64,000 nucleotides of DNA, from contig JBBRSP010000013.1 of NCBI GenBank assembly GCA_038245295.1, forward strand, positions 64,001 to 128,000, read 5' to 3'. Every line of letters starts with the position of its first letter. Positions within the stretch are counted from its first letter, which is position 1. The translations under genes and the position numbers were made by a program. This document shows positions 1-64,000 of the stretch, piece after piece. The stretch comes from Candidatus Binatia bacterium. GTDB lineage: Bacteria; Desulfobacterota; Binatia; HRBIN30. The notes beneath the pieces were generated by a model that saw only the letters and a program-made list of their open reading frames with translations, was not told the origin of the DNA and did no database searches.

Positions 1-761
1 AGCCCGATCACTGGGAGGATCGGGAAAAGCGTCTCGAGCAGTTTTCGAAGTGGCGCCTCACATGGGAGCCCAACAGCCGTTTCGAGTATCACCCACCCGC
101 GGCGCATTGGGTCCTCGCGGAGATCATCGAGCGTCGCAGCGGCGGCGACTTTCGTCAGTTCATCAGGCGCGAGATTCTCGACCCCTTGGAGCTGAGTGAA
201 ATGTTCATTGGTCTGCCGGAGGACAAACAAGGGCGCGTTGCCGACGTGTTCTATGTGAGTGAGCCGGTACCCCCGCCGGGGGGCTGGGCTCAGGTGACCC
301 CCGAAGCGATTCTCGGTCTCAATCATCCGACGGTCCGCAAGATCGGCATTCCCGGCGGCGGCGGCGTCACCGGTGCCGGCGAGTTGGCGCTGTTCTACCA
401 AGCGCTGGTGCATGGCGGCCAAGCTTCAAATGGCAAACGGATTTTGAAGGCGGAAACGATTGCCTATGCCACCAAGGTGCGAACCCTCGATCATCACCGT
501 GATGCCCTGTGGAATGTGCCGATCAATCGTGGCCTGAGCATCTGTGTGGCGGGAGGTGATGGCTTCTCGCACTACCGCGGTTTCGGCAAGGGCACGTCGC
601 CGCTTGCCTTTGGCCACGGCGGGGCCGGCGGCCAGATTGCCTGGGGAGATCCCGAGAGCGGCATCTCGCTGGGATTCTGTACGAACGGCTTCAGCGACTT
701 CGTCTCGCAGGGCCGGCGTATCACCGCTTTGTCGAGCCTGGCGGCGCAGTGCGCGGCGTGA
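1..761 (+). CDS. Serine hydrolase, beta-lactamase/esterase family (5' partial)
   Basis: Frame is open from base 3 (PDHWEDREK...WEPNSRFEYHP...) into ORF 186..761; has the FEYH tyrosine motif and C-terminal FGHGGAGG motif of class C beta-lactamase-like esterases. Confidence 0.85.
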   Translation, partial: PDHWEDREKRLEQFSKWRLTWEPNSRFEYHPPAAHWVLAEIIERRSGGDFRQFIRREILDPLELSEMFIGLPEDKQGRVADVFYVSEPVPPPGGWAQVTPEAILGLNHPTVRKIGIPGGGGVTGAGELALFYQALVHGGQASNGKRILKAETIAYATKVRTLDHHRDALWNVPINRGLSICVAGGDGFSHYRGFGKGTSPLAFGHGGAGGQIAWGDPESGISLGFCTNGFSDFVSQGRRITALSSLAAQCAA

Positions 762-1101
762 ACTGAGTTGGCGGCGGCGCGGTCCGCGCGCGGCACCTGA
801 GGGACGCTCCAGGTGCTGCGTGTTATGTGTGTTGCGCAGGCCGATTCGTCGGAAGGGTCAACGATTCCCGGTTGTGGGTACGGCGTTTCTCGATCTGGTT
901 CTCGATCGGATGGGGAGCGGCGACTTCGATGTCTGTGGACCCAACCTCGGCTCGACGGCGATAGCCCTCACGGCTGACCGCCTTCGCCGTTTCGATCGGT
1001 GTCATTCCAGATCACGAGTGGTGTCCGATTCGAAGACAGTCCTGTTCCGATCCGTTGTCGGTGCGCAACTCGGTTCGACCCTGCCACCGGCGGAACAACG
1101 A

Positions 1102-1117
1102 TGGCACCTCGCTTGCA
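1102..1117 (+). promoter_or_regulatory. Sigma-54 (-24/-12) promoter
   Basis: TGGCAC-CTCGC-TTGCA, exact GG-N10-GC spacing and near-consensus, 55 nt upstream of ATG 1172. Confidence 0.75.
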
Positions 1118-1171
1118 CTCTTCGGTTGCGTATCGAGGGACATACGCCAGTCGGCGCGTGCGGGAGAGACA

Positions 1172-2101
1172 ATGGCAAGCGAGGCCGATGTCATGGGTGG
1201 GAATCGCTGGGCACTGGTGCTCGCCGGAGGTGACGGTACACGGCTGCAGGAGCTGACACGACAGATCAGCGGAGCACCGATTCCAAAACAATATTGTCGC
1301 ATCCTCGGCAAGCGCACGATGCTGCAAACAACCATACGGCGGGTCGGGCGGTGGGCGCCACGGCAGCGCCTCGTGGTCGTCTTGAACCGCAATCACCTTG
1401 CGTTGGCGCGGCAGCAATTACACGGCGTTGCAGCCGAGAACATGCTGGTCCAACCCTGCAACCGCGACACCGGTCCGGGAATCCTTTTCGCCCTGTTGCG
1501 ACTCGCGCAGCGTGATCCACAGGCGATCGTCGCGGCATTTCCTAGCGACCACTATGTCGGCAACGACGCGACATTCATGCACTGCGTGGAACGAGCCGGC
1601 GATCTCGTGGCCACCACCCCGGATCAGATCGTCCTTTTGGGGATCCGCCCCGATCGCGTCGAGACCAGTCTCGGATACATCCTGCCTGGCGGGCCAGCCG
1701 CCGATCTCGTGATCGGCAAGCCGAGCGCGTTTCACGTTGGTGCCTTCTTCGAGAAGCCCAGTGCAGAATTGGCGACGCGCTTGGTTGCCCAGGGTGGGTT
1801 ATGGAATTGCTTTGTCATGGTATTCCGTGTGGCGCGGATGCTCGAGTTGCTGAGAAGGCGACTGCCGGTAGAGTACGCAGGCATGCTGGCAGCGGTTCAC
1901 GACTCGAACGACCACGCTCAGTTGTACGAACGGCTCCGGTCCTGGAACTTCTCAAGTCAATTCCTGACCCTGATCCCTGAGCATCTGAGCGTCCTCTGCG
2001 TCGAGGACGTTCGCTGGGATGACTGGGGTACACCCGAGGCAATTTACCGGACTCTTAGCCTGCTCAACCCGCCCCAGTTCATCGCCAGGTGGCGACATTG
2101 A
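1172..2101 (+). CDS. Sugar-phosphate nucleotidyltransferase, mannose-1-phosphate guanylyltransferase-like (no isomerase domain)
   Basis: LAGGDGTRL...PKQY, QPCNRDTGPG, PSDH, FEKP, WNCF and WDDWGT motifs; RBS GGGAGAG before ATG 1172. Confidence 0.85.
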   Translation: MASEADVMGGNRWALVLAGGDGTRLQELTRQISGAPIPKQYCRILGKRTMLQTTIRRVGRWAPRQRLVVVLNRNHLALARQQLHGVAAENMLVQPCNRDTGPGILFALLRLAQRDPQAIVAAFPSDHYVGNDATFMHCVERAGDLVATTPDQIVLLGIRPDRVETSLGYILPGGPAADLVIGKPSAFHVGAFFEKPSAELATRLVAQGGLWNCFVMVFRVARMLELLRRRLPVEYAGMLAAVHDSNDHAQLYERLRSWNFSSQFLTLIPEHLSVLCVEDVRWDDWGTPEAIYRTLSLLNPPQFIARWRH

Positions 2102-2123
2102 ACCTACAAGAGGAGGACTGCGA

Positions 2124-2603
2124 ATGAATATCGGTCAGATTATGAAACAGAGTGTCGAGGCCTGCGGTCCCGCCGACACGCTGCACCGTGCTGCCCAGAT
2201 CATGTGGGATCACGATTGCGGATGCGTGCCCGTCGTCGACGCCGAGCGCCATGTGGTTGGCATGATCACCGACCGGGACATTTGCATGGCGGCCTACACG
2301 CGTGGCGTACCGTTGGCAGCCTTGCGCGTCAGTGAGGTGATTTCGAAGACCTTGTTCTCGTGCCGGCCGGATGACCTGGTCAGCAAGGCCGAGCGCCTCA
2401 TGTCTAACTATCAGGTACATCGATTGCCGGTCGTCGATGCGGAGGGCTACCTCGTCGGCATCCTGTCGCTCAGCGACATCGCCGAAGAGGCGGCGTGCGA
2501 GACGGCGCGTAAGAAGAAGGATGTCACCCTGACGCAGGTCGGCGAGCTGATCGAGGCCATCTCGCGGCCGCGGATCTCCGTTCCTCTGGCGAACGGCGGC
2601 TGA
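2124..2603 (+). CDS. CBS-domain protein
   Basis: Tandem CBS pair (MWDHDCGCVPVV...GMITDRDI; RLPVVD...GILSLSD); RBS AGGAGG. Confidence 0.9.
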   Translation: MNIGQIMKQSVEACGPADTLHRAAQIMWDHDCGCVPVVDAERHVVGMITDRDICMAAYTRGVPLAALRVSEVISKTLFSCRPDDLVSKAERLMSNYQVHRLPVVDAEGYLVGILSLSDIAEEAACETARKKKDVTLTQVGELIEAISRPRISVPLANGG

Positions 2604-2699
2604 GGTCGGCTCGTAGAATAGGGAACGTCAATCCTGGGCGCCGCCTTTTGGAAACGGCCTCTGGCGTAATCCCTGCGTCGATGCTGTAAACGTCGACGC

Positions 2700-3557
2700 A
2701 TGGATTACGAACAGCTGCTGTATGAAGTAAGCGATGGCGTTCTCACCCTGACGTTGCATCGCCCGGAGAAGCTCAACGCATTTACGACGCGCATGATGGT
2801 CGAGTTGATCGACGCGTTCGACCGTGCCGATGCCGACGATGCCGTGCGTGTCATCATCATCACCGGATCAGGTCGCGCCTTTTGCGCTGGTGCCGACATC
2901 TCCGGCGGGAGCAGCAACTTCGTCGGCGGCGGTGAGCAGAGTCGCGGCGTCGACGAGCATCGTGACGGTGGTGGTTTGCTGGCGTTGCGCATCTTCGAAT
3001 TGAAGAAGCCGATCATTGCGGCCATCAACGGGCCGGCCGTCGGGGTAGGCATTACGATGACCCTGCCGATGGACATCCGCATCGCCTCGACGTCGGCGAA
3101 AATGGGTTTTGTCTTCGCCAAACGCGGCATCGTTCCGGAAGCCTGCAGTAGCTGGTTCCTACCGCGCCTTGTCGGCATCAGTCAGGCGGTCGAATGGGTC
3201 TATACCGGTCGCATTTTTCCGGCTGGGGAAGCGCTGACGGGCCGGTTGGTGAGCCGCGTTGTTCCTCCGGAAGAACTACTGGAAACGGCGCAATCCATCG
3301 CGCGGGAGATCTGTACAGATACGTCGGCCATGTCGGTGACTCTGTCCCGCCAGATGTTCTGGAGGATGATGACCGCCGATCACCCGATGGAGGCGCATAA
3401 GATCGAGTCGAAGGCTGTGCTTTGGACAGCCGGCAACAGCGACGCCATCGAAGGTGTCACCTCGTTCCTGCAAAAGCGGCGGCCGCAGTTTTCTTTGCGC
3501 CCGAGCAGCGACATGCCCCCGTTCTACCCGTGGTGGCCGGAGCGGCGGTTCAAGTGA
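2700..3557 (+). CDS. Enoyl-CoA hydratase/isomerase (crotonase) family protein
   Basis: RPEKLNA, AFCAGAD, INGPAVGVG and GIVPE motifs. Confidence 0.92.
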   Translation: MDYEQLLYEVSDGVLTLTLHRPEKLNAFTTRMMVELIDAFDRADADDAVRVIIITGSGRAFCAGADISGGSSNFVGGGEQSRGVDEHRDGGGLLALRIFELKKPIIAAINGPAVGVGITMTLPMDIRIASTSAKMGFVFAKRGIVPEACSSWFLPRLVGISQAVEWVYTGRIFPAGEALTGRLVSRVVPPEELLETAQSIAREICTDTSAMSVTLSRQMFWRMMTADHPMEAHKIESKAVLWTAGNSDAIEGVTSFLQKRRPQFSLRPSSDMPPFYPWWPERRFK

Positions 3558-3561
3558 TTCT

Positions 3562-3686
3562 AGTTGAGAGTAGAGAGTTGAGAGTCGAGACGCGGTTCGG
3601 AGGCCATCGCTCGACGCGCTGGCGAAACCTCGCCGACCCACTCAGCAACTCTCAGCTCTGGACGCCCGACTCTCAACTCGCCAACC
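3562..3686. repeat. Inverted heptamer arrays (AGTTGAG-like x4 and a degenerate CTCAACT-like complementary arm) forming a long hairpin
   Basis: agttgag-agtagag-agttgag-agtcgag at 3562-3589; complementary ctcagca/actctca/gctctgg/actctca/actcgcc at ~3641-3682. Confidence 0.6.
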
Positions 3687-3687
3687 G

Positions 3688-4425
3688 ATGAGTCGTATCG
3701 CCATTTTTGCCGCGCTTCAGTGGGAGTGTGTGCCGGTTTTGAAATCGATGCCGCAGGCCGAGCGCGGACACCTGGGTGGCTTCACGGCCTGGTCGTCGCG
3801 GCGCGGGCAAACGGAGATCGTCCTCATCAAGACCGGTATTGGGTTTACGCAGGCCGCCGCCGCGGCCGCGGCGGTGAGCGACAGTGCCCAGTGGGACCTG
3901 TTCGTGTCGACCGGCTGTGCCGGAGCCCTCGATGAGCGGCTGGATCGCGGCCATTTGACGCTGGCCACCGAGATGATCGACCAGGCTCTTGGCACCACGG
4001 TCGGCACGGACGAGGAAGAACGACAGCGCTTCGTGGCGGCGGCCGGCGATGCGGCGCGCCTGGAAGGTCGGGTGCTCAGCAGTCCGCGTGCTCTGGCGAC
4101 GATCGCCGAGAAGCGCGCCGCGGCGATTCAATTCGATGCGGTCGCGGTCGAGATGGAAGGTGCACCTCTGAGTGCCTGCGCCCAACGCCTCGGCGTGCCG
4201 TTCGTGTCGGTGCGTTCGATTCTCGATCGCGCCGATACCGAGCTCGAGCACTCCGGCCAATTTGTCGATACCCAGACCGGCGCGGTAAAGCCGTTTGCGC
4301 TGGCGCGACATCTGGTTGCTCACCCGTCGGCTGTGCGCTCGTTGTACGGTCTGAAGACCATGATGGACGCCTCGCAGTCCACTCTGCGCGACGTCTTCCA
4401 GCGCTGGAGTGCCGCGCTGCGCTAG
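3688..4425 (+). CDS. Nucleoside phosphorylase / MTA-SAH nucleosidase family protein (HpnG-like)
   Basis: IFAALQWE, TGIG, STGCAGAL, AVEMEGA and VRSILD motifs of the PNP/UDP family. Confidence 0.75.
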   Translation: MSRIAIFAALQWECVPVLKSMPQAERGHLGGFTAWSSRRGQTEIVLIKTGIGFTQAAAAAAAVSDSAQWDLFVSTGCAGALDERLDRGHLTLATEMIDQALGTTVGTDEEERQRFVAAAGDAARLEGRVLSSPRALATIAEKRAAAIQFDAVAVEMEGAPLSACAQRLGVPFVSVRSILDRADTELEHSGQFVDTQTGAVKPFALARHLVAHPSAVRSLYGLKTMMDASQSTLRDVFQRWSAALR

Positions 4426-4448
4426 CTTTAAGGCCAAAGGAGCACTCC

Positions 4449-6440
4449 TTGAGTTACCCGAACCTGTTCTCGTCGCTGGCGATCGGTCCTGTCACATCGC
4501 GTAACCGCATCGTTTTCGGGGCTCATTTCACCATGTTCTCCGAGCCCTCGCGTCGTTGGGGTGAGCCGGGGCATCACGGCCAACGACTGGCCCGCTACGT
4601 CGAAGACCGCGCCCGCGGCGGCGCCGGTGTGATCATTGTCGGTCAGACGCAGGTTCATCCAACGACCGCCTATCAGATGACCAACAACGCGACGGCGTGG
4701 GATCCGGAGGCGGTGCCGCATTTCCAGGCCGTTACCGAGGCTATTCATCGCCAGGCATCGCTGGCGTTTCTGCAGTTGGCGCACAATGGCGGCGTCAACT
4801 TTGGGTCGTGGTCGAAGCTGCCAGCCTGGACACCGTCGGCCATCGTCAACTCGACGGAGGCTCCGAAGGTTCTGGAGAAACACGAGATCGACGAGCTCAT
4901 CCGTTATTTCGCGACATCGGCGCATAACGCCGCGCTCGGCGGTTTCGACGGCATCGAGATCCACGCGGCGCACGGGTACCTGATCCATGAATTCCTGTCC
5001 CCGCGGAGCAATAAGCGCGACGACGAATACGGCGGTTCACTCGACAACCGCATGCGCTTCCTGGTTGAGGTGCTGCGCGCTGTCCGCGCGGCTGTCGGTC
5101 CCGCTGTTGCCGTCGGCGTGCGTCTCGTTGGCGACGAAGAGCTAGCTTACGACGCGGCTGCCCTCCGGCCGACCGATGCTGCCGAGATCGCCGCACGTCT
5201 CGAGGCGGACGGGCTTGTGGACTTCATCAATGTCAGTGTTGGGATCTCCGGCCTCGGTATGGTTCGGCCACTCTACGCGCCACACCTCCTCGGCGTGCCG
5301 GCGACGCGCGTTGTGAAGGCTGCTGTGTCGTACACGCCGATTTTCGCCGTGCATCGGATCGTCACCCCCGATGAAGCCGAAGAGATCGTCGCCGGCGGCG
5401 ATGCCGATGCGGTGACGCTGGTGCGCGCCTTGATCGCCGATCCCGAGTGGCCATCCAAGGCGCAGGCGATGCGAGCCGAAGAGATTCGTCTGTGCACGGG
5501 CTGCAATCAGGGCTGTTATGGCAACTTGACGCAGAACATGCCGATCACGTGTGTGACCAACCCAGCGGTCGGCCGCGACGACGAGCTTGGGCTCGGCACA
5601 CTGGCCGCGGCGGCGACGAAGAAGACTGTGGTGGTGGTGGGTGGCGGTCCGGGCGGTCTTGAGGCGGCATGGGTGGCGGCAGCCCGCGGGCACCGCGTGA
5701 TCTTGTTGGAACGTGCGGCGCAGCTGGGTGGCAAGATCCGCCTGGCGCAGCGTCTGCCGGGCCGTGCAGAGATCGCCGACTTCGCCGACTGGCGTGCTGC
5801 CGAGTGCGGGCGGCGCGGTGTCGACGTGCGCCTGAATACGGAGGCCAGCGTCGACAGCGTCCTGGCCCTGCGCCCCGACGGTGTTATCGTCGCAACCGGT
5901 GGCCGCGCAACGAAACACGGCTCGTCGAAGTTCTTTCCAATGCCGATCGCCGGGGCCGAGCAAGACTTCGTGATTGATCACGAGCAGGCGCTGCAGCGAA
6001 TCGACAGCCTGGGGAAGCGCGTGATCATCTTCGACTTGGTCGGCCACATCGAGGCCATCGGCCTCGGCGAGATGATCGCGACCGCCGGCGCCGAAGTGAG
6101 TGTCGTGACGACCTTGCCGATGCCGATGAATCTCGATCGTGAAACCATGGGCGCCGCCTTGGGGCGCGCCTGTCGTGCCGGTATGCGCTGGCGACCCAAT
6201 ACGGCCGTGGCGATGATTGGCGATCACGCGGTGACGCTGGTGGATGTGTTCAGCCGCGGTATGGAGCATGTGGACGCGGTGGACACGGTGATCCTGCGGA
6301 CCAATGGGCTGCCGCACGATGCACTCTACTTCGCGCTGAAAGACAAGGTTTCTACTGTCATTCGCATTGGTGATGCCGTTGCTGTGCGCTGGGCTGATCG
6401 TGCCATCTTCGATGGCCACATGGCGGGCCGGCAGGTGTGA
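4449..6440 (+). CDS. FadH/old yellow enzyme family flavoprotein oxidoreductase with 4Fe-4S and FAD domains
   Basis: TIM barrel (GFDGIEIHAAHGYL, NKRDDEYGGS), CTGCNQGC...C, GGGPGG FAD motif; TTG start with AAGGAG RBS. Confidence 0.9.
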   Translation: MSYPNLFSSLAIGPVTSRNRIVFGAHFTMFSEPSRRWGEPGHHGQRLARYVEDRARGGAGVIIVGQTQVHPTTAYQMTNNATAWDPEAVPHFQAVTEAIHRQASLAFLQLAHNGGVNFGSWSKLPAWTPSAIVNSTEAPKVLEKHEIDELIRYFATSAHNAALGGFDGIEIHAAHGYLIHEFLSPRSNKRDDEYGGSLDNRMRFLVEVLRAVRAAVGPAVAVGVRLVGDEELAYDAAALRPTDAAEIAARLEADGLVDFINVSVGISGLGMVRPLYAPHLLGVPATRVVKAAVSYTPIFAVHRIVTPDEAEEIVAGGDADAVTLVRALIADPEWPSKAQAMRAEEIRLCTGCNQGCYGNLTQNMPITCVTNPAVGRDDELGLGTLAAAATKKTVVVVGGGPGGLEAAWVAAARGHRVILLERAAQLGGKIRLAQRLPGRAEIADFADWRAAECGRRGVDVRLNTEASVDSVLALRPDGVIVATGGRATKHGSSKFFPMPIAGAEQDFVIDHEQALQRIDSLGKRVIIFDLVGHIEAIGLGEMIATAGAEVSVVTTLPMPMNLDRETMGAALGRACRAGMRWRPNTAVAMIGDHAVTLVDVFSRGMEHVDAVDTVILRTNGLPHDALYFALKDKVSTVIRIGDAVAVRWADRAIFDGHMAGRQV

Positions 6441-6486
6441 TGCGTTTCCGTCGTTGGGCGGCGCGGAGCGCCGCGCTCCGTGCTTT

Positions 6487-6512
6487 GCGGAGCGCGCCAC
6501 TCCGTGGCGCCC
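6487..6512 (+). repeat. REP-like palindrome GCGGAGCGCGCCACTCCGTGGCGCCC (free copy of the MITE-internal motif)
   Basis: Matches the internal inverted repeats at ~27087/27156 and ~28910/28979; hairpin GCGCCAC-TCC-GTGGCGC. Confidence 0.75.
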
Positions 6513-6598
6513 CCCCGTGCGGAATCACTTGACTTGAACGCATCTAAGCAACGCCGCGATTGAGGCGACGACGCCGGCTCAGTATGGTGCGCGCACTC

Positions 6599-7954
6599 AT
6601 GGCGAAGACGCGCACGTTGTATGCTTGTCAAAGTTGTGGCTTCCAGTCGCCGCGCTGGCTTGGGCGCTGTCCGGATTGCCAAGGTTGGAACACGTTGGTC
6701 GAAGAACGCGAGACTTCGGCGACCGTAGAGCGGCATCGCCTGGCACCGGCCGGTGTAACGCCGCTGCCGATTACCGAAGTCGAGGCGGCCAATGAGCCCC
6801 GCCGGCCCTCGGGGATCGGGGAATTTGATAGAGTTTTGGGCGGTGGCGTCGTTCCAGGGTCGGTGATCCTGATCGGTGGCGACCCCGGGATCGGCAAATC
6901 GACTCTGGTGTTGCAGGCGCTGGCGGCGCTGGCGCGGTATGGCCAGGTACTCTACGTCTCGGGCGAAGAGTCGCCGCAGCAAGTGAAGATGCGTGCCGAG
7001 CGTCTGGGGGCTCTGAACGAGAGACTACTGGTGCTGGCCGAGACCAATCTCGAACGCATCATGGACCACACCAAGCAGCTTGCTCCGGTGGCGGTGGCGA
7101 TCGATTCGATCCAAACCGTGTTCACCGAGCAGCTACCGTCTGCACCGGGTAGCATCGGACAGGTGCGGGACTGCGCCGCGCAGCTCGTTCTGCTCGCCAA
7201 ACGCGACAACATTCCGACGTTCCTCGTCGGTCACGTCACCAAGGAAGGCGCCTTCGCCGGGCCGCGCGTGCTCGAGCACATGGTCGACACCGTCCTCTAT
7301 TTCGAGGGCGAGCGTGGCCATCCGTTCCGGATCTTGCGCGCCGTCAAGAATCGCTTCGGCTCGACCAACGAGATCGGTGTCTTCGAGATGAAAGAAAGTG
7401 GCCTGGCGCCGGTGGCGAATCCGTCGGCGCTGTTTTTGGCCGAAAGGCCGGAGGACGTTCCCGGATCGGCGGTCGTCGCCAGCCTCGAAGGGACACGGCC
7501 GATCCTGGTCGAAGTGCAAGCTCTCGTCTCGACCACATCCTTCGGTACGCCGCGGCGCACCACCCTGGGGATCGACCCGAATCGCGTCGCACTGCTGATC
7601 GCCGTGATCGAGAAGAAGATGGGAATCCATCTCATCGGCCAGGACGTCTTCGTCAACGTCGCCGGCGGTGTGCGTCTCGACGAGCCAGCCGTCGATCTTG
7701 GTGTCATCGCCGCTGTCGGCTCGAGTTTCCTCGACAAACCGGTCGACCCTCAGACGTTGCTCATTGGTGAGGTCGGTCTCGCCGGCGAAGTGCGCGCCGT
7801 GAGTCAGGTCGACACACGCGTCCGCGAAGCCGCCAAGCTCGGCTTCACGCGCTGCATCATCCCCGAATCCTCGCGCAAACAACTCTCGGGCATCGACGGC
7901 GTTGAGATCATTGGTGTCGCGTCGCTGGCCGCGGCGTGGGAGCAGTTGTTCTAA
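6599..7954 (+). CDS. radA: DNA repair protein RadA (Sms)
   Basis: C4 zinc finger, GGDPGIGKST Walker A, KNRFG motif, C-terminal Lon-like domain. Confidence 0.97.
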   Translation: MAKTRTLYACQSCGFQSPRWLGRCPDCQGWNTLVEERETSATVERHRLAPAGVTPLPITEVEAANEPRRPSGIGEFDRVLGGGVVPGSVILIGGDPGIGKSTLVLQALAALARYGQVLYVSGEESPQQVKMRAERLGALNERLLVLAETNLERIMDHTKQLAPVAVAIDSIQTVFTEQLPSAPGSIGQVRDCAAQLVLLAKRDNIPTFLVGHVTKEGAFAGPRVLEHMVDTVLYFEGERGHPFRILRAVKNRFGSTNEIGVFEMKESGLAPVANPSALFLAERPEDVPGSAVVASLEGTRPILVEVQALVSTTSFGTPRRTTLGIDPNRVALLIAVIEKKMGIHLIGQDVFVNVAGGVRLDEPAVDLGVIAAVGSSFLDKPVDPQTLLIGEVGLAGEVRAVSQVDTRVREAAKLGFTRCIIPESSRKQLSGIDGVEIIGVASLAAAWEQLF

Positions 7955-7993
7955 CCGTCGTCTTCGCCGACCTTTGCCTGCGTGAGGTCCACG

Positions 7994-8611
7994 ATGCTCT
8001 CGCGTCCACGAAGAACGACGATTCTGATAGACCCGGTGCTGTCGCGCCTGGCCTATCGCTGTTACCCGAACGGCTGCCCCAGTGGGCGGACGTGTTGTGT
8101 CGGTCTGGCTGTGAGTGTCTCGCGCTCCGAGATTCGTATCATCGACTCGCTCATGGATGAGTTGGCGCGTCTCGTGCCGGGCCTGCGGCAAGGGAAGGGC
8201 TACGCCAACGTCTTCACGGATGACGTCGGCGACGAACAGATTGATCCGCGCGACGAACTGGGTACCTGTCCATTCATGCTTCGGAAGGGCGGTCACGCGT
8301 TGTGTGCCCTGCACCATCTCGCCCTGCAAAGCGAACGCGACGTTGCCGCCGTGAAGCCGCGTGCTTGCCGCCACTGGCCGCTCCTCCTGGTCCGCCGTGG
8401 GCGGGGCTTTCGCATCACCGTCCACGCCGATGCCGAGAGAATCGGCTGCGTCGCCCCTGTCGCTGACCTGCCGGGGCAGCCCTCGATGCGAACGGCGTTT
8501 GCCGCCGAAATCGACGAACTGCGGCGGCTCGTTCGCGGCGAGTCGATTGTCACCAAATCGCCATCGACCGGAAATCGCCGCCGCCCGGTTGCGGCGCCCG
8601 GCCTCAAGTAG
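7994..8611 (+). CDS. Cys-rich DUF3109/YkgJ-like putative metal-binding protein
   Basis: C..C..TCC, GTCPF, LCALH and KPRACRHWP pattern. Confidence 0.6.
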   Translation: MLSRPRRTTILIDPVLSRLAYRCYPNGCPSGRTCCVGLAVSVSRSEIRIIDSLMDELARLVPGLRQGKGYANVFTDDVGDEQIDPRDELGTCPFMLRKGGHALCALHHLALQSERDVAAVKPRACRHWPLLLVRRGRGFRITVHADAERIGCVAPVADLPGQPSMRTAFAAEIDELRRLVRGESIVTKSPSTGNRRRPVAAPGLK

Positions 8612-8764
8612 TAGACCGATAGTCTTCGGTGCGTGCGCCGAATGGGCGGGTCGTGGGAACCTCTGCGACCAGGTTGGATGAGTTTATAGAAGACTGAAGT
8701 GTGCAGCTCGGAACGCCTCTGGCTCTTCCCCGTTTCGAGCGGTGCGTGGGTAAGGGAGGGACCC

Positions 8765-10030
8765 GTGAAGATACGATCTTTCGCGGCCCTTGTGGCTGCT
8801 GTTGCACTGGTGACGTTGTCTGGTTGTGGCGCAACTCGACGTGAGGGTGGTTCTTCTTGGTGGCGCTGGGAGAAACCGCAGGGTGAAGTAGTATCTCACG
8901 TTGGTAATGCTCCGGTGGCGCTAGCCCATAAGTGGCGTAACTCGGACCAATTCAACTTTGAACACCCTCGGGTGACCGATTTCGTGTCGCGCTTTCAGTC
9001 CGATCTGCGCGGATTTTATGGCCATGCTCTCGAACGCAGCGGCCGTTACGTACCGGGCATCACGCCGATCTTGCGCACCGAAGGTGTGCCCGAAGAGTTC
9101 GCCTATCTGCCGCTGATAGAGAGCGGCTTTCGTACGCAGGCGGTTTCGCCGGCGCGTGCCGTTGGGCTTTGGCAGTTCATTCCGGGCACCGGGCGGCGCT
9201 ACGGATTGCGTATCGACCAGTACGTCGACGAGCGCCGTGATCCGGTGCCGGCGACCCATGCGGCTGCGCGCTACCTGAAGGATCTTTACGCGATGTTCGG
9301 CGACTGGCACCTGACCCTCGCTGCGTACAACACGGGGGAAGGGCGTATCACCGGGATCATCGAGCGCGGCGAAGCCGATGACTATTGGGAGATGACCGAT
9401 CGCGGCTGCTTGTATCGCGAAACGTCGGACTACGTCCCTGAATTCCTGGCAGCGGTACAGATTGCCGGCGAGCCCGAGTTGTATGGCTTTGTGCCGCCGC
9501 AACCGCAGTCGATGGAATATGACCAGATCTTCATTGCCCGCCACTTCCCGCTCGCCAAGCTGGCTCAGCTATGCGACACATCGGCCGACGTTCTGCGTGA
9601 GCTCAATCCCGCATTGATCAAAGGTGTCATCCCGCCGGGCGGCTACGGTGTCAAAGTCCCGGTTGGGCGTAAGGTCCATTGTGAAGTTGCCTACGCAAGT
9701 CTGACACAGGATGAGTTGGACGACATCGCCCGCTCGCTCGCACCAAGGCCACGTTACGTGAAGAAGTGCGTCCGTCGTCATGGCAAGCAGGTGTGCAGCA
9801 TGCAACGGGTCGGCAGCGTCGCGCACGACAAATATGAGCGGGCCGCTGAGCGCGAGGCTGATGCCGTTCGCCTGCGTGGTCTGCACGCCAAACAGCCGTG
9901 TGGACCGCAAACCGTCGCCAAGAAGGGTCGTCAGCCGGCGATTACGAGAGTCGCGGCGAAGTCCAACGCGAGCAGCAAGAAATCAAAAGCGGCAGCCAAG
10001 AAGCCGACGAAGCACGCACACTCGAGGTAG
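8765..10030 (+). CDS. Lytic transglycosylase (MltD-like SLT domain), lipoprotein
   Basis: Lipobox LSGC; IES, GLWQF, DERRDP, LAAYNTG and ET motifs; basic C-terminal tail; GTG start with GGGAGG RBS. Confidence 0.88.
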   Translation: MKIRSFAALVAAVALVTLSGCGATRREGGSSWWRWEKPQGEVVSHVGNAPVALAHKWRNSDQFNFEHPRVTDFVSRFQSDLRGFYGHALERSGRYVPGITPILRTEGVPEEFAYLPLIESGFRTQAVSPARAVGLWQFIPGTGRRYGLRIDQYVDERRDPVPATHAAARYLKDLYAMFGDWHLTLAAYNTGEGRITGIIERGEADDYWEMTDRGCLYRETSDYVPEFLAAVQIAGEPELYGFVPPQPQSMEYDQIFIARHFPLAKLAQLCDTSADVLRELNPALIKGVIPPGGYGVKVPVGRKVHCEVAYASLTQDELDDIARSLAPRPRYVKKCVRRHGKQVCSMQRVGSVAHDKYERAAEREADAVRLRGLHAKQPCGPQTVAKKGRQPAITRVAAKSNASSKKSKAAAKKPTKHAHSR

Positions 10031-10054
10031 CCGGCGACACCGCCGTGTATTCCT

Positions 10055-10636
10055 GTGCGTCGCGATATTGCCAAGATTTTCGCCGAGAGTGTGCGCGTCA
10101 AGCGCGCCTTCGTGCGGCAGCACTCGCCGCAACTCGTTGAGGCCATCGGTCTCCTCTGTGCCGCCTTCAAAGCTGGAAACAAGCTCCTGCTGTTCGGGAA
10201 CGGCGGCAGCGCCGCCGATGCGCAACACATCGCCGCCGAGTTCGTCAATCGATTCAAGATTGAGCGTGCGCCGCTACCCGCCATCGCCTTGACCACGGAC
10301 ACGTCGGCGCTGACCAGTATCGCCAACGACTACAGTTACGCTGAGATCTTCTCGAAGCAGGTCCAGGCCTTGGGGCGCCGCGGCGATGTCGCGTTGGCGC
10401 TCTCGACCAGTGGCAACGCTGCCAACGTCTTACGCGCGGTCAGAGAGTGCCGCCGTCTCGGTGTGACGACGATCGGCTTGAGCGGCGGCAACGGCGGCAA
10501 ACTCGCGGGTGTCGTCGACCTTCTTCTCTGCGTCGACGCAACGCGTGAGACGGCACGCATTCAAGAGACCCATATCGTCATCGCCCACACCATTTGTGAG
10601 CTCGTAGACGATGCTCTGTTCGGGGCGGGCGATTGA
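10055..10636 (+). CDS. gmhA: D-sedoheptulose-7-phosphate isomerase
   Basis: GNGGSAADAQH, STSGN and RIQETH motifs. Confidence 0.95.
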   Translation: MRRDIAKIFAESVRVKRAFVRQHSPQLVEAIGLLCAAFKAGNKLLLFGNGGSAADAQHIAAEFVNRFKIERAPLPAIALTTDTSALTSIANDYSYAEIFSKQVQALGRRGDVALALSTSGNAANVLRAVRECRRLGVTTIGLSGGNGGKLAGVVDLLLCVDATRETARIQETHIVIAHTICELVDDALFGAGD

Positions 10637-11583
10637 TGTCTGTGCGCCGGCCACTGAAGCCACTCGACCTATCGAAGGTAAAGACATACCGGCTCAAGTC
10701 GCGCCACAGCCTGGTGCAGCGGGACGCCCTGGCGACGCCTCCGCGCCCGGGGCAGAGTGTCAGCGACTTTCTCGGCGGATTGCCGCAGGTGTTGGCGGCG
10801 CGCGACCTGAACGACGTCGCCGCCGAGATTGCCCGGCGCCATCGTGCCGGGCGTACCGTGGCACTGGGGATGGGAGCGCATCCGATCAAGGTTGGGCTCA
10901 GCCCGTTGATCATCGACTTCATGCGGCGCGGTCTTTTGCAGGCCGTCGCATTCAATGGCGCCTCGATCATCCATGATTTCGAAATGGCATACGCCGGTAA
11001 AACATCGGAAGATGTGGCCGCCAATCTGGCGGACGGCAGTTTCGGCATGTCAGAAGACACAGGCCGCTTTCTCAATGAGGCAATCGCTAATGCGTATGAG
11101 GGAGAGGGGCTTGGTGCGGCGGTTGGCCGGGCAATTGTCGAAGCCCATCTGCCGTATGCAGCCAACAGTATCCTGGCGGCGGGGATCCTCTACGGCGTAC
11201 CCGTGACGGTGCACGTCGCCATCGGCACCGACATCATCCACATGCACCCGAGCGCCGACGGTGCGGCCATAGGCGCGACCAGCCTGCGGGATTTCCATAC
11301 CCTGGCGGCGGTCGCCGCGACCCTGCAGGGCGGCGTGTTCATCAATCTCGGCTCGGCGGTGTTGATCCCGGAAGTCTTTCTGAAGGCCCTCAATCTGGCC
11401 CGTAATGTCGGCAAACGAGTCGAGAAACTACTGACGATCGATATGGATTTCGTGCGCCATTACCGGCCACAAATGAACGTCGTCCAGCGCCCTACCCGCG
11501 GGACGGGGCGTGGCTACCACTTCACCGGGCACCACGAGATCATGTTCCCATTGCTGTGCGCCGCCGTGCTGGAAAAATTGTAA
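10636..11583 (+). CDS. Conserved uncharacterised protein, deoxyhypusine-synthase-like fold (tentative)
   Basis: GMGAHPIK, NGASIIHDFE, HVAIGTD and GSAV motifs; TGATG-coupled to gmhA. Confidence 0.55.
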   Translation: MSVRRPLKPLDLSKVKTYRLKSRHSLVQRDALATPPRPGQSVSDFLGGLPQVLAARDLNDVAAEIARRHRAGRTVALGMGAHPIKVGLSPLIIDFMRRGLLQAVAFNGASIIHDFEMAYAGKTSEDVAANLADGSFGMSEDTGRFLNEAIANAYEGEGLGAAVGRAIVEAHLPYAANSILAAGILYGVPVTVHVAIGTDIIHMHPSADGAAIGATSLRDFHTLAAVAATLQGGVFINLGSAVLIPEVFLKALNLARNVGKRVEKLLTIDMDFVRHYRPQMNVVQRPTRGTGRGYHFTGHHEIMFPLLCAAVLEKL

Positions 11584-11709
11584 CGCCGCTCATCAGTTCG
11601 GCGTTGGCTTGCAAATCCTACCACGCGCCGCCCGGACGCACCGACGAACTTACATCCTAGCCGCCTCGAGTCTTCCGCCACACGCTGAGGATACGGCCGT
11701 CGGACGGTT

Positions 11710-11725
11710 TGGCATCTTCCCCGCT
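11710..11725 (+). promoter_or_regulatory. Possible sigma-54 promoter
   Basis: TGGCAT-CTTCC-CCGCT, GG-N10-GC spacing, 72 nt before the response regulator start; weak -12 element. Confidence 0.4.
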
Positions 11726-11796
11726 AGAAGCATGGTTCCCCTCAGCCCCGGTGATCGGACGGTGTGTGGGAATTTCGGGCGGCGAAGGGATTAGGG

Positions 11797-12168
11797 ATGT
11801 CGGTGCGGCCAATTCTAGTGATTGACGATGATCTCAATACACGTGAGGCGATGGGAGAGTTTCTAACTCTGCATGGGTACAGCGTCGTCTTGGCGGCCGA
11901 TGGTCAAGAAGGCTTGACGTATTTGCGCGCCGGTATGCGCCCTGGGCTCATCATTCTCGATCTCATGATGCCCGAAAAAAATGGTTTCCAGTTCCGTGTC
12001 GAGCAATGCCTCGATCCGGAGTTGGAGAAAATTCCAGTAATCGTATATTCCGGCGATCGAGAAGCTTATGCCAACGGCTTCTTCCTGGGTGCCGTGGCAC
12101 GGCTGGATAAGCCGATCGACGTCAGCAAACTTCTGGAGGCGGTCAAGGCGCATTGCCAACCGAGTTGA
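11797..12168 (+). CDS. Single-domain response regulator (CheY-like)
   Basis: LVIDDD, LDLMMP and KP receiver residues. Confidence 0.9.
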   Translation: MSVRPILVIDDDLNTREAMGEFLTLHGYSVVLAADGQEGLTYLRAGMRPGLIILDLMMPEKNGFQFRVEQCLDPELEKIPVIVYSGDREAYANGFFLGAVARLDKPIDVSKLLEAVKAHCQPS

Positions 12169-14234
12169 TGTGGGTCCGCGAGGCAACAGGGAGCGGCAAA
12201 CGGGCAGGCGAGTTGGCGAAGACGGCTGGCGCTTCAATGGTTGAGGAATCGTCCCCGCCACAGGTCGACCTCGCGCGGCGTTACGGAGTTGCGCTGCTGA
12301 GCGTTGCCGCGACCCTCGTGCTGCGAGTCATTGTCGACCCGTATTTGGAGGATCGCATGACCCTCGCGCCCTTTCACATCGCGACACTTGTTGCTGCCTG
12401 GGTCGGCGGGTTCTGGCCCGGTATGGCGGCCACCGCATTGGGCATTGGCGCCGGACAAATTTTCTTTGCAACGCCGCGCATGGATCCGCTGATTGCCGGA
12501 ATGCCGGCGACGCTGACGTTATTTGCTCACGCGATCATCGGCACCATCGTGGCGGGGGGGGGCTCTTCTTTGCGTTCGGCGCACCAGAATGCCTTGGCGG
12601 CGGCAGCCGATGCGCGAGATCAGGAAGCGAGTCTACTGCGCCGCGTTGAAGAGCAAGGTCGCACGGAAGCCGCGCTGAAAGTGTCCGAAGCGCGATTCAA
12701 AGCGATCATCGGCGCGGTGATGGACGGCATCCTCACGATCGACGCTCAGAAGCGGATCACCTCATTCAATGCGGGTGCGGAAAGGCTGTTTGGCTACCCG
12801 GCCGCTGCGGCACTGGGTCAGCCGGTTCAAATGCTGTGGGCGGCGAGTGAACCTGTCGTCGATCTCGATCATTGGATCACGTCGTCGCTGCCTCTGCGCC
12901 GATCCTTGCGGGGACGGCGCTTTGATGGGGGCGAGTTTGCGGTCGACGTCCAGGTGGCACGTTTGGATCTCCGTACGCCCTCCGACTTGGCATTGGTGGT
13001 GCGCGACATCAACGAACGTGAGCGGCTGGAAACACAACGACAGCAGCTGTTCAAGCAAGAGCAAGCGGCGCGCAACGCTGCCGACACAATGAACCGCACC
13101 AAAGATGCCTTCGTCGCGACGGTGTCGCACGAGTTGCGCGCGCCCCTGTCGCCGATTCTGGCGTGGGCGCGCATGCTGCGCGACGGTTCGTTGGCGCCAG
13201 AACAGCGGGTCCACGCCAGCGAGAGCATCGAACGCAATGCCCGATCGCTGATGCTGCTGATTGACGATTTCATGGATGGCTCACGTTTGGTGGCCGGCGC
13301 GCTGCGGCTCGAAGTCGGGGACGTTGTGCTGGCCGACGTCGTCGATGATACCGTCGAAGCTCTGCGCGGTGCTGCTGAGGCGAAACAGGTGTCGATTGAC
13401 GTGTCGGTCGACCGCAACTTGGGCGTCATTCGGGGTGATGCGCGACGACTTCAGCAAGTGTGCTGGAACCTGTTATCCAACGCCATCAAGTTTTCCGACG
13501 AAGGCGGTTCGGTTACCGTGGTGTTGCGACGCCATAACGACCACGCCGAGATCGTGGTGAGTGACAGCGGCAGCGGCATCCGCTCGGAGTTTTTGCCCCA
13601 CGTGTTCGAGCCCCTGCGACAGGGCGATGCATCACACAGCCGCATCCATGGCGGGTTGGGACTTGGGTTGTCGATCGCGCATGATCTGGTCGAGCTACAC
13701 GGTGGTCGCATCACGGCGGCAAACCGCGACGATAGACGCGGCGCGATCTTCACCGTCGAGCTGCCCCTGGCAGCCTCGACGCCGTTGGTGTCGGCGGTCA
13801 AGACCGACGTCGTGCGAAGCCAGCGCGTCGTGTCCGCCAGTCCCAGTCTGGACGGCATCAGCGTCCTGTTGGTCGACGATGATGCCGACACCAACGAGGC
13901 CTACAAGATTCTGTTGACCAGCAGCGGTGCCGATGTCCGTACGGCTTGCTCGGCGGAGCAGGGAATGTCGATCTTGCGTACATGGGTGCCGGATGTGCTG
14001 GTCAGTGATATCGGCATGCCCGGACGCGACGGGCAATCTCTCATTACGGAAGTCCGCGCGCAGACAGGTTGCCTGGCGCGAGTGCCAGCCATTGCCTTTA
14101 CCGCCTTCAGCACGGCGGACGATCGCCTGCGTCTTCTCGCCGCTGGTTTTGACGCTCATCTCGCCAAGCCTGCGGAGCCCGGCGAGCTCATCGCCAGCAT
14201 CGCCAAGCTTGGTCGCGCGCACCACGGACACTGA
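12168..14234 (+). CDS. Hybrid sensor histidine kinase (DUF4118-like TM region, PAS, HisKA, HATPase, REC); alternative start 12237
   Basis: SHELRAPL H-box, NLLSNAIKF, DSGSGI, GLGLGL, C-terminal receiver (VDDD, DIGMP, KP). Confidence 0.9.
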   Translation: MWVREATGSGKRAGELAKTAGASMVEESSPPQVDLARRYGVALLSVAATLVLRVIVDPYLEDRMTLAPFHIATLVAAWVGGFWPGMAATALGIGAGQIFFATPRMDPLIAGMPATLTLFAHAIIGTIVAGGGSSLRSAHQNALAAAADARDQEASLLRRVEEQGRTEAALKVSEARFKAIIGAVMDGILTIDAQKRITSFNAGAERLFGYPAAAALGQPVQMLWAASEPVVDLDHWITSSLPLRRSLRGRRFDGGEFAVDVQVARLDLRTPSDLALVVRDINERERLETQRQQLFKQEQAARNAADTMNRTKDAFVATVSHELRAPLSPILAWARMLRDGSLAPEQRVHASESIERNARSLMLLIDDFMDGSRLVAGALRLEVGDVVLADVVDDTVEALRGAAEAKQVSIDVSVDRNLGVIRGDARRLQQVCWNLLSNAIKFSDEGGSVTVVLRRHNDHAEIVVSDSGSGIRSEFLPHVFEPLRQGDASHSRIHGGLGLGLSIAHDLVELHGGRITAANRDDRRGAIFTVELPLAASTPLVSAVKTDVVRSQRVVSASPSLDGISVLLVDDDADTNEAYKILLTSSGADVRTACSAEQGMSILRTWVPDVLVSDIGMPGRDGQSLITEVRAQTGCLARVPAIAFTAFSTADDRLRLLAAGFDAHLAKPAEPGELIASIAKLGRAHHGH

Positions 14235-14285
14235 TCCCATTTCATGTATTGCTGGCGATCCGTAGAGAGTTTATCTCGAACCTGA

Positions 14286-16058
14286 ATGCGCGCCTCGACG
14301 AAGAGTACCCTTGGGGCGCTAGCCGGCCTGCTCATCCTCCTTGCAGGCTTCGCGATCTGGGCCGAATCACAATTGAGCTCCATGGAGCGAACGCTCATGG
14401 AGAGTACGGCGCGCCTGGTCGGCAGCGAGGTTGCCGCGATTTTGTCCGAGTCGGCGATTGATCAGCTATTTCTGCGCTCCGATTGGGAAGCTGGGCAACG
14501 CTTGGAGCAGATGGTCGCCGATCTGGCCGCCCACTCGGAAGTTGTCGCATCGATTTCTGTTGTCGACGTGGATGGTCTCGTCGTCGTCAGCAAAGACATT
14601 CCGGTCGGACAGCAGCTTGCCTTGCCGGCGGTGATCTTTCATAGCGATAGACGCCCACAGTTCGTCAGTACCGAAGCCGGGCGGGACGGCGGCGTGTATC
14701 ACCTCTTCGTACCGTTGATTCGCGATGACGCGATTCTTGGCTACCTGCGCGTATCCATCGGCAACCAACGCATCGAGCAACTCTACCGCCGGGCCCAGCA
14801 CCAACTCGCGACCTTGGTGGCGGCCGGTTTGGCGTTCATCGCCGTAGTTGGATTCTTGGTGGAGCTCCAGGTGGCACGTACCGCCAATAAGCTGACCATG
14901 GCGCTGGAATCGGCGATTCGCGGTGAGACGAGCGAGCCGGCGAAGAACGACGAGTTTGCCAAGGCGCTCAACACGGCACATCGGGCGGGTAAGGAGCTGT
15001 CCGCCGCACGCGCCCAGACCGCAGACGCTCAGGGCCGGTTTTCCGAGCTCATGCGGGTCATCGACGTGGGCATCTTGCTGATTGGCCCCGTCGGTGAGAT
15101 CGATTTTGCCAACGAGCAGGCACGACGCTTGTGCGGCTGTCCAAACGCAGGCGAGCTCGAAGAGCGCTGGGGCAGCCTGAGCGAGTATTTCAACACCGTT
15201 CCCTTCGACTCGGCGTCGACCGGCGGCAGTCTCGACGTCGAGGTGCCGACAAGTGGTCGCTCAAACCGCATCCGGCTCGAGTACTACCCGCGCTATCAAC
15301 ATGGCGGTTGGCTCATCTTGGTGCGGAGTCGCGATATGCTCGACGCCTTGGAGAACGAGCTACGGTTGGCGATCCAAATGCGCGGTTTCGCGCAGTTCTA
15401 CGTCGCCTTCGTGCACGACCTCAAGGCGCCGCTGAATGCGATGGTGCTGAATATCGAGCTATTGAAACAGTCGCTCAACGCTCCCGCGGGTGGTGACGAG
15501 ACGGAGCTCAAGGCCCGGCAACTGCGCTACGCGCAGGTCTTGGTCCAGGAGGTGATGCGCCTCGATCGTTCGCTGGGGACGGTCTTGACCCATGCGTCTT
15601 CGCCGAAAGAAATGGAGCAACAGTTCGACCTGCGCGAGCTTATCGACGAGCTGGGAACGCTGTTGACGCCGTTGGCGAGGAAGCAGCGTATCGAGCTGAC
15701 GATGCCTGCCTCCGAACAGCCCCTGCCGATCACCGGACATCGCGATCGTCTGAAACAAGCGTTGCTCAACATCGCCATCAACGGGTTGGAATCGATGTCG
15801 CATGGTGGTGCTTTGACCATTACGACGACGCGCCGCGATGGAGTCGCCTCGATCGCGCTGCAGGACAGCGGCCCGGGTATCCCTCCGGATCTGCTCAACG
15901 AGATCTACAATATGCACTTTACCACCAAGGACGGCGGCACCGGTGTTGGCTTGTACGTGGCGCGATCGGTCATCCAGGCTCACGGCGGTCGCATTCGTGT
16001 CGACAGTACGGCCGACCATGGGACGTGCTTCCACGTCGATCTGCCTTGCCTAACGTGA
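14286..16058 (+). CDS. Membrane sensor histidine kinase (NtrB/PilS-like)
   Basis: Two TM segments, HDLKAPL H-box, NIAINGLE, DSGPGI, FTTK, GTGVGL. Confidence 0.9.
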   Translation: MRASTKSTLGALAGLLILLAGFAIWAESQLSSMERTLMESTARLVGSEVAAILSESAIDQLFLRSDWEAGQRLEQMVADLAAHSEVVASISVVDVDGLVVVSKDIPVGQQLALPAVIFHSDRRPQFVSTEAGRDGGVYHLFVPLIRDDAILGYLRVSIGNQRIEQLYRRAQHQLATLVAAGLAFIAVVGFLVELQVARTANKLTMALESAIRGETSEPAKNDEFAKALNTAHRAGKELSAARAQTADAQGRFSELMRVIDVGILLIGPVGEIDFANEQARRLCGCPNAGELEERWGSLSEYFNTVPFDSASTGGSLDVEVPTSGRSNRIRLEYYPRYQHGGWLILVRSRDMLDALENELRLAIQMRGFAQFYVAFVHDLKAPLNAMVLNIELLKQSLNAPAGGDETELKARQLRYAQVLVQEVMRLDRSLGTVLTHASSPKEMEQQFDLRELIDELGTLLTPLARKQRIELTMPASEQPLPITGHRDRLKQALLNIAINGLESMSHGGALTITTTRRDGVASIALQDSGPGIPPDLLNEIYNMHFTTKDGGTGVGLYVARSVIQAHGGRIRVDSTADHGTCFHVDLPCLT

Positions 16059-16179
16059 GGCTGCCTGGGCATTGGCGTTTGTCGTTCTGATTCGATTGGG
16101 ATAACACCCTTGCGGCCTCTGGTTGCAATGCGCACTGAGTGACCATTTGCCAAATTTCTCGATACCTACGGAGAGTCCC

Positions 16180-17571
16180 GTGCCTACTGCCTTACTGATC
16201 GATGACGATCCGACTGTCCTGAGTTCGTTCGCTGAGCTCATTGAGCTCGAAGGCTTCAAAACGAGTGTTGCCGCCAACCTCGGTGAAGCGCGAACCCTGC
16301 TGGCGAAGTCGGTGCCGGATGTGGTGCTCTGTGATCTGCAGTTGCCCGACGGCAGCGGCATGGAGCTGATCAAGGAAGTCAGCAGTCCGACACAGATCGT
16401 CCTGATTACCGGCCACGCCAGCGTCGACAACGCCATCGAAGCCCTACGCATGGGCGTTTCCGACTACCTGACGAAGCCAATCGACATCGCGCGCTTGAAG
16501 GCGGTGCTTGCCAATATTTTGCGGGCCCGTCGATTGACCGAGGAGATCGGCAACCTGCGCGGCGAGCTACGCAAGCTGGGCCGCTTCGGCGATCTCGTGG
16601 GCGCGGCGCCGGTGATGCAGAAGCTTTATGACATGGTGGGCCGCGTCGCTCCGACCGATGCGACCGTCCTGCTAATGGGCGAAAGCGGCACCGGCAAAGA
16701 GGTTGTCGCCCAGACCGTGCACGATCTGAGTCGGCGCAGTAAGGAGGCGTTCTTGCCGCTGAACTGTGGCGCTGTTTCTCCGAACCTGATCGAGAGCGAG
16801 CTCTTCGGTCACGAGCGCGGCAGCTTCACCGGCGCCGATCGACTCCATAAGGGCTACTTCGAGCGCGCCAATGGAGGAACACTGTTCCTCGATGAAATCA
16901 CCGAGATGCCCATCGAGTTGCAGGTCAAACTGCTGCGTGTCCTGGAGACAGGCCAGGTGACGCGCCTGGGTGCCGAAAGCCCGATCGCGGTAAATGTGCG
17001 CGTCGTCGCAGCTACGAACCGCCGCCCGGAAGATGCCGTGGCTGAGGGCAAGCTGCGCGAAGACCTGCTCTACCGTTTGCGGGTCTTCCCTCTGCAGCTC
17101 CCGCCCCTGCGCGAGCGTGAGGATGACATCGAGCTGCTCGCTGAGCACTTTCTGCACCTCCTCAACCAAACCGAAGGGACAAAAAAGGCGTTTACGCGCG
17201 CCGCATTGAAGCGACTGCGGGCGCACGCCTGGCCGGGCAATGTGCGCGAGCTGAAGAACTTGATTCATCAGGCCTATATTCTCGCCGACGAAGAGATCGA
17301 GGTGGATTGTTTGCCCCTGCAAACCGTCAACCGCGATGCGGCAACGGACTCGTCGCGACCTACATTGCACATTCCGGTTGGAATCTCGCTCGATGAGGCC
17401 GACCACCGACTGATCCTGGCGACTCTGGAACTGCACGACGGCGACAAGAAGAAGACCGCGTCCGTTCTCGGGATAAGCCTGAAAACGCTCTACAATCGCC
17501 TCAACGAGTACGCCAGCGAAAAGACCGACGTTGCCACTCTCGATCCGCCGATCGAGGAGGCGAATTCCTAG
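16180..17571 (+). CDS. Sigma-54-dependent response regulator (NtrC family)
   Basis: Receiver domain, GESGTGKE, ESELFGHERGSFTGA, WPGNVREL, Fis-type HTH; GTG start after GGAGAG. Confidence 0.95.
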   Translation: MPTALLIDDDPTVLSSFAELIELEGFKTSVAANLGEARTLLAKSVPDVVLCDLQLPDGSGMELIKEVSSPTQIVLITGHASVDNAIEALRMGVSDYLTKPIDIARLKAVLANILRARRLTEEIGNLRGELRKLGRFGDLVGAAPVMQKLYDMVGRVAPTDATVLLMGESGTGKEVVAQTVHDLSRRSKEAFLPLNCGAVSPNLIESELFGHERGSFTGADRLHKGYFERANGGTLFLDEITEMPIELQVKLLRVLETGQVTRLGAESPIAVNVRVVAATNRRPEDAVAEGKLREDLLYRLRVFPLQLPPLREREDDIELLAEHFLHLLNQTEGTKKAFTRAALKRLRAHAWPGNVRELKNLIHQAYILADEEIEVDCLPLQTVNRDAATDSSRPTLHIPVGISLDEADHRLILATLELHDGDKKKTASVLGISLKTLYNRLNEYASEKTDVATLDPPIEEANS

Positions 17572-17664
17572 TTGTTGTAGGTCTTGCCCACGCCGTGGAA
17601 GGAATTGGTCAACGGCGCGCCTTCTTTCGCGGCAGATTCTCCGAGTCTCCAAGCCAGACTGCGT

Positions 17665-17680
17665 TGGCACGGATCCAGCT
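17665..17680 (+). promoter_or_regulatory. Sigma-54 (-24/-12) promoter upstream of the ompA-like gene
   Basis: TTGGCAC-GGATC-CAGCT, GG-N10-GC spacing, immediately downstream of an NtrC-family activator. Confidence 0.6.
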
Positions 17681-17764
17681 TTCTCCTCAGGCATACGCGG
17701 CGCAGCCGCGATCTCAACGAGGCGGGGGGATACGCTCCGTCCAGAACGGGAAGAGAGGGCCACA

Positions 17765-18802
17765 ATGTTTCGTCGTCATACTTGGCTGATTTACCCATCC
17801 TTGTGCTTGGCGCTGGTCGGCGCCACTACCCGACCCAGCTCGGCGAGGGAAGGGGGATACGTTGGCTTGGACCTGGGTGTTTCGGAGCCTACCAACGACA
17901 ACTATCGATCGCACGTTCAGACCGGTGGTGTCGCGGCTCCCTACGCCGGGTACATGTTCAACGACTATCTCGGTTTGCAGGGCCAATTTCAGTTTCTGTT
18001 CCAGCAACCCGACAACGACAACCGACGCTTTTTCCAGTCGAATATCGAGAACGAGAATCAGACGACCACGATGGGCGGCCTGACGATCGGCCCACGCCTG
18101 CAGGTGCCCCTCGGCGACCTGGTGAGCCTCTACGCTACCGGCCAAGGCGGTGGGTACAAGGGCTTCGGTGGTCGTCTCAACCAGTGGGCTCCAGGATTCT
18201 CGGTTGGCGGTGGGTTGGACTTTAACATCACCGACAACGTCGCCGTTGGTCTGTTCGGCCGCTGGAACCGCGCCTACATGGCGCCGCATCCAACCTTCTT
18301 GGTTGGCCATGCCGACGACGATCAGGGGCCCAAGGATATTCGCTGGGTGACCGCGGGTATCGGACTCAAGTACAGCTTCCCGCAAGAAGCGCCGCCACCG
18401 CCGCGGGCTCCCGCTCCCCCACCCGTCGTTGCTCGCGAGCAGCCCCGCGAAGTGCCGGTGAAGAAGAAGATCGTCTTGCGCAGCGTTCACTTCGACTTCG
18501 ACAAGTCGGTGATTCGCAGCGACGCACGCCCCGTCTTGGACGAAGCGGCGACCATTTTGAGCCAGGAAAAAGACATCAATATGGTGATCGTTGAAGGTCA
18601 CACCGACAGCAAAGGTACCGATGCCTACAACGAGAAGCTCTCCAACCGGCGCGCTGCCGCTGTGCGTGACTACCTCGTAAAGAAGGGCATTTCCGCTAGC
18701 CGCATCCGTACCGAAGGGCTTGGCGAATCACGTCCTGTTGCGAGCAACGACACCGACGAAGGCCGAGCCCAGAACCGCCGTGTTGAACTAAATATCAATT
18801 AG
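17765..18802 (+). CDS. OmpA family outer membrane protein (beta-barrel, Pro linker, peptidoglycan-binding domain)
   Basis: Signal peptide, amphipathic beta strands, PPPP linker, FDFDKS, GHTD, LSNRRA, NRRVE. Confidence 0.92.
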   Translation: MFRRHTWLIYPSLCLALVGATTRPSSAREGGYVGLDLGVSEPTNDNYRSHVQTGGVAAPYAGYMFNDYLGLQGQFQFLFQQPDNDNRRFFQSNIENENQTTTMGGLTIGPRLQVPLGDLVSLYATGQGGGYKGFGGRLNQWAPGFSVGGGLDFNITDNVAVGLFGRWNRAYMAPHPTFLVGHADDDQGPKDIRWVTAGIGLKYSFPQEAPPPPRAPAPPPVVAREQPREVPVKKKIVLRSVHFDFDKSVIRSDARPVLDEAATILSQEKDINMVIVEGHTDSKGTDAYNEKLSNRRAAAVRDYLVKKGISASRIRTEGLGESRPVASNDTDEGRAQNRRVELNIN

Positions 18803-18833
18803 GAGCCAAGGCGCTCGCGCCGGAGAATGAACG

Positions 18834-19040
18834 ATGGATCTCATTGAAGCTCATACGACCCTCAAGAAGATCGTCGAAAACGTCCAGAACGCCGCCACCT
18901 CCGATCGGGAGGTGGTGGCGGTTCTCACTCATCTGTTTGGTACCGGCAGAATCCGCGTCGATGACGGAATGCAGCGGCGGCCCCTGTATCAAGTGCCGCT
19001 GCGACGCACGTCGATGCTGGGGCAGCAGAACCACCGCTGA
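18834..19040 (+). CDS. Small hypothetical protein
   Basis: 68-aa ORF with GGAG RBS, directly after the ompA-like gene. Confidence 0.5.
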   Translation: MDLIEAHTTLKKIVENVQNAATSDREVVAVLTHLFGTGRIRVDDGMQRRPLYQVPLRRTSMLGQQNHR

Positions 19041-19247
19041 GCCCGCATCAACTGGCGCGGATCATGTAGGTCGTTGTCGCTCTGCAAGGCCCGCTGTTGC
19101 TGTGTTGAGGTGTGGGGGCGCTTCCCCTGGCGGCCAACAGCCGAACACCGGATACCCTAACTCATCGGCTTTCCCGCCTCGTTTACTCCCGAAAATCCCT
19201 GTGCTACCGCCACCGTCAGCACGCGTAGAGCGGCGGGAGGATCACTG

Positions 19248-19997
19248 ATGTCCGGTCACTCCAAGTGGTCGACGATCAAGCACAAGAAGGCCGCGACCGA
19301 TGCCAAGCGCGGCAAGCTCTTCACCAAGTTGATCAAAGAGCTCACCGTCGCCGCGCGCATGGGTGGTGGCGACATCAACGGCAACCCGCGCTTGCGGACC
19401 GCTGTGCAGACGGCACGGGCAGCCAGTATGCCGAGCGAGAACATCGAGCGCGCCATTAAGAAGGGCACGGGCGAGCTCGAGGGTGTGCACTACGAGGAGG
19501 TTGCCTACGAGGGCTACGGAGCCGGTGGTGTCGCCATCATCGTCAACGTTCTGACCGACAACCGCAATCGCTCGGTGGCAGAGATCCGCAAGCTCTTCGA
19601 GCGCCGCGGCGGCAACATGGGGGCTGCCGGGTGTGTTGCCTGGATGTTCAAAAAGAAGGGTGTCCTGGCCGTCGAGAAGGGCAAGGCCGACGAGGAGAAG
19701 ATCATCGATGTGGCCCTCGAAGCGGGTGCCGACGATGTGCACGATCATGCCGAGTACTTTGAAATCGTAACGGCCCCCGACACGTTTGATGATGTCCGCG
19801 ATGCTCTCCAGAATGCCAAGATTGAAACGGCGAGTGCCGAGGTGGCGCTTGTGCCGGACACCACCGTGAGTGTCAGCGGCAAAGATGCCGAGCACGTCGT
19901 CAAGTTGCTCGACGAGCTCGATGATCATGACGATGTCCAGACCGTGGCTTCCAATGCCGATCTCTCCAACGCCGATACCGACCGGTTGAGCGCCTAG
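19248..19997 (+). CDS. yebC: YebC/PmpR family protein
   Basis: MSGHSKW...YEGYG...TDNRNR; canonical position before ruvCAB. Confidence 0.97.
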
Positions 19998-20005
19998 GCA
20001 GCATC

Positions 20006-20548
20006 ATGCGAGTGCTGGGCATCGACCCGGGAACCGTGGTCACCGGATGGGGCGTCATCGAAGAGCAGGGCCCCAAGCTCTTGCGTGTCGCCAGCGGTGT
20101 CATTCGAAACCGCGGAACTCTGCCTGAGCGACTGGCCCACATCTTCGACGAAACCGCCGCAATCTTCGCGCAACACACGCCGCAATGGATCAGTCTCGAA
20201 AAGACTTTTGTCGGCGACAACGTGCAGAGCGCCTTCCGGCTCGGCGAAGCCCGCGGCGCCATCCTGGTTGCTGCTGCCCATGCCGGTGTCGAAGTGCGCG
20301 AATATAGCCCGGCTGAAATCAAGGTTGCCGTTGCCGGTAGCGGCCGCGCCAGTAAGGAGCAGATGCAGATCATGGCGGCACGCTTGCTCGGCATCGACGA
20401 GCCTCTGCTGGCCGACGAAGCCGACGCGCTCGGTGCGGCCATGTGCCATCTGCAGACAATGCGTTTCGCGTCGAAGGTCAGCGACGCCTCGGCCGTTCTT
20501 CTGCTGGCCCAACGTCGCTCGCGTCGCCGCGTCGCGCGCTGGCGCTGA
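20006..20548 (+). CDS. ruvC: Holliday junction resolvase RuvC
   Basis: LGIDPG, ARG, GRASKEQ, DEADAL. Confidence 0.96.
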   Translation: MRVLGIDPGTVVTGWGVIEEQGPKLLRVASGVIRNRGTLPERLAHIFDETAAIFAQHTPQWISLEKTFVGDNVQSAFRLGEARGAILVAAAHAGVEVREYSPAEIKVAVAGSGRASKEQMQIMAARLLGIDEPLLADEADALGAAMCHLQTMRFASKVSDASAVLLLAQRRSRRRVARWR

Positions 20549-20592
20549 GTGCTCTCGCCACGACCGCCGATGCTCGCTAGAGTCCCGCCGCA

Positions 20593-21183
20593 ATGATCGC
20601 CCAACTGACCGGCACCCTGGCGTATAAATCGCCCGAGTATCTCATCGTCGATGTCGGCGGCGTCGGCTATCAGGTCTTCGTCTCGCTCAATAGTTTTTAC
20701 AAGATCGGTGAGTGCGGGGCAGCCGTGCGCCTCGCCGTCCACACCCACGTGCGCGAAGACGCGTTGCATCTGTTCGGTTTCGTCGACCCGGCCGAGAAGG
20801 GGCTGTTCCTCCTGCTTGTCGCCGTGTCGGGCGTCGGGCCGAAGCTGGCGCTCAATATTCTCTCGGGGATGCCCACCGAGGAGCTGCGCGCCGCCCTGCA
20901 AGCGGGCGACCTGGCGCGCCTGGTTCGTATTCCGGGAATCGGCAAGAAGACTGCGGAACGCCTCGTGCTGGAGCTGCGCGACAAGATCAAATCGATCGAC
21001 GGCGTCGCCGCCGCAGCGCCGCTGCCGACCGGGGAAGGTATCGACAGCGAGGCGGTCTCGGCGCTGATCAACCTCGGATACCGTCAGGTCGACGCCGAGA
21101 AGGCCGTCAAGACAGCCCGCGGCGCCGGCGCCACGACGTTGGAAGCGATCATTCGTACGGCTCTGCGGCAGGTCGTCGCATGA
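20593..21183 (+). CDS. ruvA: Holliday junction DNA-binding protein RuvA
   Basis: [36 protein letters not shown]. Confidence 0.96.
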
Positions 21184-22223
21184 GCGACGACGAACGCGGG
21201 ATCCTCGGGCGCGCCGTCGCCGATGACGACCAGGCGCTCGACAATACGCTGCGCCCGCCGAGCCTCGAGGAGTACGTCGGGCAGGAGAATCTCAAGGCCA
21301 ATCTGCGCGTTGCTGTGGACGCGGCGAAGGGGCGCGGCGAGAGCCTCGATCATCTACTGTTGTATGGTCCGCCCGGGCTCGGCAAGACCTCGCTGGCGCA
21401 CATCATTGCGCGGTCGATGGGTGTGAATATCCGCTCGACGTCGGGCCCCGTCATCGAACGCGCCGGAGACCTCGCCGCCATTCTCACCAACCTCGAGGAA
21501 GGTGATGTCTTGTTCATCGACGAGATCCATCGCCTCAGCCGCATCGTCGAGGAGGTCTTGTACCCGGCGATGGAAGACTTTCAGATCGACGTGCTGATCG
21601 GGCAGGGTCCGTCGGCGCGCTCGATCAAGCTCGATCTGAAACGTTTCACGCTCATCGGCGCCACGACGCGCGTCGGGCTTCTAACGTCGCCGCTGCGTGA
21701 TCGCTTCGGCGTGAACTTCCGCCTCGACTTCTACACGCCGGAAGAATTGGGCACGATCGTCAAACGGTCGGCGCGTATCCTCAACGTTCCGATCGAGGCA
21801 TCGGGGGCAGTCGAGATCGCCCGCCGCTCGCGCGGTACGCCGCGAATTGCGAACCGCCTGCTGCGCCGCGTGCGCGATTTCGCGCAGGTGCGCGCCGACG
21901 GCGTCATCACGGCGGCGGTTGCCGATCAAGCGCTTTTGATGTTGGAAGTCGACAAACGCGGCTTCGACAAGATGGACCGTGCCCTGCTGCTGACGATCAT
22001 TGACAAATTCGGCGGCGGCCCCGTCGGTGTCGAAACCCTCGCCGCGGCCATCGGAGAAGAGCGCGATACGATCGAGGACGTTTATGAGCCGTTCCTCATC
22101 CAGGAGGGCTTCCTCAGTCGCACCCCGCGCGGTCGCATGGCGACGGTGGCGGCCTACGAACACTTCGAACGTCCCGTACGCCAAGCGGCGACGGACCTAC
22201 AAGGCAAACTCTTCGGACGGTGA
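21180..22223 (+). CDS. ruvB: Holliday junction helicase RuvB
   Basis: [28 protein letters not shown] overlap with ruvA. Confidence 0.97.
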
Positions 22224-22299
22224 GGGCCGGAGATGCTGGAAGACAAGATCCCCTCTCCCGTGAAGACGACCTGGCGACCCGCATGAGGAGTTCCTTCCT

Positions 22300-22512
22300 G
22301 TGAACGAAATCGGCCGTACCCTGGTCCTGCTCGGCCTCGGCCTCGTCGCCATCGGCGCTTTCCTCATCCTGTCGGGCAAGCTAGCAGGGCTCGGACGACT
22401 GCCCGGCGACTTCTCCTACGAGAGCGACAATGTGAAAGTGTATTTCCCTTTGGCGACATCGCTCGTGCTGAGCGCCATCGTGACGATACTATTGTACTTC
22501 TTTCGCCGTTAG
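22300..22512 (+). CDS. DUF2905 family small membrane protein
   Basis: GRLPGD...YFPLATS motif; usual neighbour of ruvB. Confidence 0.85.
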   Translation: MNEIGRTLVLLGLGLVAIGAFLILSGKLAGLGRLPGDFSYESDNVKVYFPLATSLVLSAIVTILLYFFRR

Positions 22513-22554
22513 CGGCACGCCCCGCTCCCACCTTCGTGAGATTGGCTGCAAGGT

Positions 22555-23067
22555 TCATCCGCGCACGCGTTCTTGTTGCAGCAGTTGCTTCTCCTCGGCG
22601 TTCATCTTGTCGCGGATGCGTGAGCCCTTGCCGAGATGCCGAACACTTCGTTCGCCACCTTCCGAGAAGAATTCTTCATAGGCCTCGGCAGGAACATACT
22701 CGTCGGGTTTCTTGTCGCCGATGGGAATGCCGAGGAGCTCTTCGACCAGCGCCACGTCGTACATGCGGACGGCGTCGTAGTCGGTGAGCAGGGCGCACAC
22801 TTCGACACAGATGTAACAGCCGATACACTCGAGAAAGCGATCTTGCACCGGCTGCACGCCGCGCCCGGCGAGCGTGTTGTCGCGTAGGTACTCGATGCAC
22901 TGCACCGGGCAAAACTCCGGGCACTTGCCGCACGGAAAACACAGGTTCATATCCATGAACGCGACCTCGCGTGGTCGTTTCTTCTTCTCGCTGATCTCGT
23001 CGGGCCACGGCGCTTCCGGAACACGTTCTTCCTTCAATCGGCGCTTGATAATGTCGATGGCAGCCAT
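22555..23067 (-). CDS. 4Fe-4S dicluster ferredoxin-like protein
   Basis: CFPCGKCPEFCP and CIGCYICVEVC; GGAGG RBS. Confidence 0.8.
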   Translation of the reverse strand: MAAIDIIKRRLKEERVPEAPWPDEISEKKKRPREVAFMDMNLCFPCGKCPEFCPVQCIEYLRDNTLAGRGVQPVQDRFLECIGCYICVEVCALLTDYDAVRMYDVALVEELLGIPIGDKKPDEYVPAEAYEEFFSEGGERSVRHLGKGSRIRDKMNAEEKQLLQQERVRG

Positions 23068-23417
23068 TCTCGCCCTCCGTTTTTCTTACCGGCATTGGTC
23101 ACGGTCTGGGATCAGGGCAACAGTTTCGCGAATTCGGCGCGAAGGGAAGACCTTAAGTGATGGGCCGGGCGGCTACGCCTCTTCGGGGCGGACGTACCTC
23201 ATGGGGGATAATTTCTACAAAGCCACGGTAGACGCGAAGGCCGATTGTCGAGTTTGACGCTGCAATTCCGTGTTCTTTGGCTACGGGCCGGCTCTTGCTT
23301 CGGGGAGAGGCATGTTGAGTCCCCCCGTGAGGCTAGTGATCCGCTGCCGCCCCCCGGCGCGTTGGTGGAATGAGTAATCCTCGATCCGGAGATGGGGGGC
23401 GTTTGCGCCGTCGACAC

Positions 23418-25211
23418 ATGACCGCGGCACGCGTACCTTATTCGGCGAGCCTGGGCACGACGCGTTCCATCGGGTTGTTGGCAGGTGCCGCTCTCCTGGT
23501 GGCGGCTCTATCGCTTGGACGGGCGATCTTTGTTCCACTCGCCCTGGCCGCCATCATCAGCTTCATCCTAATGCGGCCGGTGGTGGCGCTCGAACGGCGT
23601 GGAGTCCCGCGTCTCATCGGTGTCGCCGCTGCGGTCTTCAGTCTGATCGCCCTGGCAGCCAGTTTCGGGTACGTCCTGACGCGGCAGGTCAGCGACTTTG
23701 CGACCCGCCTGCCGCACTACTCGGCCTCGATCAAGTCGAAGCTGTCGACGTTGCGCGACACCCGCCAGGGCGCGATCGGCAGGATTCAGGACTCGATCAA
23801 TCGGCTGAGTGTTGAATTGGAGAAACCGGACGGCGCCGCGAAGCCGGCCGCTCCTGTAACAGCCAACACCGGGCTGCCGCCACAACGCGTTGATGTGGTC
23901 ACCCAACCCCTGACGGACATGGAGCGACTGCGCTCGATTCTCCAGCCGTTTCTGGAATCCGTGAGCACGGTTGGAATCGTTCTGATCTTGGTAATCTTCG
24001 CGCTGATGAAGCGGGAGGACATCCGCAATCGCTTCATCCGGTTGGCCGGTCAGGGTCGAGTAACTGTCACGACGCGGACTCTCGACGAGGCAAGCCAGCG
24101 CATCAGCCAATTCCTGGCGACACAGCTCATCGTCAATCTTGCCTTCGGTGTTTGTATCACCGTTGGCTTGCTGGTGATCGGTGTACCGTTCGCAGTTCTC
24201 TGGGGTGTGATCGCTGCTTTTCTCCGTTTCGTACCCTACCTGGGCTCGCTGTTGTCGATGCTCATGCCGGCGGCACTGGCGTTTGTGGGGTCGCAGGGCT
24301 GGGGGGCGACCATGGCCACGGTATCGTTGTTCTTCGGCCTCGACGCGCTGGTGGGATCGGTGATCGAGCCGGTCTGGATGGGCACTCGCACCGGTGTATC
24401 TTCACTTGCGCTGCTGGTGTCGGCCATGTTCTGGGTTTGGCTCTGGGGGCCGATTGGCCTGGTCTTGTCGACTCCGATGACGGTCTGCCTGGCGGTCGTC
24501 GGGCGTCACGTGCCGGAGCTCGAGTTTCTTGCCATCCTGCTTGGCGACGACCCGCCGCTGAGGCCGGAGATCGGCTTCTACCAACGCCTGCTGGCGGCCG
24601 ATGAAGAAGAGGCCACGAATATCGTTGAGCAAGCTCTGCTCAAGAGCTCGTTGTCGGAGGTGTTTGACTTGGTGATTGGACCGACGCTGGTCCTGGCGGA
24701 GCGCGACCGGCTACGCGGTGCCATCTCCGATACCGAGCACCGCCTGGTTGTGCAAATGACCCTCGAAATTGTCCGCGGCATGCACGGGGACGAGGAGAGC
24801 AGTACGCCGCCTCGCCAACGGCGCATTCTTGGCGCGCCGGCGCGCAGCTCGAGTGACGAGGTCGGGCTGCTGATGTTGGACGAGCTAACGGGCGAGAACT
24901 GGGTTGTCGAAACCGCGACAAGCGGCACGTTGGCATCCGAGATTCTGTCGACCATCGAGAGAACCACACCCGACGTTCTCTGTATCGTTGCATTACCTCC
25001 GAGCGGCATGTCGCAAGCACGCTACATCTGCAAGCGCGTGCGCGCGCGGTTCCCGGCGCTGACCATCTGGGTGTTGCGTGCCGGGATCACTCTTGATCCG
25101 GCCCAGCCGCATCGTTTGATCGCCGACGGGGCAAGCTTGGTCTTCCCCAGCTTTCTGGAGGCCGCCAAGCAATTGGGCACGGCGCCGCCAGTCGCACCCG
25201 TCGGCCACTGA
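23418..25211 (+). CDS. AI-2E (PerM-like) family transporter with C-terminal soluble domain
   Basis: Multiple TM helices, RFVPYLG, WGPIGLVLSTP, FYQRLLA; alternative start 23370. Confidence 0.88.
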   Translation: MTAARVPYSASLGTTRSIGLLAGAALLVAALSLGRAIFVPLALAAIISFILMRPVVALERRGVPRLIGVAAAVFSLIALAASFGYVLTRQVSDFATRLPHYSASIKSKLSTLRDTRQGAIGRIQDSINRLSVELEKPDGAAKPAAPVTANTGLPPQRVDVVTQPLTDMERLRSILQPFLESVSTVGIVLILVIFALMKREDIRNRFIRLAGQGRVTVTTRTLDEASQRISQFLATQLIVNLAFGVCITVGLLVIGVPFAVLWGVIAAFLRFVPYLGSLLSMLMPAALAFVGSQGWGATMATVSLFFGLDALVGSVIEPVWMGTRTGVSSLALLVSAMFWVWLWGPIGLVLSTPMTVCLAVVGRHVPELEFLAILLGDDPPLRPEIGFYQRLLAADEEEATNIVEQALLKSSLSEVFDLVIGPTLVLAERDRLRGAISDTEHRLVVQMTLEIVRGMHGDEESSTPPRQRRILGAPARSSSDEVGLLMLDELTGENWVVETATSGTLASEILSTIERTTPDVLCIVALPPSGMSQARYICKRVRARFPALTIWVLRAGITLDPAQPHRLIADGASLVFPSFLEAAKQLGTAPPVAPVGH

Positions 25212-25217
25212 ACACGT

Positions 25218-26927
25218 TTACGGCACGACGCCGGCCACCTTGAGCGCCTTGTAGGTCGTATAGCCACCGGACAGCGTTCGGGACCGGTAGCCATGCTGTT
25301 TCAGGAATCGAGTGGCGTAGTAGGCGCGCTGTCCGACGGCGCAGCAGGTCCAGATCTCTCTGTCTCTGGGCAGCTCGACGGAGCGGACGCGTAGCTGCGA
25401 CAGCGGTAGGTTGACGGCGTGTGGCAGATGCCCGGCGGCGTACTCGTCGGGCTCGCGCACGTCGAGCAGCAGTGCCTCGGTGTGCTCGAGCTCGCGCCAG
25501 TCGGCCACCGGCATGTCGCCGTTCAGGACGTTCTCGGCGAGCATGCCGGCGAGGTTCACCGGGTCTTTCGCCGCCCCGAACTGAGGAGCGTAACACAACT
25601 CGGTCTCGGCCAGATCGTGTACCGTTCCATTGAATTGAATGGCCGTGGCGATGACATCGATACGTTTCTCGACACCTTCAAACCCTACGGCCTGGGCTCC
25701 GAGAATGCGCCCGTCGGGTACCGAGAAGAGCAACTTTAAGTGAATCGGTTGGGCGCCGGGGTAGTAGCCGGCGTGGTGTCCCGGATGCAGGTAGACTTTC
25801 TCGAAGTTGGTGACGCCGGCGCGCCGTAGGCCCTTCTCGCTGGCGCCGGTGGATGCCACGGTCAGCCCCAGGACGCCCACCACCGCGGTAGCCTGGACAC
25901 CGCGAAATTGCGTCGCGCGTCCGGCGATCGATTCCGCTGAAACCCGACCCTGGCGATTCGCCGGCCCGGCCAATGGCAGCACCGTTTCTTGACCCGTCAG
26001 GACGTCCGGCACTTCGACGACATCACCGACGGCCCAGATGTTGGAATCGGAGGTGCGCATCTGTGCGTCGACGACGATGCCGCCGCGCGCCCCGATCGGC
26101 AAACCGGCTTGCTTGGCCAGGGCCGTCTCCGGACGAACACCGATGGCGAGAATCACGAGATCGGCGTCCAGTCGCGCCCCACTTTCAGCGACGACGATCA
26201 GGCCTCCGTCGGGCTTCGCTTCGATCGCGGCGAGCCCGTCGCCCAAATGGAGTTGCACGCCTTTGGCGGCCAGATGTTCCATGAGCGGTGCGGCGATCTC
26301 GGGATCGAGCGGCGGCATGACCTGCGGTAGTTTCTCCAGAATGGCGACGCCGAGCTCTCGATGGATCAGGTTCTCGACCATCTCCAGGCCAATGAATCCG
26401 CCACCAACCACCACGGCGCGCTTGGCGCGGCGCTCGTCGATCCACGAACGGATGCGGCGCGAGTCGGGGATGGTGCGCACCGCGAAGACGCCGGGTAGGT
26501 CGACTCCGGGTAGCGCCGGTCGGATCGGCGCCGCGCCCGGTGAGAGCACCAGTGCATCGTAGGATTCGATGCGACCGGCACCGGTTTTGAGGTCGCGCAC
26601 GCTGATCGTGCGCGCCTGGCGATCAATTCCCGTGACCTCGGTGTCTGTATACACCTCAACGTTGAACCGGCTGTGAAACAATTCCCGCGACGCAACCAGC
26701 AGCTTGCTCTCGTCGGCGATGACGTTGCCGACAAAGTACGGCAAGCCGCAGTTCGCGAACGAGACGTAGGGGCCGCGATCGAATACGGCGATTTCCAGGG
26801 ACTCGTCGAGACGACGTAGACGCGCGGCGCACGACGCGCCGCCGGCGACACCGCCGACAATGAGGACCCGGCGCGCAATATTCTTGTCGTGCGAGGGATC
26901 TGGCTCCGGAGCAGTATGCTGACTCAT
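25218..26927 (-). CDS. CoA-disulfide/persulfide reductase with rhodanese domain
   Basis: GGVAGG, SFANCGLPY, GGGFIGLE, CYAPQF, C-terminal rhodanese (LDVRE...CCAVGQR). Confidence 0.92.
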   Translation of the reverse strand: MSQHTAPEPDPSHDKNIARRVLIVGGVAGGASCAARLRRLDESLEIAVFDRGPYVSFANCGLPYFVGNVIADESKLLVASRELFHSRFNVEVYTDTEVTGIDRQARTISVRDLKTGAGRIESYDALVLSPGAAPIRPALPGVDLPGVFAVRTIPDSRRIRSWIDERRAKRAVVVGGGFIGLEMVENLIHRELGVAILEKLPQVMPPLDPEIAAPLMEHLAAKGVQLHLGDGLAAIEAKPDGGLIVVAESGARLDADLVILAIGVRPETALAKQAGLPIGARGGIVVDAQMRTSDSNIWAVGDVVEVPDVLTGQETVLPLAGPANRQGRVSAESIAGRATQFRGVQATAVVGVLGLTVASTGASEKGLRRAGVTNFEKVYLHPGHHAGYYPGAQPIHLKLLFSVPDGRILGAQAVGFEGVEKRIDVIATAIQFNGTVHDLAETELCYAPQFGAAKDPVNLAGMLAENVLNGDMPVADWRELEHTEALLLDVREPDEYAAGHLPHAVNLPLSQLRVRSVELPRDREIWTCCAVGQRAYYATRFLKQHGYRSRTLSGGYTTYKALKVAGVVP

Positions 26928-27035
26928 GGGAACTCCAATCGATGAGGCTGTGCTTCATCTAGCAGATCTCGGCGCAACTCGGGCCAGGACACCCGACCAA
27001 TCAACATCTCTCCCGATTTGACTGCCGCGCCGCGG

Positions 27036-27223
27036 GGTAGTGTCTCAGTTTGACCTGTTGGCGGCTGGCGGGTGATGGATCCCATCGCGGAGCGCGCGAC
27101 TCCGTGGCGCCCATCGCTGGAATCCAAACCCGCAGCGGGTCAGGTTCCGTCTCCGGGCGCCACGGAGTGGCGCGCTCCGACTAGAGACCATCGGCGGGCG
27201 TAGATCCCAAAGTGGGACACTAC
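27036..27223. mobile_element. MITE-like element copy 1 (~188 bp, terminal inverted repeats, internal REP doublet)
   Basis: GGTAGTGTCTCAGTTTG ... CAAAGTGGGACACTAC; about 14 mismatches to copy 2 by manual alignment. Confidence 0.8.
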
Positions 27224-27331
27224 GCGCCGCGTGGCGTACTGGACGCGAAGGACCGGGTCGTGTAATTGCGTCCTCGCCCAACTCAAGAAACTGTCGGCGA
27301 CCCGTCTGCGCAGGAACGAGGAGATGTCGGG

Positions 27332-28816
27332 ATGAACGAACGTGCCGCGCTGAATCAACTGCTGTTCAACCGACGCGCTTTGCTGAAGGCGTCTAGCGCC
27401 GCTGCCGCGGGGCTCTTGCTGCCAGCCTGGCTCATCGGTTGTGGTGACGATGGTGAACCGGCGACATCGCAGCAGTCCGTTCCGCAGTTGACTGTCGATC
27501 CGAGTCGACCCTGGTGGCTTCAGAATGGCTTCGGGCCGGTGCTCGACGAAATTGACGCGTCCAATTTGCGTGTCCGCGGCGCCATTCCGCCTCAACTCAA
27601 CGGACTCTACGTGCGCAACGGATCGAATCCTCAAAAGTCGGACTCGCCGCACTGGTTCTTCGGCGATGGTATGGTGCATGGCGTGCGCCTCGAAAACGGT
27701 AACGCGGTGCATTACAGCAATCGCTATGTGCGGACACCACTGTATGAAAACGGGCTCTCGTTTGGCCAAGGTGGTCCGCCGGACAAGGGCAACAACCAGA
27801 GCAATGTCAGCTGCGTCTACCACGCGGGCAAACTGCTCACCTCCGGGGAGATCGGCTTTCCCTATGAGATCAACCCGGCCGACTTGTCGACGGTGGGCGC
27901 CTACAGCTTCGCCAACAAGTTGGTGACGTCCTTCACCGCCCACCCGAAGATCGACCCGGCAACCGGCTACCTGCATTTCTTCGGTTATTGGTACCTACCG
28001 CCGTACCTGACCTACCACGTTGCTGATGCGCAGGGGCACATCATCCACACGCAGCAGATTTCCGTGAAGTCACCGACGATGATCCACTCGTTTGCAATTA
28101 CCGAGACCGATGCCGTCTTCTGGGAGCTCCCGGTGGTGTTCGATCTGCAGGCGGCGCTCAACGGTGAGATCAATCCTTTCAAGTGGACCCCGAGTTACGG
28201 CGCCCGCATCGGTATCATGCCGTTGATGGGCAAGGGGCGGGACATTCGTTGGATCGAGATCGACCCCTGCTACGTCTTTCACGAGGTCAATGCGTATCGC
28301 GAGGGCGACGAGGTGGTCATCGATGTTTGCCGCCTCAACAGCGTCTTCGATGGCAACGATTTGAACAGCGCGATTACCAGTCACCACCGCTGGCGCGTCA
28401 ACACAGCCGGCACGCAGTTGTCGTTTCGCGACCAGGTCGTTTCCGATCGCGCCATCGATCTACCGTCGCATGATCGCCGCTTCACCGGGCGCAAGCATCG
28501 CTACGGTTGGTTTGTGCATACACGGCCGAACCTGGCCACACCGGATCTCGGCGGCATTGCGCGTGTCGACTACCAGACCGGTGCGCTGGCGCTCTGGGAT
28601 CCCGGCGCGGCACGTCACTCGAATGAGCCGTTCTTTGTTCCCGCCGGGGCGGGTGAGGGCGAAGGCTGGTTGCTCAGTTTCGTCTACGATCGCGCCCGCA
28701 ACACCAGCGATCTGGTCATCCTCGACGCCACCAACGTCGCGGCGGGCCCGGTTGCCGAGATCGAGATGCCACGCCGTGTGCCGCACGGCTTCCACGGAGT
28801 CTGGATCCCGGCGTAG
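27332..28816 (+). CDS. Carotenoid oxygenase (RPE65/CCD/LSD) family protein with Tat lipoprotein signal
   Basis: YVRNG, FFGDGMVH, four Fe-ligand His (AHPK, MIHSF, VFHEV, HGFHG), NEPFF; N-terminal NRRALLK...LIGC. Confidence 0.9.
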   Translation: MNERAALNQLLFNRRALLKASSAAAAGLLLPAWLIGCGDDGEPATSQQSVPQLTVDPSRPWWLQNGFGPVLDEIDASNLRVRGAIPPQLNGLYVRNGSNPQKSDSPHWFFGDGMVHGVRLENGNAVHYSNRYVRTPLYENGLSFGQGGPPDKGNNQSNVSCVYHAGKLLTSGEIGFPYEINPADLSTVGAYSFANKLVTSFTAHPKIDPATGYLHFFGYWYLPPYLTYHVADAQGHIIHTQQISVKSPTMIHSFAITETDAVFWELPVVFDLQAALNGEINPFKWTPSYGARIGIMPLMGKGRDIRWIEIDPCYVFHEVNAYREGDEVVIDVCRLNSVFDGNDLNSAITSHHRWRVNTAGTQLSFRDQVVSDRAIDLPSHDRRFTGRKHRYGWFVHTRPNLATPDLGGIARVDYQTGALALWDPGAARHSNEPFFVPAGAGEGEGWLLSFVYDRARNTSDLVILDATNVAAGPVAEIEMPRRVPHGFHGVWIPA

Positions 28817-28858
28817 ATCGCGTAGTTGCGGGCGCGTCGGAGCGCTGCCGCCTTGATT

Positions 28859-29047
28859 GGTAGTGTCCCAGTTTTACCAGTTGGCGGCTGGCGGGTGATG
28901 GATCCCATCGCGGAGCGCGCCACTCCGTGGCGCCTATCGCTGGAATCCAAACCCGTTGCGGGTGAGGTTCCGTCTCCGGGCGCCACGGAGTGGCGCGCTC
29001 CGATTAGAGACCATCGGCGGGCGTGGAACCCAAATTGACACACTACC
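28859..29047. mobile_element. MITE-like element copy 2 (~189 bp)
   Basis: GGTAGTGTCCCAGTTT ... AAATTGACACACTACC; same orientation as copy 1. Confidence 0.8.
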
Positions 29048-29121
29048 GATTAGTTCCTTCGCGTTGCCGCGTTTCAGCAATGCCTGCTAGAGGTGAGCGG
29101 TTCGGGTCGGGAGGGGCGTCG

Positions 29122-30591
29122 ATGGTGAATATGGCGGATGAGAGCGTAGGCATCGGCAAAGAATATCCGGCGCGTTCATCGACCGGACCTGTGCACGCCT
29201 TTGGCAACGACGCATTAGGTGACGACGATGCCGTGGCGCTTGCGGAGCGTATCCGCACGCGCCAGGTGAGCGGGGTCGAAGTCGCCGAGGCGGCGATCGC
29301 GCGGGCGCGTCAGGTCGACCCGACGCTCAATGCCATCGCGGTGGAGGATTTTGCCGCGGCTCTCGAGAAGGCGCGGCGACCTGGCGCCGGAGTCTTTTCT
29401 GGTGTTCCAACTTTCGTCAAAGACAATACCGATGTCCGGGGGCTGCCGAGCAACCACGGCTCCCGTGCGGTCAATGCCCGTCCCGCCAAAGCCGATGCTG
29501 GGTTTGCCAGGCAGTTCTTGGCGCAAGGCTTCCTTTGCCTGGGGAAAAGCCGCCTGCCCGAGTTTGGCCTCAATGCAAGCACGGAGTTCATGGGCGCTGC
29601 GCCGGCGCGTAACCCCTGGCACCCGGGATATTCGACCGGCGCGTCTTCCGGTGGCTCCGCCGCTCTCGTGGCCGCAGGGGTGGTACCGCTCGCCCACGCG
29701 AATGACGGTGGCGGTTCAATTCGAATCCCAGCGGCCTGCTGCGGTCTGGTAGGGCTCAAGCCGACGCGTGGCCGCCTGATCTCGCCGGAGGCGGCGCGTG
29801 CACTGCCGGTCAAGATCGTCGTCGACGGAGTTGTCACGCGCAGCGTTCGCGACACGGCACACTTCTTTGCCGCGGCGGAAACCTACTACGCCAATCGCCA
29901 TCTGCCGGCCATCGGGCTGGTGCGGGAGGCGAGCAAGCGACGCTTGCGGATTGGCCTGGTGCTCGACTCGATCACCGGCCACCGTACCGACGATGCGACA
30001 CGCGCTACCGTGCTGGCTACAGCACGTTTGCTGGCGAGCCTGGGCCACACGGTAGATGAAATTCCGATGCCCGTGAGCCCGAGTTTTGCAGCGGACTTCA
30101 GCACGTACTGGGGCATGCTGTCGTTCCTGGTCGCTACGTTCGGCAAGCAGGTGATGAGTCCTGATTTCGATGCATCGAAGTTGGACAATCTCACCGTCGG
30201 TCTGAGCAATCTCTTCAAGAAAAACGCGTGGACGACGCCGGCGGTGATGTACCGGCTGCGGCGTCTCTCCGGTGAATACGCGCGAATCTTTGCGCATCAC
30301 GATCTGGTGCTGTCACCGGTGCTGGCCCACACGACACCGAAGCTCGGATACCTGTCTCCAGAGCAGGGCTTCGATGTGTTGTTCGATAGGCTTCTCAAGT
30401 ACGTCAGCTTCACCCCCCTGAATAATGCTGCCGGGGGGCCCGGTATCTCGCTACCGGCCGGCGCTACCGCCGAAGGTTTACCGATCGCCGTCCACTTCTC
30501 CGCCAACCATGGCGCCGAGCGGACCTTGCTCGAAGTCGCCTTCGAGATCGAGGCGGCGCAGCCGTGGCGACGGATTCAAGATCCGCGCTAG
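29122..30591 (+). CDS. Amidase signature family protein
   Basis: VKD, GASSGGSAA, DGGGSIRIPA (Lys-Ser-Ser triad). Confidence 0.92.
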   Translation: MVNMADESVGIGKEYPARSSTGPVHAFGNDALGDDDAVALAERIRTRQVSGVEVAEAAIARARQVDPTLNAIAVEDFAAALEKARRPGAGVFSGVPTFVKDNTDVRGLPSNHGSRAVNARPAKADAGFARQFLAQGFLCLGKSRLPEFGLNASTEFMGAAPARNPWHPGYSTGASSGGSAALVAAGVVPLAHANDGGGSIRIPAACCGLVGLKPTRGRLISPEAARALPVKIVVDGVVTRSVRDTAHFFAAAETYYANRHLPAIGLVREASKRRLRIGLVLDSITGHRTDDATRATVLATARLLASLGHTVDEIPMPVSPSFAADFSTYWGMLSFLVATFGKQVMSPDFDASKLDNLTVGLSNLFKKNAWTTPAVMYRLRRLSGEYARIFAHHDLVLSPVLAHTTPKLGYLSPEQGFDVLFDRLLKYVSFTPLNNAAGGPGISLPAGATAEGLPIAVHFSANHGAERTLLEVAFEIEAAQPWRRIQDPR

Positions 30592-30621
30592 CCGATCGCG
30601 AAATCCTCAAGATGTCGCTCC

Positions 30622-30651
30622 CCCACTCCCAACAGCCGGGCTGGGAGTGGG
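30622..30651. terminator. Hairpin between convergent genes, possible terminator
   Basis: CCCACTCCCA / TGGGAGTGGG 10-bp stem with 10-nt loop; no clear U-tract. Confidence 0.4.
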
Positions 30652-30662
30652 AGACGTCATGG

Positions 30663-31328
30663 TCAGCTCTCTTTGTGCAGAATCAGCGCCACGGCGTTGA
30701 TCGTTGGCGGGAAGGTAAGAGTCACCGTCGAGTAGGTGCCGTTTAGCTCGAGGCCTTGTCCGCCTTCCAACTGTGCCAGTTGCAACTGCTCGGTGGCGAC
30801 AAGATAGACCAGCGCGTAGGGCGTTGGCGCGGTCACGGTGATCGCGTGCGTCTTGAAGACGTTCCCACGCAGATCGGTGACGACGATTTTCCCGCCGCTG
30901 ACCTCGACCTTGATGAGTGCGTCCTTCATCACGCCTGTGGTTTCGTTGACCGCCTGTCCGCTCCAGGTGCCGAGGACGCTGGCGTACACGCCTGGTGGCA
31001 CGATCGCCGGTGTTGCCGTGAATACCACACCGGGCGTTGGTGTTCGCGTCGGAGTCGGCGTCGCCACCGCTACCGGGCAGCCAGCCAGCGCGGCGTTGAC
31101 GGCGCTGATGATCTCATTAATGGTGACGTCACCGTCGCCGTTCGCATCGATGGCGTTGCATTGACCCACAGAGGCGCTGCCGAGGGCGATGTTTACCCCG
31201 ATAATCAGTTCGTTGACCGTGACCTCACCATCACCGCTGCAATCGCCACCACAAACCGCCATGGCGGTCGTCGCCAGTCCAACTACCGCCAGTGCCCACA
31301 CTCCTGCCGCGAGAAAACCCTTCTTCAT
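30663..31328 (-). CDS. Secreted protein with dockerin/EF-hand-like domain and PT linker
   Basis: Signal peptide; CGGDCSGDGEVTVNELIIGVNIALG...DANGDGDVTINEIISAVNAALAGC; TPTPTRTPTP; GGAGG RBS. Confidence 0.8.
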   Translation of the reverse strand: MKKGFLAAGVWALAVVGLATTAMAVCGGDCSGDGEVTVNELIIGVNIALGSASVGQCNAIDANGDGDVTINEIISAVNAALAGCPVAVATPTPTRTPTPGVVFTATPAIVPPGVYASVLGTWSGQAVNETTGVMKDALIKVEVSGGKIVVTDLRGNVFKTHAITVTAPTPYALVYLVATEQLQLAQLEGGQGLELNGTYSTVTLTFPPTINAVALILHKES

Positions 31329-31433
31329 CAATCCTCCGTCTATTTGCCGTCGCCCGAGACTGCCCACTAGGCACTACGGCCCGCCGGGTTTACCAGACGA
31401 CGATGACAAGAACAGGTAGGCAGCGACGATTGT

Positions 31434-34064
31434 TTACGCCGCGGCGATCGGCAGCGTGACACGAAATTGCGCGCCGCCCTGCGGGTTGTTGAGCGCTGCG
31501 ATGCAACCACCGTGGCCCTCGACAATCGAGCGGCTGATCGTCAGGCCCATACCCAGGCCGGAGGTTTTGGTGGTGAAGAACGGTTCAAACATCCTTTCGC
31601 TAATGTTGGCGCCTAGTCCATCGCCTGTGTCCTCGACGAGGATATCGATCGCCGCGTCGCCCGACGGCGCGGTGCGCACGCTGATGCGCTGTGGCGAACC
31701 GTTGCTGGTCTTGATCGCCTCGAGACTATTCAGCACGAGGTTGAGGACAACTTGACCGATCTGGATTGGGTCGACGCTCACCGCCGGCAGATTCGGCGCC
31801 AGGTCAAGACTCAGCGTGACAGCGTGCTGACGCATCTGGTTGTCGACCACACGCACGGCCTCGCGCACTACCGTGTTGATGTCGGCGTTCTCACGGGTCG
31901 CTTCGCGCTTTTCCACCATGGAGCGTAGGCGTCGGATGATCTCTCCGGCGCGCAGGGCCTGTGTCGCAATCTCCTCCAGAACAGGCAACAACTCGGTGCT
32001 TGGGGCGTCACCACCGACAATCCGGTTGCGGCAACCGCGTGCATAGTTGGCGATCGCGGCGAGGGGTTGGTTGATTTCATGCGCCAGCCCGGCCGCTAAC
32101 TCGCCGATCGTGTGCAGGCGAAGGACGTGTGACAACTCGGCGCGATGCTCGCGTTCGCGTTCCTCGGCTTGCTTGCGATCGGTGATATCTTTGGCGAACA
32201 CCGTCGCCCCGGTGACCTGTTCGTCGCTGAGAATCGGTGTCATCGAGATCAGGTACGAGCGCATCTCGCCACGCATCGGATACTCACGTTCGAACACCAG
32301 GTGCTCTCCGTTCAGAACCCGCGTGTAGAGTGGGAACCACGCGGCGCTCTCGAGGGCGGGCGCACGTGTTTCGAGCGATTCGCCGATGCGCAGCGGCCGC
32401 TGATATGCCTCCTCGAACCACCGAATTGCGACCGGATTGACCACGGCGAGCCGGCAGTCACGATCGATCGACCAAATTGCATCGGTCGTATTGTGGACTA
32501 ACGCTGACAGTTGGCTCTGCGACAATTGCAGTGCCGCCTCCATCTGTTTGCGTGGTGTGATGTCGGTTGAAATACCGCAAATTCCGTAGGCGGCGCCGTA
32601 TGTGTCGCGCATCGGGAACTTCAGGGAAACGTAGGTGTGGTCGCCGTCGTCGTGGGGCACCGTCTCTTCGAATGTGAGTTGGTGACCGGCGGTCAGGACC
32701 TCTAGATCATTTTTGCGGAAGAGCTCCGCCGCCGCGCTTGGGAACATGTCAAAATCCGTGCGGCCGACAACCTGTTCGCGGTCGACGTGGAACACGTCCT
32801 CGTACTGTCGGTTGATGAGAACGTAGCGGCCGTCGACGTCCTTCAAATAGATCATCGCCGTCGTGTTATCGAGAATGTCCTGCAGCTGTTGCCGGCTGCG
32901 TCGGAGAGCCTCGGCGACTTGCCGGCGTTCTTTGATCTCGTCCGCGAGCTTGGAGTTGGCGGCTTCCCATTGGGCGGTGCGTTCGATGACGCGGCGTTCA
33001 AGGTCGGCAGTGAGGCGGGCGATTGCTTCCTCGGCTTGTCGCTGCTCGGTGATTTCCCGGACGACACAGCTGATGGCGGCAACTTCGCCGTGAGTATCTA
33101 CGATTGGCCAGTATCTCGCTCGCCAGTGGCGTGTGACCCCCGGAGCAAGGGGGGTGGTGCCGGTGACTTCCATCTCCGGCGCCGGTTGTCGAGTGGCGAA
33201 GATCCCACGGTAGACAGGTTCAAGGTCATCGGCGAGCTCAGGTAGTATTTCGCGTATGGTGCGGCCTAGGTGCGCCTGGGCGGGAACTCCGTTTATTTCG
33301 GCGAGGGTGTCGTTGATACGCACGAAGCGCAGGTCGCGATCGATCAGGGAGAAGCCGACGGGCGCGGTTTTGTAGAGCGTATCGAGCTGCAGAAGATTGT
33401 CACGGATCTGTGATTCGCGTGCTTGGATAATCGCCGCTGATCTTCGTAGGGCCAGGCCGCGTTCAATCGAAAGCACGCTGTTGCGTCGGCGCACGGCCGC
33501 CGCGTAGAGCGATGCGCCGCAGATGATGATGGTCGCGGCCAGAGGTGGCGCCTGGAGGGCCTGTGTCATGTCACCGGTGGCGCCGGCGATGGCACCGATG
33601 GTCGTGATGGCGATCACAATCAGTGCGGCTACCTGCCCGCCGATGCCCCAAGGGACCGCCGTCGACAGGCTGGCGGCCAGGGCCAGGTTGACCATGATCG
33701 GTGTGACGAGGTCCCCATGCATGGCGAAAGGCCAGGCGTTTTGAATGCAGCCAATCCCGAGAGAGAAAACCGACAGTAGGATAGCCCGGCGAACCGCCCT
33801 GGCGGAGTAGGTCTCGATCCCCAGACCGATCACCACGACGACCAGAATCCAGCGGACCGCCCCGATGCGCAGATCGTGAACCGGCTCAAACAGGATGTCA
33901 GCCAGACCAAAGGTGAAATTGGCGATCAGGCAGATCACCAGCGCGGCACGCAGCAGCGACAAGATTTCCGTGCCAAGCTCAGCGCGGATCTGCGCCGCGC
34001 CGCCACCGGCGACAAGCGGGATGTCTATGGCCGGATCGGTGCGATGACCTCGTTCAAACTGCAT
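31434..34064 (-). CDS. Multi-PAS membrane sensor histidine kinase (FixL-type kinase core)
   Basis: N-terminal TM helices, three PAS/PAC units, AHEINQPL, EPFFTTK, GMGL. Confidence 0.9.
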   Translation of the reverse strand: MQFERGHRTDPAIDIPLVAGGGAAQIRAELGTEILSLLRAALVICLIANFTFGLADILFEPVHDLRIGAVRWILVVVVIGLGIETYSARAVRRAILLSVFSLGIGCIQNAWPFAMHGDLVTPIMVNLALAASLSTAVPWGIGGQVAALIVIAITTIGAIAGATGDMTQALQAPPLAATIIICGASLYAAAVRRRNSVLSIERGLALRRSAAIIQARESQIRDNLLQLDTLYKTAPVGFSLIDRDLRFVRINDTLAEINGVPAQAHLGRTIREILPELADDLEPVYRGIFATRQPAPEMEVTGTTPLAPGVTRHWRARYWPIVDTHGEVAAISCVVREITEQRQAEEAIARLTADLERRVIERTAQWEAANSKLADEIKERRQVAEALRRSRQQLQDILDNTTAMIYLKDVDGRYVLINRQYEDVFHVDREQVVGRTDFDMFPSAAAELFRKNDLEVLTAGHQLTFEETVPHDDGDHTYVSLKFPMRDTYGAAYGICGISTDITPRKQMEAALQLSQSQLSALVHNTTDAIWSIDRDCRLAVVNPVAIRWFEEAYQRPLRIGESLETRAPALESAAWFPLYTRVLNGEHLVFEREYPMRGEMRSYLISMTPILSDEQVTGATVFAKDITDRKQAEEREREHRAELSHVLRLHTIGELAAGLAHEINQPLAAIANYARGCRNRIVGGDAPSTELLPVLEEIATQALRAGEIIRRLRSMVEKREATRENADINTVVREAVRVVDNQMRQHAVTLSLDLAPNLPAVSVDPIQIGQVVLNLVLNSLEAIKTSNGSPQRISVRTAPSGDAAIDILVEDTGDGLGANISERMFEPFFTTKTSGLGMGLTISRSIVEGHGGCIAALNNPQGGAQFRVTLPIAAA

Positions 34065-34229
34065 CCTGTAGTTCGCCCCCTGTGTTGACTGCCCGTATCA
34101 TCGGTCGTCGCATCTCGCTCTCCCCCCGAGATCGAGATGCTACCGAGCTATCAAACGAACAGCAACGTCGTCAGTCCTTACCAGGGCGGGGTGCAAATGC
34201 CACCGCCAGCGTCTAGTTTCCCAGCCACC

Positions 34230-35654
34230 ATGGAGAGCCAACGTCGCGACTTTCGCCATACCAAGATCATCTGCACTCTCGGCCCGGCCAGCTCGACATC
34301 GGAGATGATCGAGAAGATGGCCCGCGCCGGGATGAACATTGCCCGGCTCAACATGTCGCATGGCGATCAGCAGACGCATCTGGCCAACATCCGCCGTATC
34401 CAGTCGCTCAACCGTACGTTGAATCATCCGGTGGCGATTCTGTTGGACCTGCGCGGCCCCGAAATTCGCACAGGTGAGGTTCGTGACGATCTAAATCTCG
34501 TGGTTGGCGAAATCTATACCGTCACCGTCCTTCCCGGCACCGACCCGGAAGAGAAGAGCATCCATATCGATTACCAGGACATGATCTCGCACCTGAAGGA
34601 AGGGGCGCGTATCACGGTCGACAACGGGCTGATCAACCTGGAGGTGGTCGAGATTCGCACCCACGACCTGCGCTGTCGGGTCCTCGACGGCGGCACCCTT
34701 GGGTCGCGCAAACACATCAATCTCCCTGGCGTACGAGTCAATCTTCCGTCGATCACCGAGAAGGACAAAGCCGATATCCGCTTTGGCATCGAGCACGATG
34801 TCGATTTCATTGCCCTGTCGTTCGTGCGCAATGCCGATACCGTCGTGGCGGCGCGCGCTCTGATGGGGGATGCGCGCGGCGGCCCGAGGATCATTGCCAA
34901 GATTGAAAACCAGGAGGGCGTCGAGAATTTCGACAGCATTCTCGCCGTCACCGACGGCGTCATGATCGCCCGCGGTGACCTCGGCGTCGAAGTCGAATTC
35001 TTCGAGCTGCCGGTGATCCAACGGGAAATTACCCGCAAGTGTGTCATCGCCGGCAAGCCGGTGATCGTCGCGACCCATCTGCTTGAGTCGATGATCGAGA
35101 ACCCGATGCCGACACGCGCCGAGGTCAGCGACATCGCCAATGCTGTTTTCGAAGAGGCCGACGCGGTGATGCTGAGCGGCGAGACCGCAGCCGGGAAACA
35201 TCCCGAGCGCTGCATCGAAGTGCTCGACAAGATCGTTCGACGCATGGAGAAGGTCGACTCCATTGGCGCCTATCTGACACGCCAACCGAGCACGACCCTG
35301 GAGCAATTGGCGCGCGCTGCCTGCCGTCTCGCCGACGACATCGATGCACGGGCGATCCTCGTGTTCACGCGGCGTGGCGTCCTCGGGCGTCTTGTTGCCA
35401 GCTTCCATCCGAAACGCGCCATCATTTATGCCTTCACCAACATGAGCACGACGCGCCGCAAGTTGTGGCTGAGCCGCTCGGTCGTACCGTTTCGGATGGC
35501 GTTTTCCAGCGATCCGGAGAAGACGGTCATCGCCGCCTTGGAGAAATTGCGCAAACGCTCACGCCTCATGGCGGGGGATCAGGTGGTGGTGGTCTCGGAT
35601 GTCGTGGCCGGCGCGGAACGTCTGGCAACCATCCAGGTGCGCGTCTTCGCCTGA
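34230..35654 (+). CDS. pyk: Pyruvate kinase (start could be 34197)
   Basis: TKIICTLGP, RLNMSHG, AKIE, MIARGDLGVE, MLSGETA. Confidence 0.96.
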   Translation: MESQRRDFRHTKIICTLGPASSTSEMIEKMARAGMNIARLNMSHGDQQTHLANIRRIQSLNRTLNHPVAILLDLRGPEIRTGEVRDDLNLVVGEIYTVTVLPGTDPEEKSIHIDYQDMISHLKEGARITVDNGLINLEVVEIRTHDLRCRVLDGGTLGSRKHINLPGVRVNLPSITEKDKADIRFGIEHDVDFIALSFVRNADTVVAARALMGDARGGPRIIAKIENQEGVENFDSILAVTDGVMIARGDLGVEVEFFELPVIQREITRKCVIAGKPVIVATHLLESMIENPMPTRAEVSDIANAVFEEADAVMLSGETAAGKHPERCIEVLDKIVRRMEKVDSIGAYLTRQPSTTLEQLARAACRLADDIDARAILVFTRRGVLGRLVASFHPKRAIIYAFTNMSTTRRKLWLSRSVVPFRMAFSSDPEKTVIAALEKLRKRSRLMAGDQVVVVSDVVAGAERLATIQVRVFA

Positions 35655-35760
35655 GGTCGGCGGCTCCGAGGGGGCGTGGACAATCCGTCGTTGACTGTAG
35701 GTTGCAAACAATGATAGCGCGCTCGCTCGTGGAGAAGTCTTGGGGATTGGAGCTAAAACG

Positions 35761-37029
35761 GTGATTTCGAGGTGTCTGCGACTGATTCCGATGGTGCTGC
35801 TGTGTGCACCGATTTGGGGCTGCGGCGGCGAAACGAACGTTTCCGGAACCACGGGGACGTCGCATACCCCGATCAATACACCGACCAAGGCGGCGACGCG
35901 GACGCGCACCATCACCCCAACCCGGGTCAATACGGGAACTCCGACCAATACCCCAACGCACACGGCCACTCGGACCGGCACGCCGACGCGAACGGGGACG
36001 CCAACGCAGACCTCGACGCTCCGACCGACGAATACGTTCACGCCGAGCCAAACGTCGCGGCCGTCTAATACCCGCACCCCGACAAACACCGCGACGCCGC
36101 TCGTCAGCCTGACACCGACGCTGAGCCCGCAGCCGACGCTGACGCCGACCATTACCAATACTCCCGAGCCAACCGCCACAGCGTCGCAGACCTCGACTCC
36201 GACGATTTCGGCGACGGCAACCGCCAGCCCGAGTGTCACCGAAACTCCTGAGGTCGCACCGCTTGGCAGCAGGACATTCAGTCTCGCGGCCGGCTCAGGG
36301 TTTTACAGCTCGTTCGTCCCGACCTCGAAGCTGGGAACGCCGAGTGGTTCGATGCGACTCGACGCCGGGGCGCCCGGCGGCAATGGACACGCGACGGTCA
36401 CCGTTACCGGCCCCAGCAACTTCACCACGGTGCTCGCCCTTGGCGGTGTCACGCTGTGTACGCGCATCGAGTCGTGCACCGGAACTCTTTACTGTAACGG
36501 TGGGGCCAACGTTGATGCGACGGAAACGCTCGATAGCCTCGTGCCCGGCCTCACCTGTGTCCGCGATGGCACCAATATGTGTACGACAGCCGCCAACAGC
36601 GTGTGTTGCAGCAACGCTTGCGAAGGCACCGGTGTGGGCAGCGGCAATACTGTGGTTAGCGCCCAGGGGGTGAACCCGGCGGTCGATAGCGGCGCAGGGG
36701 CGCTCATTCTGGACTGCATGCAACGATCGAAGCAAGTGGAGCGCACGACCGGTGTCAACTGTGCGACCGAGGACTACTCGGCGGCTGGCTTGTCGCACCA
36801 GTTCTACACGACCGGCAGTGATGCCGCCGTTGTTACCAATCACTGTGCGGGGTCGGGCGCCCCGGGAACGCGCGTGCCGCGTTTCACCAAGACAGGCCAG
36901 AACTTCAGCTGCGCCATGTGGACGTTGACGAGCGGCCCCGGCAGCCTGGCGTTCGCGATCCCCAGCGAGCAACCGTCCGACGTCATCACCGGCGACGGCT
37001 CGAACGTCGGCGTGTTCAGTAGCCACTGA
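35761..37029 (+). CDS. Thr/Pro-rich lipoprotein with Cys-rich C-terminal domain (start uncertain, 35740-35791)
   Basis: Lipobox-like IWGC; ~130-aa TPT low-complexity stalk; multiple Cys in the C-terminal domain. Confidence 0.7.
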   Translation: MISRCLRLIPMVLLCAPIWGCGGETNVSGTTGTSHTPINTPTKAATRTRTITPTRVNTGTPTNTPTHTATRTGTPTRTGTPTQTSTLRPTNTFTPSQTSRPSNTRTPTNTATPLVSLTPTLSPQPTLTPTITNTPEPTATASQTSTPTISATATASPSVTETPEVAPLGSRTFSLAAGSGFYSSFVPTSKLGTPSGSMRLDAGAPGGNGHATVTVTGPSNFTTVLALGGVTLCTRIESCTGTLYCNGGANVDATETLDSLVPGLTCVRDGTNMCTTAANSVCCSNACEGTGVGSGNTVVSAQGVNPAVDSGAGALILDCMQRSKQVERTTGVNCATEDYSAAGLSHQFYTTGSDAAVVTNHCAGSGAPGTRVPRFTKTGQNFSCAMWTLTSGPGSLAFAIPSEQPSDVITGDGSNVGVFSSH

Positions 37030-37185
37030 AGCTAGCGGTTGGCTGCTCCTCGGTTACGCGGTCAGGGAGAAGGGTCATCTGTCCCCCGCGCCAGCCGCTA
37101 GCCGCGTGACGCCGCGCCTTACGCTACTGGATCGAACCCGTCGTTCTGACTATTGTCCGGCGACTCATTTGTTGGAGGCTACACC

Positions 37186-38982
37186 ATGACTACTTACGCA
37201 GCGCCGCTGCGCGATATCGAATTCGTCCTCAATGACCTGCTCGACTACAACCAGTTGACGGGGATCGAGCGTTTCGCGCACGCCGACGTGGCGGTGGTTC
37301 ACGACCTTCTCACTGAAGCCGGGCGTTTCATGGGCGAGACGATCGCGCCGCTCAATCAGAGTGGCGACGTGCAAGGCAGCGTGCGTAATGCCGACGGTTC
37401 GGTGACCACACCAAAGGGATTCGCCGCGGCCTATTCGGCCTATGTTCAGGGTGGCTGGGGCGCTGTGCCATTTGAGCCGGAGTTCGGCGGTGGTGGCTTC
37501 CCGTGGATCATCGGCGTCGCTCTGCAGGAGATCCTGTGCTCCGCCAACATGGCGTTCTCGATGGCGCCGCTGCTGACGCAGGGAGCCATCGATGCGGTGG
37601 AGCACCAGGCCAGCGCCGAGCTCAAGGCCACCTATCTGCCCAAGATGGTGAGCGGCGAGTGGACCGGTACCATGAACCTCACCGAGCCCGACGCCGGCAG
37701 CGACGTTGGTGCCGTGCGCACGCGTGCCGACAAGCAGGCCGACGGCACGTACAAGATCAAAGGCACCAAGATCTACATTACCTTCGGCGAGCACGACATG
37801 GCGGACAACATCGTCCACCTGGTGCTGGCTCGCACGCAGGGCGCTCCCGCCGGAACCCGTGGGATCTCGTGCTTCATTGTGCCCAAGTTCCTGGTGAACG
37901 CCGATGGCAGCCTGGGCGAGCGCAACGACGTGAGTTGCGTGTCGATCGAACACAAGATGGGCATCAAGGCGAGCCCGACCTGTGTGCTCGAGTTCGGCGA
38001 GAAGGGCGGCGCCATAGGCTACCTGCTCGGCGAAGAAAACCGCGGCATGCAGACCATGTTCATCATGATGAACCAGGCTCGATTGTCGGTTGGCCTCGAA
38101 GGTCTGAGTCTGGCGGAACGGGCGTACCAACAAGCGTTGGCCTTCGCGCAGGAACGCCGCCAAGGGCGCGCCCCGGGAGCGCAAGGTGGCGGTTCGTCGG
38201 CGATCATCGAGCACCCCGATGTGCGTCGCATGCTGCTGACGATGAAGTCGACGATCGAGGCAATGCGTCGCTTACACTACTGGAATGCACTGGCCATCGA
38301 TCTCGGGCGCCATCATGGTGACGAAGCGGTGCGCAACCACAACAACGAAGTGGCGGCGCTGCTGACGCCCCTGTCGAAGGCGTGGGCCACGGATATGAGC
38401 AACGAGCTCACCGGCATCGCCATCCAGGTGCACGGCGGCATGGGCTTTATCGAAGAGACCGGTGTGGCGCAGCATTACCGCGATGCGCGTATTACGACGA
38501 TCTACGAAGGCACCAATGGTATCCAGGCGATGGATCTGGTCGGTCGCAAGCTGCCGATGCGCGGCGGGGCCGCGGTGCGCGACCACCTTGGCACCATCGG
38601 TGCCCTTGATCCCGAGCTCGCCAAACATCCCGAGTTGGCGCAGATGCGCGACGAGCTGCACAAAGCGCTGACGGCGACGTCGGAGGCCACCGAGTGGCTG
38701 CTCAAACACGGCTCGGATGGCACCGCATTGCTGTCCGCCGCGACACCCTACCTCAAGTTGTTGGCGACGGTGACGGCGGCATCCCTGATGGCACGTTCGG
38801 CACTCGTGGCGCTCAAGCAGTTGGCCGCCGGGGGCGGCGACGAAAAGTTCCTGCGCGCCAAGGTGACGACGGCCCGATTCTTCTGCGAGCAGCTGTTGCC
38901 GCCGACGTGTGGTTTGTTGACGTCGGTAACCGCGGGCTCGACACACCTCTTCGATCTCGACGCTCAGGCGCTCAACGCGTAG
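37186..38982 (+). CDS. Acyl-CoA dehydrogenase
   Basis: TMNLTEP, GTKIYIT, EHKMGI, GGMGFIEE, IYEGTNGIQ; GGAGG RBS. Confidence 0.95.
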   Translation: MTTYAAPLRDIEFVLNDLLDYNQLTGIERFAHADVAVVHDLLTEAGRFMGETIAPLNQSGDVQGSVRNADGSVTTPKGFAAAYSAYVQGGWGAVPFEPEFGGGGFPWIIGVALQEILCSANMAFSMAPLLTQGAIDAVEHQASAELKATYLPKMVSGEWTGTMNLTEPDAGSDVGAVRTRADKQADGTYKIKGTKIYITFGEHDMADNIVHLVLARTQGAPAGTRGISCFIVPKFLVNADGSLGERNDVSCVSIEHKMGIKASPTCVLEFGEKGGAIGYLLGEENRGMQTMFIMMNQARLSVGLEGLSLAERAYQQALAFAQERRQGRAPGAQGGGSSAIIEHPDVRRMLLTMKSTIEAMRRLHYWNALAIDLGRHHGDEAVRNHNNEVAALLTPLSKAWATDMSNELTGIAIQVHGGMGFIEETGVAQHYRDARITTIYEGTNGIQAMDLVGRKLPMRGGAAVRDHLGTIGALDPELAKHPELAQMRDELHKALTATSEATEWLLKHGSDGTALLSAATPYLKLLATVTAASLMARSALVALKQLAAGGGDEKFLRAKVTTARFFCEQLLPPTCGLLTSVTAGSTHLFDLDAQALNA

Positions 38983-39172
38983 CGGCTTTCGACACGCCCC
39001 GTCCTGAACACCGTCGGAGGGCCGCCAAACGGACGGCGGCTCCTCAGACGGGTGAGGGCTCGCCTCGGCTTCTGAGTCCGCCGGCTCAACCTTCACTCCA
39101 ACCCCAACGTGGTCCACGATGCGATCACCTCTCTTGCGGGCTCCATTGAGGCTCCGGTAGTCTCGCTGACCG

Positions 39173-39667
39173 ATGGCTAAAAAACTTGTACTGATCGCCT
39201 CGGACCATGCTGGCGTGGAACTCAAGAAGCTTCTTCAAAAGGCCCTTCCCGACTGGGAATGGCTGGACCTCGGTCCGATCGATACCGCCCGGGTGGACTA
39301 CCCCGACTTTGCGCGCCTCCTCTCGACGAAGATCGTCTCCGGCGAGGCCCGCGAAGGCGTCCTCGTTTGCGGCAGCGGCATTGGCATGAGCATCGCCGCC
39401 AACAAGATCGCCGGGATCCGTGCAGCGGTGGTTGAAAACCCGGTCGCGGCCCGTCTATCGCGCGAGCACAACCACGCCAACGTCCTCTGCCTGGGATCGC
39501 GCTTCATCGCGCCCGAGTACGGCGCCGAGATCGTGCGGATCTGGCTGGAGACGCCGTGGAGCCATGACGGCCGCCACGAGGCGCGGGTCCAGAAAATCAC
39601 CGAGCTTGAAGGAAATCAGAAACGAACGCTTTCCAGCCCGCGAATCAGAGACTCGGTTGACGGTTGA
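39173..39667 (+). CDS. rpiB: Ribose-5-phosphate isomerase B
   Basis: SDHAG, DYPD, CGSGIG, ANK, HNHANV, GRH..R. Confidence 0.95.
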   Translation: MAKKLVLIASDHAGVELKKLLQKALPDWEWLDLGPIDTARVDYPDFARLLSTKIVSGEAREGVLVCGSGIGMSIAANKIAGIRAAVVENPVAARLSREHNHANVLCLGSRFIAPEYGAEIVRIWLETPWSHDGRHEARVQKITELEGNQKRTLSSPRIRDSVDG

Positions 39668-39949
39668 CACCTTGGTGCCGCGAGCGCGGCGCGCGAGGAG
39701 GTGAAAACCTCACGATCAGTGCCCGCCGCCGTTGCGGTGACCAGCAAGGTTTCAGGCATTCATGTAGTCTCTGCTGTCGTTCAAGCACGAACTGCTCGGC
39801 GTCGCCGAGCCAACGCGATGGCAGTGGCAAGGGCACCAGAAACCACGCCGGCGAGGTGTGGCCGCCCGGCGCGATGGCACGGTTCCCATCATACAGCCGA
39901 CGGATCGCCTCCAGACCGCTTCCGCACGGCACTCTCACATCGATGAGGA

Positions 39950-42900
39950 TCATCCTCTGCACTGCACCGACGTTATGCTCCTGACGACGCGCGTCGTACA
40001 AATCGGATATCGCGCGAAGGCGAAATAGCCACTGGCATCTCGGATGGATAGATCGAGGGGACTGCGCAAGGTTGGGAAGCTGCCGGCCAGCTCGATGTGC
40101 AACTTGGCGCGCAGTGTCGTCAGGCCGTTGGTGCCGTAGACGAAGTGCATTCGGTCGGTGTGATGCAGCAACAGCTGCGTGCTGCAGAATGCATCACTGC
40201 CACCGGGGCAACCTCTACCCTGACTCAACGGTGGGCCGGGCAGCGTGGTTGCGATTGTCGCCCCTGCGGCATCGACCACGGCGATATCAATCGGGGCTTG
40301 AATCACCGAGTCGTTCAGCGGCGGAAGGTAACAGCCCGGCGGCGCCGGGCAGCGCGTCGCGCTGAGTTGCAGTTGAACTTCGTGCGGCCGCTGGGCGGTC
40401 CAGATGAACTTCAATGTCTTTGCACCGAGGCATGGCCCCACTGCCGTAAATGGGGTTACGGTTGCGGTTGGCGCTCCTGGAACCGGGGTTCCCGTGGGTG
40501 TTCGAGTGGCGAGGTTGGCGACTGGGGTTCGCGTCGCGGTCGGGATCCCCGCAATCACGGTTCGCGTCGGGGTCAACGAACCCACCGGCGCCACAACACC
40601 GCCTTGGATGTTGGTAACGTCGCTCGACTGGTTGTTGCCGGCGTTTGTATCGTTGGCGGTGGAAACCGAAGCGATGTTCACCACCACCGCCGGCGCATCG
40701 TTGGCCACGACCACATCAAGCGTAATCGTTGCAATCACCCCGACGGCCAGGGAATTGGCGTGCAGGCAGGTGACGCGCTGTGCGAAGGCAGAGCAAGCCC
40801 AGCCGCTGCCCGAAGCCGAGGCGTAGGTGAGCCCAACCGGCAGGTCGTCGATGATGGTGGTGACGCCCGCCGTGGCGCTGCTGCCCACATTGGTCAGGGT
40901 CAACGTGTAGGTGCCACGCTGCCCCGGACGGAACGAGCCCGAATGTCGCTTCACCAGACGCAGATCCGGTGCGCCTGTTCCAGGTATGAATGTCGACGTA
41001 CGTGTTGGTGTCGCGGTGCGGCTTGCCGACGTAGATGTCGGCGTTGCCGGCACGAGAGCGGCCGTCACCTGGGTGATCGTAGCGTCACCGGGGGCTGCCG
41101 TGGCCGGATCATCGGTGCCCCCGGTGGGGAAACCAAAGATGAATCCCTGAGCTTGATTCGAAAGCTGGGTAACACCGGGCGGCAGCGGATTGTTGATCGT
41201 CACCAGAAAGCTTGTCGAAACACTGCCGCCGCGGCCGGGAATCGTCCCGACGTCCGCCGCCACTCGCGTGTCACCGGGATTGTTGCCGCTGGTGATCGTG
41301 CCCTGACTGATGCGTACAGATCCGACCACCAGGGTCGATGCCGGGTCGGGGTCGTCGATGGCCGAGATGCCCGTCACCGCTCCGTTGCCGGTGTTGGTGA
41401 AATCGATGAGATAGAGAAGCGTATCGCCGGCGCTCGGCACCCCGTTGCCGTCGGCGTCGGTGAACAGGACGGCGCGTTTCTCCGCCGTGCCGGCGCCACC
41501 CGCCGTCACCAACGTAACTGTAGGGTCGTGCAGGGGCGCGGTGTCCGGATCGTCGGATGCCACCGTTGGCAATTCATTGCTGCTGACCAATGCTTGATTA
41601 CTGATCTGCGTTACCCCTGGGGCGAGAGGGTCGGTAATGGTGACGAGAAAGCGGACGGTGACGGCCCCTCCCAATCCCGGGATGGAGCCCATCGCGACAG
41701 CGACACTCGTATCCCCAGGATTGTTGCCGCTGCTGACGGTGCCGGCGCTGGTTTGCACCGATCCCACGACCAGGACCGCATTTGTGTCGATCGCGTCGGT
41801 GAGCCGGGTCAGCGTCGCCGCAATGTTGCCGCTGTTGTTGACCTGGATCACATACAACAGAGTATCGCCCGGCGACGGCGCGTTATCGCCATCGGCATCG
41901 GTGAACAGGCTGTCTCTTTTGCTCACTTCCAAGAGCGGCGCCGCAGTCACCACGGTTCCAGTTGCATCGTTGGGCGTGCTGGTGCTCGGGTCGTCCGTGG
42001 CGACGAACGGCAACTCGTTACTGCCGCCGACCGCTTGATTGGCGACACGCGTCACACCGGCGGGCAGTGGAGAATTGATCGTTGCCAGGAAGCTTGCCGT
42101 GAACCGACCACCACCGCCGGGGACTGTACCAATGGTGATGCCGACAGCGCTGTCGCCCGGGCTGTTGCCGCTGGTGATCGTGCCCTGGGTCGCTTGCACC
42201 GATCCGACCACCAGGGTCGTGTTGGGATCGAGGTTGTCGTTCAAAAAAGCGCCGGTTGCGGCGCTATTGCCGCTGTTCACAATATCGATGCGGTAAAGCA
42301 ACGTATCGCCGGGCGAAGGAACCGTGTTGCCGTCCGCATCATTAAAAAGAGTAGCCGTCTTGTCGGCGCTGCCGGCCGGTGCGGCGGTTACGTGGGTCAC
42401 CGTCGCATCGTTCGGCGCCGCCGTCGTTGGATCATCGGTGCCGCCTGACGGGAAGCCGAAGACAAATCCCTGAGCTTGATTCGCTACCTGGGTTACCCCC
42501 GGCGGCAAAGGGCTATTGATCGTCGCCAGAAAGCTGCCGGTGACACGGCCGCCGCGGCCGGGAATGGTTCCGACGTCGACGCCGATCGAGGTATCTCCGG
42601 GGCTGTTGCCGCTGGTGACGGTCCCTTGACTCACCTGCACCGAGCCGACGACCAGCGTGGTATTCGGATCGGGATTGTCGACCGCGGTGACGCTGCCTAC
42701 GGACCCATTGCCGGTGTTGGTGAAGGCGAACAAATACAGCAGAGTGTCGCCGGGGCTTGGTGCCCCATCGCCGTCGGCATCGACGAACAGGGTGGCGGTC
42801 TTCGTGCCCTGGCCTGCAGGTCCAGCCGTAACCTGGGTGATCGTCGGATCGCGGTCCAACGCGGTCGTCGGGTCGCTGCTCGGCTCAGCCGGGAAGTTCG

Positions 42901-45900
42901 CTCCGGTTGCCTGTGCCTGGTTGCTCACCTGCGTTACGCCAGCCGGCAACGGGTCGACAATGATGACCCGGAAGGTGATGGTCGTGCTAGCGCCGCCGCC
43001 GGGTAAGGTACCGACGTCGACGACGAGATGGGTATCGCCGGGAGAATTACCAACAGTGACTACGCCGTCGTGGGTCTGAACCGATCCTACGACGAGTGTA
43101 GTGTTGCTGTCCGGCGTGTCGCTGATGCTCACACCGGCAGCGGCTTGATTGCCGGTATTGCGGAGTGTCAGATCGTAGCCGAGGGTGTCGCCGGGCGAAG
43201 GGAAACCGTCGGCGTCGGCATCCGTGAGCAGGAATACGGCTTTCGAGAGGGAGATCGCCGGGGTGGTTGTCACCGTGGTACGCGTGGGGTCATTGATTGC
43301 CGCGGTGTCGGGGGCATCGGTCAACTGGGTCGAGAAATTCCCACCACTCACCGAGCCTTGGTTTTGCACCGCCGTCACGTTGGCCGGCAGCGGGTTGTTG
43401 ATCGTGGTGCGAAAGGTGATCGAAACCGTTTCATCGTTGCCTGGAATGGTGCCGACCAAGACATTGATCGACGTGTCACCCGGATTGTTTCCGACGCTTA
43501 CGGTGCCGGCGCTCGTCTGAACCGAGCCGACGACCAACGCCATATTGGACTCGATCAGGTCATTGAAGGAAGTGCTCGCGCTGGCCGCATTCCCGCTATT
43601 CCGGATCGTCACGCGATAGAGCAGGGTATCGCCCGGCGACGGTTGCCCGTCGGCATCGGCATCGACCAGCAGCGTCGCCACCTTGGTAGCCTTGAGGACC
43701 GCCTCAACATCGATAGTCGTCACGGTAGGATCGGCGTTGCCGGGTTGAGATGGATCATCGGTGACGGCGACGGGAAGCTCATTGCTGCTGATGTGTCCCT
43801 GGTTACTGAGCTGCGTCACTCCGGCGGCGACGGGATTGGCGACATCGATCAGGAATGTGATGGTAACCGAGCTGCCGGCCGGCAGGGTGCCCAGATCGAC
43901 GCCGACGCTGGTGCTGCCGACGACATTCCCACTCGTGATGGTGCCCTGCGTTGTTGTCACCGAACCGGCGACCAGCGGAGCATTCCCATCCGGTGTGTCG
44001 TTGAAGAGCACAGCCGTCGCTGCTGCATCGCCGGTGTTCTGGATGGAGATGTCGTAACGCAGCCGATCACCCGGTGACGGGATGCCGTTGAAATCGTTGT
44101 CGCTCAGCAATGCCACGGTCTTGCTAGCGCGCAGGACGGGGTTCCCGGTGACCTGCGTAACCGTGGGATCGTTGGTTCCGTCGACGGACGGGTCGTCGGT
44201 CGACACCGTCGGCAACTCGTTGCTCGCCACGGTACCCTGGTTGCGAACACTCGTTACGCCTGGGGGCAACGCGTTGATGGTGACGTCGAAGGTAATGGTT
44301 GCGGCGCCGCTGGCCGCCACAGATCCGAGATCAATGGTCAGTGGCGGTGCTCCACCGTTGCCGCTGACGATCGAGCCTTGTGTGGTCGTGACCGAGCCCG
44401 GCACCAGGCTGGTGACGTTGTCGGGGATATCGTTGAACGCCACACTTGTCGCCACACCGTTGCCGCTGTTCGCGATGCTCACCTGGTAGCGCAGGACATC
44501 GCCGGGTGAGGCGATGCCGTCGAGATCGTTGTCGGCGAACAGGATGGCGATCTTCTGCGCGCTCAGAACCGGCTTCGGCGTTGCGGTGCTGGTTGCGGTC
44601 TGCGTCGGACTGGGTGTTGCCGTCGGAGTCTGGGTTGGGGTGATGGTCGGGGTAGGGGTCGTCGTTGGTGTGGTCGTTGGCGTCGATGTCGGCACGGTCA
44701 GGGTGTCCGATGCGGGCAACGTGCTGGTGCCGGCATTGTTGCTAGCCAGCGTCGAGGAGCTGTTGCTGTACACGCCGCCGTTCGACACGGTGACGTTTAC
44801 AGCGACCGTGCACGAGCTGTTCGCCGCGACCGAGCCGTTGTTGTAGCGCACCCCCACATCGCCGACGTTCAGGCTGCCGTTCGCCGCGTCGGCGATCGTG
44901 CCACCGCAGGTATTTACGACTGTCAGGTTGGCAATCGTCATGGCGCCGGGGGTGATCGGAAAGACATCGGTGAATGCCGGATTGGCCAGAGCCACGGCCA
45001 CCAGGTTGGTGTTGGTCAACGTGAAGGTCAGGGTGCTTACGCCGCCACCGAAGATGGGATCGGGCGAGAAGCTTTTGGTGATCGTCGGGCTGTTGCCGAG
45101 CACCGTAAGGTTGACGACGGCGCTGGCGGTGCCGGCCGTTTGTGTTTGGTTGGTCAGGACGCCGGAAGCCTGGTTGGGATAGACGCCGGGCAAAAGCGAG
45201 GTGACCACGACGGTCACGGTGCACGTGCCAGGGCTTCCAGCTGGGATGGTGAGGCCGCTGAAGCTGAGATTCGTCTGACCCGTGGTGAAGGTATTCGCCG
45301 CCACACCGACGCAGGTTCCGCCGGCGGACTGGTTGCCATTGATCGAGATACCCCCCAGCGTGTCGCTGAAGCTGGCGCCGGTCAAACCACCCGGCAACAA
45401 GGCGGCGCTGTTCGGGTTCGACAGCGTGAAGGTGATGGTACTGGTCGAACCGACCGGGATCGATACCGGATTGAATGCCTTGATGATGGATGGCTTGGAG
45501 ACCACGACGAGGATTGCGCTGGCCGGATCCGGGTTCGTCGAGCCCTCGACCGTCGATACAGCGTTCGCCGGGATCGTATTCGTATAGGACCCCGGGCTCG
45601 CCGCTACCGGTACATTGACATTACATGCCCCGCCGGCCGCCAGGAGTGCGCCATCCACTTCGATCTGCGTTCCGCCGAGCGGCGCAATCACGGTTGCGCC
45701 ACTACACGACGTGGTCGCCGCACCAGCCACGGTCAGTCCTGCCGGCAGGGTATCGATCACACCCGGGGCGCTGAGGGTTCGAGTCACGGTATTGCTGTTG
45801 TAGAGAACGAGGGTCAGGATGCTCTGCCCGCCCGCCTCGAGGGGATTGGGGGTGAAGAATTTGCCGATGTTGACGTTGCGCAGGATGGTCAACGTTGCGG

Positions 45901-48367
45901 AAGGTGAGTTGTTATTGGTCACTCCTTCCGTCGAACCTATGGCGCCAACAGGAATCGTGTTGATGTGGTTGCCGTCGACGTAGCCGGTGACATTTACGGC
46001 GATGGTGCAAACCGAGTTCGCGGTGATGCTGGCGCCGGACAGGCTGAACTGGCTGGTGCCCGGCACCGCGGTTACGGTACCGGCGCTGCAGCCGCTGCCG
46101 CTGAAGCTCGGGTTGGCGTTCGCGTGCACTTGCAAGTTCGCCGGCAGAACGTCGGTGAGCGACACATTGGTGAGATTGAAGGCGCCAGGCTGGTTGTTGG
46201 AGATGGTAATCTGCGCCGTCACCGGTGCGCCGCCGTTGCTGACGACGGGGAGGAACGCCTTGTTGAGGGATACGGCGGAAACGGCGCGGGTCAGTGTGGC
46301 ACTGGCCGTGGTGTTGTAGGTCGCGCCCTCAGCGGTGGTCAGAGCATTGGCGGCGAGCGTATTCACCGACGACCCCACCGTGACCGGTGTCTTGATGTTG
46401 ACCTGGATGGTGCAGCTGGTGGCCCCGACACCGAGGAATCCGCCGGACAACGACAGGGTGAGCGCCGCCGGCACGGCCGTGACCGTTCCGCCACAGGTGT
46501 TCACGACGTTCGGCGTCGCCGCCACGCTGTGACCGGCCGGGAGGTTGTCGGTGATCCCCATATTGGAGAAGGCAACGACGCCAGCCGTATGGCTGATCGT
46601 GATCGTCATTCGCGAAACACCCCCCGGCACAACGGTCGCCGGAGCGAAAGACTTCGCCACATTGGCGGCGCGCGACACGGTCAATGTGGCGGTTGCGGCG
46701 TTCTGATTGCTTCCGCCATCGGTCACCAGGGCGTTCGCGGCGACCGTGTTGGTGCGACTCCCGTTGGTCGCATTGATCGACAGTGCGATCGGGACGACGA
46801 CGGCGCAGTTGCCGTTGGCCGGAATGATGCCACCGGTAAGGCTGATCGACGTGGCCCCGGGCGGCGCGGTCAGGACGCTGCCGCACGATGTCGAGGCAGC
46901 CGGGGCGCTGCCGACCGTGAAACCGGTGCCGAGCGTGTTCAGATCGTCGACGAACGAGCTGATCGCCGCCGGCGCGCTGCCGGCATTGGCGAGGATGATG
47001 GTCAGCGTTGTGCTTCCACTCTGCACCGGTGTCGCCGGGCTAAACGACTTGGCCACCGTCACCGGGCTGGCCAACACCGTGAGCGTCGCATTGGTGGCGA
47101 CGTAGTTGATGCCACTGAACGTGCCGGCCGGAATCACGTTGACCAGCGCGCCCGATGTGTCGCCGCGCACCACAGCGGTGACGGTGCAGGCACCAGAGCC
47201 ATTGATGTTCGGGTTGCTGGCTAGCGGGATGGTGCCGCCGGTGAGCTGAATCTGGTTGGCCGTGAAGGAGGCTGAGCCGCCGCATGTTGTCGACACCGGA
47301 CCGACAGCGGTGATGCCGGCAGGCAAATTGTCGATCAGGGCAGCGCCGGTAATCGCCGTCGGGTTATAGTTGCGCAAGGTGAGGGTGATGGTTGACGTCG
47401 CGCCGGCGAAAATCGTCGCCGGGGAAAAGGCTTTGGTCACCTGGGCACCGGTCTGAACCGTGATGCTGCCGCTGATCGCGGCGCTGTTCGATGCACCCTG
47501 CGTAGTTGTGATTGTATTGGCGGCAAGCGTGTTGGTGACCGACGCGTTCTGCGCCACGCTGGCGCGGGCGCTGTCGACCGTGACGCGCACGGTGATCGTA
47601 CAGGAGCTGTTGGCAGCGATCGACGCACCGGTCACGCGGAAGCCAGTGTCGTTCGGATCGAGACTGCCGCCAGCCGCATCGGTGAAGCTGCCGCCGCAAG
47701 TGCCGCCGGTGGCAACCGGGCTGGCGATGACCAGGGGCACAGGCAGGTTGTCCGTAACGGAAAGATTGGTGAGCCCGCGGATGTTGGGGTTCGAGAGCGT
47801 GATGGTCACCAGGCTCGAGCCGGTGATGTGAACCGCGGTGCCCGTCAGACTCTTGGTGCCGGTGAGCGCCAGAGTGTTCGCTACAGTCAGCGTCGCGCTT
47901 GCCGCGGCTGGATTGGCGCCCTGACTCGATGTCACCCCTGCGGCTGGAATAGTGTTGACGTAGGTTCCGGAAGTATTCGAGGTAACCACGACACTGATCG
48001 CGCAGGTGCCAGAGCTAGTGCCGGTTCCGGCCGGCACGGTGCCGCCGCTGAGCGAGACGCTGGTGTTCGGTAGAATTGCCACACTTCCACCGCAGCTATT
48101 GGCGCTCACCGAGCTGACCACGACACTGGCGGGGAGCGTGTCGGTGAACGACGCGCCCGTCGCCGGCACCATGGCCGAGTTGAAAAGCTGGATGGTCAGC
48201 GTCGAAGGATCACCGGGGAAGATGTTGATTGGGCTGAAGCTTTTGTTCACGTCGACGACGGCGAGCGCCGACGCAGCGTAAACCGAGAGGGCAAAAACAA
48301 TGCCGAGACCCTTCAAAACGGTGCCGCCCACACTGCGGCGAAGTGTTACAAATGGCTGAATTGTCAT
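39950..48367 (-). CDS. Giant secreted repeat protein/adhesin (2805 aa) with DUF11-like Ig-type repeats and PT linkers
   Basis: Signal peptide; 9 Cys-containing K(S/A)FxP-type repeats; PT linker; 8 repeats with DxDx(D/N)-xxxSPGD; one further DUF11-like unit; Cys-rich C-terminal domain. Confidence 0.85.
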   Translation of the reverse strand: MTIQPFVTLRRSVGGTVLKGLGIVFALSVYAASALAVVDVNKSFSPINIFPGDPSTLTIQLFNSAMVPATGASFTDTLPASVVVSSVSANSCGGSVAILPNTSVSLSGGTVPAGTGTSSGTCAISVVVTSNTSGTYVNTIPAAGVTSSQGANPAAASATLTVANTLALTGTKSLTGTAVHITGSSLVTITLSNPNIRGLTNLSVTDNLPVPLVIASPVATGGTCGGSFTDAAGGSLDPNDTGFRVTGASIAANSSCTITVRVTVDSARASVAQNASVTNTLAANTITTTQGASNSAAISGSITVQTGAQVTKAFSPATIFAGATSTITLTLRNYNPTAITGAALIDNLPAGITAVGPVSTTCGGSASFTANQIQLTGGTIPLASNPNINGSGACTVTAVVRGDTSGALVNVIPAGTFSGINYVATNATLTVLASPVTVAKSFSPATPVQSGSTTLTIILANAGSAPAAISSFVDDLNTLGTGFTVGSAPAASTSCGSVLTAPPGATSISLTGGIIPANGNCAVVVPIALSINATNGSRTNTVAANALVTDGGSNQNAATATLTVSRAANVAKSFAPATVVPGGVSRMTITISHTAGVVAFSNMGITDNLPAGHSVAATPNVVNTCGGTVTAVPAALTLSLSGGFLGVGATSCTIQVNIKTPVTVGSSVNTLAANALTTAEGATYNTTASATLTRAVSAVSLNKAFLPVVSNGGAPVTAQITISNNQPGAFNLTNVSLTDVLPANLQVHANANPSFSGSGCSAGTVTAVPGTSQFSLSGASITANSVCTIAVNVTGYVDGNHINTIPVGAIGSTEGVTNNNSPSATLTILRNVNIGKFFTPNPLEAGGQSILTLVLYNSNTVTRTLSAPGVIDTLPAGLTVAGAATTSCSGATVIAPLGGTQIEVDGALLAAGGACNVNVPVAASPGSYTNTIPANAVSTVEGSTNPDPASAILVVVSKPSIIKAFNPVSIPVGSTSTITFTLSNPNSAALLPGGLTGASFSDTLGGISINGNQSAGGTCVGVAANTFTTGQTNLSFSGLTIPAGSPGTCTVTVVVTSLLPGVYPNQASGVLTNQTQTAGTASAVVNLTVLGNSPTITKSFSPDPIFGGGVSTLTFTLTNTNLVAVALANPAFTDVFPITPGAMTIANLTVVNTCGGTIADAANGSLNVGDVGVRYNNGSVAANSSCTVAVNVTVSNGGVYSNSSSTLASNNAGTSTLPASDTLTVPTSTPTTTPTTTPTPTITPTQTPTATPSPTQTATSTATPKPVLSAQKIAILFADNDLDGIASPGDVLRYQVSIANSGNGVATSVAFNDIPDNVTSLVPGSVTTTQGSIVSGNGGAPPLTIDLGSVAASGAATITFDVTINALPPGVTSVRNQGTVASNELPTVSTDDPSVDGTNDPTVTQVTGNPVLRASKTVALLSDNDFNGIPSPGDRLRYDISIQNTGDAAATAVLFNDTPDGNAPLVAGSVTTTQGTITSGNVVGSTSVGVDLGTLPAGSSVTITFLIDVANPVAAGVTQLSNQGHISSNELPVAVTDDPSQPGNADPTVTTIDVEAVLKATKVATLLVDADADGQPSPGDTLLYRVTIRNSGNAASASTSFNDLIESNMALVVGSVQTSAGTVSVGNNPGDTSINVLVGTIPGNDETVSITFRTTINNPLPANVTAVQNQGSVSGGNFSTQLTDAPDTAAINDPTRTTVTTTPAISLSKAVFLLTDADADGFPSPGDTLGYDLTLRNTGNQAAAGVSISDTPDSNTTLVVGSVQTHDGVVTVGNSPGDTHLVVDVGTLPGGGASTTITFRVIIVDPLPAGVTQVSNQAQATGANFPAEPSSDPTTALDRDPTITQVTAGPAGQGTKTATLFVDADGDGAPSPGDTLLYLFAFTNTGNGSVGSVTAVDNPDPNTTLVVGSVQVSQGTVTSGNSPGDTSIGVDVGTIPGRGGRVTGSFLATINSPLPPGVTQVANQAQGFVFGFPSGGTDDPTTAAPNDATVTHVTAAPAGSADKTATLFNDADGNTVPSPGDTLLYRIDIVNSGNSAATGAFLNDNLDPNTTLVVGSVQATQGTITSGNSPGDSAVGITIGTVPGGGGRFTASFLATINSPLPAGVTRVANQAVGGSNELPFVATDDPSTSTPNDATGTVVTAAPLLEVSKRDSLFTDADGDNAPSPGDTLLYVIQVNNSGNIAATLTRLTDAIDTNAVLVVGSVQTSAGTVSSGNNPGDTSVAVAMGSIPGLGGAVTVRFLVTITDPLAPGVTQISNQALVSSNELPTVASDDPDTAPLHDPTVTLVTAGGAGTAEKRAVLFTDADGNGVPSAGDTLLYLIDFTNTGNGAVTGISAIDDPDPASTLVVGSVRISQGTITSGNNPGDTRVAADVGTIPGRGGSVSTSFLVTINNPLPPGVTQLSNQAQGFIFGFPTGGTDDPATAAPGDATITQVTAALVPATPTSTSASRTATPTRTSTFIPGTGAPDLRLVKRHSGSFRPGQRGTYTLTLTNVGSSATAGVTTIIDDLPVGLTYASASGSGWACSAFAQRVTCLHANSLAVGVIATITLDVVVANDAPAVVVNIASVSTANDTNAGNNQSSDVTNIQGGVVAPVGSLTPTRTVIAGIPTATRTPVANLATRTPTGTPVPGAPTATVTPFTAVGPCLGAKTLKFIWTAQRPHEVQLQLSATRCPAPPGCYLPPLNDSVIQAPIDIAVVDAAGATIATTLPGPPLSQGRGCPGGSDAFCSTQLLLHHTDRMHFVYGTNGLTTLRAKLHIELAGSFPTLRSPLDLSIRDASGYFAFARYPICTTRVVRSITSVQCRG

Positions 48368-48800
48368 CTCGACTCCTCACGCTGCAACCAGGCAGATTCG
48401 GGCTCGACGACGCGCCGCACGTGGATGCAGAAACGCCGAGGGGCTTGTGGACAACCGTTCGCAAGCAACGTCTGGATTCTTCAGTCACTGGCATCGCTCT
48501 GGCCCGCGTGGTTGCGATGCCTTCAGTGGGTGTGTGCCAAACAGAATTTACCGTAGGCTCATTTGTGGGGGTAACAAGCACCGCAGACTACCCGCGTAGG
48601 TCTACGTGGCTTGCCGGCGGCGCGCGCCGCCCCGCAGCGCGCCGGCTGGAGCCGGCGACTACCGTCTCGCTTATCGCTGGTCTGCTTTGTTTTGCCCTGA
48701 GGCGGGGCGCGGATTTCAGACAGCGATGCGTTGCGGCCGGCCGCGTTCATCGAGGACGGCGTTGGCTGGTTGAGCCTTCGACCAGTTTAGGGGCGATCTC

Positions 48801-48823
48801 GTAGGGGCGGTTCGCGAACCGCC
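48801..48823 (+). repeat. GTAG-class REP-like palindrome GTAGGGGCGGTTCGCGAACCGCC
   Basis: GTAG tetranucleotide at the foot of a GGCGGTTC/GAACCGCC hairpin; partial reverse copy at 61362-61374. Confidence 0.6.
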
Positions 48824-49181
48824 TGGCGATCCGGCGGTGCTGACAGCTGACGCTTCGCTGCTGCGTGCGGCGTTTCTCGCTTCGTTCCACGGTGCATGTC
48901 CGGCTGCGGGCACCAATCACAACCATCGCCGCCGCTACTAGTACTCCGAGAGTCTGCCTCTTGTCATCGAGCGAGCCCCAGAAAGCCGACCGCCGAGCGG
49001 CAATCAGCCGCGCGGCGCCCTGGCCGCGTCGGCTGCAACGTTCTTCTTCGGCCCTCGGCCATCGCATCGGTTCAGCCACCAACATGATCCTGCATTGCGA
49101 AGAACTAGATGACGACGAAAGGCTCACGTTCGAAACCGTTGCCGCGCACGATGACTCCACGAACCCGAGGTTGGTTGCCAC

Positions 49182-49259
49182 GGATGAACACAGATACACA
49201 CCGACGCAGGCCTGCGGCCCGCCGGCTCTTTGCCGTTGGCAAGCCATCTGTGTTCATCC
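49182..49259. repeat. 14-bp perfect inverted repeat GGATGAACACAGAT / ATCTGTGTTCATCC
   Basis: Arms at 49182-49195 and 49246-49259. Confidence 0.7.
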
Positions 49260-49401
49260 CATTCATCTGTGCCAATATTTCTGCACTCGCGCTCTCGCGG
49301 TGGGCACAAGCCGAACGCCGAGCTTCTGCGGCGCGCGCGATTTTCGCGCGTCCGCAGCAAGCAATCGTTAGGCATACCGGTTGTGGTCTCAGGATCAAGG
49401 A

Positions 49402-49794
49402 TTACGGACCTTTCGTAAATCCTGACAGGTTTGAGGCCAAGTCCGAATAATCTGTTGGACCGTGGGCAGCGCCGTGTTCGTGCTCCATATATTCGGAAAT
49501 CCGAACAAGGCAATCGGTGGCGCAATACAACCCCCACCCGGCGTTCTCGCAGTTCGAAACAGCATCGCGCTCGTAGTCATCGGCTGCTTGCGAATTTCCG
49601 CCGCCGCGCTCCAGCCGGGCCAGCCTGATGTAGGTGAGCGCTTTGTCTGCGAAGTGGGCGTTAGCACCCCACGAAGGACGCGCCGCATGAATCTCATCCG
49701 ATTCATCCAAGAAGGACAGCAGTGCCTCACGATAGCCCGCAGCGTCGCCCATCGTTCGTTGTAGATCAACATTGCCGGAGTACCGCGCCAGCAA
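49402..49794 (-). CDS. Hypothetical protein, possibly a 5'-degraded remnant
   Basis: 130-aa ORF with natural-looking helical composition in a less GC-rich patch; TTG start without a clear RBS. Confidence 0.3.
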   Translation of the reverse strand: MLARYSGNVDLQRTMGDAAGYREALLSFLDESDEIHAARPSWGANAHFADKALTYIRLARLERGGGNSQAADDYERDAVSNCENAGWGLYCATDCLVRISEYMEHEHGAAHGPTDYSDLASNLSGFTKGP

Positions 49795-50350
49795 GATGAT
49801 CGCATTACCTTCTAAACCGGCGGGGCTTGCGAACTGAAATGCGACCGTTGTTCTAAAAAGCAGCGTCCGGAAATTGTTTATGCATAGGTTTGGTCAGCAG
49901 ACCTTAGGATATAGTAGTTACGTGTCGAGCGAGTTCACTATCCATTGGCTGACGCTTCTCTCGCCGGGCGTTTGGTGCCGGCTCCGCCGCTTTCTCCTGT
50001 CGATCGATTCTCATTTGAATCTCAACGCTCCCGGGTTGTTTTGGGGCGCTGTGCTTGGTGGCTTGGCCTTCCTGCGAAAAAAAGTGTGTCCCAATGAAAA
50101 TAGTCGGGAGCGTTCGCCTCCCCCTGGAAACAACTGCTGGTGGCCGTGGGGAAGCAGCAGCACGGCGTCGGCTTCCGGGTGTCTGCCGCTTGGTCGGATG
50201 TTCAGGATGACGACGCCGCGTTCCGGGTCGGCGGTGAGGATGTCCGGCGCGGCCGCCGCGATGATAGCCGGCGGCGCGGCGCCGGGGCGCGGCGGCAGGA
50301 GTTGTTTCCAGGCATCGAAGTGAGCGGACTGGCTGTGTCTCAGCAAGGGA

Positions 50351-52891
50351 CTATTCTGCTGCGGAACTTTGCTGGGCGGGGTCGGCGCGGATCCGGCGCC
50401 CGTCCCGCACCGTTTGCTCACGCTGCCATTGCAGCCGCACGGTGGTCAGGTACCGGTCGATCTCGAGATGTACCGCCCCGTTGCGGATGGGCAGCGCAGC
50501 GAGGTTGCGTTCGTTGCTGTCGGCTAGCCAGGCCCTACGGATCTCGACACCCAACTCGTCTGCCAGGGCGAGCGCGGTCGTTCGTGGCACTCCGCCGGCT
50601 CCCCAATTGCGGAGCCGCACCACGATCCCGTCGCCCCGGTGCGCTGGTTTGACGGCGATGACTTCAACGAGGCAATCGTCCACCCGCGCGATCCAGCGTG
50701 GCTCGGGGCGACCTGCGGTTCGATCGACACACGATTGTAACGCGCGCCCCGCCTCGATCAGCGCCGCCTGGTCCGCATGCTCGAGCCATCGCAATGCGAT
50801 GTCGGTAATCTGTGTGCCGCGCTCGTGCCCCCTGGCGGGCGCCAGCACGGGCACGAATCCGAATGCGACCTCCTTGGTAGCCGTCCGTGCCACCACGATC
50901 TCGACGAGCCCGGCGACGGTGGCGTGCAGCGCCGTCGGCACAGCGGCGGCGAATACCAGCCCGGCGGCTGCTTGAGCAGCGTCCTGCAGCGCTGCAGCAA
51001 AGGAGTGAAGCGGCCAGAACGTCGGCTCGTACCAGCGTTGGAGTGGCCGGGTGACCACGCCTCCTGGCTGGTGCATCAGTAGGGACGAGATGGAGGAACG
51101 TTGGTGGATCGAAAGCGTGACGGTGCGCCGGTCGGGTGCCTCGATCGAAGTGGTCACCACGATGTTCGGGTGGTGGGCCGACAGCTCCACCGATACTTGG
51201 GTTTCGCGGTTATCCAGTGCGCCCAGGACAGTGAGGTGAGCCCCCTCATCGCGGCAGGAGACCGTGATCCGCGCCGGATGGTGAATGGAGCGATCCGCGA
51301 CGGCAAAGCGACCGCCCCAGAACTCACTACCCATGCGCCAGAGCCCGCCGCTCTCCATATAGCTCACCAACTCGAGGCTGGGCGCCGCGAGCAGCTCATT
51401 CCCCGCCGCGTCCTCGAGGCTCACCAGCGTGCCACCACGCGCCTCGTCGAATACGGCAGTCAGCCATTTTGTCGTCACCTGTACGACCGAGCCCTCACGC
51501 GTAAAGGACGGCAGAGAATCGGATCTCCGATCGTTCGCGTCGCAACGGGTGATGGCGACGCCGGCGAAACGATCGCCGGTGGTGGCGCCCCCTGGCGGAC
51601 TGGCCAGAGCAGCCCGCAGCCAGGGCCACTGTTCGCCGTTCGTGACCCGATCGGGCGCCGTGCCGGTGATGAAGTCATGGTGGTTCGAGGTCACCGCGGT
51701 CCACCAGGCCGCCGTCTCCCCGGACGCCGGCAGCGACGGCGAGGTCGGCCCACCCGGCGCTACCAAATTGCGGGCTCGTTCATTGTCGGCGGCTACGAGG
51801 TGGCGGCTGAGATCCCTGCAGGCGCGCTTCAGGCCGGGTCGAGACGCGTAGAAACCCATCCAATATGGATTGGGATCCAGGCGGAGCGTCGGCAGCGCGG
51901 CGCGGTGGTGCGCAACCAGATCGAGGTAGTCGTCGAGCCCTGCATTCACGACCCACACGCCCTGGCGTTCGTAGGTGGCCTGGTTGAAGCGGTCCAGCAG
52001 CTCGACGAGACGCGGGATGGGTCTCACGAAATCGGATCCGATCGCCAGCAAGAGATAGGGGGTGCGGGCTAGTCGTGACAGCTCCTCGATGTACCCCTCG
52101 ATACGGGTGGCAACGCGATGCTCGCGCCGGTCGGGCCAGGCAGCGGGAAGACCCAAGACCCGGCTCAGCCCGCCGCTGGCGATGAGATCGCCATGCCCGT
52201 AGCCGTAGGCGTGCCAGTGGGTGAGCACCTCACTGCCATCGGGACCGCACCAGATGAAGTCGGCGGTCTTTTCGGCAGTGAGCTTTGCAGCGCTTGTCCC
52301 CGGTCGCGGAAAGTTGGCCGCCGACTCCCACTCGGCGGCGGGGAATCGCATGCCGTCGATGCGACATATCGCGGCGTAGGGCACGCCGGCGGCACTGAGG
52401 AGCGAAGGGATGCCGGGCGAGTGACCGAAGCTGTCGGGCAGGTAAAGCGTCCGAGGCTCCTGGTTCATTCCCCGCGATCGGAGCCACTCCTGGCCGATCA
52501 GAAGGTCACGCAGAAGACACTCGTCCTCGGGAAGCAACGTATCAGGTGTGGTCACCCCGCTGCCGGTGAAGCGCAGGCGCCCTTCATTCACGAGCTGTCG
52601 AAAGATCGAGCGCTGCTGCGGACATCTCTCCCAGTACATGTCTGGGAAGAAGGCGCACTCCAGGCTGAAGACGCGACGCGGTTCCAGCAGCAGCTCCGCG
52701 ATGGCCCGATCGAGGGTGCGGCGCACGCAGAAGCGGAAGTACTGCCGAGACGTCAACAGCCAGTCGGGATCCCAGTGCGAGGACTCGGTCACCACCATCA
52801 CTTGGACAGCATCCAGGGGTACACCCAGACGCTGGCGGAGGTCAGTCTCGCTCGGCACCGAGCCTGTCAACGCCGACCCGGTCGTCGTCAT
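50351..52891 (-). CDS. Glycoside hydrolase family 38 (alpha-mannosidase-like)
   Basis: SHWDPDW zinc motif, PDSFGHS nucleophile motif, Y.G.Y.SR, HHDFITGT; no signal peptide seen. Confidence 0.8.
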   Translation of the reverse strand: MTTTGSALTGSVPSETDLRQRLGVPLDAVQVMVVTESSHWDPDWLLTSRQYFRFCVRRTLDRAIAELLLEPRRVFSLECAFFPDMYWERCPQQRSIFRQLVNEGRLRFTGSGVTTPDTLLPEDECLLRDLLIGQEWLRSRGMNQEPRTLYLPDSFGHSPGIPSLLSAAGVPYAAICRIDGMRFPAAEWESAANFPRPGTSAAKLTAEKTADFIWCGPDGSEVLTHWHAYGYGHGDLIASGGLSRVLGLPAAWPDRREHRVATRIEGYIEELSRLARTPYLLLAIGSDFVRPIPRLVELLDRFNQATYERQGVWVVNAGLDDYLDLVAHHRAALPTLRLDPNPYWMGFYASRPGLKRACRDLSRHLVAADNERARNLVAPGGPTSPSLPASGETAAWWTAVTSNHHDFITGTAPDRVTNGEQWPWLRAALASPPGGATTGDRFAGVAITRCDANDRRSDSLPSFTREGSVVQVTTKWLTAVFDEARGGTLVSLEDAAGNELLAAPSLELVSYMESGGLWRMGSEFWGGRFAVADRSIHHPARITVSCRDEGAHLTVLGALDNRETQVSVELSAHHPNIVVTTSIEAPDRRTVTLSIHQRSSISSLLMHQPGGVVTRPLQRWYEPTFWPLHSFAAALQDAAQAAAGLVFAAAVPTALHATVAGLVEIVVARTATKEVAFGFVPVLAPARGHERGTQITDIALRWLEHADQAALIEAGRALQSCVDRTAGRPEPRWIARVDDCLVEVIAVKPAHRGDGIVVRLRNWGAGGVPRTTALALADELGVEIRRAWLADSNERNLAALPIRNGAVHLEIDRYLTTVRLQWQREQTVRDGRRIRADPAQQSSAAE

Positions 52892-52913
52892 TCGGCGGGC
52901 GTCGGGTTGCTCA

Positions 52914-53504
52914 TCACCACTTCCATCCCTCTCCTCCGGATAGCAGGTGAGCCGCAACCGCGACCCCCCCCACACCCAGTACCACGTGAAACGCGGTCGA
53001 CAGCAACAGCCCGACGACGGTCGAGAGTAGATACGCGTGCGCCGGGACCTGCGCCGCCCCTGCAAAGAGGTCGACCAACGGGTTCGCTCCGAGCAAAAGC
53101 CGCAGGGCGAGGATGGTCGAGACCGGGTGGGCCCGTACGCGATCCTCCCACCGCCGGATCGAGACGGGAATGCGAGCGTTTTGCCAACCCTGGTCCAACC
53201 TGCGTGCCGCCGCGTAGGTGACCACGCTGGCGAGTAGTGCGGCGGCGAAGGAGTACGCGAAGGCGAGCGGTAGAGGCCAGACCGCGGTGGCTGCCCAAAC
53301 CACCGGTGCCATCATCAGCAGCGCGAACATGCCGACTGCCAGGGCGATGAACAGAAGCGGCCCCCACAGCCCTGCCGCGGCGATCCGTGCGTGGATCACG
53401 GCGGGATCGGTGAAGGTAGAACTCGCGTCGTAGCTCCATCCGATCACCAGGAGTGCGGCCAAGATCGCCAAGATCGCGACGGTCGCGATGGATGATTTCT
53501 TCAT
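52914..53504 (-). CDS. VTT domain (TVP38/TMEM64, DedA superfamily) membrane protein
   Basis: Hydrophobic, GLWGPLLFI, LRLL, YLLSTVVG pattern; GGAGG RBS. Confidence 0.75.
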   Translation of the reverse strand: MKKSSIATVAILAILAALLVIGWSYDASSTFTDPAVIHARIAAAGLWGPLLFIALAVGMFALLMMAPVVWAATAVWPLPLAFAYSFAAALLASVVTYAAARRLDQGWQNARIPVSIRRWEDRVRAHPVSTILALRLLLGANPLVDLFAGAAQVPAHAYLLSTVVGLLLSTAFHVVLGVGGVAVAAHLLSGGEGWKW

Positions 53505-53552
53505 GGGGAACGCCTCCCGACTGGTAGGCGATCACACGCCAACGCGCGCGGC

Positions 53553-54068
53553 TCAAATGGCGAGCAATCGATCCGCCTCCACGTCATATCCCGCACGGCA
53601 GAGTGCGCGGGCCACCGCCGGCATGACTTTCGGCCCGTTGTTACAGGGGCTCGTCGGCACGTCCGGTGTGGCACGCAGCTGTTCCAACAGGTCCGAGGAA
53701 ACGCCAACTGCCAGCCGGTCGCAGACCGCGTACATCCCCTCCGATCCTTCCTCCACCATGTTGTGGCGCAACAAGATCGCCCGAAGCGTCTCCACGATGC
53801 GCGGAGCGGGTGACGGCACGAGAAGCGCCGCGATCGCGCCGTGATCGAGACGAAGTCGGCTCGCAATGGGAAGCGCTTCGCCGCCCCGTAGTCGCGCTGC
53901 CGCCGGAAGCAGGATCTTCTCTTCCATGCCGATGTGCTTGAGCAACCCAGCGCGAAAGAGACTGTATCCGTCCAAGTCGACGTGCTCTGGATCCGCAACC
54001 GCCTTGCAGAGCAGCCCGTCCAATCGTTCGTGATCGTTCGTGAGAAAGGTTTCGATCGGTCCCTTCAT
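53553..54068 (-). CDS. Hemerythrin (HHE) domain protein
   Basis: DH, HIGMEEKILLP, DH and HNMVEE ligand pattern. Confidence 0.85.
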   Translation of the reverse strand: MKGPIETFLTNDHERLDGLLCKAVADPEHVDLDGYSLFRAGLLKHIGMEEKILLPAAARLRGGEALPIASRLRLDHGAIAALLVPSPAPRIVETLRAILLRHNMVEEGSEGMYAVCDRLAVGVSSDLLEQLRATPDVPTSPCNNGPKVMPAVARALCRAGYDVEADRLLAI

Positions 54069-54142
54069 GCTTCCTCACACACTCGAGAGACGGCGCAACC
54101 GGCAGTCCTCGGTCGTTGCGGCATCAGCCACGTGACGATCGG

Positions 54143-54835
54143 TCATTTGGGCCTCTTCGCCGTAGGGTCGTTGGGTGCTTCTCGGAAAATGGGTCGAGTG
54201 TCTACCGGCGCGGCGCGGGGCGCCCATAGCGGATAGTCGATTCCGGCGAGCCGGTTGATGACGAACCCTTGCACAACGAGCAGCACCACCGCGAGCATGA
54301 GCACGGCGAGTTGCCACGGCTCGCGAAGAATTCCGAGTGAGACGATCAGGGTCGTCGCACCCGCGGGCGGGTGTGGCACCCTGAGCCACACCATCGCGCC
54401 GCTGGTGAGGCCGAGTGACAGCGCGGCGGCGGCGACATTGGTCCACTGCACGCCTGAGGCAAGGGCGGGGCCGTGTTGGGTGAGCCCGAAGGCGAACAGG
54501 GCGAGGTAGCCGGCCAGCACGCCGATCAGATGGCCGCCGAGCGTGTTGCGTGGCGACGCCGCAGGTTGCGTCGGCGTGTAGAAGAGCAGGAATGCGGTCG
54601 GCCCGAGGGATGGAAAAATAAATGGTGCGCCCGTGATCAGTGCGGCCATTGCCATCAACCCAATGGAGATGATGCCGTTCAGCAGGGCAAACAGTCCGAG
54701 CACCCCAATCTTTGAATGTCGGGCTTGCAGCGCGGGCAGCTGCAAGCGACGCGCCACACCCCAGAGCACGGCGGCCATATCTCCGCCGATCGGCCCGGGG
54801 CGCTGCGCCGCTTCGTTTTCGGGTTCGTGCGCCAT
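54143..54835 (-). CDS. HPP family membrane protein (nitrite transporter family)
   Basis: PSLGPT, SPRN..GGH and HPPAGAT motifs; TGATG-coupled to the upstream gene. Confidence 0.9.
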   Translation of the reverse strand: MAHEPENEAAQRPGPIGGDMAAVLWGVARRLQLPALQARHSKIGVLGLFALLNGIISIGLMAMAALITGAPFIFPSLGPTAFLLFYTPTQPAASPRNTLGGHLIGVLAGYLALFAFGLTQHGPALASGVQWTNVAAAALSLGLTSGAMVWLRVPHPPAGATTLIVSLGILREPWQLAVLMLAVVLLVVQGFVINRLAGIDYPLWAPRAAPVDTRPIFREAPNDPTAKRPK

Positions 54836-55026
54836 CAACGCAGATACCGGTAGAACGCGGCCGATCCAGCCGCCAGCACCACCGACAACGCGGCCGACGT
54901 CCACGCGAGACCGCTGTCGTGAGCGTGCAGCGCATCGAGCCCGACCGTTAGCAAAAAGATCTGCAGCGCCAGCAAGACGACAACGAAGGTTCCGATCGCT
55001 GACGATACCTCACGCGGCCGCGCCAT
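54835..55026 (-). CDS. Small two-TM membrane protein (DUF6755-like)
   Basis: 63 aa, LQIFLLTVGLDA motif; start and stop both overlap neighbouring genes. Confidence 0.7.
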   Translation of the reverse strand: MARPREVSSAIGTFVVVLLALQIFLLTVGLDALHAHDSGLAWTSAALSVVLAAGSAAFYRYLR

Positions 55027-55523
55027 CAGGCGGCCCCCGGGCCGAGCGCCCACACCAGCCCGTCGGGCCGTTCCTCGATGTCGATCCGCCCGAGCGGACG
55101 CTGCGGCGGCCCGGCGACGACTGAGCCGGTCCGCGCATCAAACAGGCCATCGTGACACGGGCAAAGCATCTGCTCCATTGCAGGGCTCCAAGTCACCACG
55201 CAGCCGAGGTGTGTGCACTTCTGACTGAAGGCGCGCAGCTCGCCGCCCTGCAGCCGGACCAGAATGGCCGGATCATCGTTCGTCGGATACCGGAACAGAT
55301 AGGCCGCGCCGGCGGCTACCGCGCTCGCGGCAACGATAGAACGCGGCGCACCGCGGTTGACCGGACGGAGCGACGTCCATGCCGCCACACCCACGCTCGC
55401 CACTGCGAAGACTTCGGAGGCAAGCACGAGGTAGCGCGCGAACTCCCGCCGCGTCACCCAGTCCTCGCCCTCGGATGTGAAGGGGAAATCGAGACGCCAC
55501 TTCGGCACTTTCGCGTCATCCAT
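55026..55523 (-). CDS. Rieske [2Fe-2S] protein with twin-arginine-like motif and TM anchor
   Basis: TRREF plus hydrophobic helix; CTHLGC and CPCHDG boxes; GPP.RPL; GGAGG RBS. Confidence 0.9.
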
Positions 55524-56145
55524 GCCCGCCCTCCTCTTCGAGTCCAAAAGGATCGTCTTGCCAGGCGCGGGCCTGACGACCCGCCAGCACGTCGAGCGCA
55601 CCGTCCTCGCGGACAACGGTATAGACCTTCGTGCGCACGGTTTGACGCCCGAAGACAAAGTCGTCGACCGGCACGCCGGTGCGGCTCGCCACGAACTGGT
55701 CGCGCGTACCGAACCACAGCGCCTGGCTCGGGCACACGGAAGCACACATCGGCGCAAGCTCTTGCGACGTGCGGTCGTAGCACATGTCGCACTTCATCAT
55801 CTGATTGAGATCGACCATGAGCTTCGGAACACCGAAGGGACAGGCGAGGACGCAGTTCGCGCAGGCGATGCATCGTGGCTTGAGGGCGGACTGCACGATC
55901 CCGTCTTCATTCTGTTTGATCGCGTCGGCCGGGCATACCTCGGCGCACGTCGGATCCTCGCAATGCATGCACACCATCGGGACTGTTTGCGTGCTCGCAC
56001 CGCGGTCGACAAAATCGAGATGAATCATCGAATGTCCGCGGTGTGTCCCGCACTCGCCGCAGGCGTGCACGCAGGATTGGCAACCGATGCAGCGGCTCTG
56101 ATCGATGACAAAAATCTTCTCGTTTGGATGGGCGAGCCGACTCAC
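55516..56145 (-). CDS. Four-cluster Fe-S subunit (DmsB/NrfC-like)
   Basis: [42 protein letters not shown]...CASVCP. Confidence 0.92.
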
Positions 56146-58376
56146 GAACTTCCCCCCGTTTGCAGCGCCAGCTCGCGTGTGTCGTGCACTGCCCCGCCCG
56201 GTCCGATTCGTTCGATGCGCACCGCCGAGACCTTATACTCGGGAATCTTTGAAATGGGGTCGAGGTCGCGATGCGTGAGCTGATTGGCCGCCTGCTTCCC
56301 GGCCCAGTGATAAGGGATGAAGATCGTATCGGGCCGAATTGTCTCTACGACCGCGGCCGGCAAAGTCATCGAGCCGCGGCGCGACGTCACACGGACCATG
56401 TCGCCGTTGCTTATACCGTGACGTGCAGCGAGCACCGGATGCATCTCGCAGAGTGGCTCCGGGTACTGGGCGACCAACGGCCCGATCCGGCGCGTCTGTG
56501 TGCCAGACAGGTACTGACTGACCACGCGTCCCGTCGTGAGCCAGATCGGGAATTCGTCGTCGATCACTTCCGCCGGTGGGCGATAGCGGATCGGGTGAAA
56601 TTTGGCCCGGCCGCTCTGGGTGTAGAAGCGTCCGCCCTCATAGAGGCGAGGCGTACCCGGATGATTCTCGGCTGGGCACGGCCAGAAGACGCCGAGTTCG
56701 TCCTGTACGCGTTGCCATGTGATCCCCGTGTAATCTGCCGTCCCGCCGTGTGACGCCACGCGCAACTCGTTGAAGATCTCTTCGGTGCTCGCGTACGGAA
56801 AGTAGGCCCCCTTCCCGAGCCGCTGGGCAATGTCGAGGAGAATCTGCCAATCGAGCCGAGCATTGCCGGGCGGGCGAACAGCGGCATTGATCTTCACGAC
56901 ACGTCCTTCCACCGTCGTCGACGTGCCTTCGTCCTCCTCGTGCAGAGAGCCGGGAAGAACGATGTCCGCATGGTGAGCCGACTCGGAGAGAAAGAAGTCG
57001 ATGACGGCGTAGAACTCCAGTCGGTCCAGCGCCTCGGCCGTGAAGTTGCTGTCAGGCAAGGAAACGGCGGGATTGAAGCAGATCGAAATCAAGCCCTTGA
57101 TCTCGCCGGCATGGATCGCGTTCATGATCTCTTGCGCGGTCTTGCCCTTGCCGGGAATCTCGGATTCCTCGCAGCCCCATACGGATGCGATATAGGCGCG
57201 GTGCTCGGGATTAGTGATGTCGCGATTGCCGGGGAGTTGATCGCATTTGTGCCCGTGCTCACGACCACCCTGTCCGTTACCCTGGCCGGTAATCGTCGTC
57301 ACGCCGCAGCCGGGCTTGCCGAACTTCCCGGTCGCCAGGCCCAGATTTATGCAGGACAGAACGTTCTCAACACCCTTGGTGTGGTGCTCGATCCCGCGCG
57401 CGTGCATCAGCATGCCGGTTTTCGACGTGCCCCACAGCTCGGCGGCCTGCTCGATCCGCTTCGCCGGAACGCCGGTCACGCGGGCCCCCCACGCGGGCGT
57501 GTACTCGCGCACGGCCTCAGCCGCCGCGGCGAAGTCTTCGGTGTGCTGATCGATGAATTCATGATCAAGCCAATCGCGTTCGATGAGGATGTGAAGAATC
57601 GTGCCCATGAGCGCCGAGTCCGTGCCGGGACGAAGGCCGAGAAATACGTCGGCCGTGCGGGCGAGCGGCGTTACGCGAGGATCGGCGACGATGAGCTTCG
57701 CGCCGCGATCGCGCGCCTGCCAGATATAACTGGTGGTGATTGGAGCACACTCTGCAACGTTGGCGCCCGCCACGAAGACGACGTCGGCGAGGGGAATGTC
57801 GCTCCATGGGTTGCTCGCTCGGTCGATACCGAGCGCTTTCTTGTTTGCGGCTCCGGCCGAGACCATGCAGAGTCGGCCGTTGTAATCCAGATTGGCCGTG
57901 CCCAGAGCCAATCGAGCAAACTTGCCAACCAGGTAGGACTTCTCGTTCGTCAGCGAAACACCCGAGAGCATGGCGAACGCATCCGGACCATGGGCGGCCT
58001 GGATGCGGCGGATCTCGGCGACGACACGATCGAGCGCCGCGTTCCAGCCGATCGTCCGAAAGCCGCCGGGCGCGTCCGGGGCACGCTCGAGCGGCTCGAT
58101 CAGACGATCGGGATGGTTTCCTTGCAGATACCGTTTGACGCCCTTGGGACAGAGCTTGCCTTCGTTGAACGGAAACTCGTACCAGGGCTCGAACCCGACC
58201 ACGCGCTCGTCGCTCACCTTGAGGATGATGCCGCACTGCTGTCCGCAAAAGCAGCAATGCGTCTTCACCTCGCGATCGATCACGAGCCCCTCGTTCCAAC
58301 CGCCCGGCGGTGTCTCGTTGAGATGGGGACCGTAGCGGGCGATGAGCCCCGCTTCGCTCAGCGGCGGTTTCGCCAT
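56142..58376 (-). CDS. Molybdopterin oxidoreductase catalytic subunit, NasA/NapA/FdhF group, cytoplasmic
   Basis: CCFCGQQC...LCPKG FS0 cluster, NGRLCMVSA Mo-ligand Cys, [13 protein letters not shown]; no Tat signal. Confidence 0.92.
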
Positions 58377-59413
58377 CAGCCGAACCCTCCAACGCGTTGC
58401 GTCTGCGCGAGCGCGACCAGCCGCCGGCGGCAAAGTGGGCAGATATCCTGATAGTGACCGCCTCCCGCAAGTTCATAGTGGAAACCGACCTGCGGGAGGA
58501 CGTCCTTGAGGTCGCCGATTTGCAGCACGGAGGCGAATGCGACGCCGCACTCGCTGCAGTGCTGTGCCGGCCCTTCGGCGCCGGCCTGCACGTAGAACTG
58601 AACACCGAGATTCGCGGGGCGTTGAAAGATGTGGAAGAGTTTACCGAAGGGCAGATACATCAATCCGATGATCACGGTGAGGGCGTGAACCGTGGTGAGG
58701 AACGTGTAGAAGCGACCGCCCATCCAGAGCGTCGAAGCGGTGAGCATCAGGCCGGTAACGGAAACGGCGAAGAGTCCGGCCAGGGCGAGGAAGTCGCTGG
58801 CTCGCTCGACCGCAAGCGCTCCCGGGTCGCGTACGCGGCGACCGAGAAAGAGAAAGACACCGGCCAGCACGAGGAACGCGGCGATATCAAGGGCGTGAAA
58901 CATCAGCCAGCCGACGAAGCTGTGAGAATCGAATGCGAGGGTGCCGATGTGGGCGACGAAAGCGCGGTACTGGTCTGGGTCCTGGCCGACCGATTCGAAG
59001 TGGAGCCAGCCGAATACCAGGGGAAAGGTGACAAGGGAGGCCAGCATGCAACCCCAGAAGACGAGCTGATGCGCGATCCAGCGCGAAGTGGAACGGTGGC
59101 GGATGAAGGTCTGGCCGGCGAGGTTCGTCGCCACCAACCCGACCAACCGCGCCAAGTTCCGCAGACCACCGGAGCGGAAGGCTTCCCACCCACGGCGATT
59201 AAGGCGCGCGGTTGGCGGACGCTGCAGCCAGACGCTGTAGCGGTAGGCGATCCCGAAAATCGCGAACAACGTCCCCAGCAAATACCCGGCAAGTGCCGCG
59301 TCGAACCACCGCAGCCCGCCGCTACCGAGCGCTCCGAGCGCGAGAGCGACCACGACGGCAAGCAGTCCCCACAGGACCCCCCTACGGTCCAATGACAGAT
59401 CCGACGTCTTCAT
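58376..59413 (-). CDS. NarI/DsrM-like membrane cytochrome b with C-terminal CxxC...CxxC tail
   Basis: About 6 TM helices; [13 protein letters not shown] and H-x17-H (HALT...PFGKLFH); CSECG and CPLCR. Confidence 0.7.
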
Positions 59414-59483
59414 TTCTTGATTCCCGCCACTCCGCTAGGTTCCTTGCACAGTTCAGCGGCTAGTCCAACAATGGTGCCGAGAG

Positions 59484-59682
59484 CTAGCGTCGGCGCAGCC
59501 GGTCGCCTGAGGCATCGTTCCAGGGAATGCCGGTATCGTGAACCTTTCCGTCCTGGTGCCTGACCAGTGATGCGTAACCGAGCCGACGCGTGCGCCTGCA
59601 CGACGGGACGAGGCCCGCAGGGAAGCGCATCGGCGCATTCGCGGCACGCGCGTATCTTCGCGAGCAGGTGCGGCAAGGTCAT
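59484..59682 (-). pseudogene. Uracil-DNA glycosylase family fragment, frameshifted and truncated
   Basis: IRACRECADALPCGPRPV...GQAPGRK, then one extra base, continuing VHDTGIPWNDASGDRLR before a TAG stop. Confidence 0.8.
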
Positions 59683-59771
59683 TCGGATATCCACGCAGTA
59701 AAATAGCGATTGAACAACTACAGTAGCGCACCCTGCTCTAGCGGATAGGCAATTTGCACCCCCTCCACCCG

Positions 59772-59916
59772 CGCGAACTGTGCGGATGTCCACGAGCCGT
59801 TCGATACCGTAGACCTCAAGCAACGCGATGAAGCGCTGGATCGGCAAGGTGGAATGCCCAAGCGTGAAAACCGCATGTTCCGGCCATTGCGTTTCCTGAG
59901 AAGGATGCTCGCTCAT
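59772..59916 (-). pseudogene. DUF488 family N-terminal fragment
   Basis: VFTLGHSTLPIQRFIALLEVYGIERLVDIRTV, after which similarity is lost. Confidence 0.7.
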
Positions 59917-59917
59917 C

Positions 59918-61126
59918 TCAGGCACCCCCCGAACTGACACGCCGCGCGGTCAGCAGCATGGGGCCGAAAACGATTAGAAATAGCCCGAACGCACCAACCC
60001 AGCATACCGCCGACACGCCAAGGAGAAGTAACATGTCGTCCGTATGCCAAGACGCACAGACCCGCGTAATCGCGGCGACGTTGATGAGGATGAAAAGCGC
60101 TACCGTTGCTCTGCTTGCCGTCAATACGCGCCCGGTATGGCCAAGCGTAACGCGGGGCATCACCGCAAGGATCATGGTGGCGATGGCTCCTGCCGTGAGT
60201 GCATGAATCGCCGAGGCAACTGGAACTCCTGCATGAAGAACCGAAAGGGCGAGAAGCATGACGCCGATCACGAGCCATGCGTAGCCAACATGCAGAATGA
60301 ACAGTAACGGCTCAGCCCATGTCGTATCGCCTGCCCAGCGGGCAAGACGCCACGCGTTGCATAAAGCGGCGGCGACGAGGATCATGCCTGTCACTTTAAG
60401 ATCGGGCAGCGCGGCCCACAGGATAAGTCCCACGCAAAGCAAACCCACCGCCGCAGTATCAATAGCGCTATGGACCGCCGGAAGACGCGCAGCCTGCCGC
60501 TTCGACAGCCAGTTGCGCGTGAAGCTGGGGATGATGCGCCCGCCAACGACCGAAATCAGCAGGATCGGTGCCACAATGCCGAGGCGCCAGCCAAGGCCGT
60601 TCGGTACAGCAACTTCCAACGATTCAAGATGCATGAGCAGATCGGCCACAATGAAAAGCATAAGAGGCGTGGTCATCGGCAGGTTGCGCCAGTTACGTCC
60701 GACAATGATTTCGCGGGCGGCGACCGCCAGCAGCATCACCGGAAAAGACAAATCGGCGGCGATCACCAGCCAAGCAGGAAGATCGGCCGAAATCATGCAG
60801 ACAATGCGGCCGAGCAGCCACAGACTTGCAAGCATGGCCAGCGGGCCGTCCCGCACCGGAAGGCGACCGGTCCAGTTTGGAATGGCCGTCAGCAAAAACC
60901 CACCAACCGCCGCCATCACGAAACCAAACAGCATTTCGTGAATATGCCATGCCAGCGCATCAAAGCGGGTTGGCAGACGGATGTAACCGAGGAACATGAG
61001 AAGCCAAAGAGTAATGGAGACGATGGCCCAACTCGCCGCTGCAAGAAACAGCGGTCGGAATCCGTAAGTGAGCAACGCCGGTTGTCGTAAATGGCGCTGA
61101 CGCTCTTCTTCGGTGATGGCGATCAT
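59918..61126 (-). CDS. nnrS: NnrS family NO-response membrane protein
   Basis: GFRPLF, WHIHEMLFG, GFLLTAIPNWTG, GGRIIPSFT, LHVGY, HAL, RVTLGHTGR. Confidence 0.93.
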   Translation of the reverse strand: MIAITEEERQRHLRQPALLTYGFRPLFLAAASWAIVSITLWLLMFLGYIRLPTRFDALAWHIHEMLFGFVMAAVGGFLLTAIPNWTGRLPVRDGPLAMLASLWLLGRIVCMISADLPAWLVIAADLSFPVMLLAVAAREIIVGRNWRNLPMTTPLMLFIVADLLMHLESLEVAVPNGLGWRLGIVAPILLISVVGGRIIPSFTRNWLSKRQAARLPAVHSAIDTAAVGLLCVGLILWAALPDLKVTGMILVAAALCNAWRLARWAGDTTWAEPLLFILHVGYAWLVIGVMLLALSVLHAGVPVASAIHALTAGAIATMILAVMPRVTLGHTGRVLTASRATVALFILINVAAITRVCASWHTDDMLLLLGVSAVCWVGAFGLFLIVFGPMLLTARRVSSGGA

Positions 61127-61422
61127 GACTTCCTCCGCATCGTGGCGGCTGTCTTGACAGACAGCGTTGCGTCATTGCGGTCAATGGCACGCTCAGCCAC
61201 AACACGCAGAGCATCGGATGCTCAAAGCCGCTTTGAATATTCAGACGATACATTGGATATACGGCAATAATCGCGCGCTGCAAGGTCGAAGTCGCCGATA
61301 CTTCCAGTGCGCCGCAACGGGGAGCGGAGGCGATCCGCGCAGTGTCCGGCGCGAAGCTGGAGAACCGCCCCTACACTCCGCGCCGTGAAGAGAAGCGGCA
61401 TCGGAGAATCGTCGTCGCCGGA

Positions 61423-62100
61423 TCACTCGCTGGCGCCGTCGGCGATGCAATTGAGCCGGGCGACATCGAGGAGCTCGATGTGATTGCGCGCCGCGCTGAT
61501 CAGCCCGTCGGTTTGCCAGCGGCTGGTGATGCGGATGGCCGATTCGACGGTCGTTCCAACCATGTCCGCCAACTCCTGGCGCGTCACGCTCAGCTGCGTC
61601 CGACCGCCCTTCTCCACGCCTATCTTCGGAGCCAGAGCCAGAAGGGTGCGCGCCAAGCGCTGCTCGACGCGCTCCAAGGCAACCGAACGCAAACGTTCGT
61701 GTGCGTTACGTAGGCGCGCCGTGATCTGCTCCATGATGGCGTTGCGCAGCGTCGGGTAGCGACGACAAAGGTCCTGCACGACCGTGGCGGCAACGCGCAG
61801 TACGCTGCCGTTATCCACCGCCACGGCGGTTGCGGGGTAAGGGCGCCCCTCGATGGCGACGACAGCGCCGAACAGCTCGCCGGCCGCCACCACTTCCAGC
61901 ACGATCTCGCGCCCGGCGGGCCCCGACTTGATGATGTGTACCTTGCCCTGACGCACGACCCATAAGGAATCCGCCTTCTCTCCTTCGCCGAACAGTACCT
62001 GACCACGATGCACCGCGACGATGCGCGCCGCTGCGTCTAGGACAGCTCGTTCGGGCTCCGGGAGAACGCGAAATCCGGGCAGGGCGGAAATTACCGTCAT
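61423..62100 (-). CDS. Crp/Fnr family transcriptional regulator (Dnr/HcpR/NnrR-like, no FNR Cys cluster)
   Basis: cNMP-type barrel (GELFG, YPATA), VEQRLA, HTH TRQELADMVGTTVESAIR. Confidence 0.92.
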   Translation of the reverse strand: MTVISALPGFRVLPEPERAVLDAAARIVAVHRGQVLFGEGEKADSLWVVRQGKVHIIKSGPAGREIVLEVVAAGELFGAVVAIEGRPYPATAVAVDNGSVLRVAATVVQDLCRRYPTLRNAIMEQITARLRNAHERLRSVALERVEQRLARTLLALAPKIGVEKGGRTQLSVTRQELADMVGTTVESAIRITSRWQTDGLISAARNHIELLDVARLNCIADGASE

Positions 62101-62101
62101 G

Positions 62102-62144
62102 TATGACGCGCGTCATAATCCGTATGGCCGACAAACGGTAGAGT
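62102..62144 (+). promoter_or_regulatory. Crp/Fnr-type operator with class II promoter
   Basis: Perfect palindrome TATGACGCGCGTCATA (62102-62117, TGA-N6-TCA); TAGAGT -10 at 62139-62144 puts the box centre at about -41.5. Confidence 0.75.
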
Positions 62145-62167
62145 CTCAGCACCCAAAGGAGGGATGT

Positions 62168-62632
62168 ATGAGCATTCTCGAGTTACTCGACCAGCAGCAC
62201 CGCGAGGTGGTGGCGCGCATGGACGATATCCGTGGTTCCGCCAGCGATGGCGACCTCGAACAATTTCTCGCCTTTCTGCACGACGAGGTCGAAAGTCACT
62301 TTCGCCTCGAGGAAGAGGGTCTGTTCCCTGAACTGCAGCAGATCCCTTGGATTGCCAACGGCCCATTGCGCGTCATGGAAGTCGAACACTCTACCTTCCG
62401 CTCCATGTTGTCCGGCGCCGATGGGGCGGCGGCACAAGCGGATCTAGCCAACCTGCGCGGCCGTCTCCTCGACATCATCGGCTTGCTGCAAAGCCACATC
62501 CAGAAAGAGGATGGAATGCTCTTTCCGATGGCGTTTGAGGCCCTCGGCCCCGAGCAGTGGGAACGGATCGAACGCCTGCCCGTGATGAGGACGCACGCCG
62601 TGCCCGACGGGTCGCTTCCCGCCGGGCGGTAA
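62168..62632 (+). CDS. Hemerythrin (HHE) domain protein
   Basis: QH, HFRLEEEGLFP, GP..VM..EH, HIQKEDGMLFP; AAGGAGG RBS. Confidence 0.9.
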   Translation: MSILELLDQQHREVVARMDDIRGSASDGDLEQFLAFLHDEVESHFRLEEEGLFPELQQIPWIANGPLRVMEVEHSTFRSMLSGADGAAAQADLANLRGRLLDIIGLLQSHIQKEDGMLFPMAFEALGPEQWERIERLPVMRTHAVPDGSLPAGR

Positions 62633-62665
62633 AACGGCCCCAGCGTCCAGGCGCGCGAGGAAGCG

Positions 62666-64000
62666 ATGACCGAGATTGCAGTCCCACAGATATACGTCGA
62701 AGTACCGGAAGACGGCTATCACCAGGCGCTGATCGCCTGCCAGGTGGCCTGTCCGGTACACACCGACGCCCGTGGGTACGTGCGAGCCATCGCCGCCGGG
62801 CGCTTCGACGAAGCCTATCTGATCGCCCGCGGAGCAAATCCCTTCGCCTCCATCTGCGGCCGCATCTGTGGCGCACCGTGTGAGGCCGCATGTCGACGCG
62901 GGCTCGTTCCGCGCGTCGACGCCGACGGTCACTTCATCGGCCCCGACAAGCCGGTGGCGATCCGGGCGCTCAAGCGATTCGCTTGCGAGAAGCACGGACC
63001 TGAGGTTGTCCCAGCCGACGAGATCCTCGCCGCCCTGCGTCTCCACAGACCGGTTACGGGAGCGGGTCCGGAGGAGATGGCAGCCCTTTTGCGGCGTACT
63101 ATGGCCGGCCAGTTCGAGCCGGCGGCGGGGCAAACGATTGCCATCGTGGGCGGCGGCCCGGCCGGTCTGTCGGCAGCCCATGACCTGGCACTGCTCGGCT
63201 TTCGCCCGACGGTATTCGAGACGGAACGGGTGGCCGCCGGGATGCTCGCCGTCGGTGTTCCGAGCTACCGCCTGCCGCGCGAGGTGATCCGTCGCGAAGT
63301 CGCCGTCATCGAGGCCCTCGGCGTGGAAATCCGCCTCGGCGTGCGGGTCGGAGTCGACGTCAGCTTTGCCGATCTGCGCCGTGACCACGCTGCCGTGCTC
63401 ATCGCCGTCGGCGCCAAGCAGGCGCGTTTGCTCGGCATCCCCGGTGAACGCGGGCCGCGTGTGTATGGTGGCGTCGACTTCCTACGTGCCGTTGCCGTCG
63501 GTGAATCTCTCGATCTCGGCGAGCGTGTTGTTGTCATCGGCGGCGGCAACGTCGCCTACGACGTAGCCCGCAGCGTCGTGCGTCAAGCCGCCTACGACGC
63601 GGCGCGAACCGCGGCGCGGCTGCCGGGGAAACACGAGGTCGTTCTGGTGTCGCTCGAAACCCTCGAAGAGATGCCCGCCGACACAGTCGAAATCCGTGAA
63701 GGCGACGAAGAGGGCATTGCGCGGCGCAACGGTTGGGGGCCCGTCGAGATCCAACGCAACGCCGCCGGTAACGTCACCGGGGTTCTGCTGCGCCGTTGCC
63801 TGCGTGTGTACGACGAGCAGCGCCGCTTCCAGCCGGTGTATGACGAAGAAGCGCGCGAGCTCGTGGCGTGCGACACGGTGTTGATCGCCGCCGGGCAGGC
63901 GCCGGACCTCGGCTTTCTGAATGACGGCGGCACCGACGTGGAGCAGTTCCGCCCAGGCTGGCCACGTGTCGATGCCAACAGTCTGGCGACCACCGCGACG
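62666..64000 (+). CDS. GltD/NfnB-like Fe-S flavoprotein oxidoreductase (3' partial; absent from the ORF track)
   Basis: Manual translation from ATG 62666: CQVACPVH, NPFASICGRICGAPCEAAC, IRALKRF, GGGPAG, GVPSYRLP, GGGNVAYD; frame runs off the window. Confidence 0.9.
   Translation, partial: MTEIAVPQIYVEVPEDGYHQALIACQVACPVHTDARGYVRAIAAGRFDEAYLIARGANPFASICGRICGAPCEAACRRGLVPRVDADGHFIGPDKPVAIRALKRFACEKHGPEVVPADEILAALRLHRPVTGAGPEEMAALLRRTMAGQFEPAAGQTIAIVGGGPAGLSAAHDLALLGFRPTVFETERVAAGMLAVGVPSYRLPREVIRREVAVIEALGVEIRLGVRVGVDVSFADLRRDHAAVLIAVGAKQARLLGIPGERGPRVYGGVDFLRAVAVGESLDLGERVVVIGGGNVAYDVARSVVRQAAYDAARTAARLPGKHEVVLVSLETLEEMPADTVEIREGDEEGIARRNGWGPVEIQRNAAGNVTGVLLRRCLRVYDEQRRFQPVYDEEARELVACDTVLIAAGQAPDLGFLNDGGTDVEQFRPGWPRVDANSLATTAT

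Follow-up and report, generated by a model that had tools for sequence, protein, structure and literature searches.

Pairs of a molybdenum enzyme and a Rieske protein are represented by AioAB, whose exported AioA has, unlike the Mo subunit described here, no amino-acid ligand, and by the haloarchaeal pNar, which differs by its Tat-bearing NarG and bc-type cytochrome b; NasC-type centres, for their part, are normally fed by NADH or ferredoxin. The E. coli NarGHI (PDB 1Q16) resembles the present type of complex in its NarI-fold anchor, four-cluster Fe-S subunit, cytoplasmic Mo site (predicted here) and NarK-type transporter, but differs in that our locus encodes a Cys-ligated, NasC-type catalytic subunit of 744 aa and an anchor with an extra TM helix, a beta insert and a Cys4 domain and without an equivalent of His66, and in that the operon adds a Rieske protein and a DUF6755 protein and has no NarJ among its six genes. 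In B. bataviensis, a cluster of a short nasC, an Fe-S gene and a Rieske gene, in this order, was reported, and in the passages of that paper cited here the cluster is treated as soluble and assimilatory, with a membrane subunit, Tat signal and quinol link unmentioned (Heylen and Keltjens 2012, PMC3475470). Here we analysed a six-gene operon of a Candidatus Binatia bacterium and suggest, at a probability of roughly 60%, that it encodes a quinol-fed, cytoplasmic, membrane-bound nitrate reductase with a Mo subunit of NasC lineage that is non-assimilatory in this host, its electrons appearing to come from the membrane quinone pool. No enzyme characterised in the literature searched joins a Nas catalytic core with an EMO/HdrE-like anchor, a metal site like that of HycF and a Rieske bearing a Tat signal, and no biochemical study of a family member was found there.

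The operon lies in a 64,000-nucleotide stretch of contig JBBRSP010000013.1 (the window), in which ORF calling yielded six intact genes, all on the minus strand. A NarI-fold membrane cytochrome b subunit (58376..59413, 345 aa; weak Nitrate_red_gam profile and predicted fold) is joined through TGATG at 58376 to the NasC-type Mo-bisPGD catalytic subunit (56142..58376, 744 aa; Molybdopterin domain and NCBIfam NasC), which is joined through GTGA at 56145-42 to a DmsB/FdnH-like four-cluster Fe-S subunit (55516..56145, 209 aa; Fer4_11); this overlaps by 8 nt (55523-16) with a Tat signal-anchored Rieske [2Fe-2S] protein (55026..55523, 165 aa; Rieske domain), followed through TGATG at 55026 by a small DUF6755 membrane protein (54835..55026, 63 aa; sub-cut-off DUF6755 match) and through TGATG at 54835 by an HPP-family transporter (54143..54835, 230 aa; TM_HPP). 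All six ORFs and the five overlaps of the originally described gene chain were confirmed. Upstream on the operon strand, domain or profile matches identified NnrS (59918..61126, minus, NO stress) and a Crp/Fnr-family protein (61423..62100, minus), a candidate regulator, and no canonical FNR or CRP box was found in the 59001-62700 region scanned; downstream lies a hemerythrin-domain protein (53553..54068, minus; domain match), present in 3/80 loci.

Those 80 GTDB loci were collected via the membrane protein, and their partners comprised Mo in 78, FeS in 68, Rieske in 66, DUF6755 in 60 and HPP in 22. Where enough downstream DNA was available, Rieske was found in 58/60 and DUF6755 in 52/58 of the untruncated loci, and the two Rieske-less ones (L029 and L047) retained only a remnant of the Mo gene. 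The six-gene arrangement is more than chance, its genes being real and co-inherited, and the gene-order counts, from a neighbourhood survey of the kind suggested originally, support the conserved multi-subunit membrane complex of the original prediction. Its expectation of similar clusters in other phyla was likewise matched by a wide phyletic spread: the complex was present in 30/121 genomes of the window's class and 15/151 Acidimicrobiia genomes, and accounted for 28 of the best 30 NasC-model loci in a 251-genome Acidobacteriota sample and 12 of the best 30 in a 301-genome Actinomycetota sample. The B. bataviensis cluster, as far as the cited passages describe it, probably belongs to the same family, given that the anchor occurs in Neobacillus and Brevibacillus.

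The Mo subunit contains an N-terminal [4Fe-4S] site and the ligand Cys170 within RLCM, and its best NCBIfam match was NasC (NF047855) at 796 bits, below a cut-off of 1100 that nirB-linked soluble NasC matches also miss. Its NGRLCM and a further 11 residues of motif agree with those of nirB-linked NasC, bearing out the predicted NasA/NasC-type catalytic motif, while the FdhF motifs RxCH and RGQNNVQG differ. A twin-arginine motif within the first 60 aa was present in 95/96 Rieske proteins, 0/95 Mo subunits and 0/94 FeS subunits, as had been foreseen for a Tat Rieske and a catalytic subunit devoid of Tat signal. Phylogenetically, 40/40 NasC-model matches with a neighbouring membrane gene formed, together with 40 earlier ones, one clade of 80 (SH 0.966) containing no anchor-less members; the membrane-gene-linked Mo clade (UFBoot 95; 40 of 111 rows) was sister to the soluble B. 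subtilis-type NasC, with UFBoot 100 for both together. Because the Mo clade was separate and the complex conserved, nesting within soluble NasA or formate dehydrogenase clades with unconserved neighbours was not what the tree and loci displayed. Its sequence makes the Mo subunit a nitrate reductase of Nas/Nap type and NasC lineage, and nitrate, as first proposed, is the likely substrate, given the matching NasC motifs, the NarK-type domains and genes joined to homologous operons and the NirB or NirA adjoining more distant loci.

Other identities of this subunit were rejected: a NarG-type enzyme (~1,200 aa, Asp-ligated) by the 744 aa, Cys170 and a TIGR01580 score of 53 bits against a cut-off of 1084; NapA by the missing Tat motif and a NapA model score of 282 bits against 904; and formate dehydrogenase by its replaced His and Arg and the separate FdhF clade. 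A different reaction, namely formate oxidation, nitrite oxidation or turnover of another oxyanion, would suit the best PDB sequence matches, which are formate dehydrogenases, and HPP, a nitrite importer where tested, yet we consider it very improbable, as the Fdh His is Met and the Fdh Arg is Thr-Gly in 94-96 of the 96 Mo rows, FdhF forms its own clade (support 100), and NarK, NirB and NirK neighbours indicate nitrate reduction. The soluble NasC (NF047855) shares with the window subunit its sister position, active-site motifs and absence of a signal peptide, but sits with NirB/NirD, and anchor, four-cluster subunit and Tat Rieske occurred in 0/15 anchor-less loci. An ordinary soluble assimilatory Nas system was rejected by the membrane partners, by NirB/NirA lying near 0/80 window-clade loci and by a window genome without NirB. 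The claim of an enzyme that is neither Nar, Nap nor Nas holds for the architecture and fails for the Mo subunit, which is of NasC lineage, and for one family branch found in NirB/NirA assimilation operons.

The anchor was predicted to have six TM helices (N-in/C-in), with an AF2 pLDDT of 95, and matched Nitrate_red_gam weakly (18.3 bits, under the 22.9 cut-off) and the NarI profile with an E of 3e-4. Its best folds were tied between EtfD (Z 11.3, rmsd 4.6, 224 aligned) and NarI (Z 10.5, rmsd 5.4, 184 aligned), both Z-scores lying below the tool's caution line for helical bundles (~13). H115, T129, H243 and H261 were present in 109/109 rows, with T129 in 36/43 and H173 in 22/43 of the most diverse alignment; H243 and H261 align with NarI His187 and His205, and Ala, Ser or Gly occupies in 109/109 rows the H115+10 position of NarI His66 (in the His56/His66 numbering of the heme ligands). 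The 14 and 18 spacings equal those of SaEMO H87/A101/H233/H251, an equivalence by spacing with no residue-level alignment behind it. Conservation makes H115/H261 putative proximal heme ligands and H243 with T129 (or H173) a putative distal site, the hemes themselves being presumed. The NarI-like cytochrome b first proposed stands as to the fold and not as to a canonical four-His set, for the ligand spacing is EMO/HdrE-like, and the HycF-like metal domain had been missed.

The EMO/EtfD and HdrE membrane domains (PDB 9OJN; bioRxiv 10.64898/2026.08.18.745454) resemble the anchor as top fold match and in the three-His pattern and the hydroxyl residue at +14, the HdrE +14 Ser being a predicted ligand of a second distal heme (bioRxiv 10.64898/2026.08.18.745454); the M. 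smegmatis EtfD has the same three-His pattern without a distal heme. Unlike them, the window anchor stands alone without CCG domains and has a Mo enzyme as partner. It further bears an outward-facing three-strand beta insert (137-162) and a C-terminal CxxC..CPxC domain matching HycF (Z 6.4, rmsd 1.8, 52 aligned; profile E 0.0028), which the positive-inside rule places, together with H115/H261, in the cytoplasm. Formate hydrogenlyase FdhF-HycB-HycF (PDB 7Z0T) has a comparable CxxC-x34/35-CPxC metal site beside a four-cluster protein and a same-family Mo enzyme, with the HycF domain contacting the FeS and Mo subunits (PMC9474812), but in the window this site is a cytochrome b tail and no hydrogenase is involved. 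Anchor homologues often carry the database label 'MFS transporter', which is corrected here, and an operon context is supplied for DUF6755.

The sixth gene scored 94 bits on TM_HPP (cut-off 27.2), and among 53 loci its slot contained HPP in 18, TDT in 33 and both in 0. A NarK-type domain was fused to the membrane subunit in 3/16 long homologues scanned and partially in a fourth, and in Deinococcus a NarK gene comes after the operon. The sixth gene therefore occupies an exchangeable slot for an anion transporter, filled in relatives by TDT or NarK (the latter sometimes fused); the proposed HPP membership held as a TM_HPP gene of the operon and not as a complex-specific component. HPP transport is documented for nitrite uptake only (AtNITR2;1), and since no NarK over the cut-off was found in the window genome, nitrate entry would be explained only by an HPP that carries nitrate too.

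The FeS subunit contains 16 Cys in four groups, each at least 95% conserved (95 rows), and box 2 of the Rieske protein is without the Ser and Tyr found in Rieskes of high potential. Complex prediction covered one pair, anchor plus Rieske, with three hemes included and unscored, and gave a binding score of 0.54 (best control 0.01), at least 89% of contacts shared between runs and a partner pLDDT of 80, which weakly suggests that the anchor binds the Tat Rieske, as the benchmark mark was reached by 116/157 solved and 2/215 mismatched pairs, and those passing at up to 0.60 were 18 solved pairs and both mismatches. Alternatively, the Rieske could export the Mo and FeS subunits as hitch-hikers, as in AioAB/IdrAB, which would place the turnover of nitrate (or of another oxyanion) beyond the cytoplasm; Rieske-borne export has a precedent in AioB, only the Rieske bears a Tat motif and the window genome is without NarK. 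This we hold quite unlikely, in view of the cytoplasmic proximal heme ligands and docking domain, the subunit contacts of the formate hydrogenlyase counterpart, the NarK fused to several anchors and the weak predicted Rieske-membrane subunit binding.

For the quinol-fed nitrate reductase, quinol would give up its electrons on the outer side of the anchor, at a distal site shared with the Tat-anchored Rieske, and these would traverse the membrane by way of a distal heme site and the proximal heme on H115/H261, then pass through the four-cluster subunit to the Mo-subunit cluster for reduction of nitrate to nitrite in the cytoplasm; by analogy, the HycF-like domain may assist docking of the FeS and Mo subunits, and the sixth gene would transport nitrate and/or nitrite. 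The Rieske and His243/Thr129 might even form a Qo-like site bifurcating quinol, with one electron going to the Rieske and outside acceptors and the other, of low potential, through an EMO/HdrE-like twin heme to the NasC-type centre, which is possible and tentatively put; if true, quinol-based bifurcation would here do without a cytochrome b of bc type, and the complex would add a fourth prokaryotic nitrate-reductase architecture covering most Acidobacteriota 'nasA/nasC' genes. No Cytochrome_B (PetB-type) domain was found among the six operon genes. The DUF6755 protein (26 bits, cut-off 27) has two hydrophobic stretches and no conserved His. That the Rieske instead serves as entry port for electrons of external carriers, either cytochrome c or a complex of bc type, quinone not being the direct donor, would accord with its outward orientation, an operon without PEWY-type cytochrome b and a Rieske/cytochrome b/multiheme c module in the divergent operon. 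It is decidedly improbable, however, because NarI-family anchors of such fold bind quinone in solved cases, the divergent module recurred in at most 1/40 other loci tested (cytochrome b match), and transfer from cytochrome c to a NasC-type centre would be energetically uphill.

Two lifestyles occur in the family, one in a Binatia branch linked to NirB/NirA and one in the window clade (delimited by a 60% identity cut) near NO/anoxia genes. NirB/NirA was nearby in 0/80 window-clade and 0/20 further Acidobacteriota/Actinomycetota loci, versus NirB or NirA adjoining in 18/28 more distant loci, and NirB was present in 3/32 window-clade versus 16/19 more-distant-group genomes, these neighbour contrasts resting on few independent clades and incomplete MAGs. 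Ric, YwiC, Rrf2, NirK, hemerythrin or NnrS lay near 47/80 window-clade loci, NarG was found in 2/32 window-clade genomes, and DUF6755 was not detected in the NirB-linked branch, which adjoins NirB/NirA/NarK/NrtA-like genes. Three genomes (G240, G264 and G251) each have two paralogous operons, one near NirB and the other near HPP or TDT. The window genome has qNor; NirB, NirK, NirS and NrfA were not found in it, the control of the NirS search being silent as well. Its one siroheme enzyme scored best, below cut-off, on a NirA-family model and has no cysH adjacent, cysH lying beside the siroheme gene in 21 of the 28 best siroheme loci, and could be NirA.

The same complex and topology could be assimilatory here too, with nitrite passed to this lone NirA-like enzyme, as is suggested by the sister relation to assimilatory NasC, the neighbours of the related branch, the siroheme gene itself and the assimilatory view of the Bacillus cluster in the cited passages (PMC3475470); we judge it unlikely from the missing NirB/NirA near the 80 and 20 loci, the NO/anoxia neighbours and the NirB adjoining the other copy in two-paralogue genomes. 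The non-assimilatory nitrate reductase would serve, in the window genome and clade, low-oxygen nitrate respiration or redox balancing ending at nitrite with a Nar-like redox loop, and the same machine would work in assimilation next to NirB/NirA in the related branch. It is supported by the neighbour and genome contrasts, the two-paralogue genomes, the cysH-linked siroheme genes and the qNor of the window genome. Counted against it are the missing NarK, the possible NirA, the lack of NirK, NirS and NrfA matches, a Tat-bearing NarG/NxrA-like enzyme adjacent in the window genome and its quinone genes, with menB over and menD under the cut-off; no futalosine gene was found there.

The complex is widespread among soil bacteria, its Mo subunit is labelled in databases as an ordinary soluble 'assimilatory' enzyme, and nitrogen-cycle surveys score nasA/nasC as assimilation. 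Should the majority of copies serve respiration or redox balance, abundant narG-less soil bacteria would be able to reduce nitrate to nitrite for energy, a potential that would then be mis-scored. The complex is open to direct testing in cultured hosts, namely Deinococcus, Desertimonas and Neobacillus.

The six ORFs of the minus-strand operon (59413-54143) and the five overlaps between them were confirmed in the window sequence exactly as first read; the window corresponds to C13:64001-128000 of a genome (G000) of 96.6% completeness. From anchor to transporter, the products matched Nitrate_red_gam (weakly), Molybdopterin, Fer4_11, Rieske, DUF6755 and TM_HPP, and the best named model of the Mo subunit was NasC (796 bits against a cut-off of 1100). 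Searching GTDB with the anchor yielded 118 confirmed stretches, 80 of which were kept for counts. Of 120 loci, 7 were left out of the rows because no anchor ORF could be used, together with 5 duplicates, as were 4 of the 60 Mo-side loci (Mo segments <550 aa), and G005 and G240 proved to be one genome. Among the 80 kept loci the anchor was followed by the Mo gene in 78, FeS in 68, Rieske in 66, DUF6755 in 60 and HPP in 22, and when only loci with enough downstream DNA were considered, Rieske was present in 58 of 60 and DUF6755 in 52 of 58. Records of Candidatus Binatia and Acidimicrobiia are among the anchor's closest named relatives. In the window's class, 30 of 121 genomes had the family, as did 15 of 151 Acidimicrobiia; it was found in none of 150 other genomes sampled across the wider phylum. 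Similar clusters had been expected in other phyla, and this was borne out by the anchor family on Deinococcus and Brevibacillus replicons and its presence in Neobacillus and Chloroflexia. The operon is real and widespread and most likely encodes an apparently uncharacterised form of membrane-bound nitrate reductase; the literature covered, mostly outside subscription journals, contained no description of the complex as a whole. Locus L001, in a Hyphomicrobium sp. record, carries the entire operon with NnrS and hemerythrin, its core genes being 80-90% identical to the window and far nearer to it than the other Binatia copies, so it is either a recent transfer or a mis-binned contig. Two further loci, L029 and L047, retain an intact anchor beside a Mo-gene remnant, lack both FeS and Rieske, and are either decayed or mis-assembled operons.

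The lineage of the Mo subunit was approached from the Mo side as well, by taking the 30 best NasC-model loci each from Actinomycetota and Acidobacteriota, and the anchor lay beside the Mo gene in 12 and 28 of them, respectively. In a 111-row tree, with references labelled from annotation and neighbours rather than experiment, all 80 anchor-linked Mo subunits grouped in a single clade (SH 0.966) that contained no anchor-less protein; the anchor-less NasC proteins (15 loci, 14 in the tree) and nirB-linked references fell outside it. IQ-TREE on 40 of these rows supported the membrane clade at 95, its union with soluble NasC at 100 and FdhF at 100. Trees and locus counts thus set the Mo clade apart from soluble NasC and FdhF, with gene order conserved, in line with the original prediction of a complex distinct from Nas as far as its architecture goes, the Mo subunit itself being of NasC lineage. 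The ligand motif NGR(L/F/Y)CM and a second motif, TGQGNGQG(G/A)RE, were essentially invariant in 96 rows, and both are the same as in nirB-linked NasC and unlike those of FdhF. The top PDB sequence matches were formate dehydrogenases despite the non-FdhF motifs; Fdh and Nap identities were ruled out by motif and tree. The anchor-less NasC-like proteins of L229 and L233 have Arg in the second motif and branch, with weak support, beside the membrane clade. NarK domains are fused to the anchor in the homologs P0122, P0216 and P0219 and partially in P0265, perhaps the reason why unfused anchors are labelled 'MFS transporter'; because of these fusions and of NarK, NirB or NirK neighbours, nitrate is the likely substrate, as judged from sequence. 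In P0141, P0148 and P0265 the reading continues past the anchor into the Mo gene, and frameshift errors at the TGATG overlap are the probable cause.

The AF2 model of the anchor (pLDDT 95) has six TM helices plus two further elements, a three-strand insert on the outer side and a small domain at the C-terminus; the charges indicate an N-in, C-in topology. EtfD (Z 11.3) and NarI (Z 10.5) were tied as the best folds, well clear of the next unrelated rows, although both scores lie below the level under which the tool advises caution with helical bundles. At an E-value threshold of 0.001, Foldseek found nothing, and HdrE, DsrM and QmoC chains were absent among the fold matches listed, which does not exclude likeness. 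In a profile alignment, H243 and H261 corresponded to NarI His187 and His205, but the NarI His66 position was occupied by Ala, Ser or Gly across the 109 locus-derived rows; so the NarI-like cytochrome b of the original prediction stood in fold and profile, but not at this ligand, and a canonical two-heme NarI was ruled out. H115, T129, H243 and H261 were present in 109/109 locus-derived rows and in 39, 39, 40 and 40 of 40 Mo-side loci, respectively; T129 was kept in 36 of the 43 most diverse rows. A fourth His, H173, occurs in most but not all rows (Asn in 19 of the 43 diverse ones). In SaEMO, as described in the preprint (bioRxiv 10.64898/2026.08.18.745454), H87/H251 ligate the proximal heme, and a stacked distal twin heme (-220 mV) is bound through H233, the A101 position being Ser in HdrE and there a predicted second distal-heme ligand; its ligand spacings of 14 and 18 are the same as in the anchor. 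M. smegmatis EtfD is described with the same three His and one heme only. Three heme models therefore stay, given the spacing match to SaEMO, the one-heme EtfD with identical His and the H173 found in most rows: a proximal plus twin heme is tentatively proposed, a proximal plus single distal heme on H173/H243 appears rather unlikely, and a proximal heme alone is doubtful to the same degree.

The C-terminal CxxC..CPxC motif of the anchor is almost invariant and matches the HycF metal site both by structure and by profile. In the account of formate hydrogenlyase consulted, the site is at the junction of HycF with the four-cluster HycB and the Mo enzyme FdhF (PMC9474812), and for this reason the HycF-like site supports, by analogy, a cytoplasmic Mo-FeS arm. 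Twin-arginine motifs were found in 95 of 96 Rieske rows and were absent from the Mo and FeS subunits. When anchor, three hemes and Rieske were folded jointly, the score was 0.54 versus 0.01 for the best control (contact agreement at least 89%, partner pLDDT 80), in a test where passing scores of 0.60 or lower comprised 18 of 157 solved complexes and both passing mismatches (2/215) of a calibration set without ligands; the model lends weak support to anchor-Rieske binding. In box 2 of the Rieske, the Ser and Tyr of high-potential Rieskes are replaced by Gly/Ala and Phe, and loss of this Ser/Tyr pair is linked to lower Rieske potential. DUF6755 was rejected as a heme-ligand donor by its lack of a conserved His, and no mention of 'DUF6755' was found in the literature covered. 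We propose a membrane-bound, cytoplasm-facing quinol:nitrate oxidoreductase (probability about 0.77), in which quinol would be oxidised at the outer face, electrons would be wired via a heme-binding anchor to the cytoplasmic Mo site, and nitrite would be the end product. Rieske-driven bifurcation is an unlikely addition to it; if true, it would account for a Rieske being required by a NasC-type centre but not by NarG.

At the sixth gene position, the 53 window-clade loci with full flanks had a TDT-family gene in 33, HPP in 18, neither in 2 and both in none, and among 20 further loci chosen from the 40 of the Mo side, NarK was near in 10, TDT in 5 and HPP in 4. Therefore, one slot is filled by three unrelated anion-transporter families. 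HPP as a chance local neighbour was dismissed, since three separate clades have it in that slot, never together with TDT. SLAC1-type channels are permeable to nitrate. For HPP, nitrite import is reported for AtNITR2;1 (PMC4137279).

Gene neighbourhoods differed between the window clade (anchor identity at least 60%) and more distant loci. The 80 window-clade loci had no NirB/NirA, one NarK and, in 47, any of Ric, YwiC, Rrf2, NirK, hemerythrin or NnrS, whereas the 28 more distant loci, mostly Binatia, had NirB/NirA in 18, NarK in 12 and NO/anoxia genes in none; 20 further Mo-side loci showed no NirB/NirA, and Rrf2, YwiC or Ric in 9. Genome-wide, NirB was found in 3 of 32 window-clade genomes versus 16 of 19 in the more distant group. 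With few independent clades and incomplete MAGs, this contrast is suggestive rather than statistical. NarG was present in 2 of the 32 window-clade genomes and NirK-like genes in 14, of which 4 scored over cut-off and 3 were located directly upstream of the operon; at L057, L075 and L154, nirK lies immediately upstream on the same strand. Three genomes (G240, G264 and G251) carry both operon kinds.

In G000, NnrS, a Crp/Fnr gene and hemerythrins lie beside the operon and qNor elsewhere, NirB, NirK, NrfA, NosZ and NarK gave no match over cut-off, and NirS was not found in a search whose control was also silent. An assimilatory role would agree with Heylen and Keltjens 2012, who reported nasC with Fe-S and Rieske genes in B. 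bataviensis and proposed an alternative assimilatory system, the anchor going unmentioned in that account of the cluster (PMC3475470). In Wells et al. 2023, NasC/NasA are regarded as cytoplasmic and exclusively assimilatory. G000 does have a lone siroheme enzyme (G000:C11:47410-49218), with no cysH or nitrogen genes adjoining; the setting was judged by cysH adjacency, seen in 21 of the 28 best siroheme loci. We consider an assimilatory role in G000 improbable and lean towards a non-assimilatory quinol:nitrate oxidoreductase. Lone siroheme enzymes likewise without cysH or nitrogen genes alongside were seen in other window-clade Binatia genomes (L182, L183). Of the quinone genes in G000, menB scored over cut-off (G000:C17:24724-25491) and menD under it, and no futalosine gene was found. 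No canonical FNR or CRP box was seen in window 59001-62700.

Facing the six-gene operon is a divergent one (window 62171-64000 and L081:667-13941, i.e. G000:C13:126666-139940) encoding a hemerythrin, a FAD/4Fe-4S flavoprotein (642 aa), a Rieske, a cytochrome b, a multiheme cytochrome c, a Tat type II DMSO-reductase alpha (periplasmic, NarG/NxrA-like), beta, an EB_dh-type gamma, a chaperone and an alginate-export porin; this further nitrate/nitrite oxidoreductase has a Rieske/cytochrome b module of its own. An Acidimicrobiia genome has a NarG/NxrA-like alpha and beta pair directly after HPP (L159:1466-6386). Downstream of the window operon, minus-strand genes for a GH38 alpha-mannosidase (50351-53065) and a VTT/DedA-family membrane protein (52914-53504) had no counterpart in related loci. 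The stretch from NnrS to the operon (59410-59916) contains apparent gene fragments with no Pfam match, which we take to be DUF488 and uracil-DNA-glycosylase genes, and a 2805-aa secreted-looking repeat protein, presumably adhesin-like, is encoded on the minus strand at 39950-48367.
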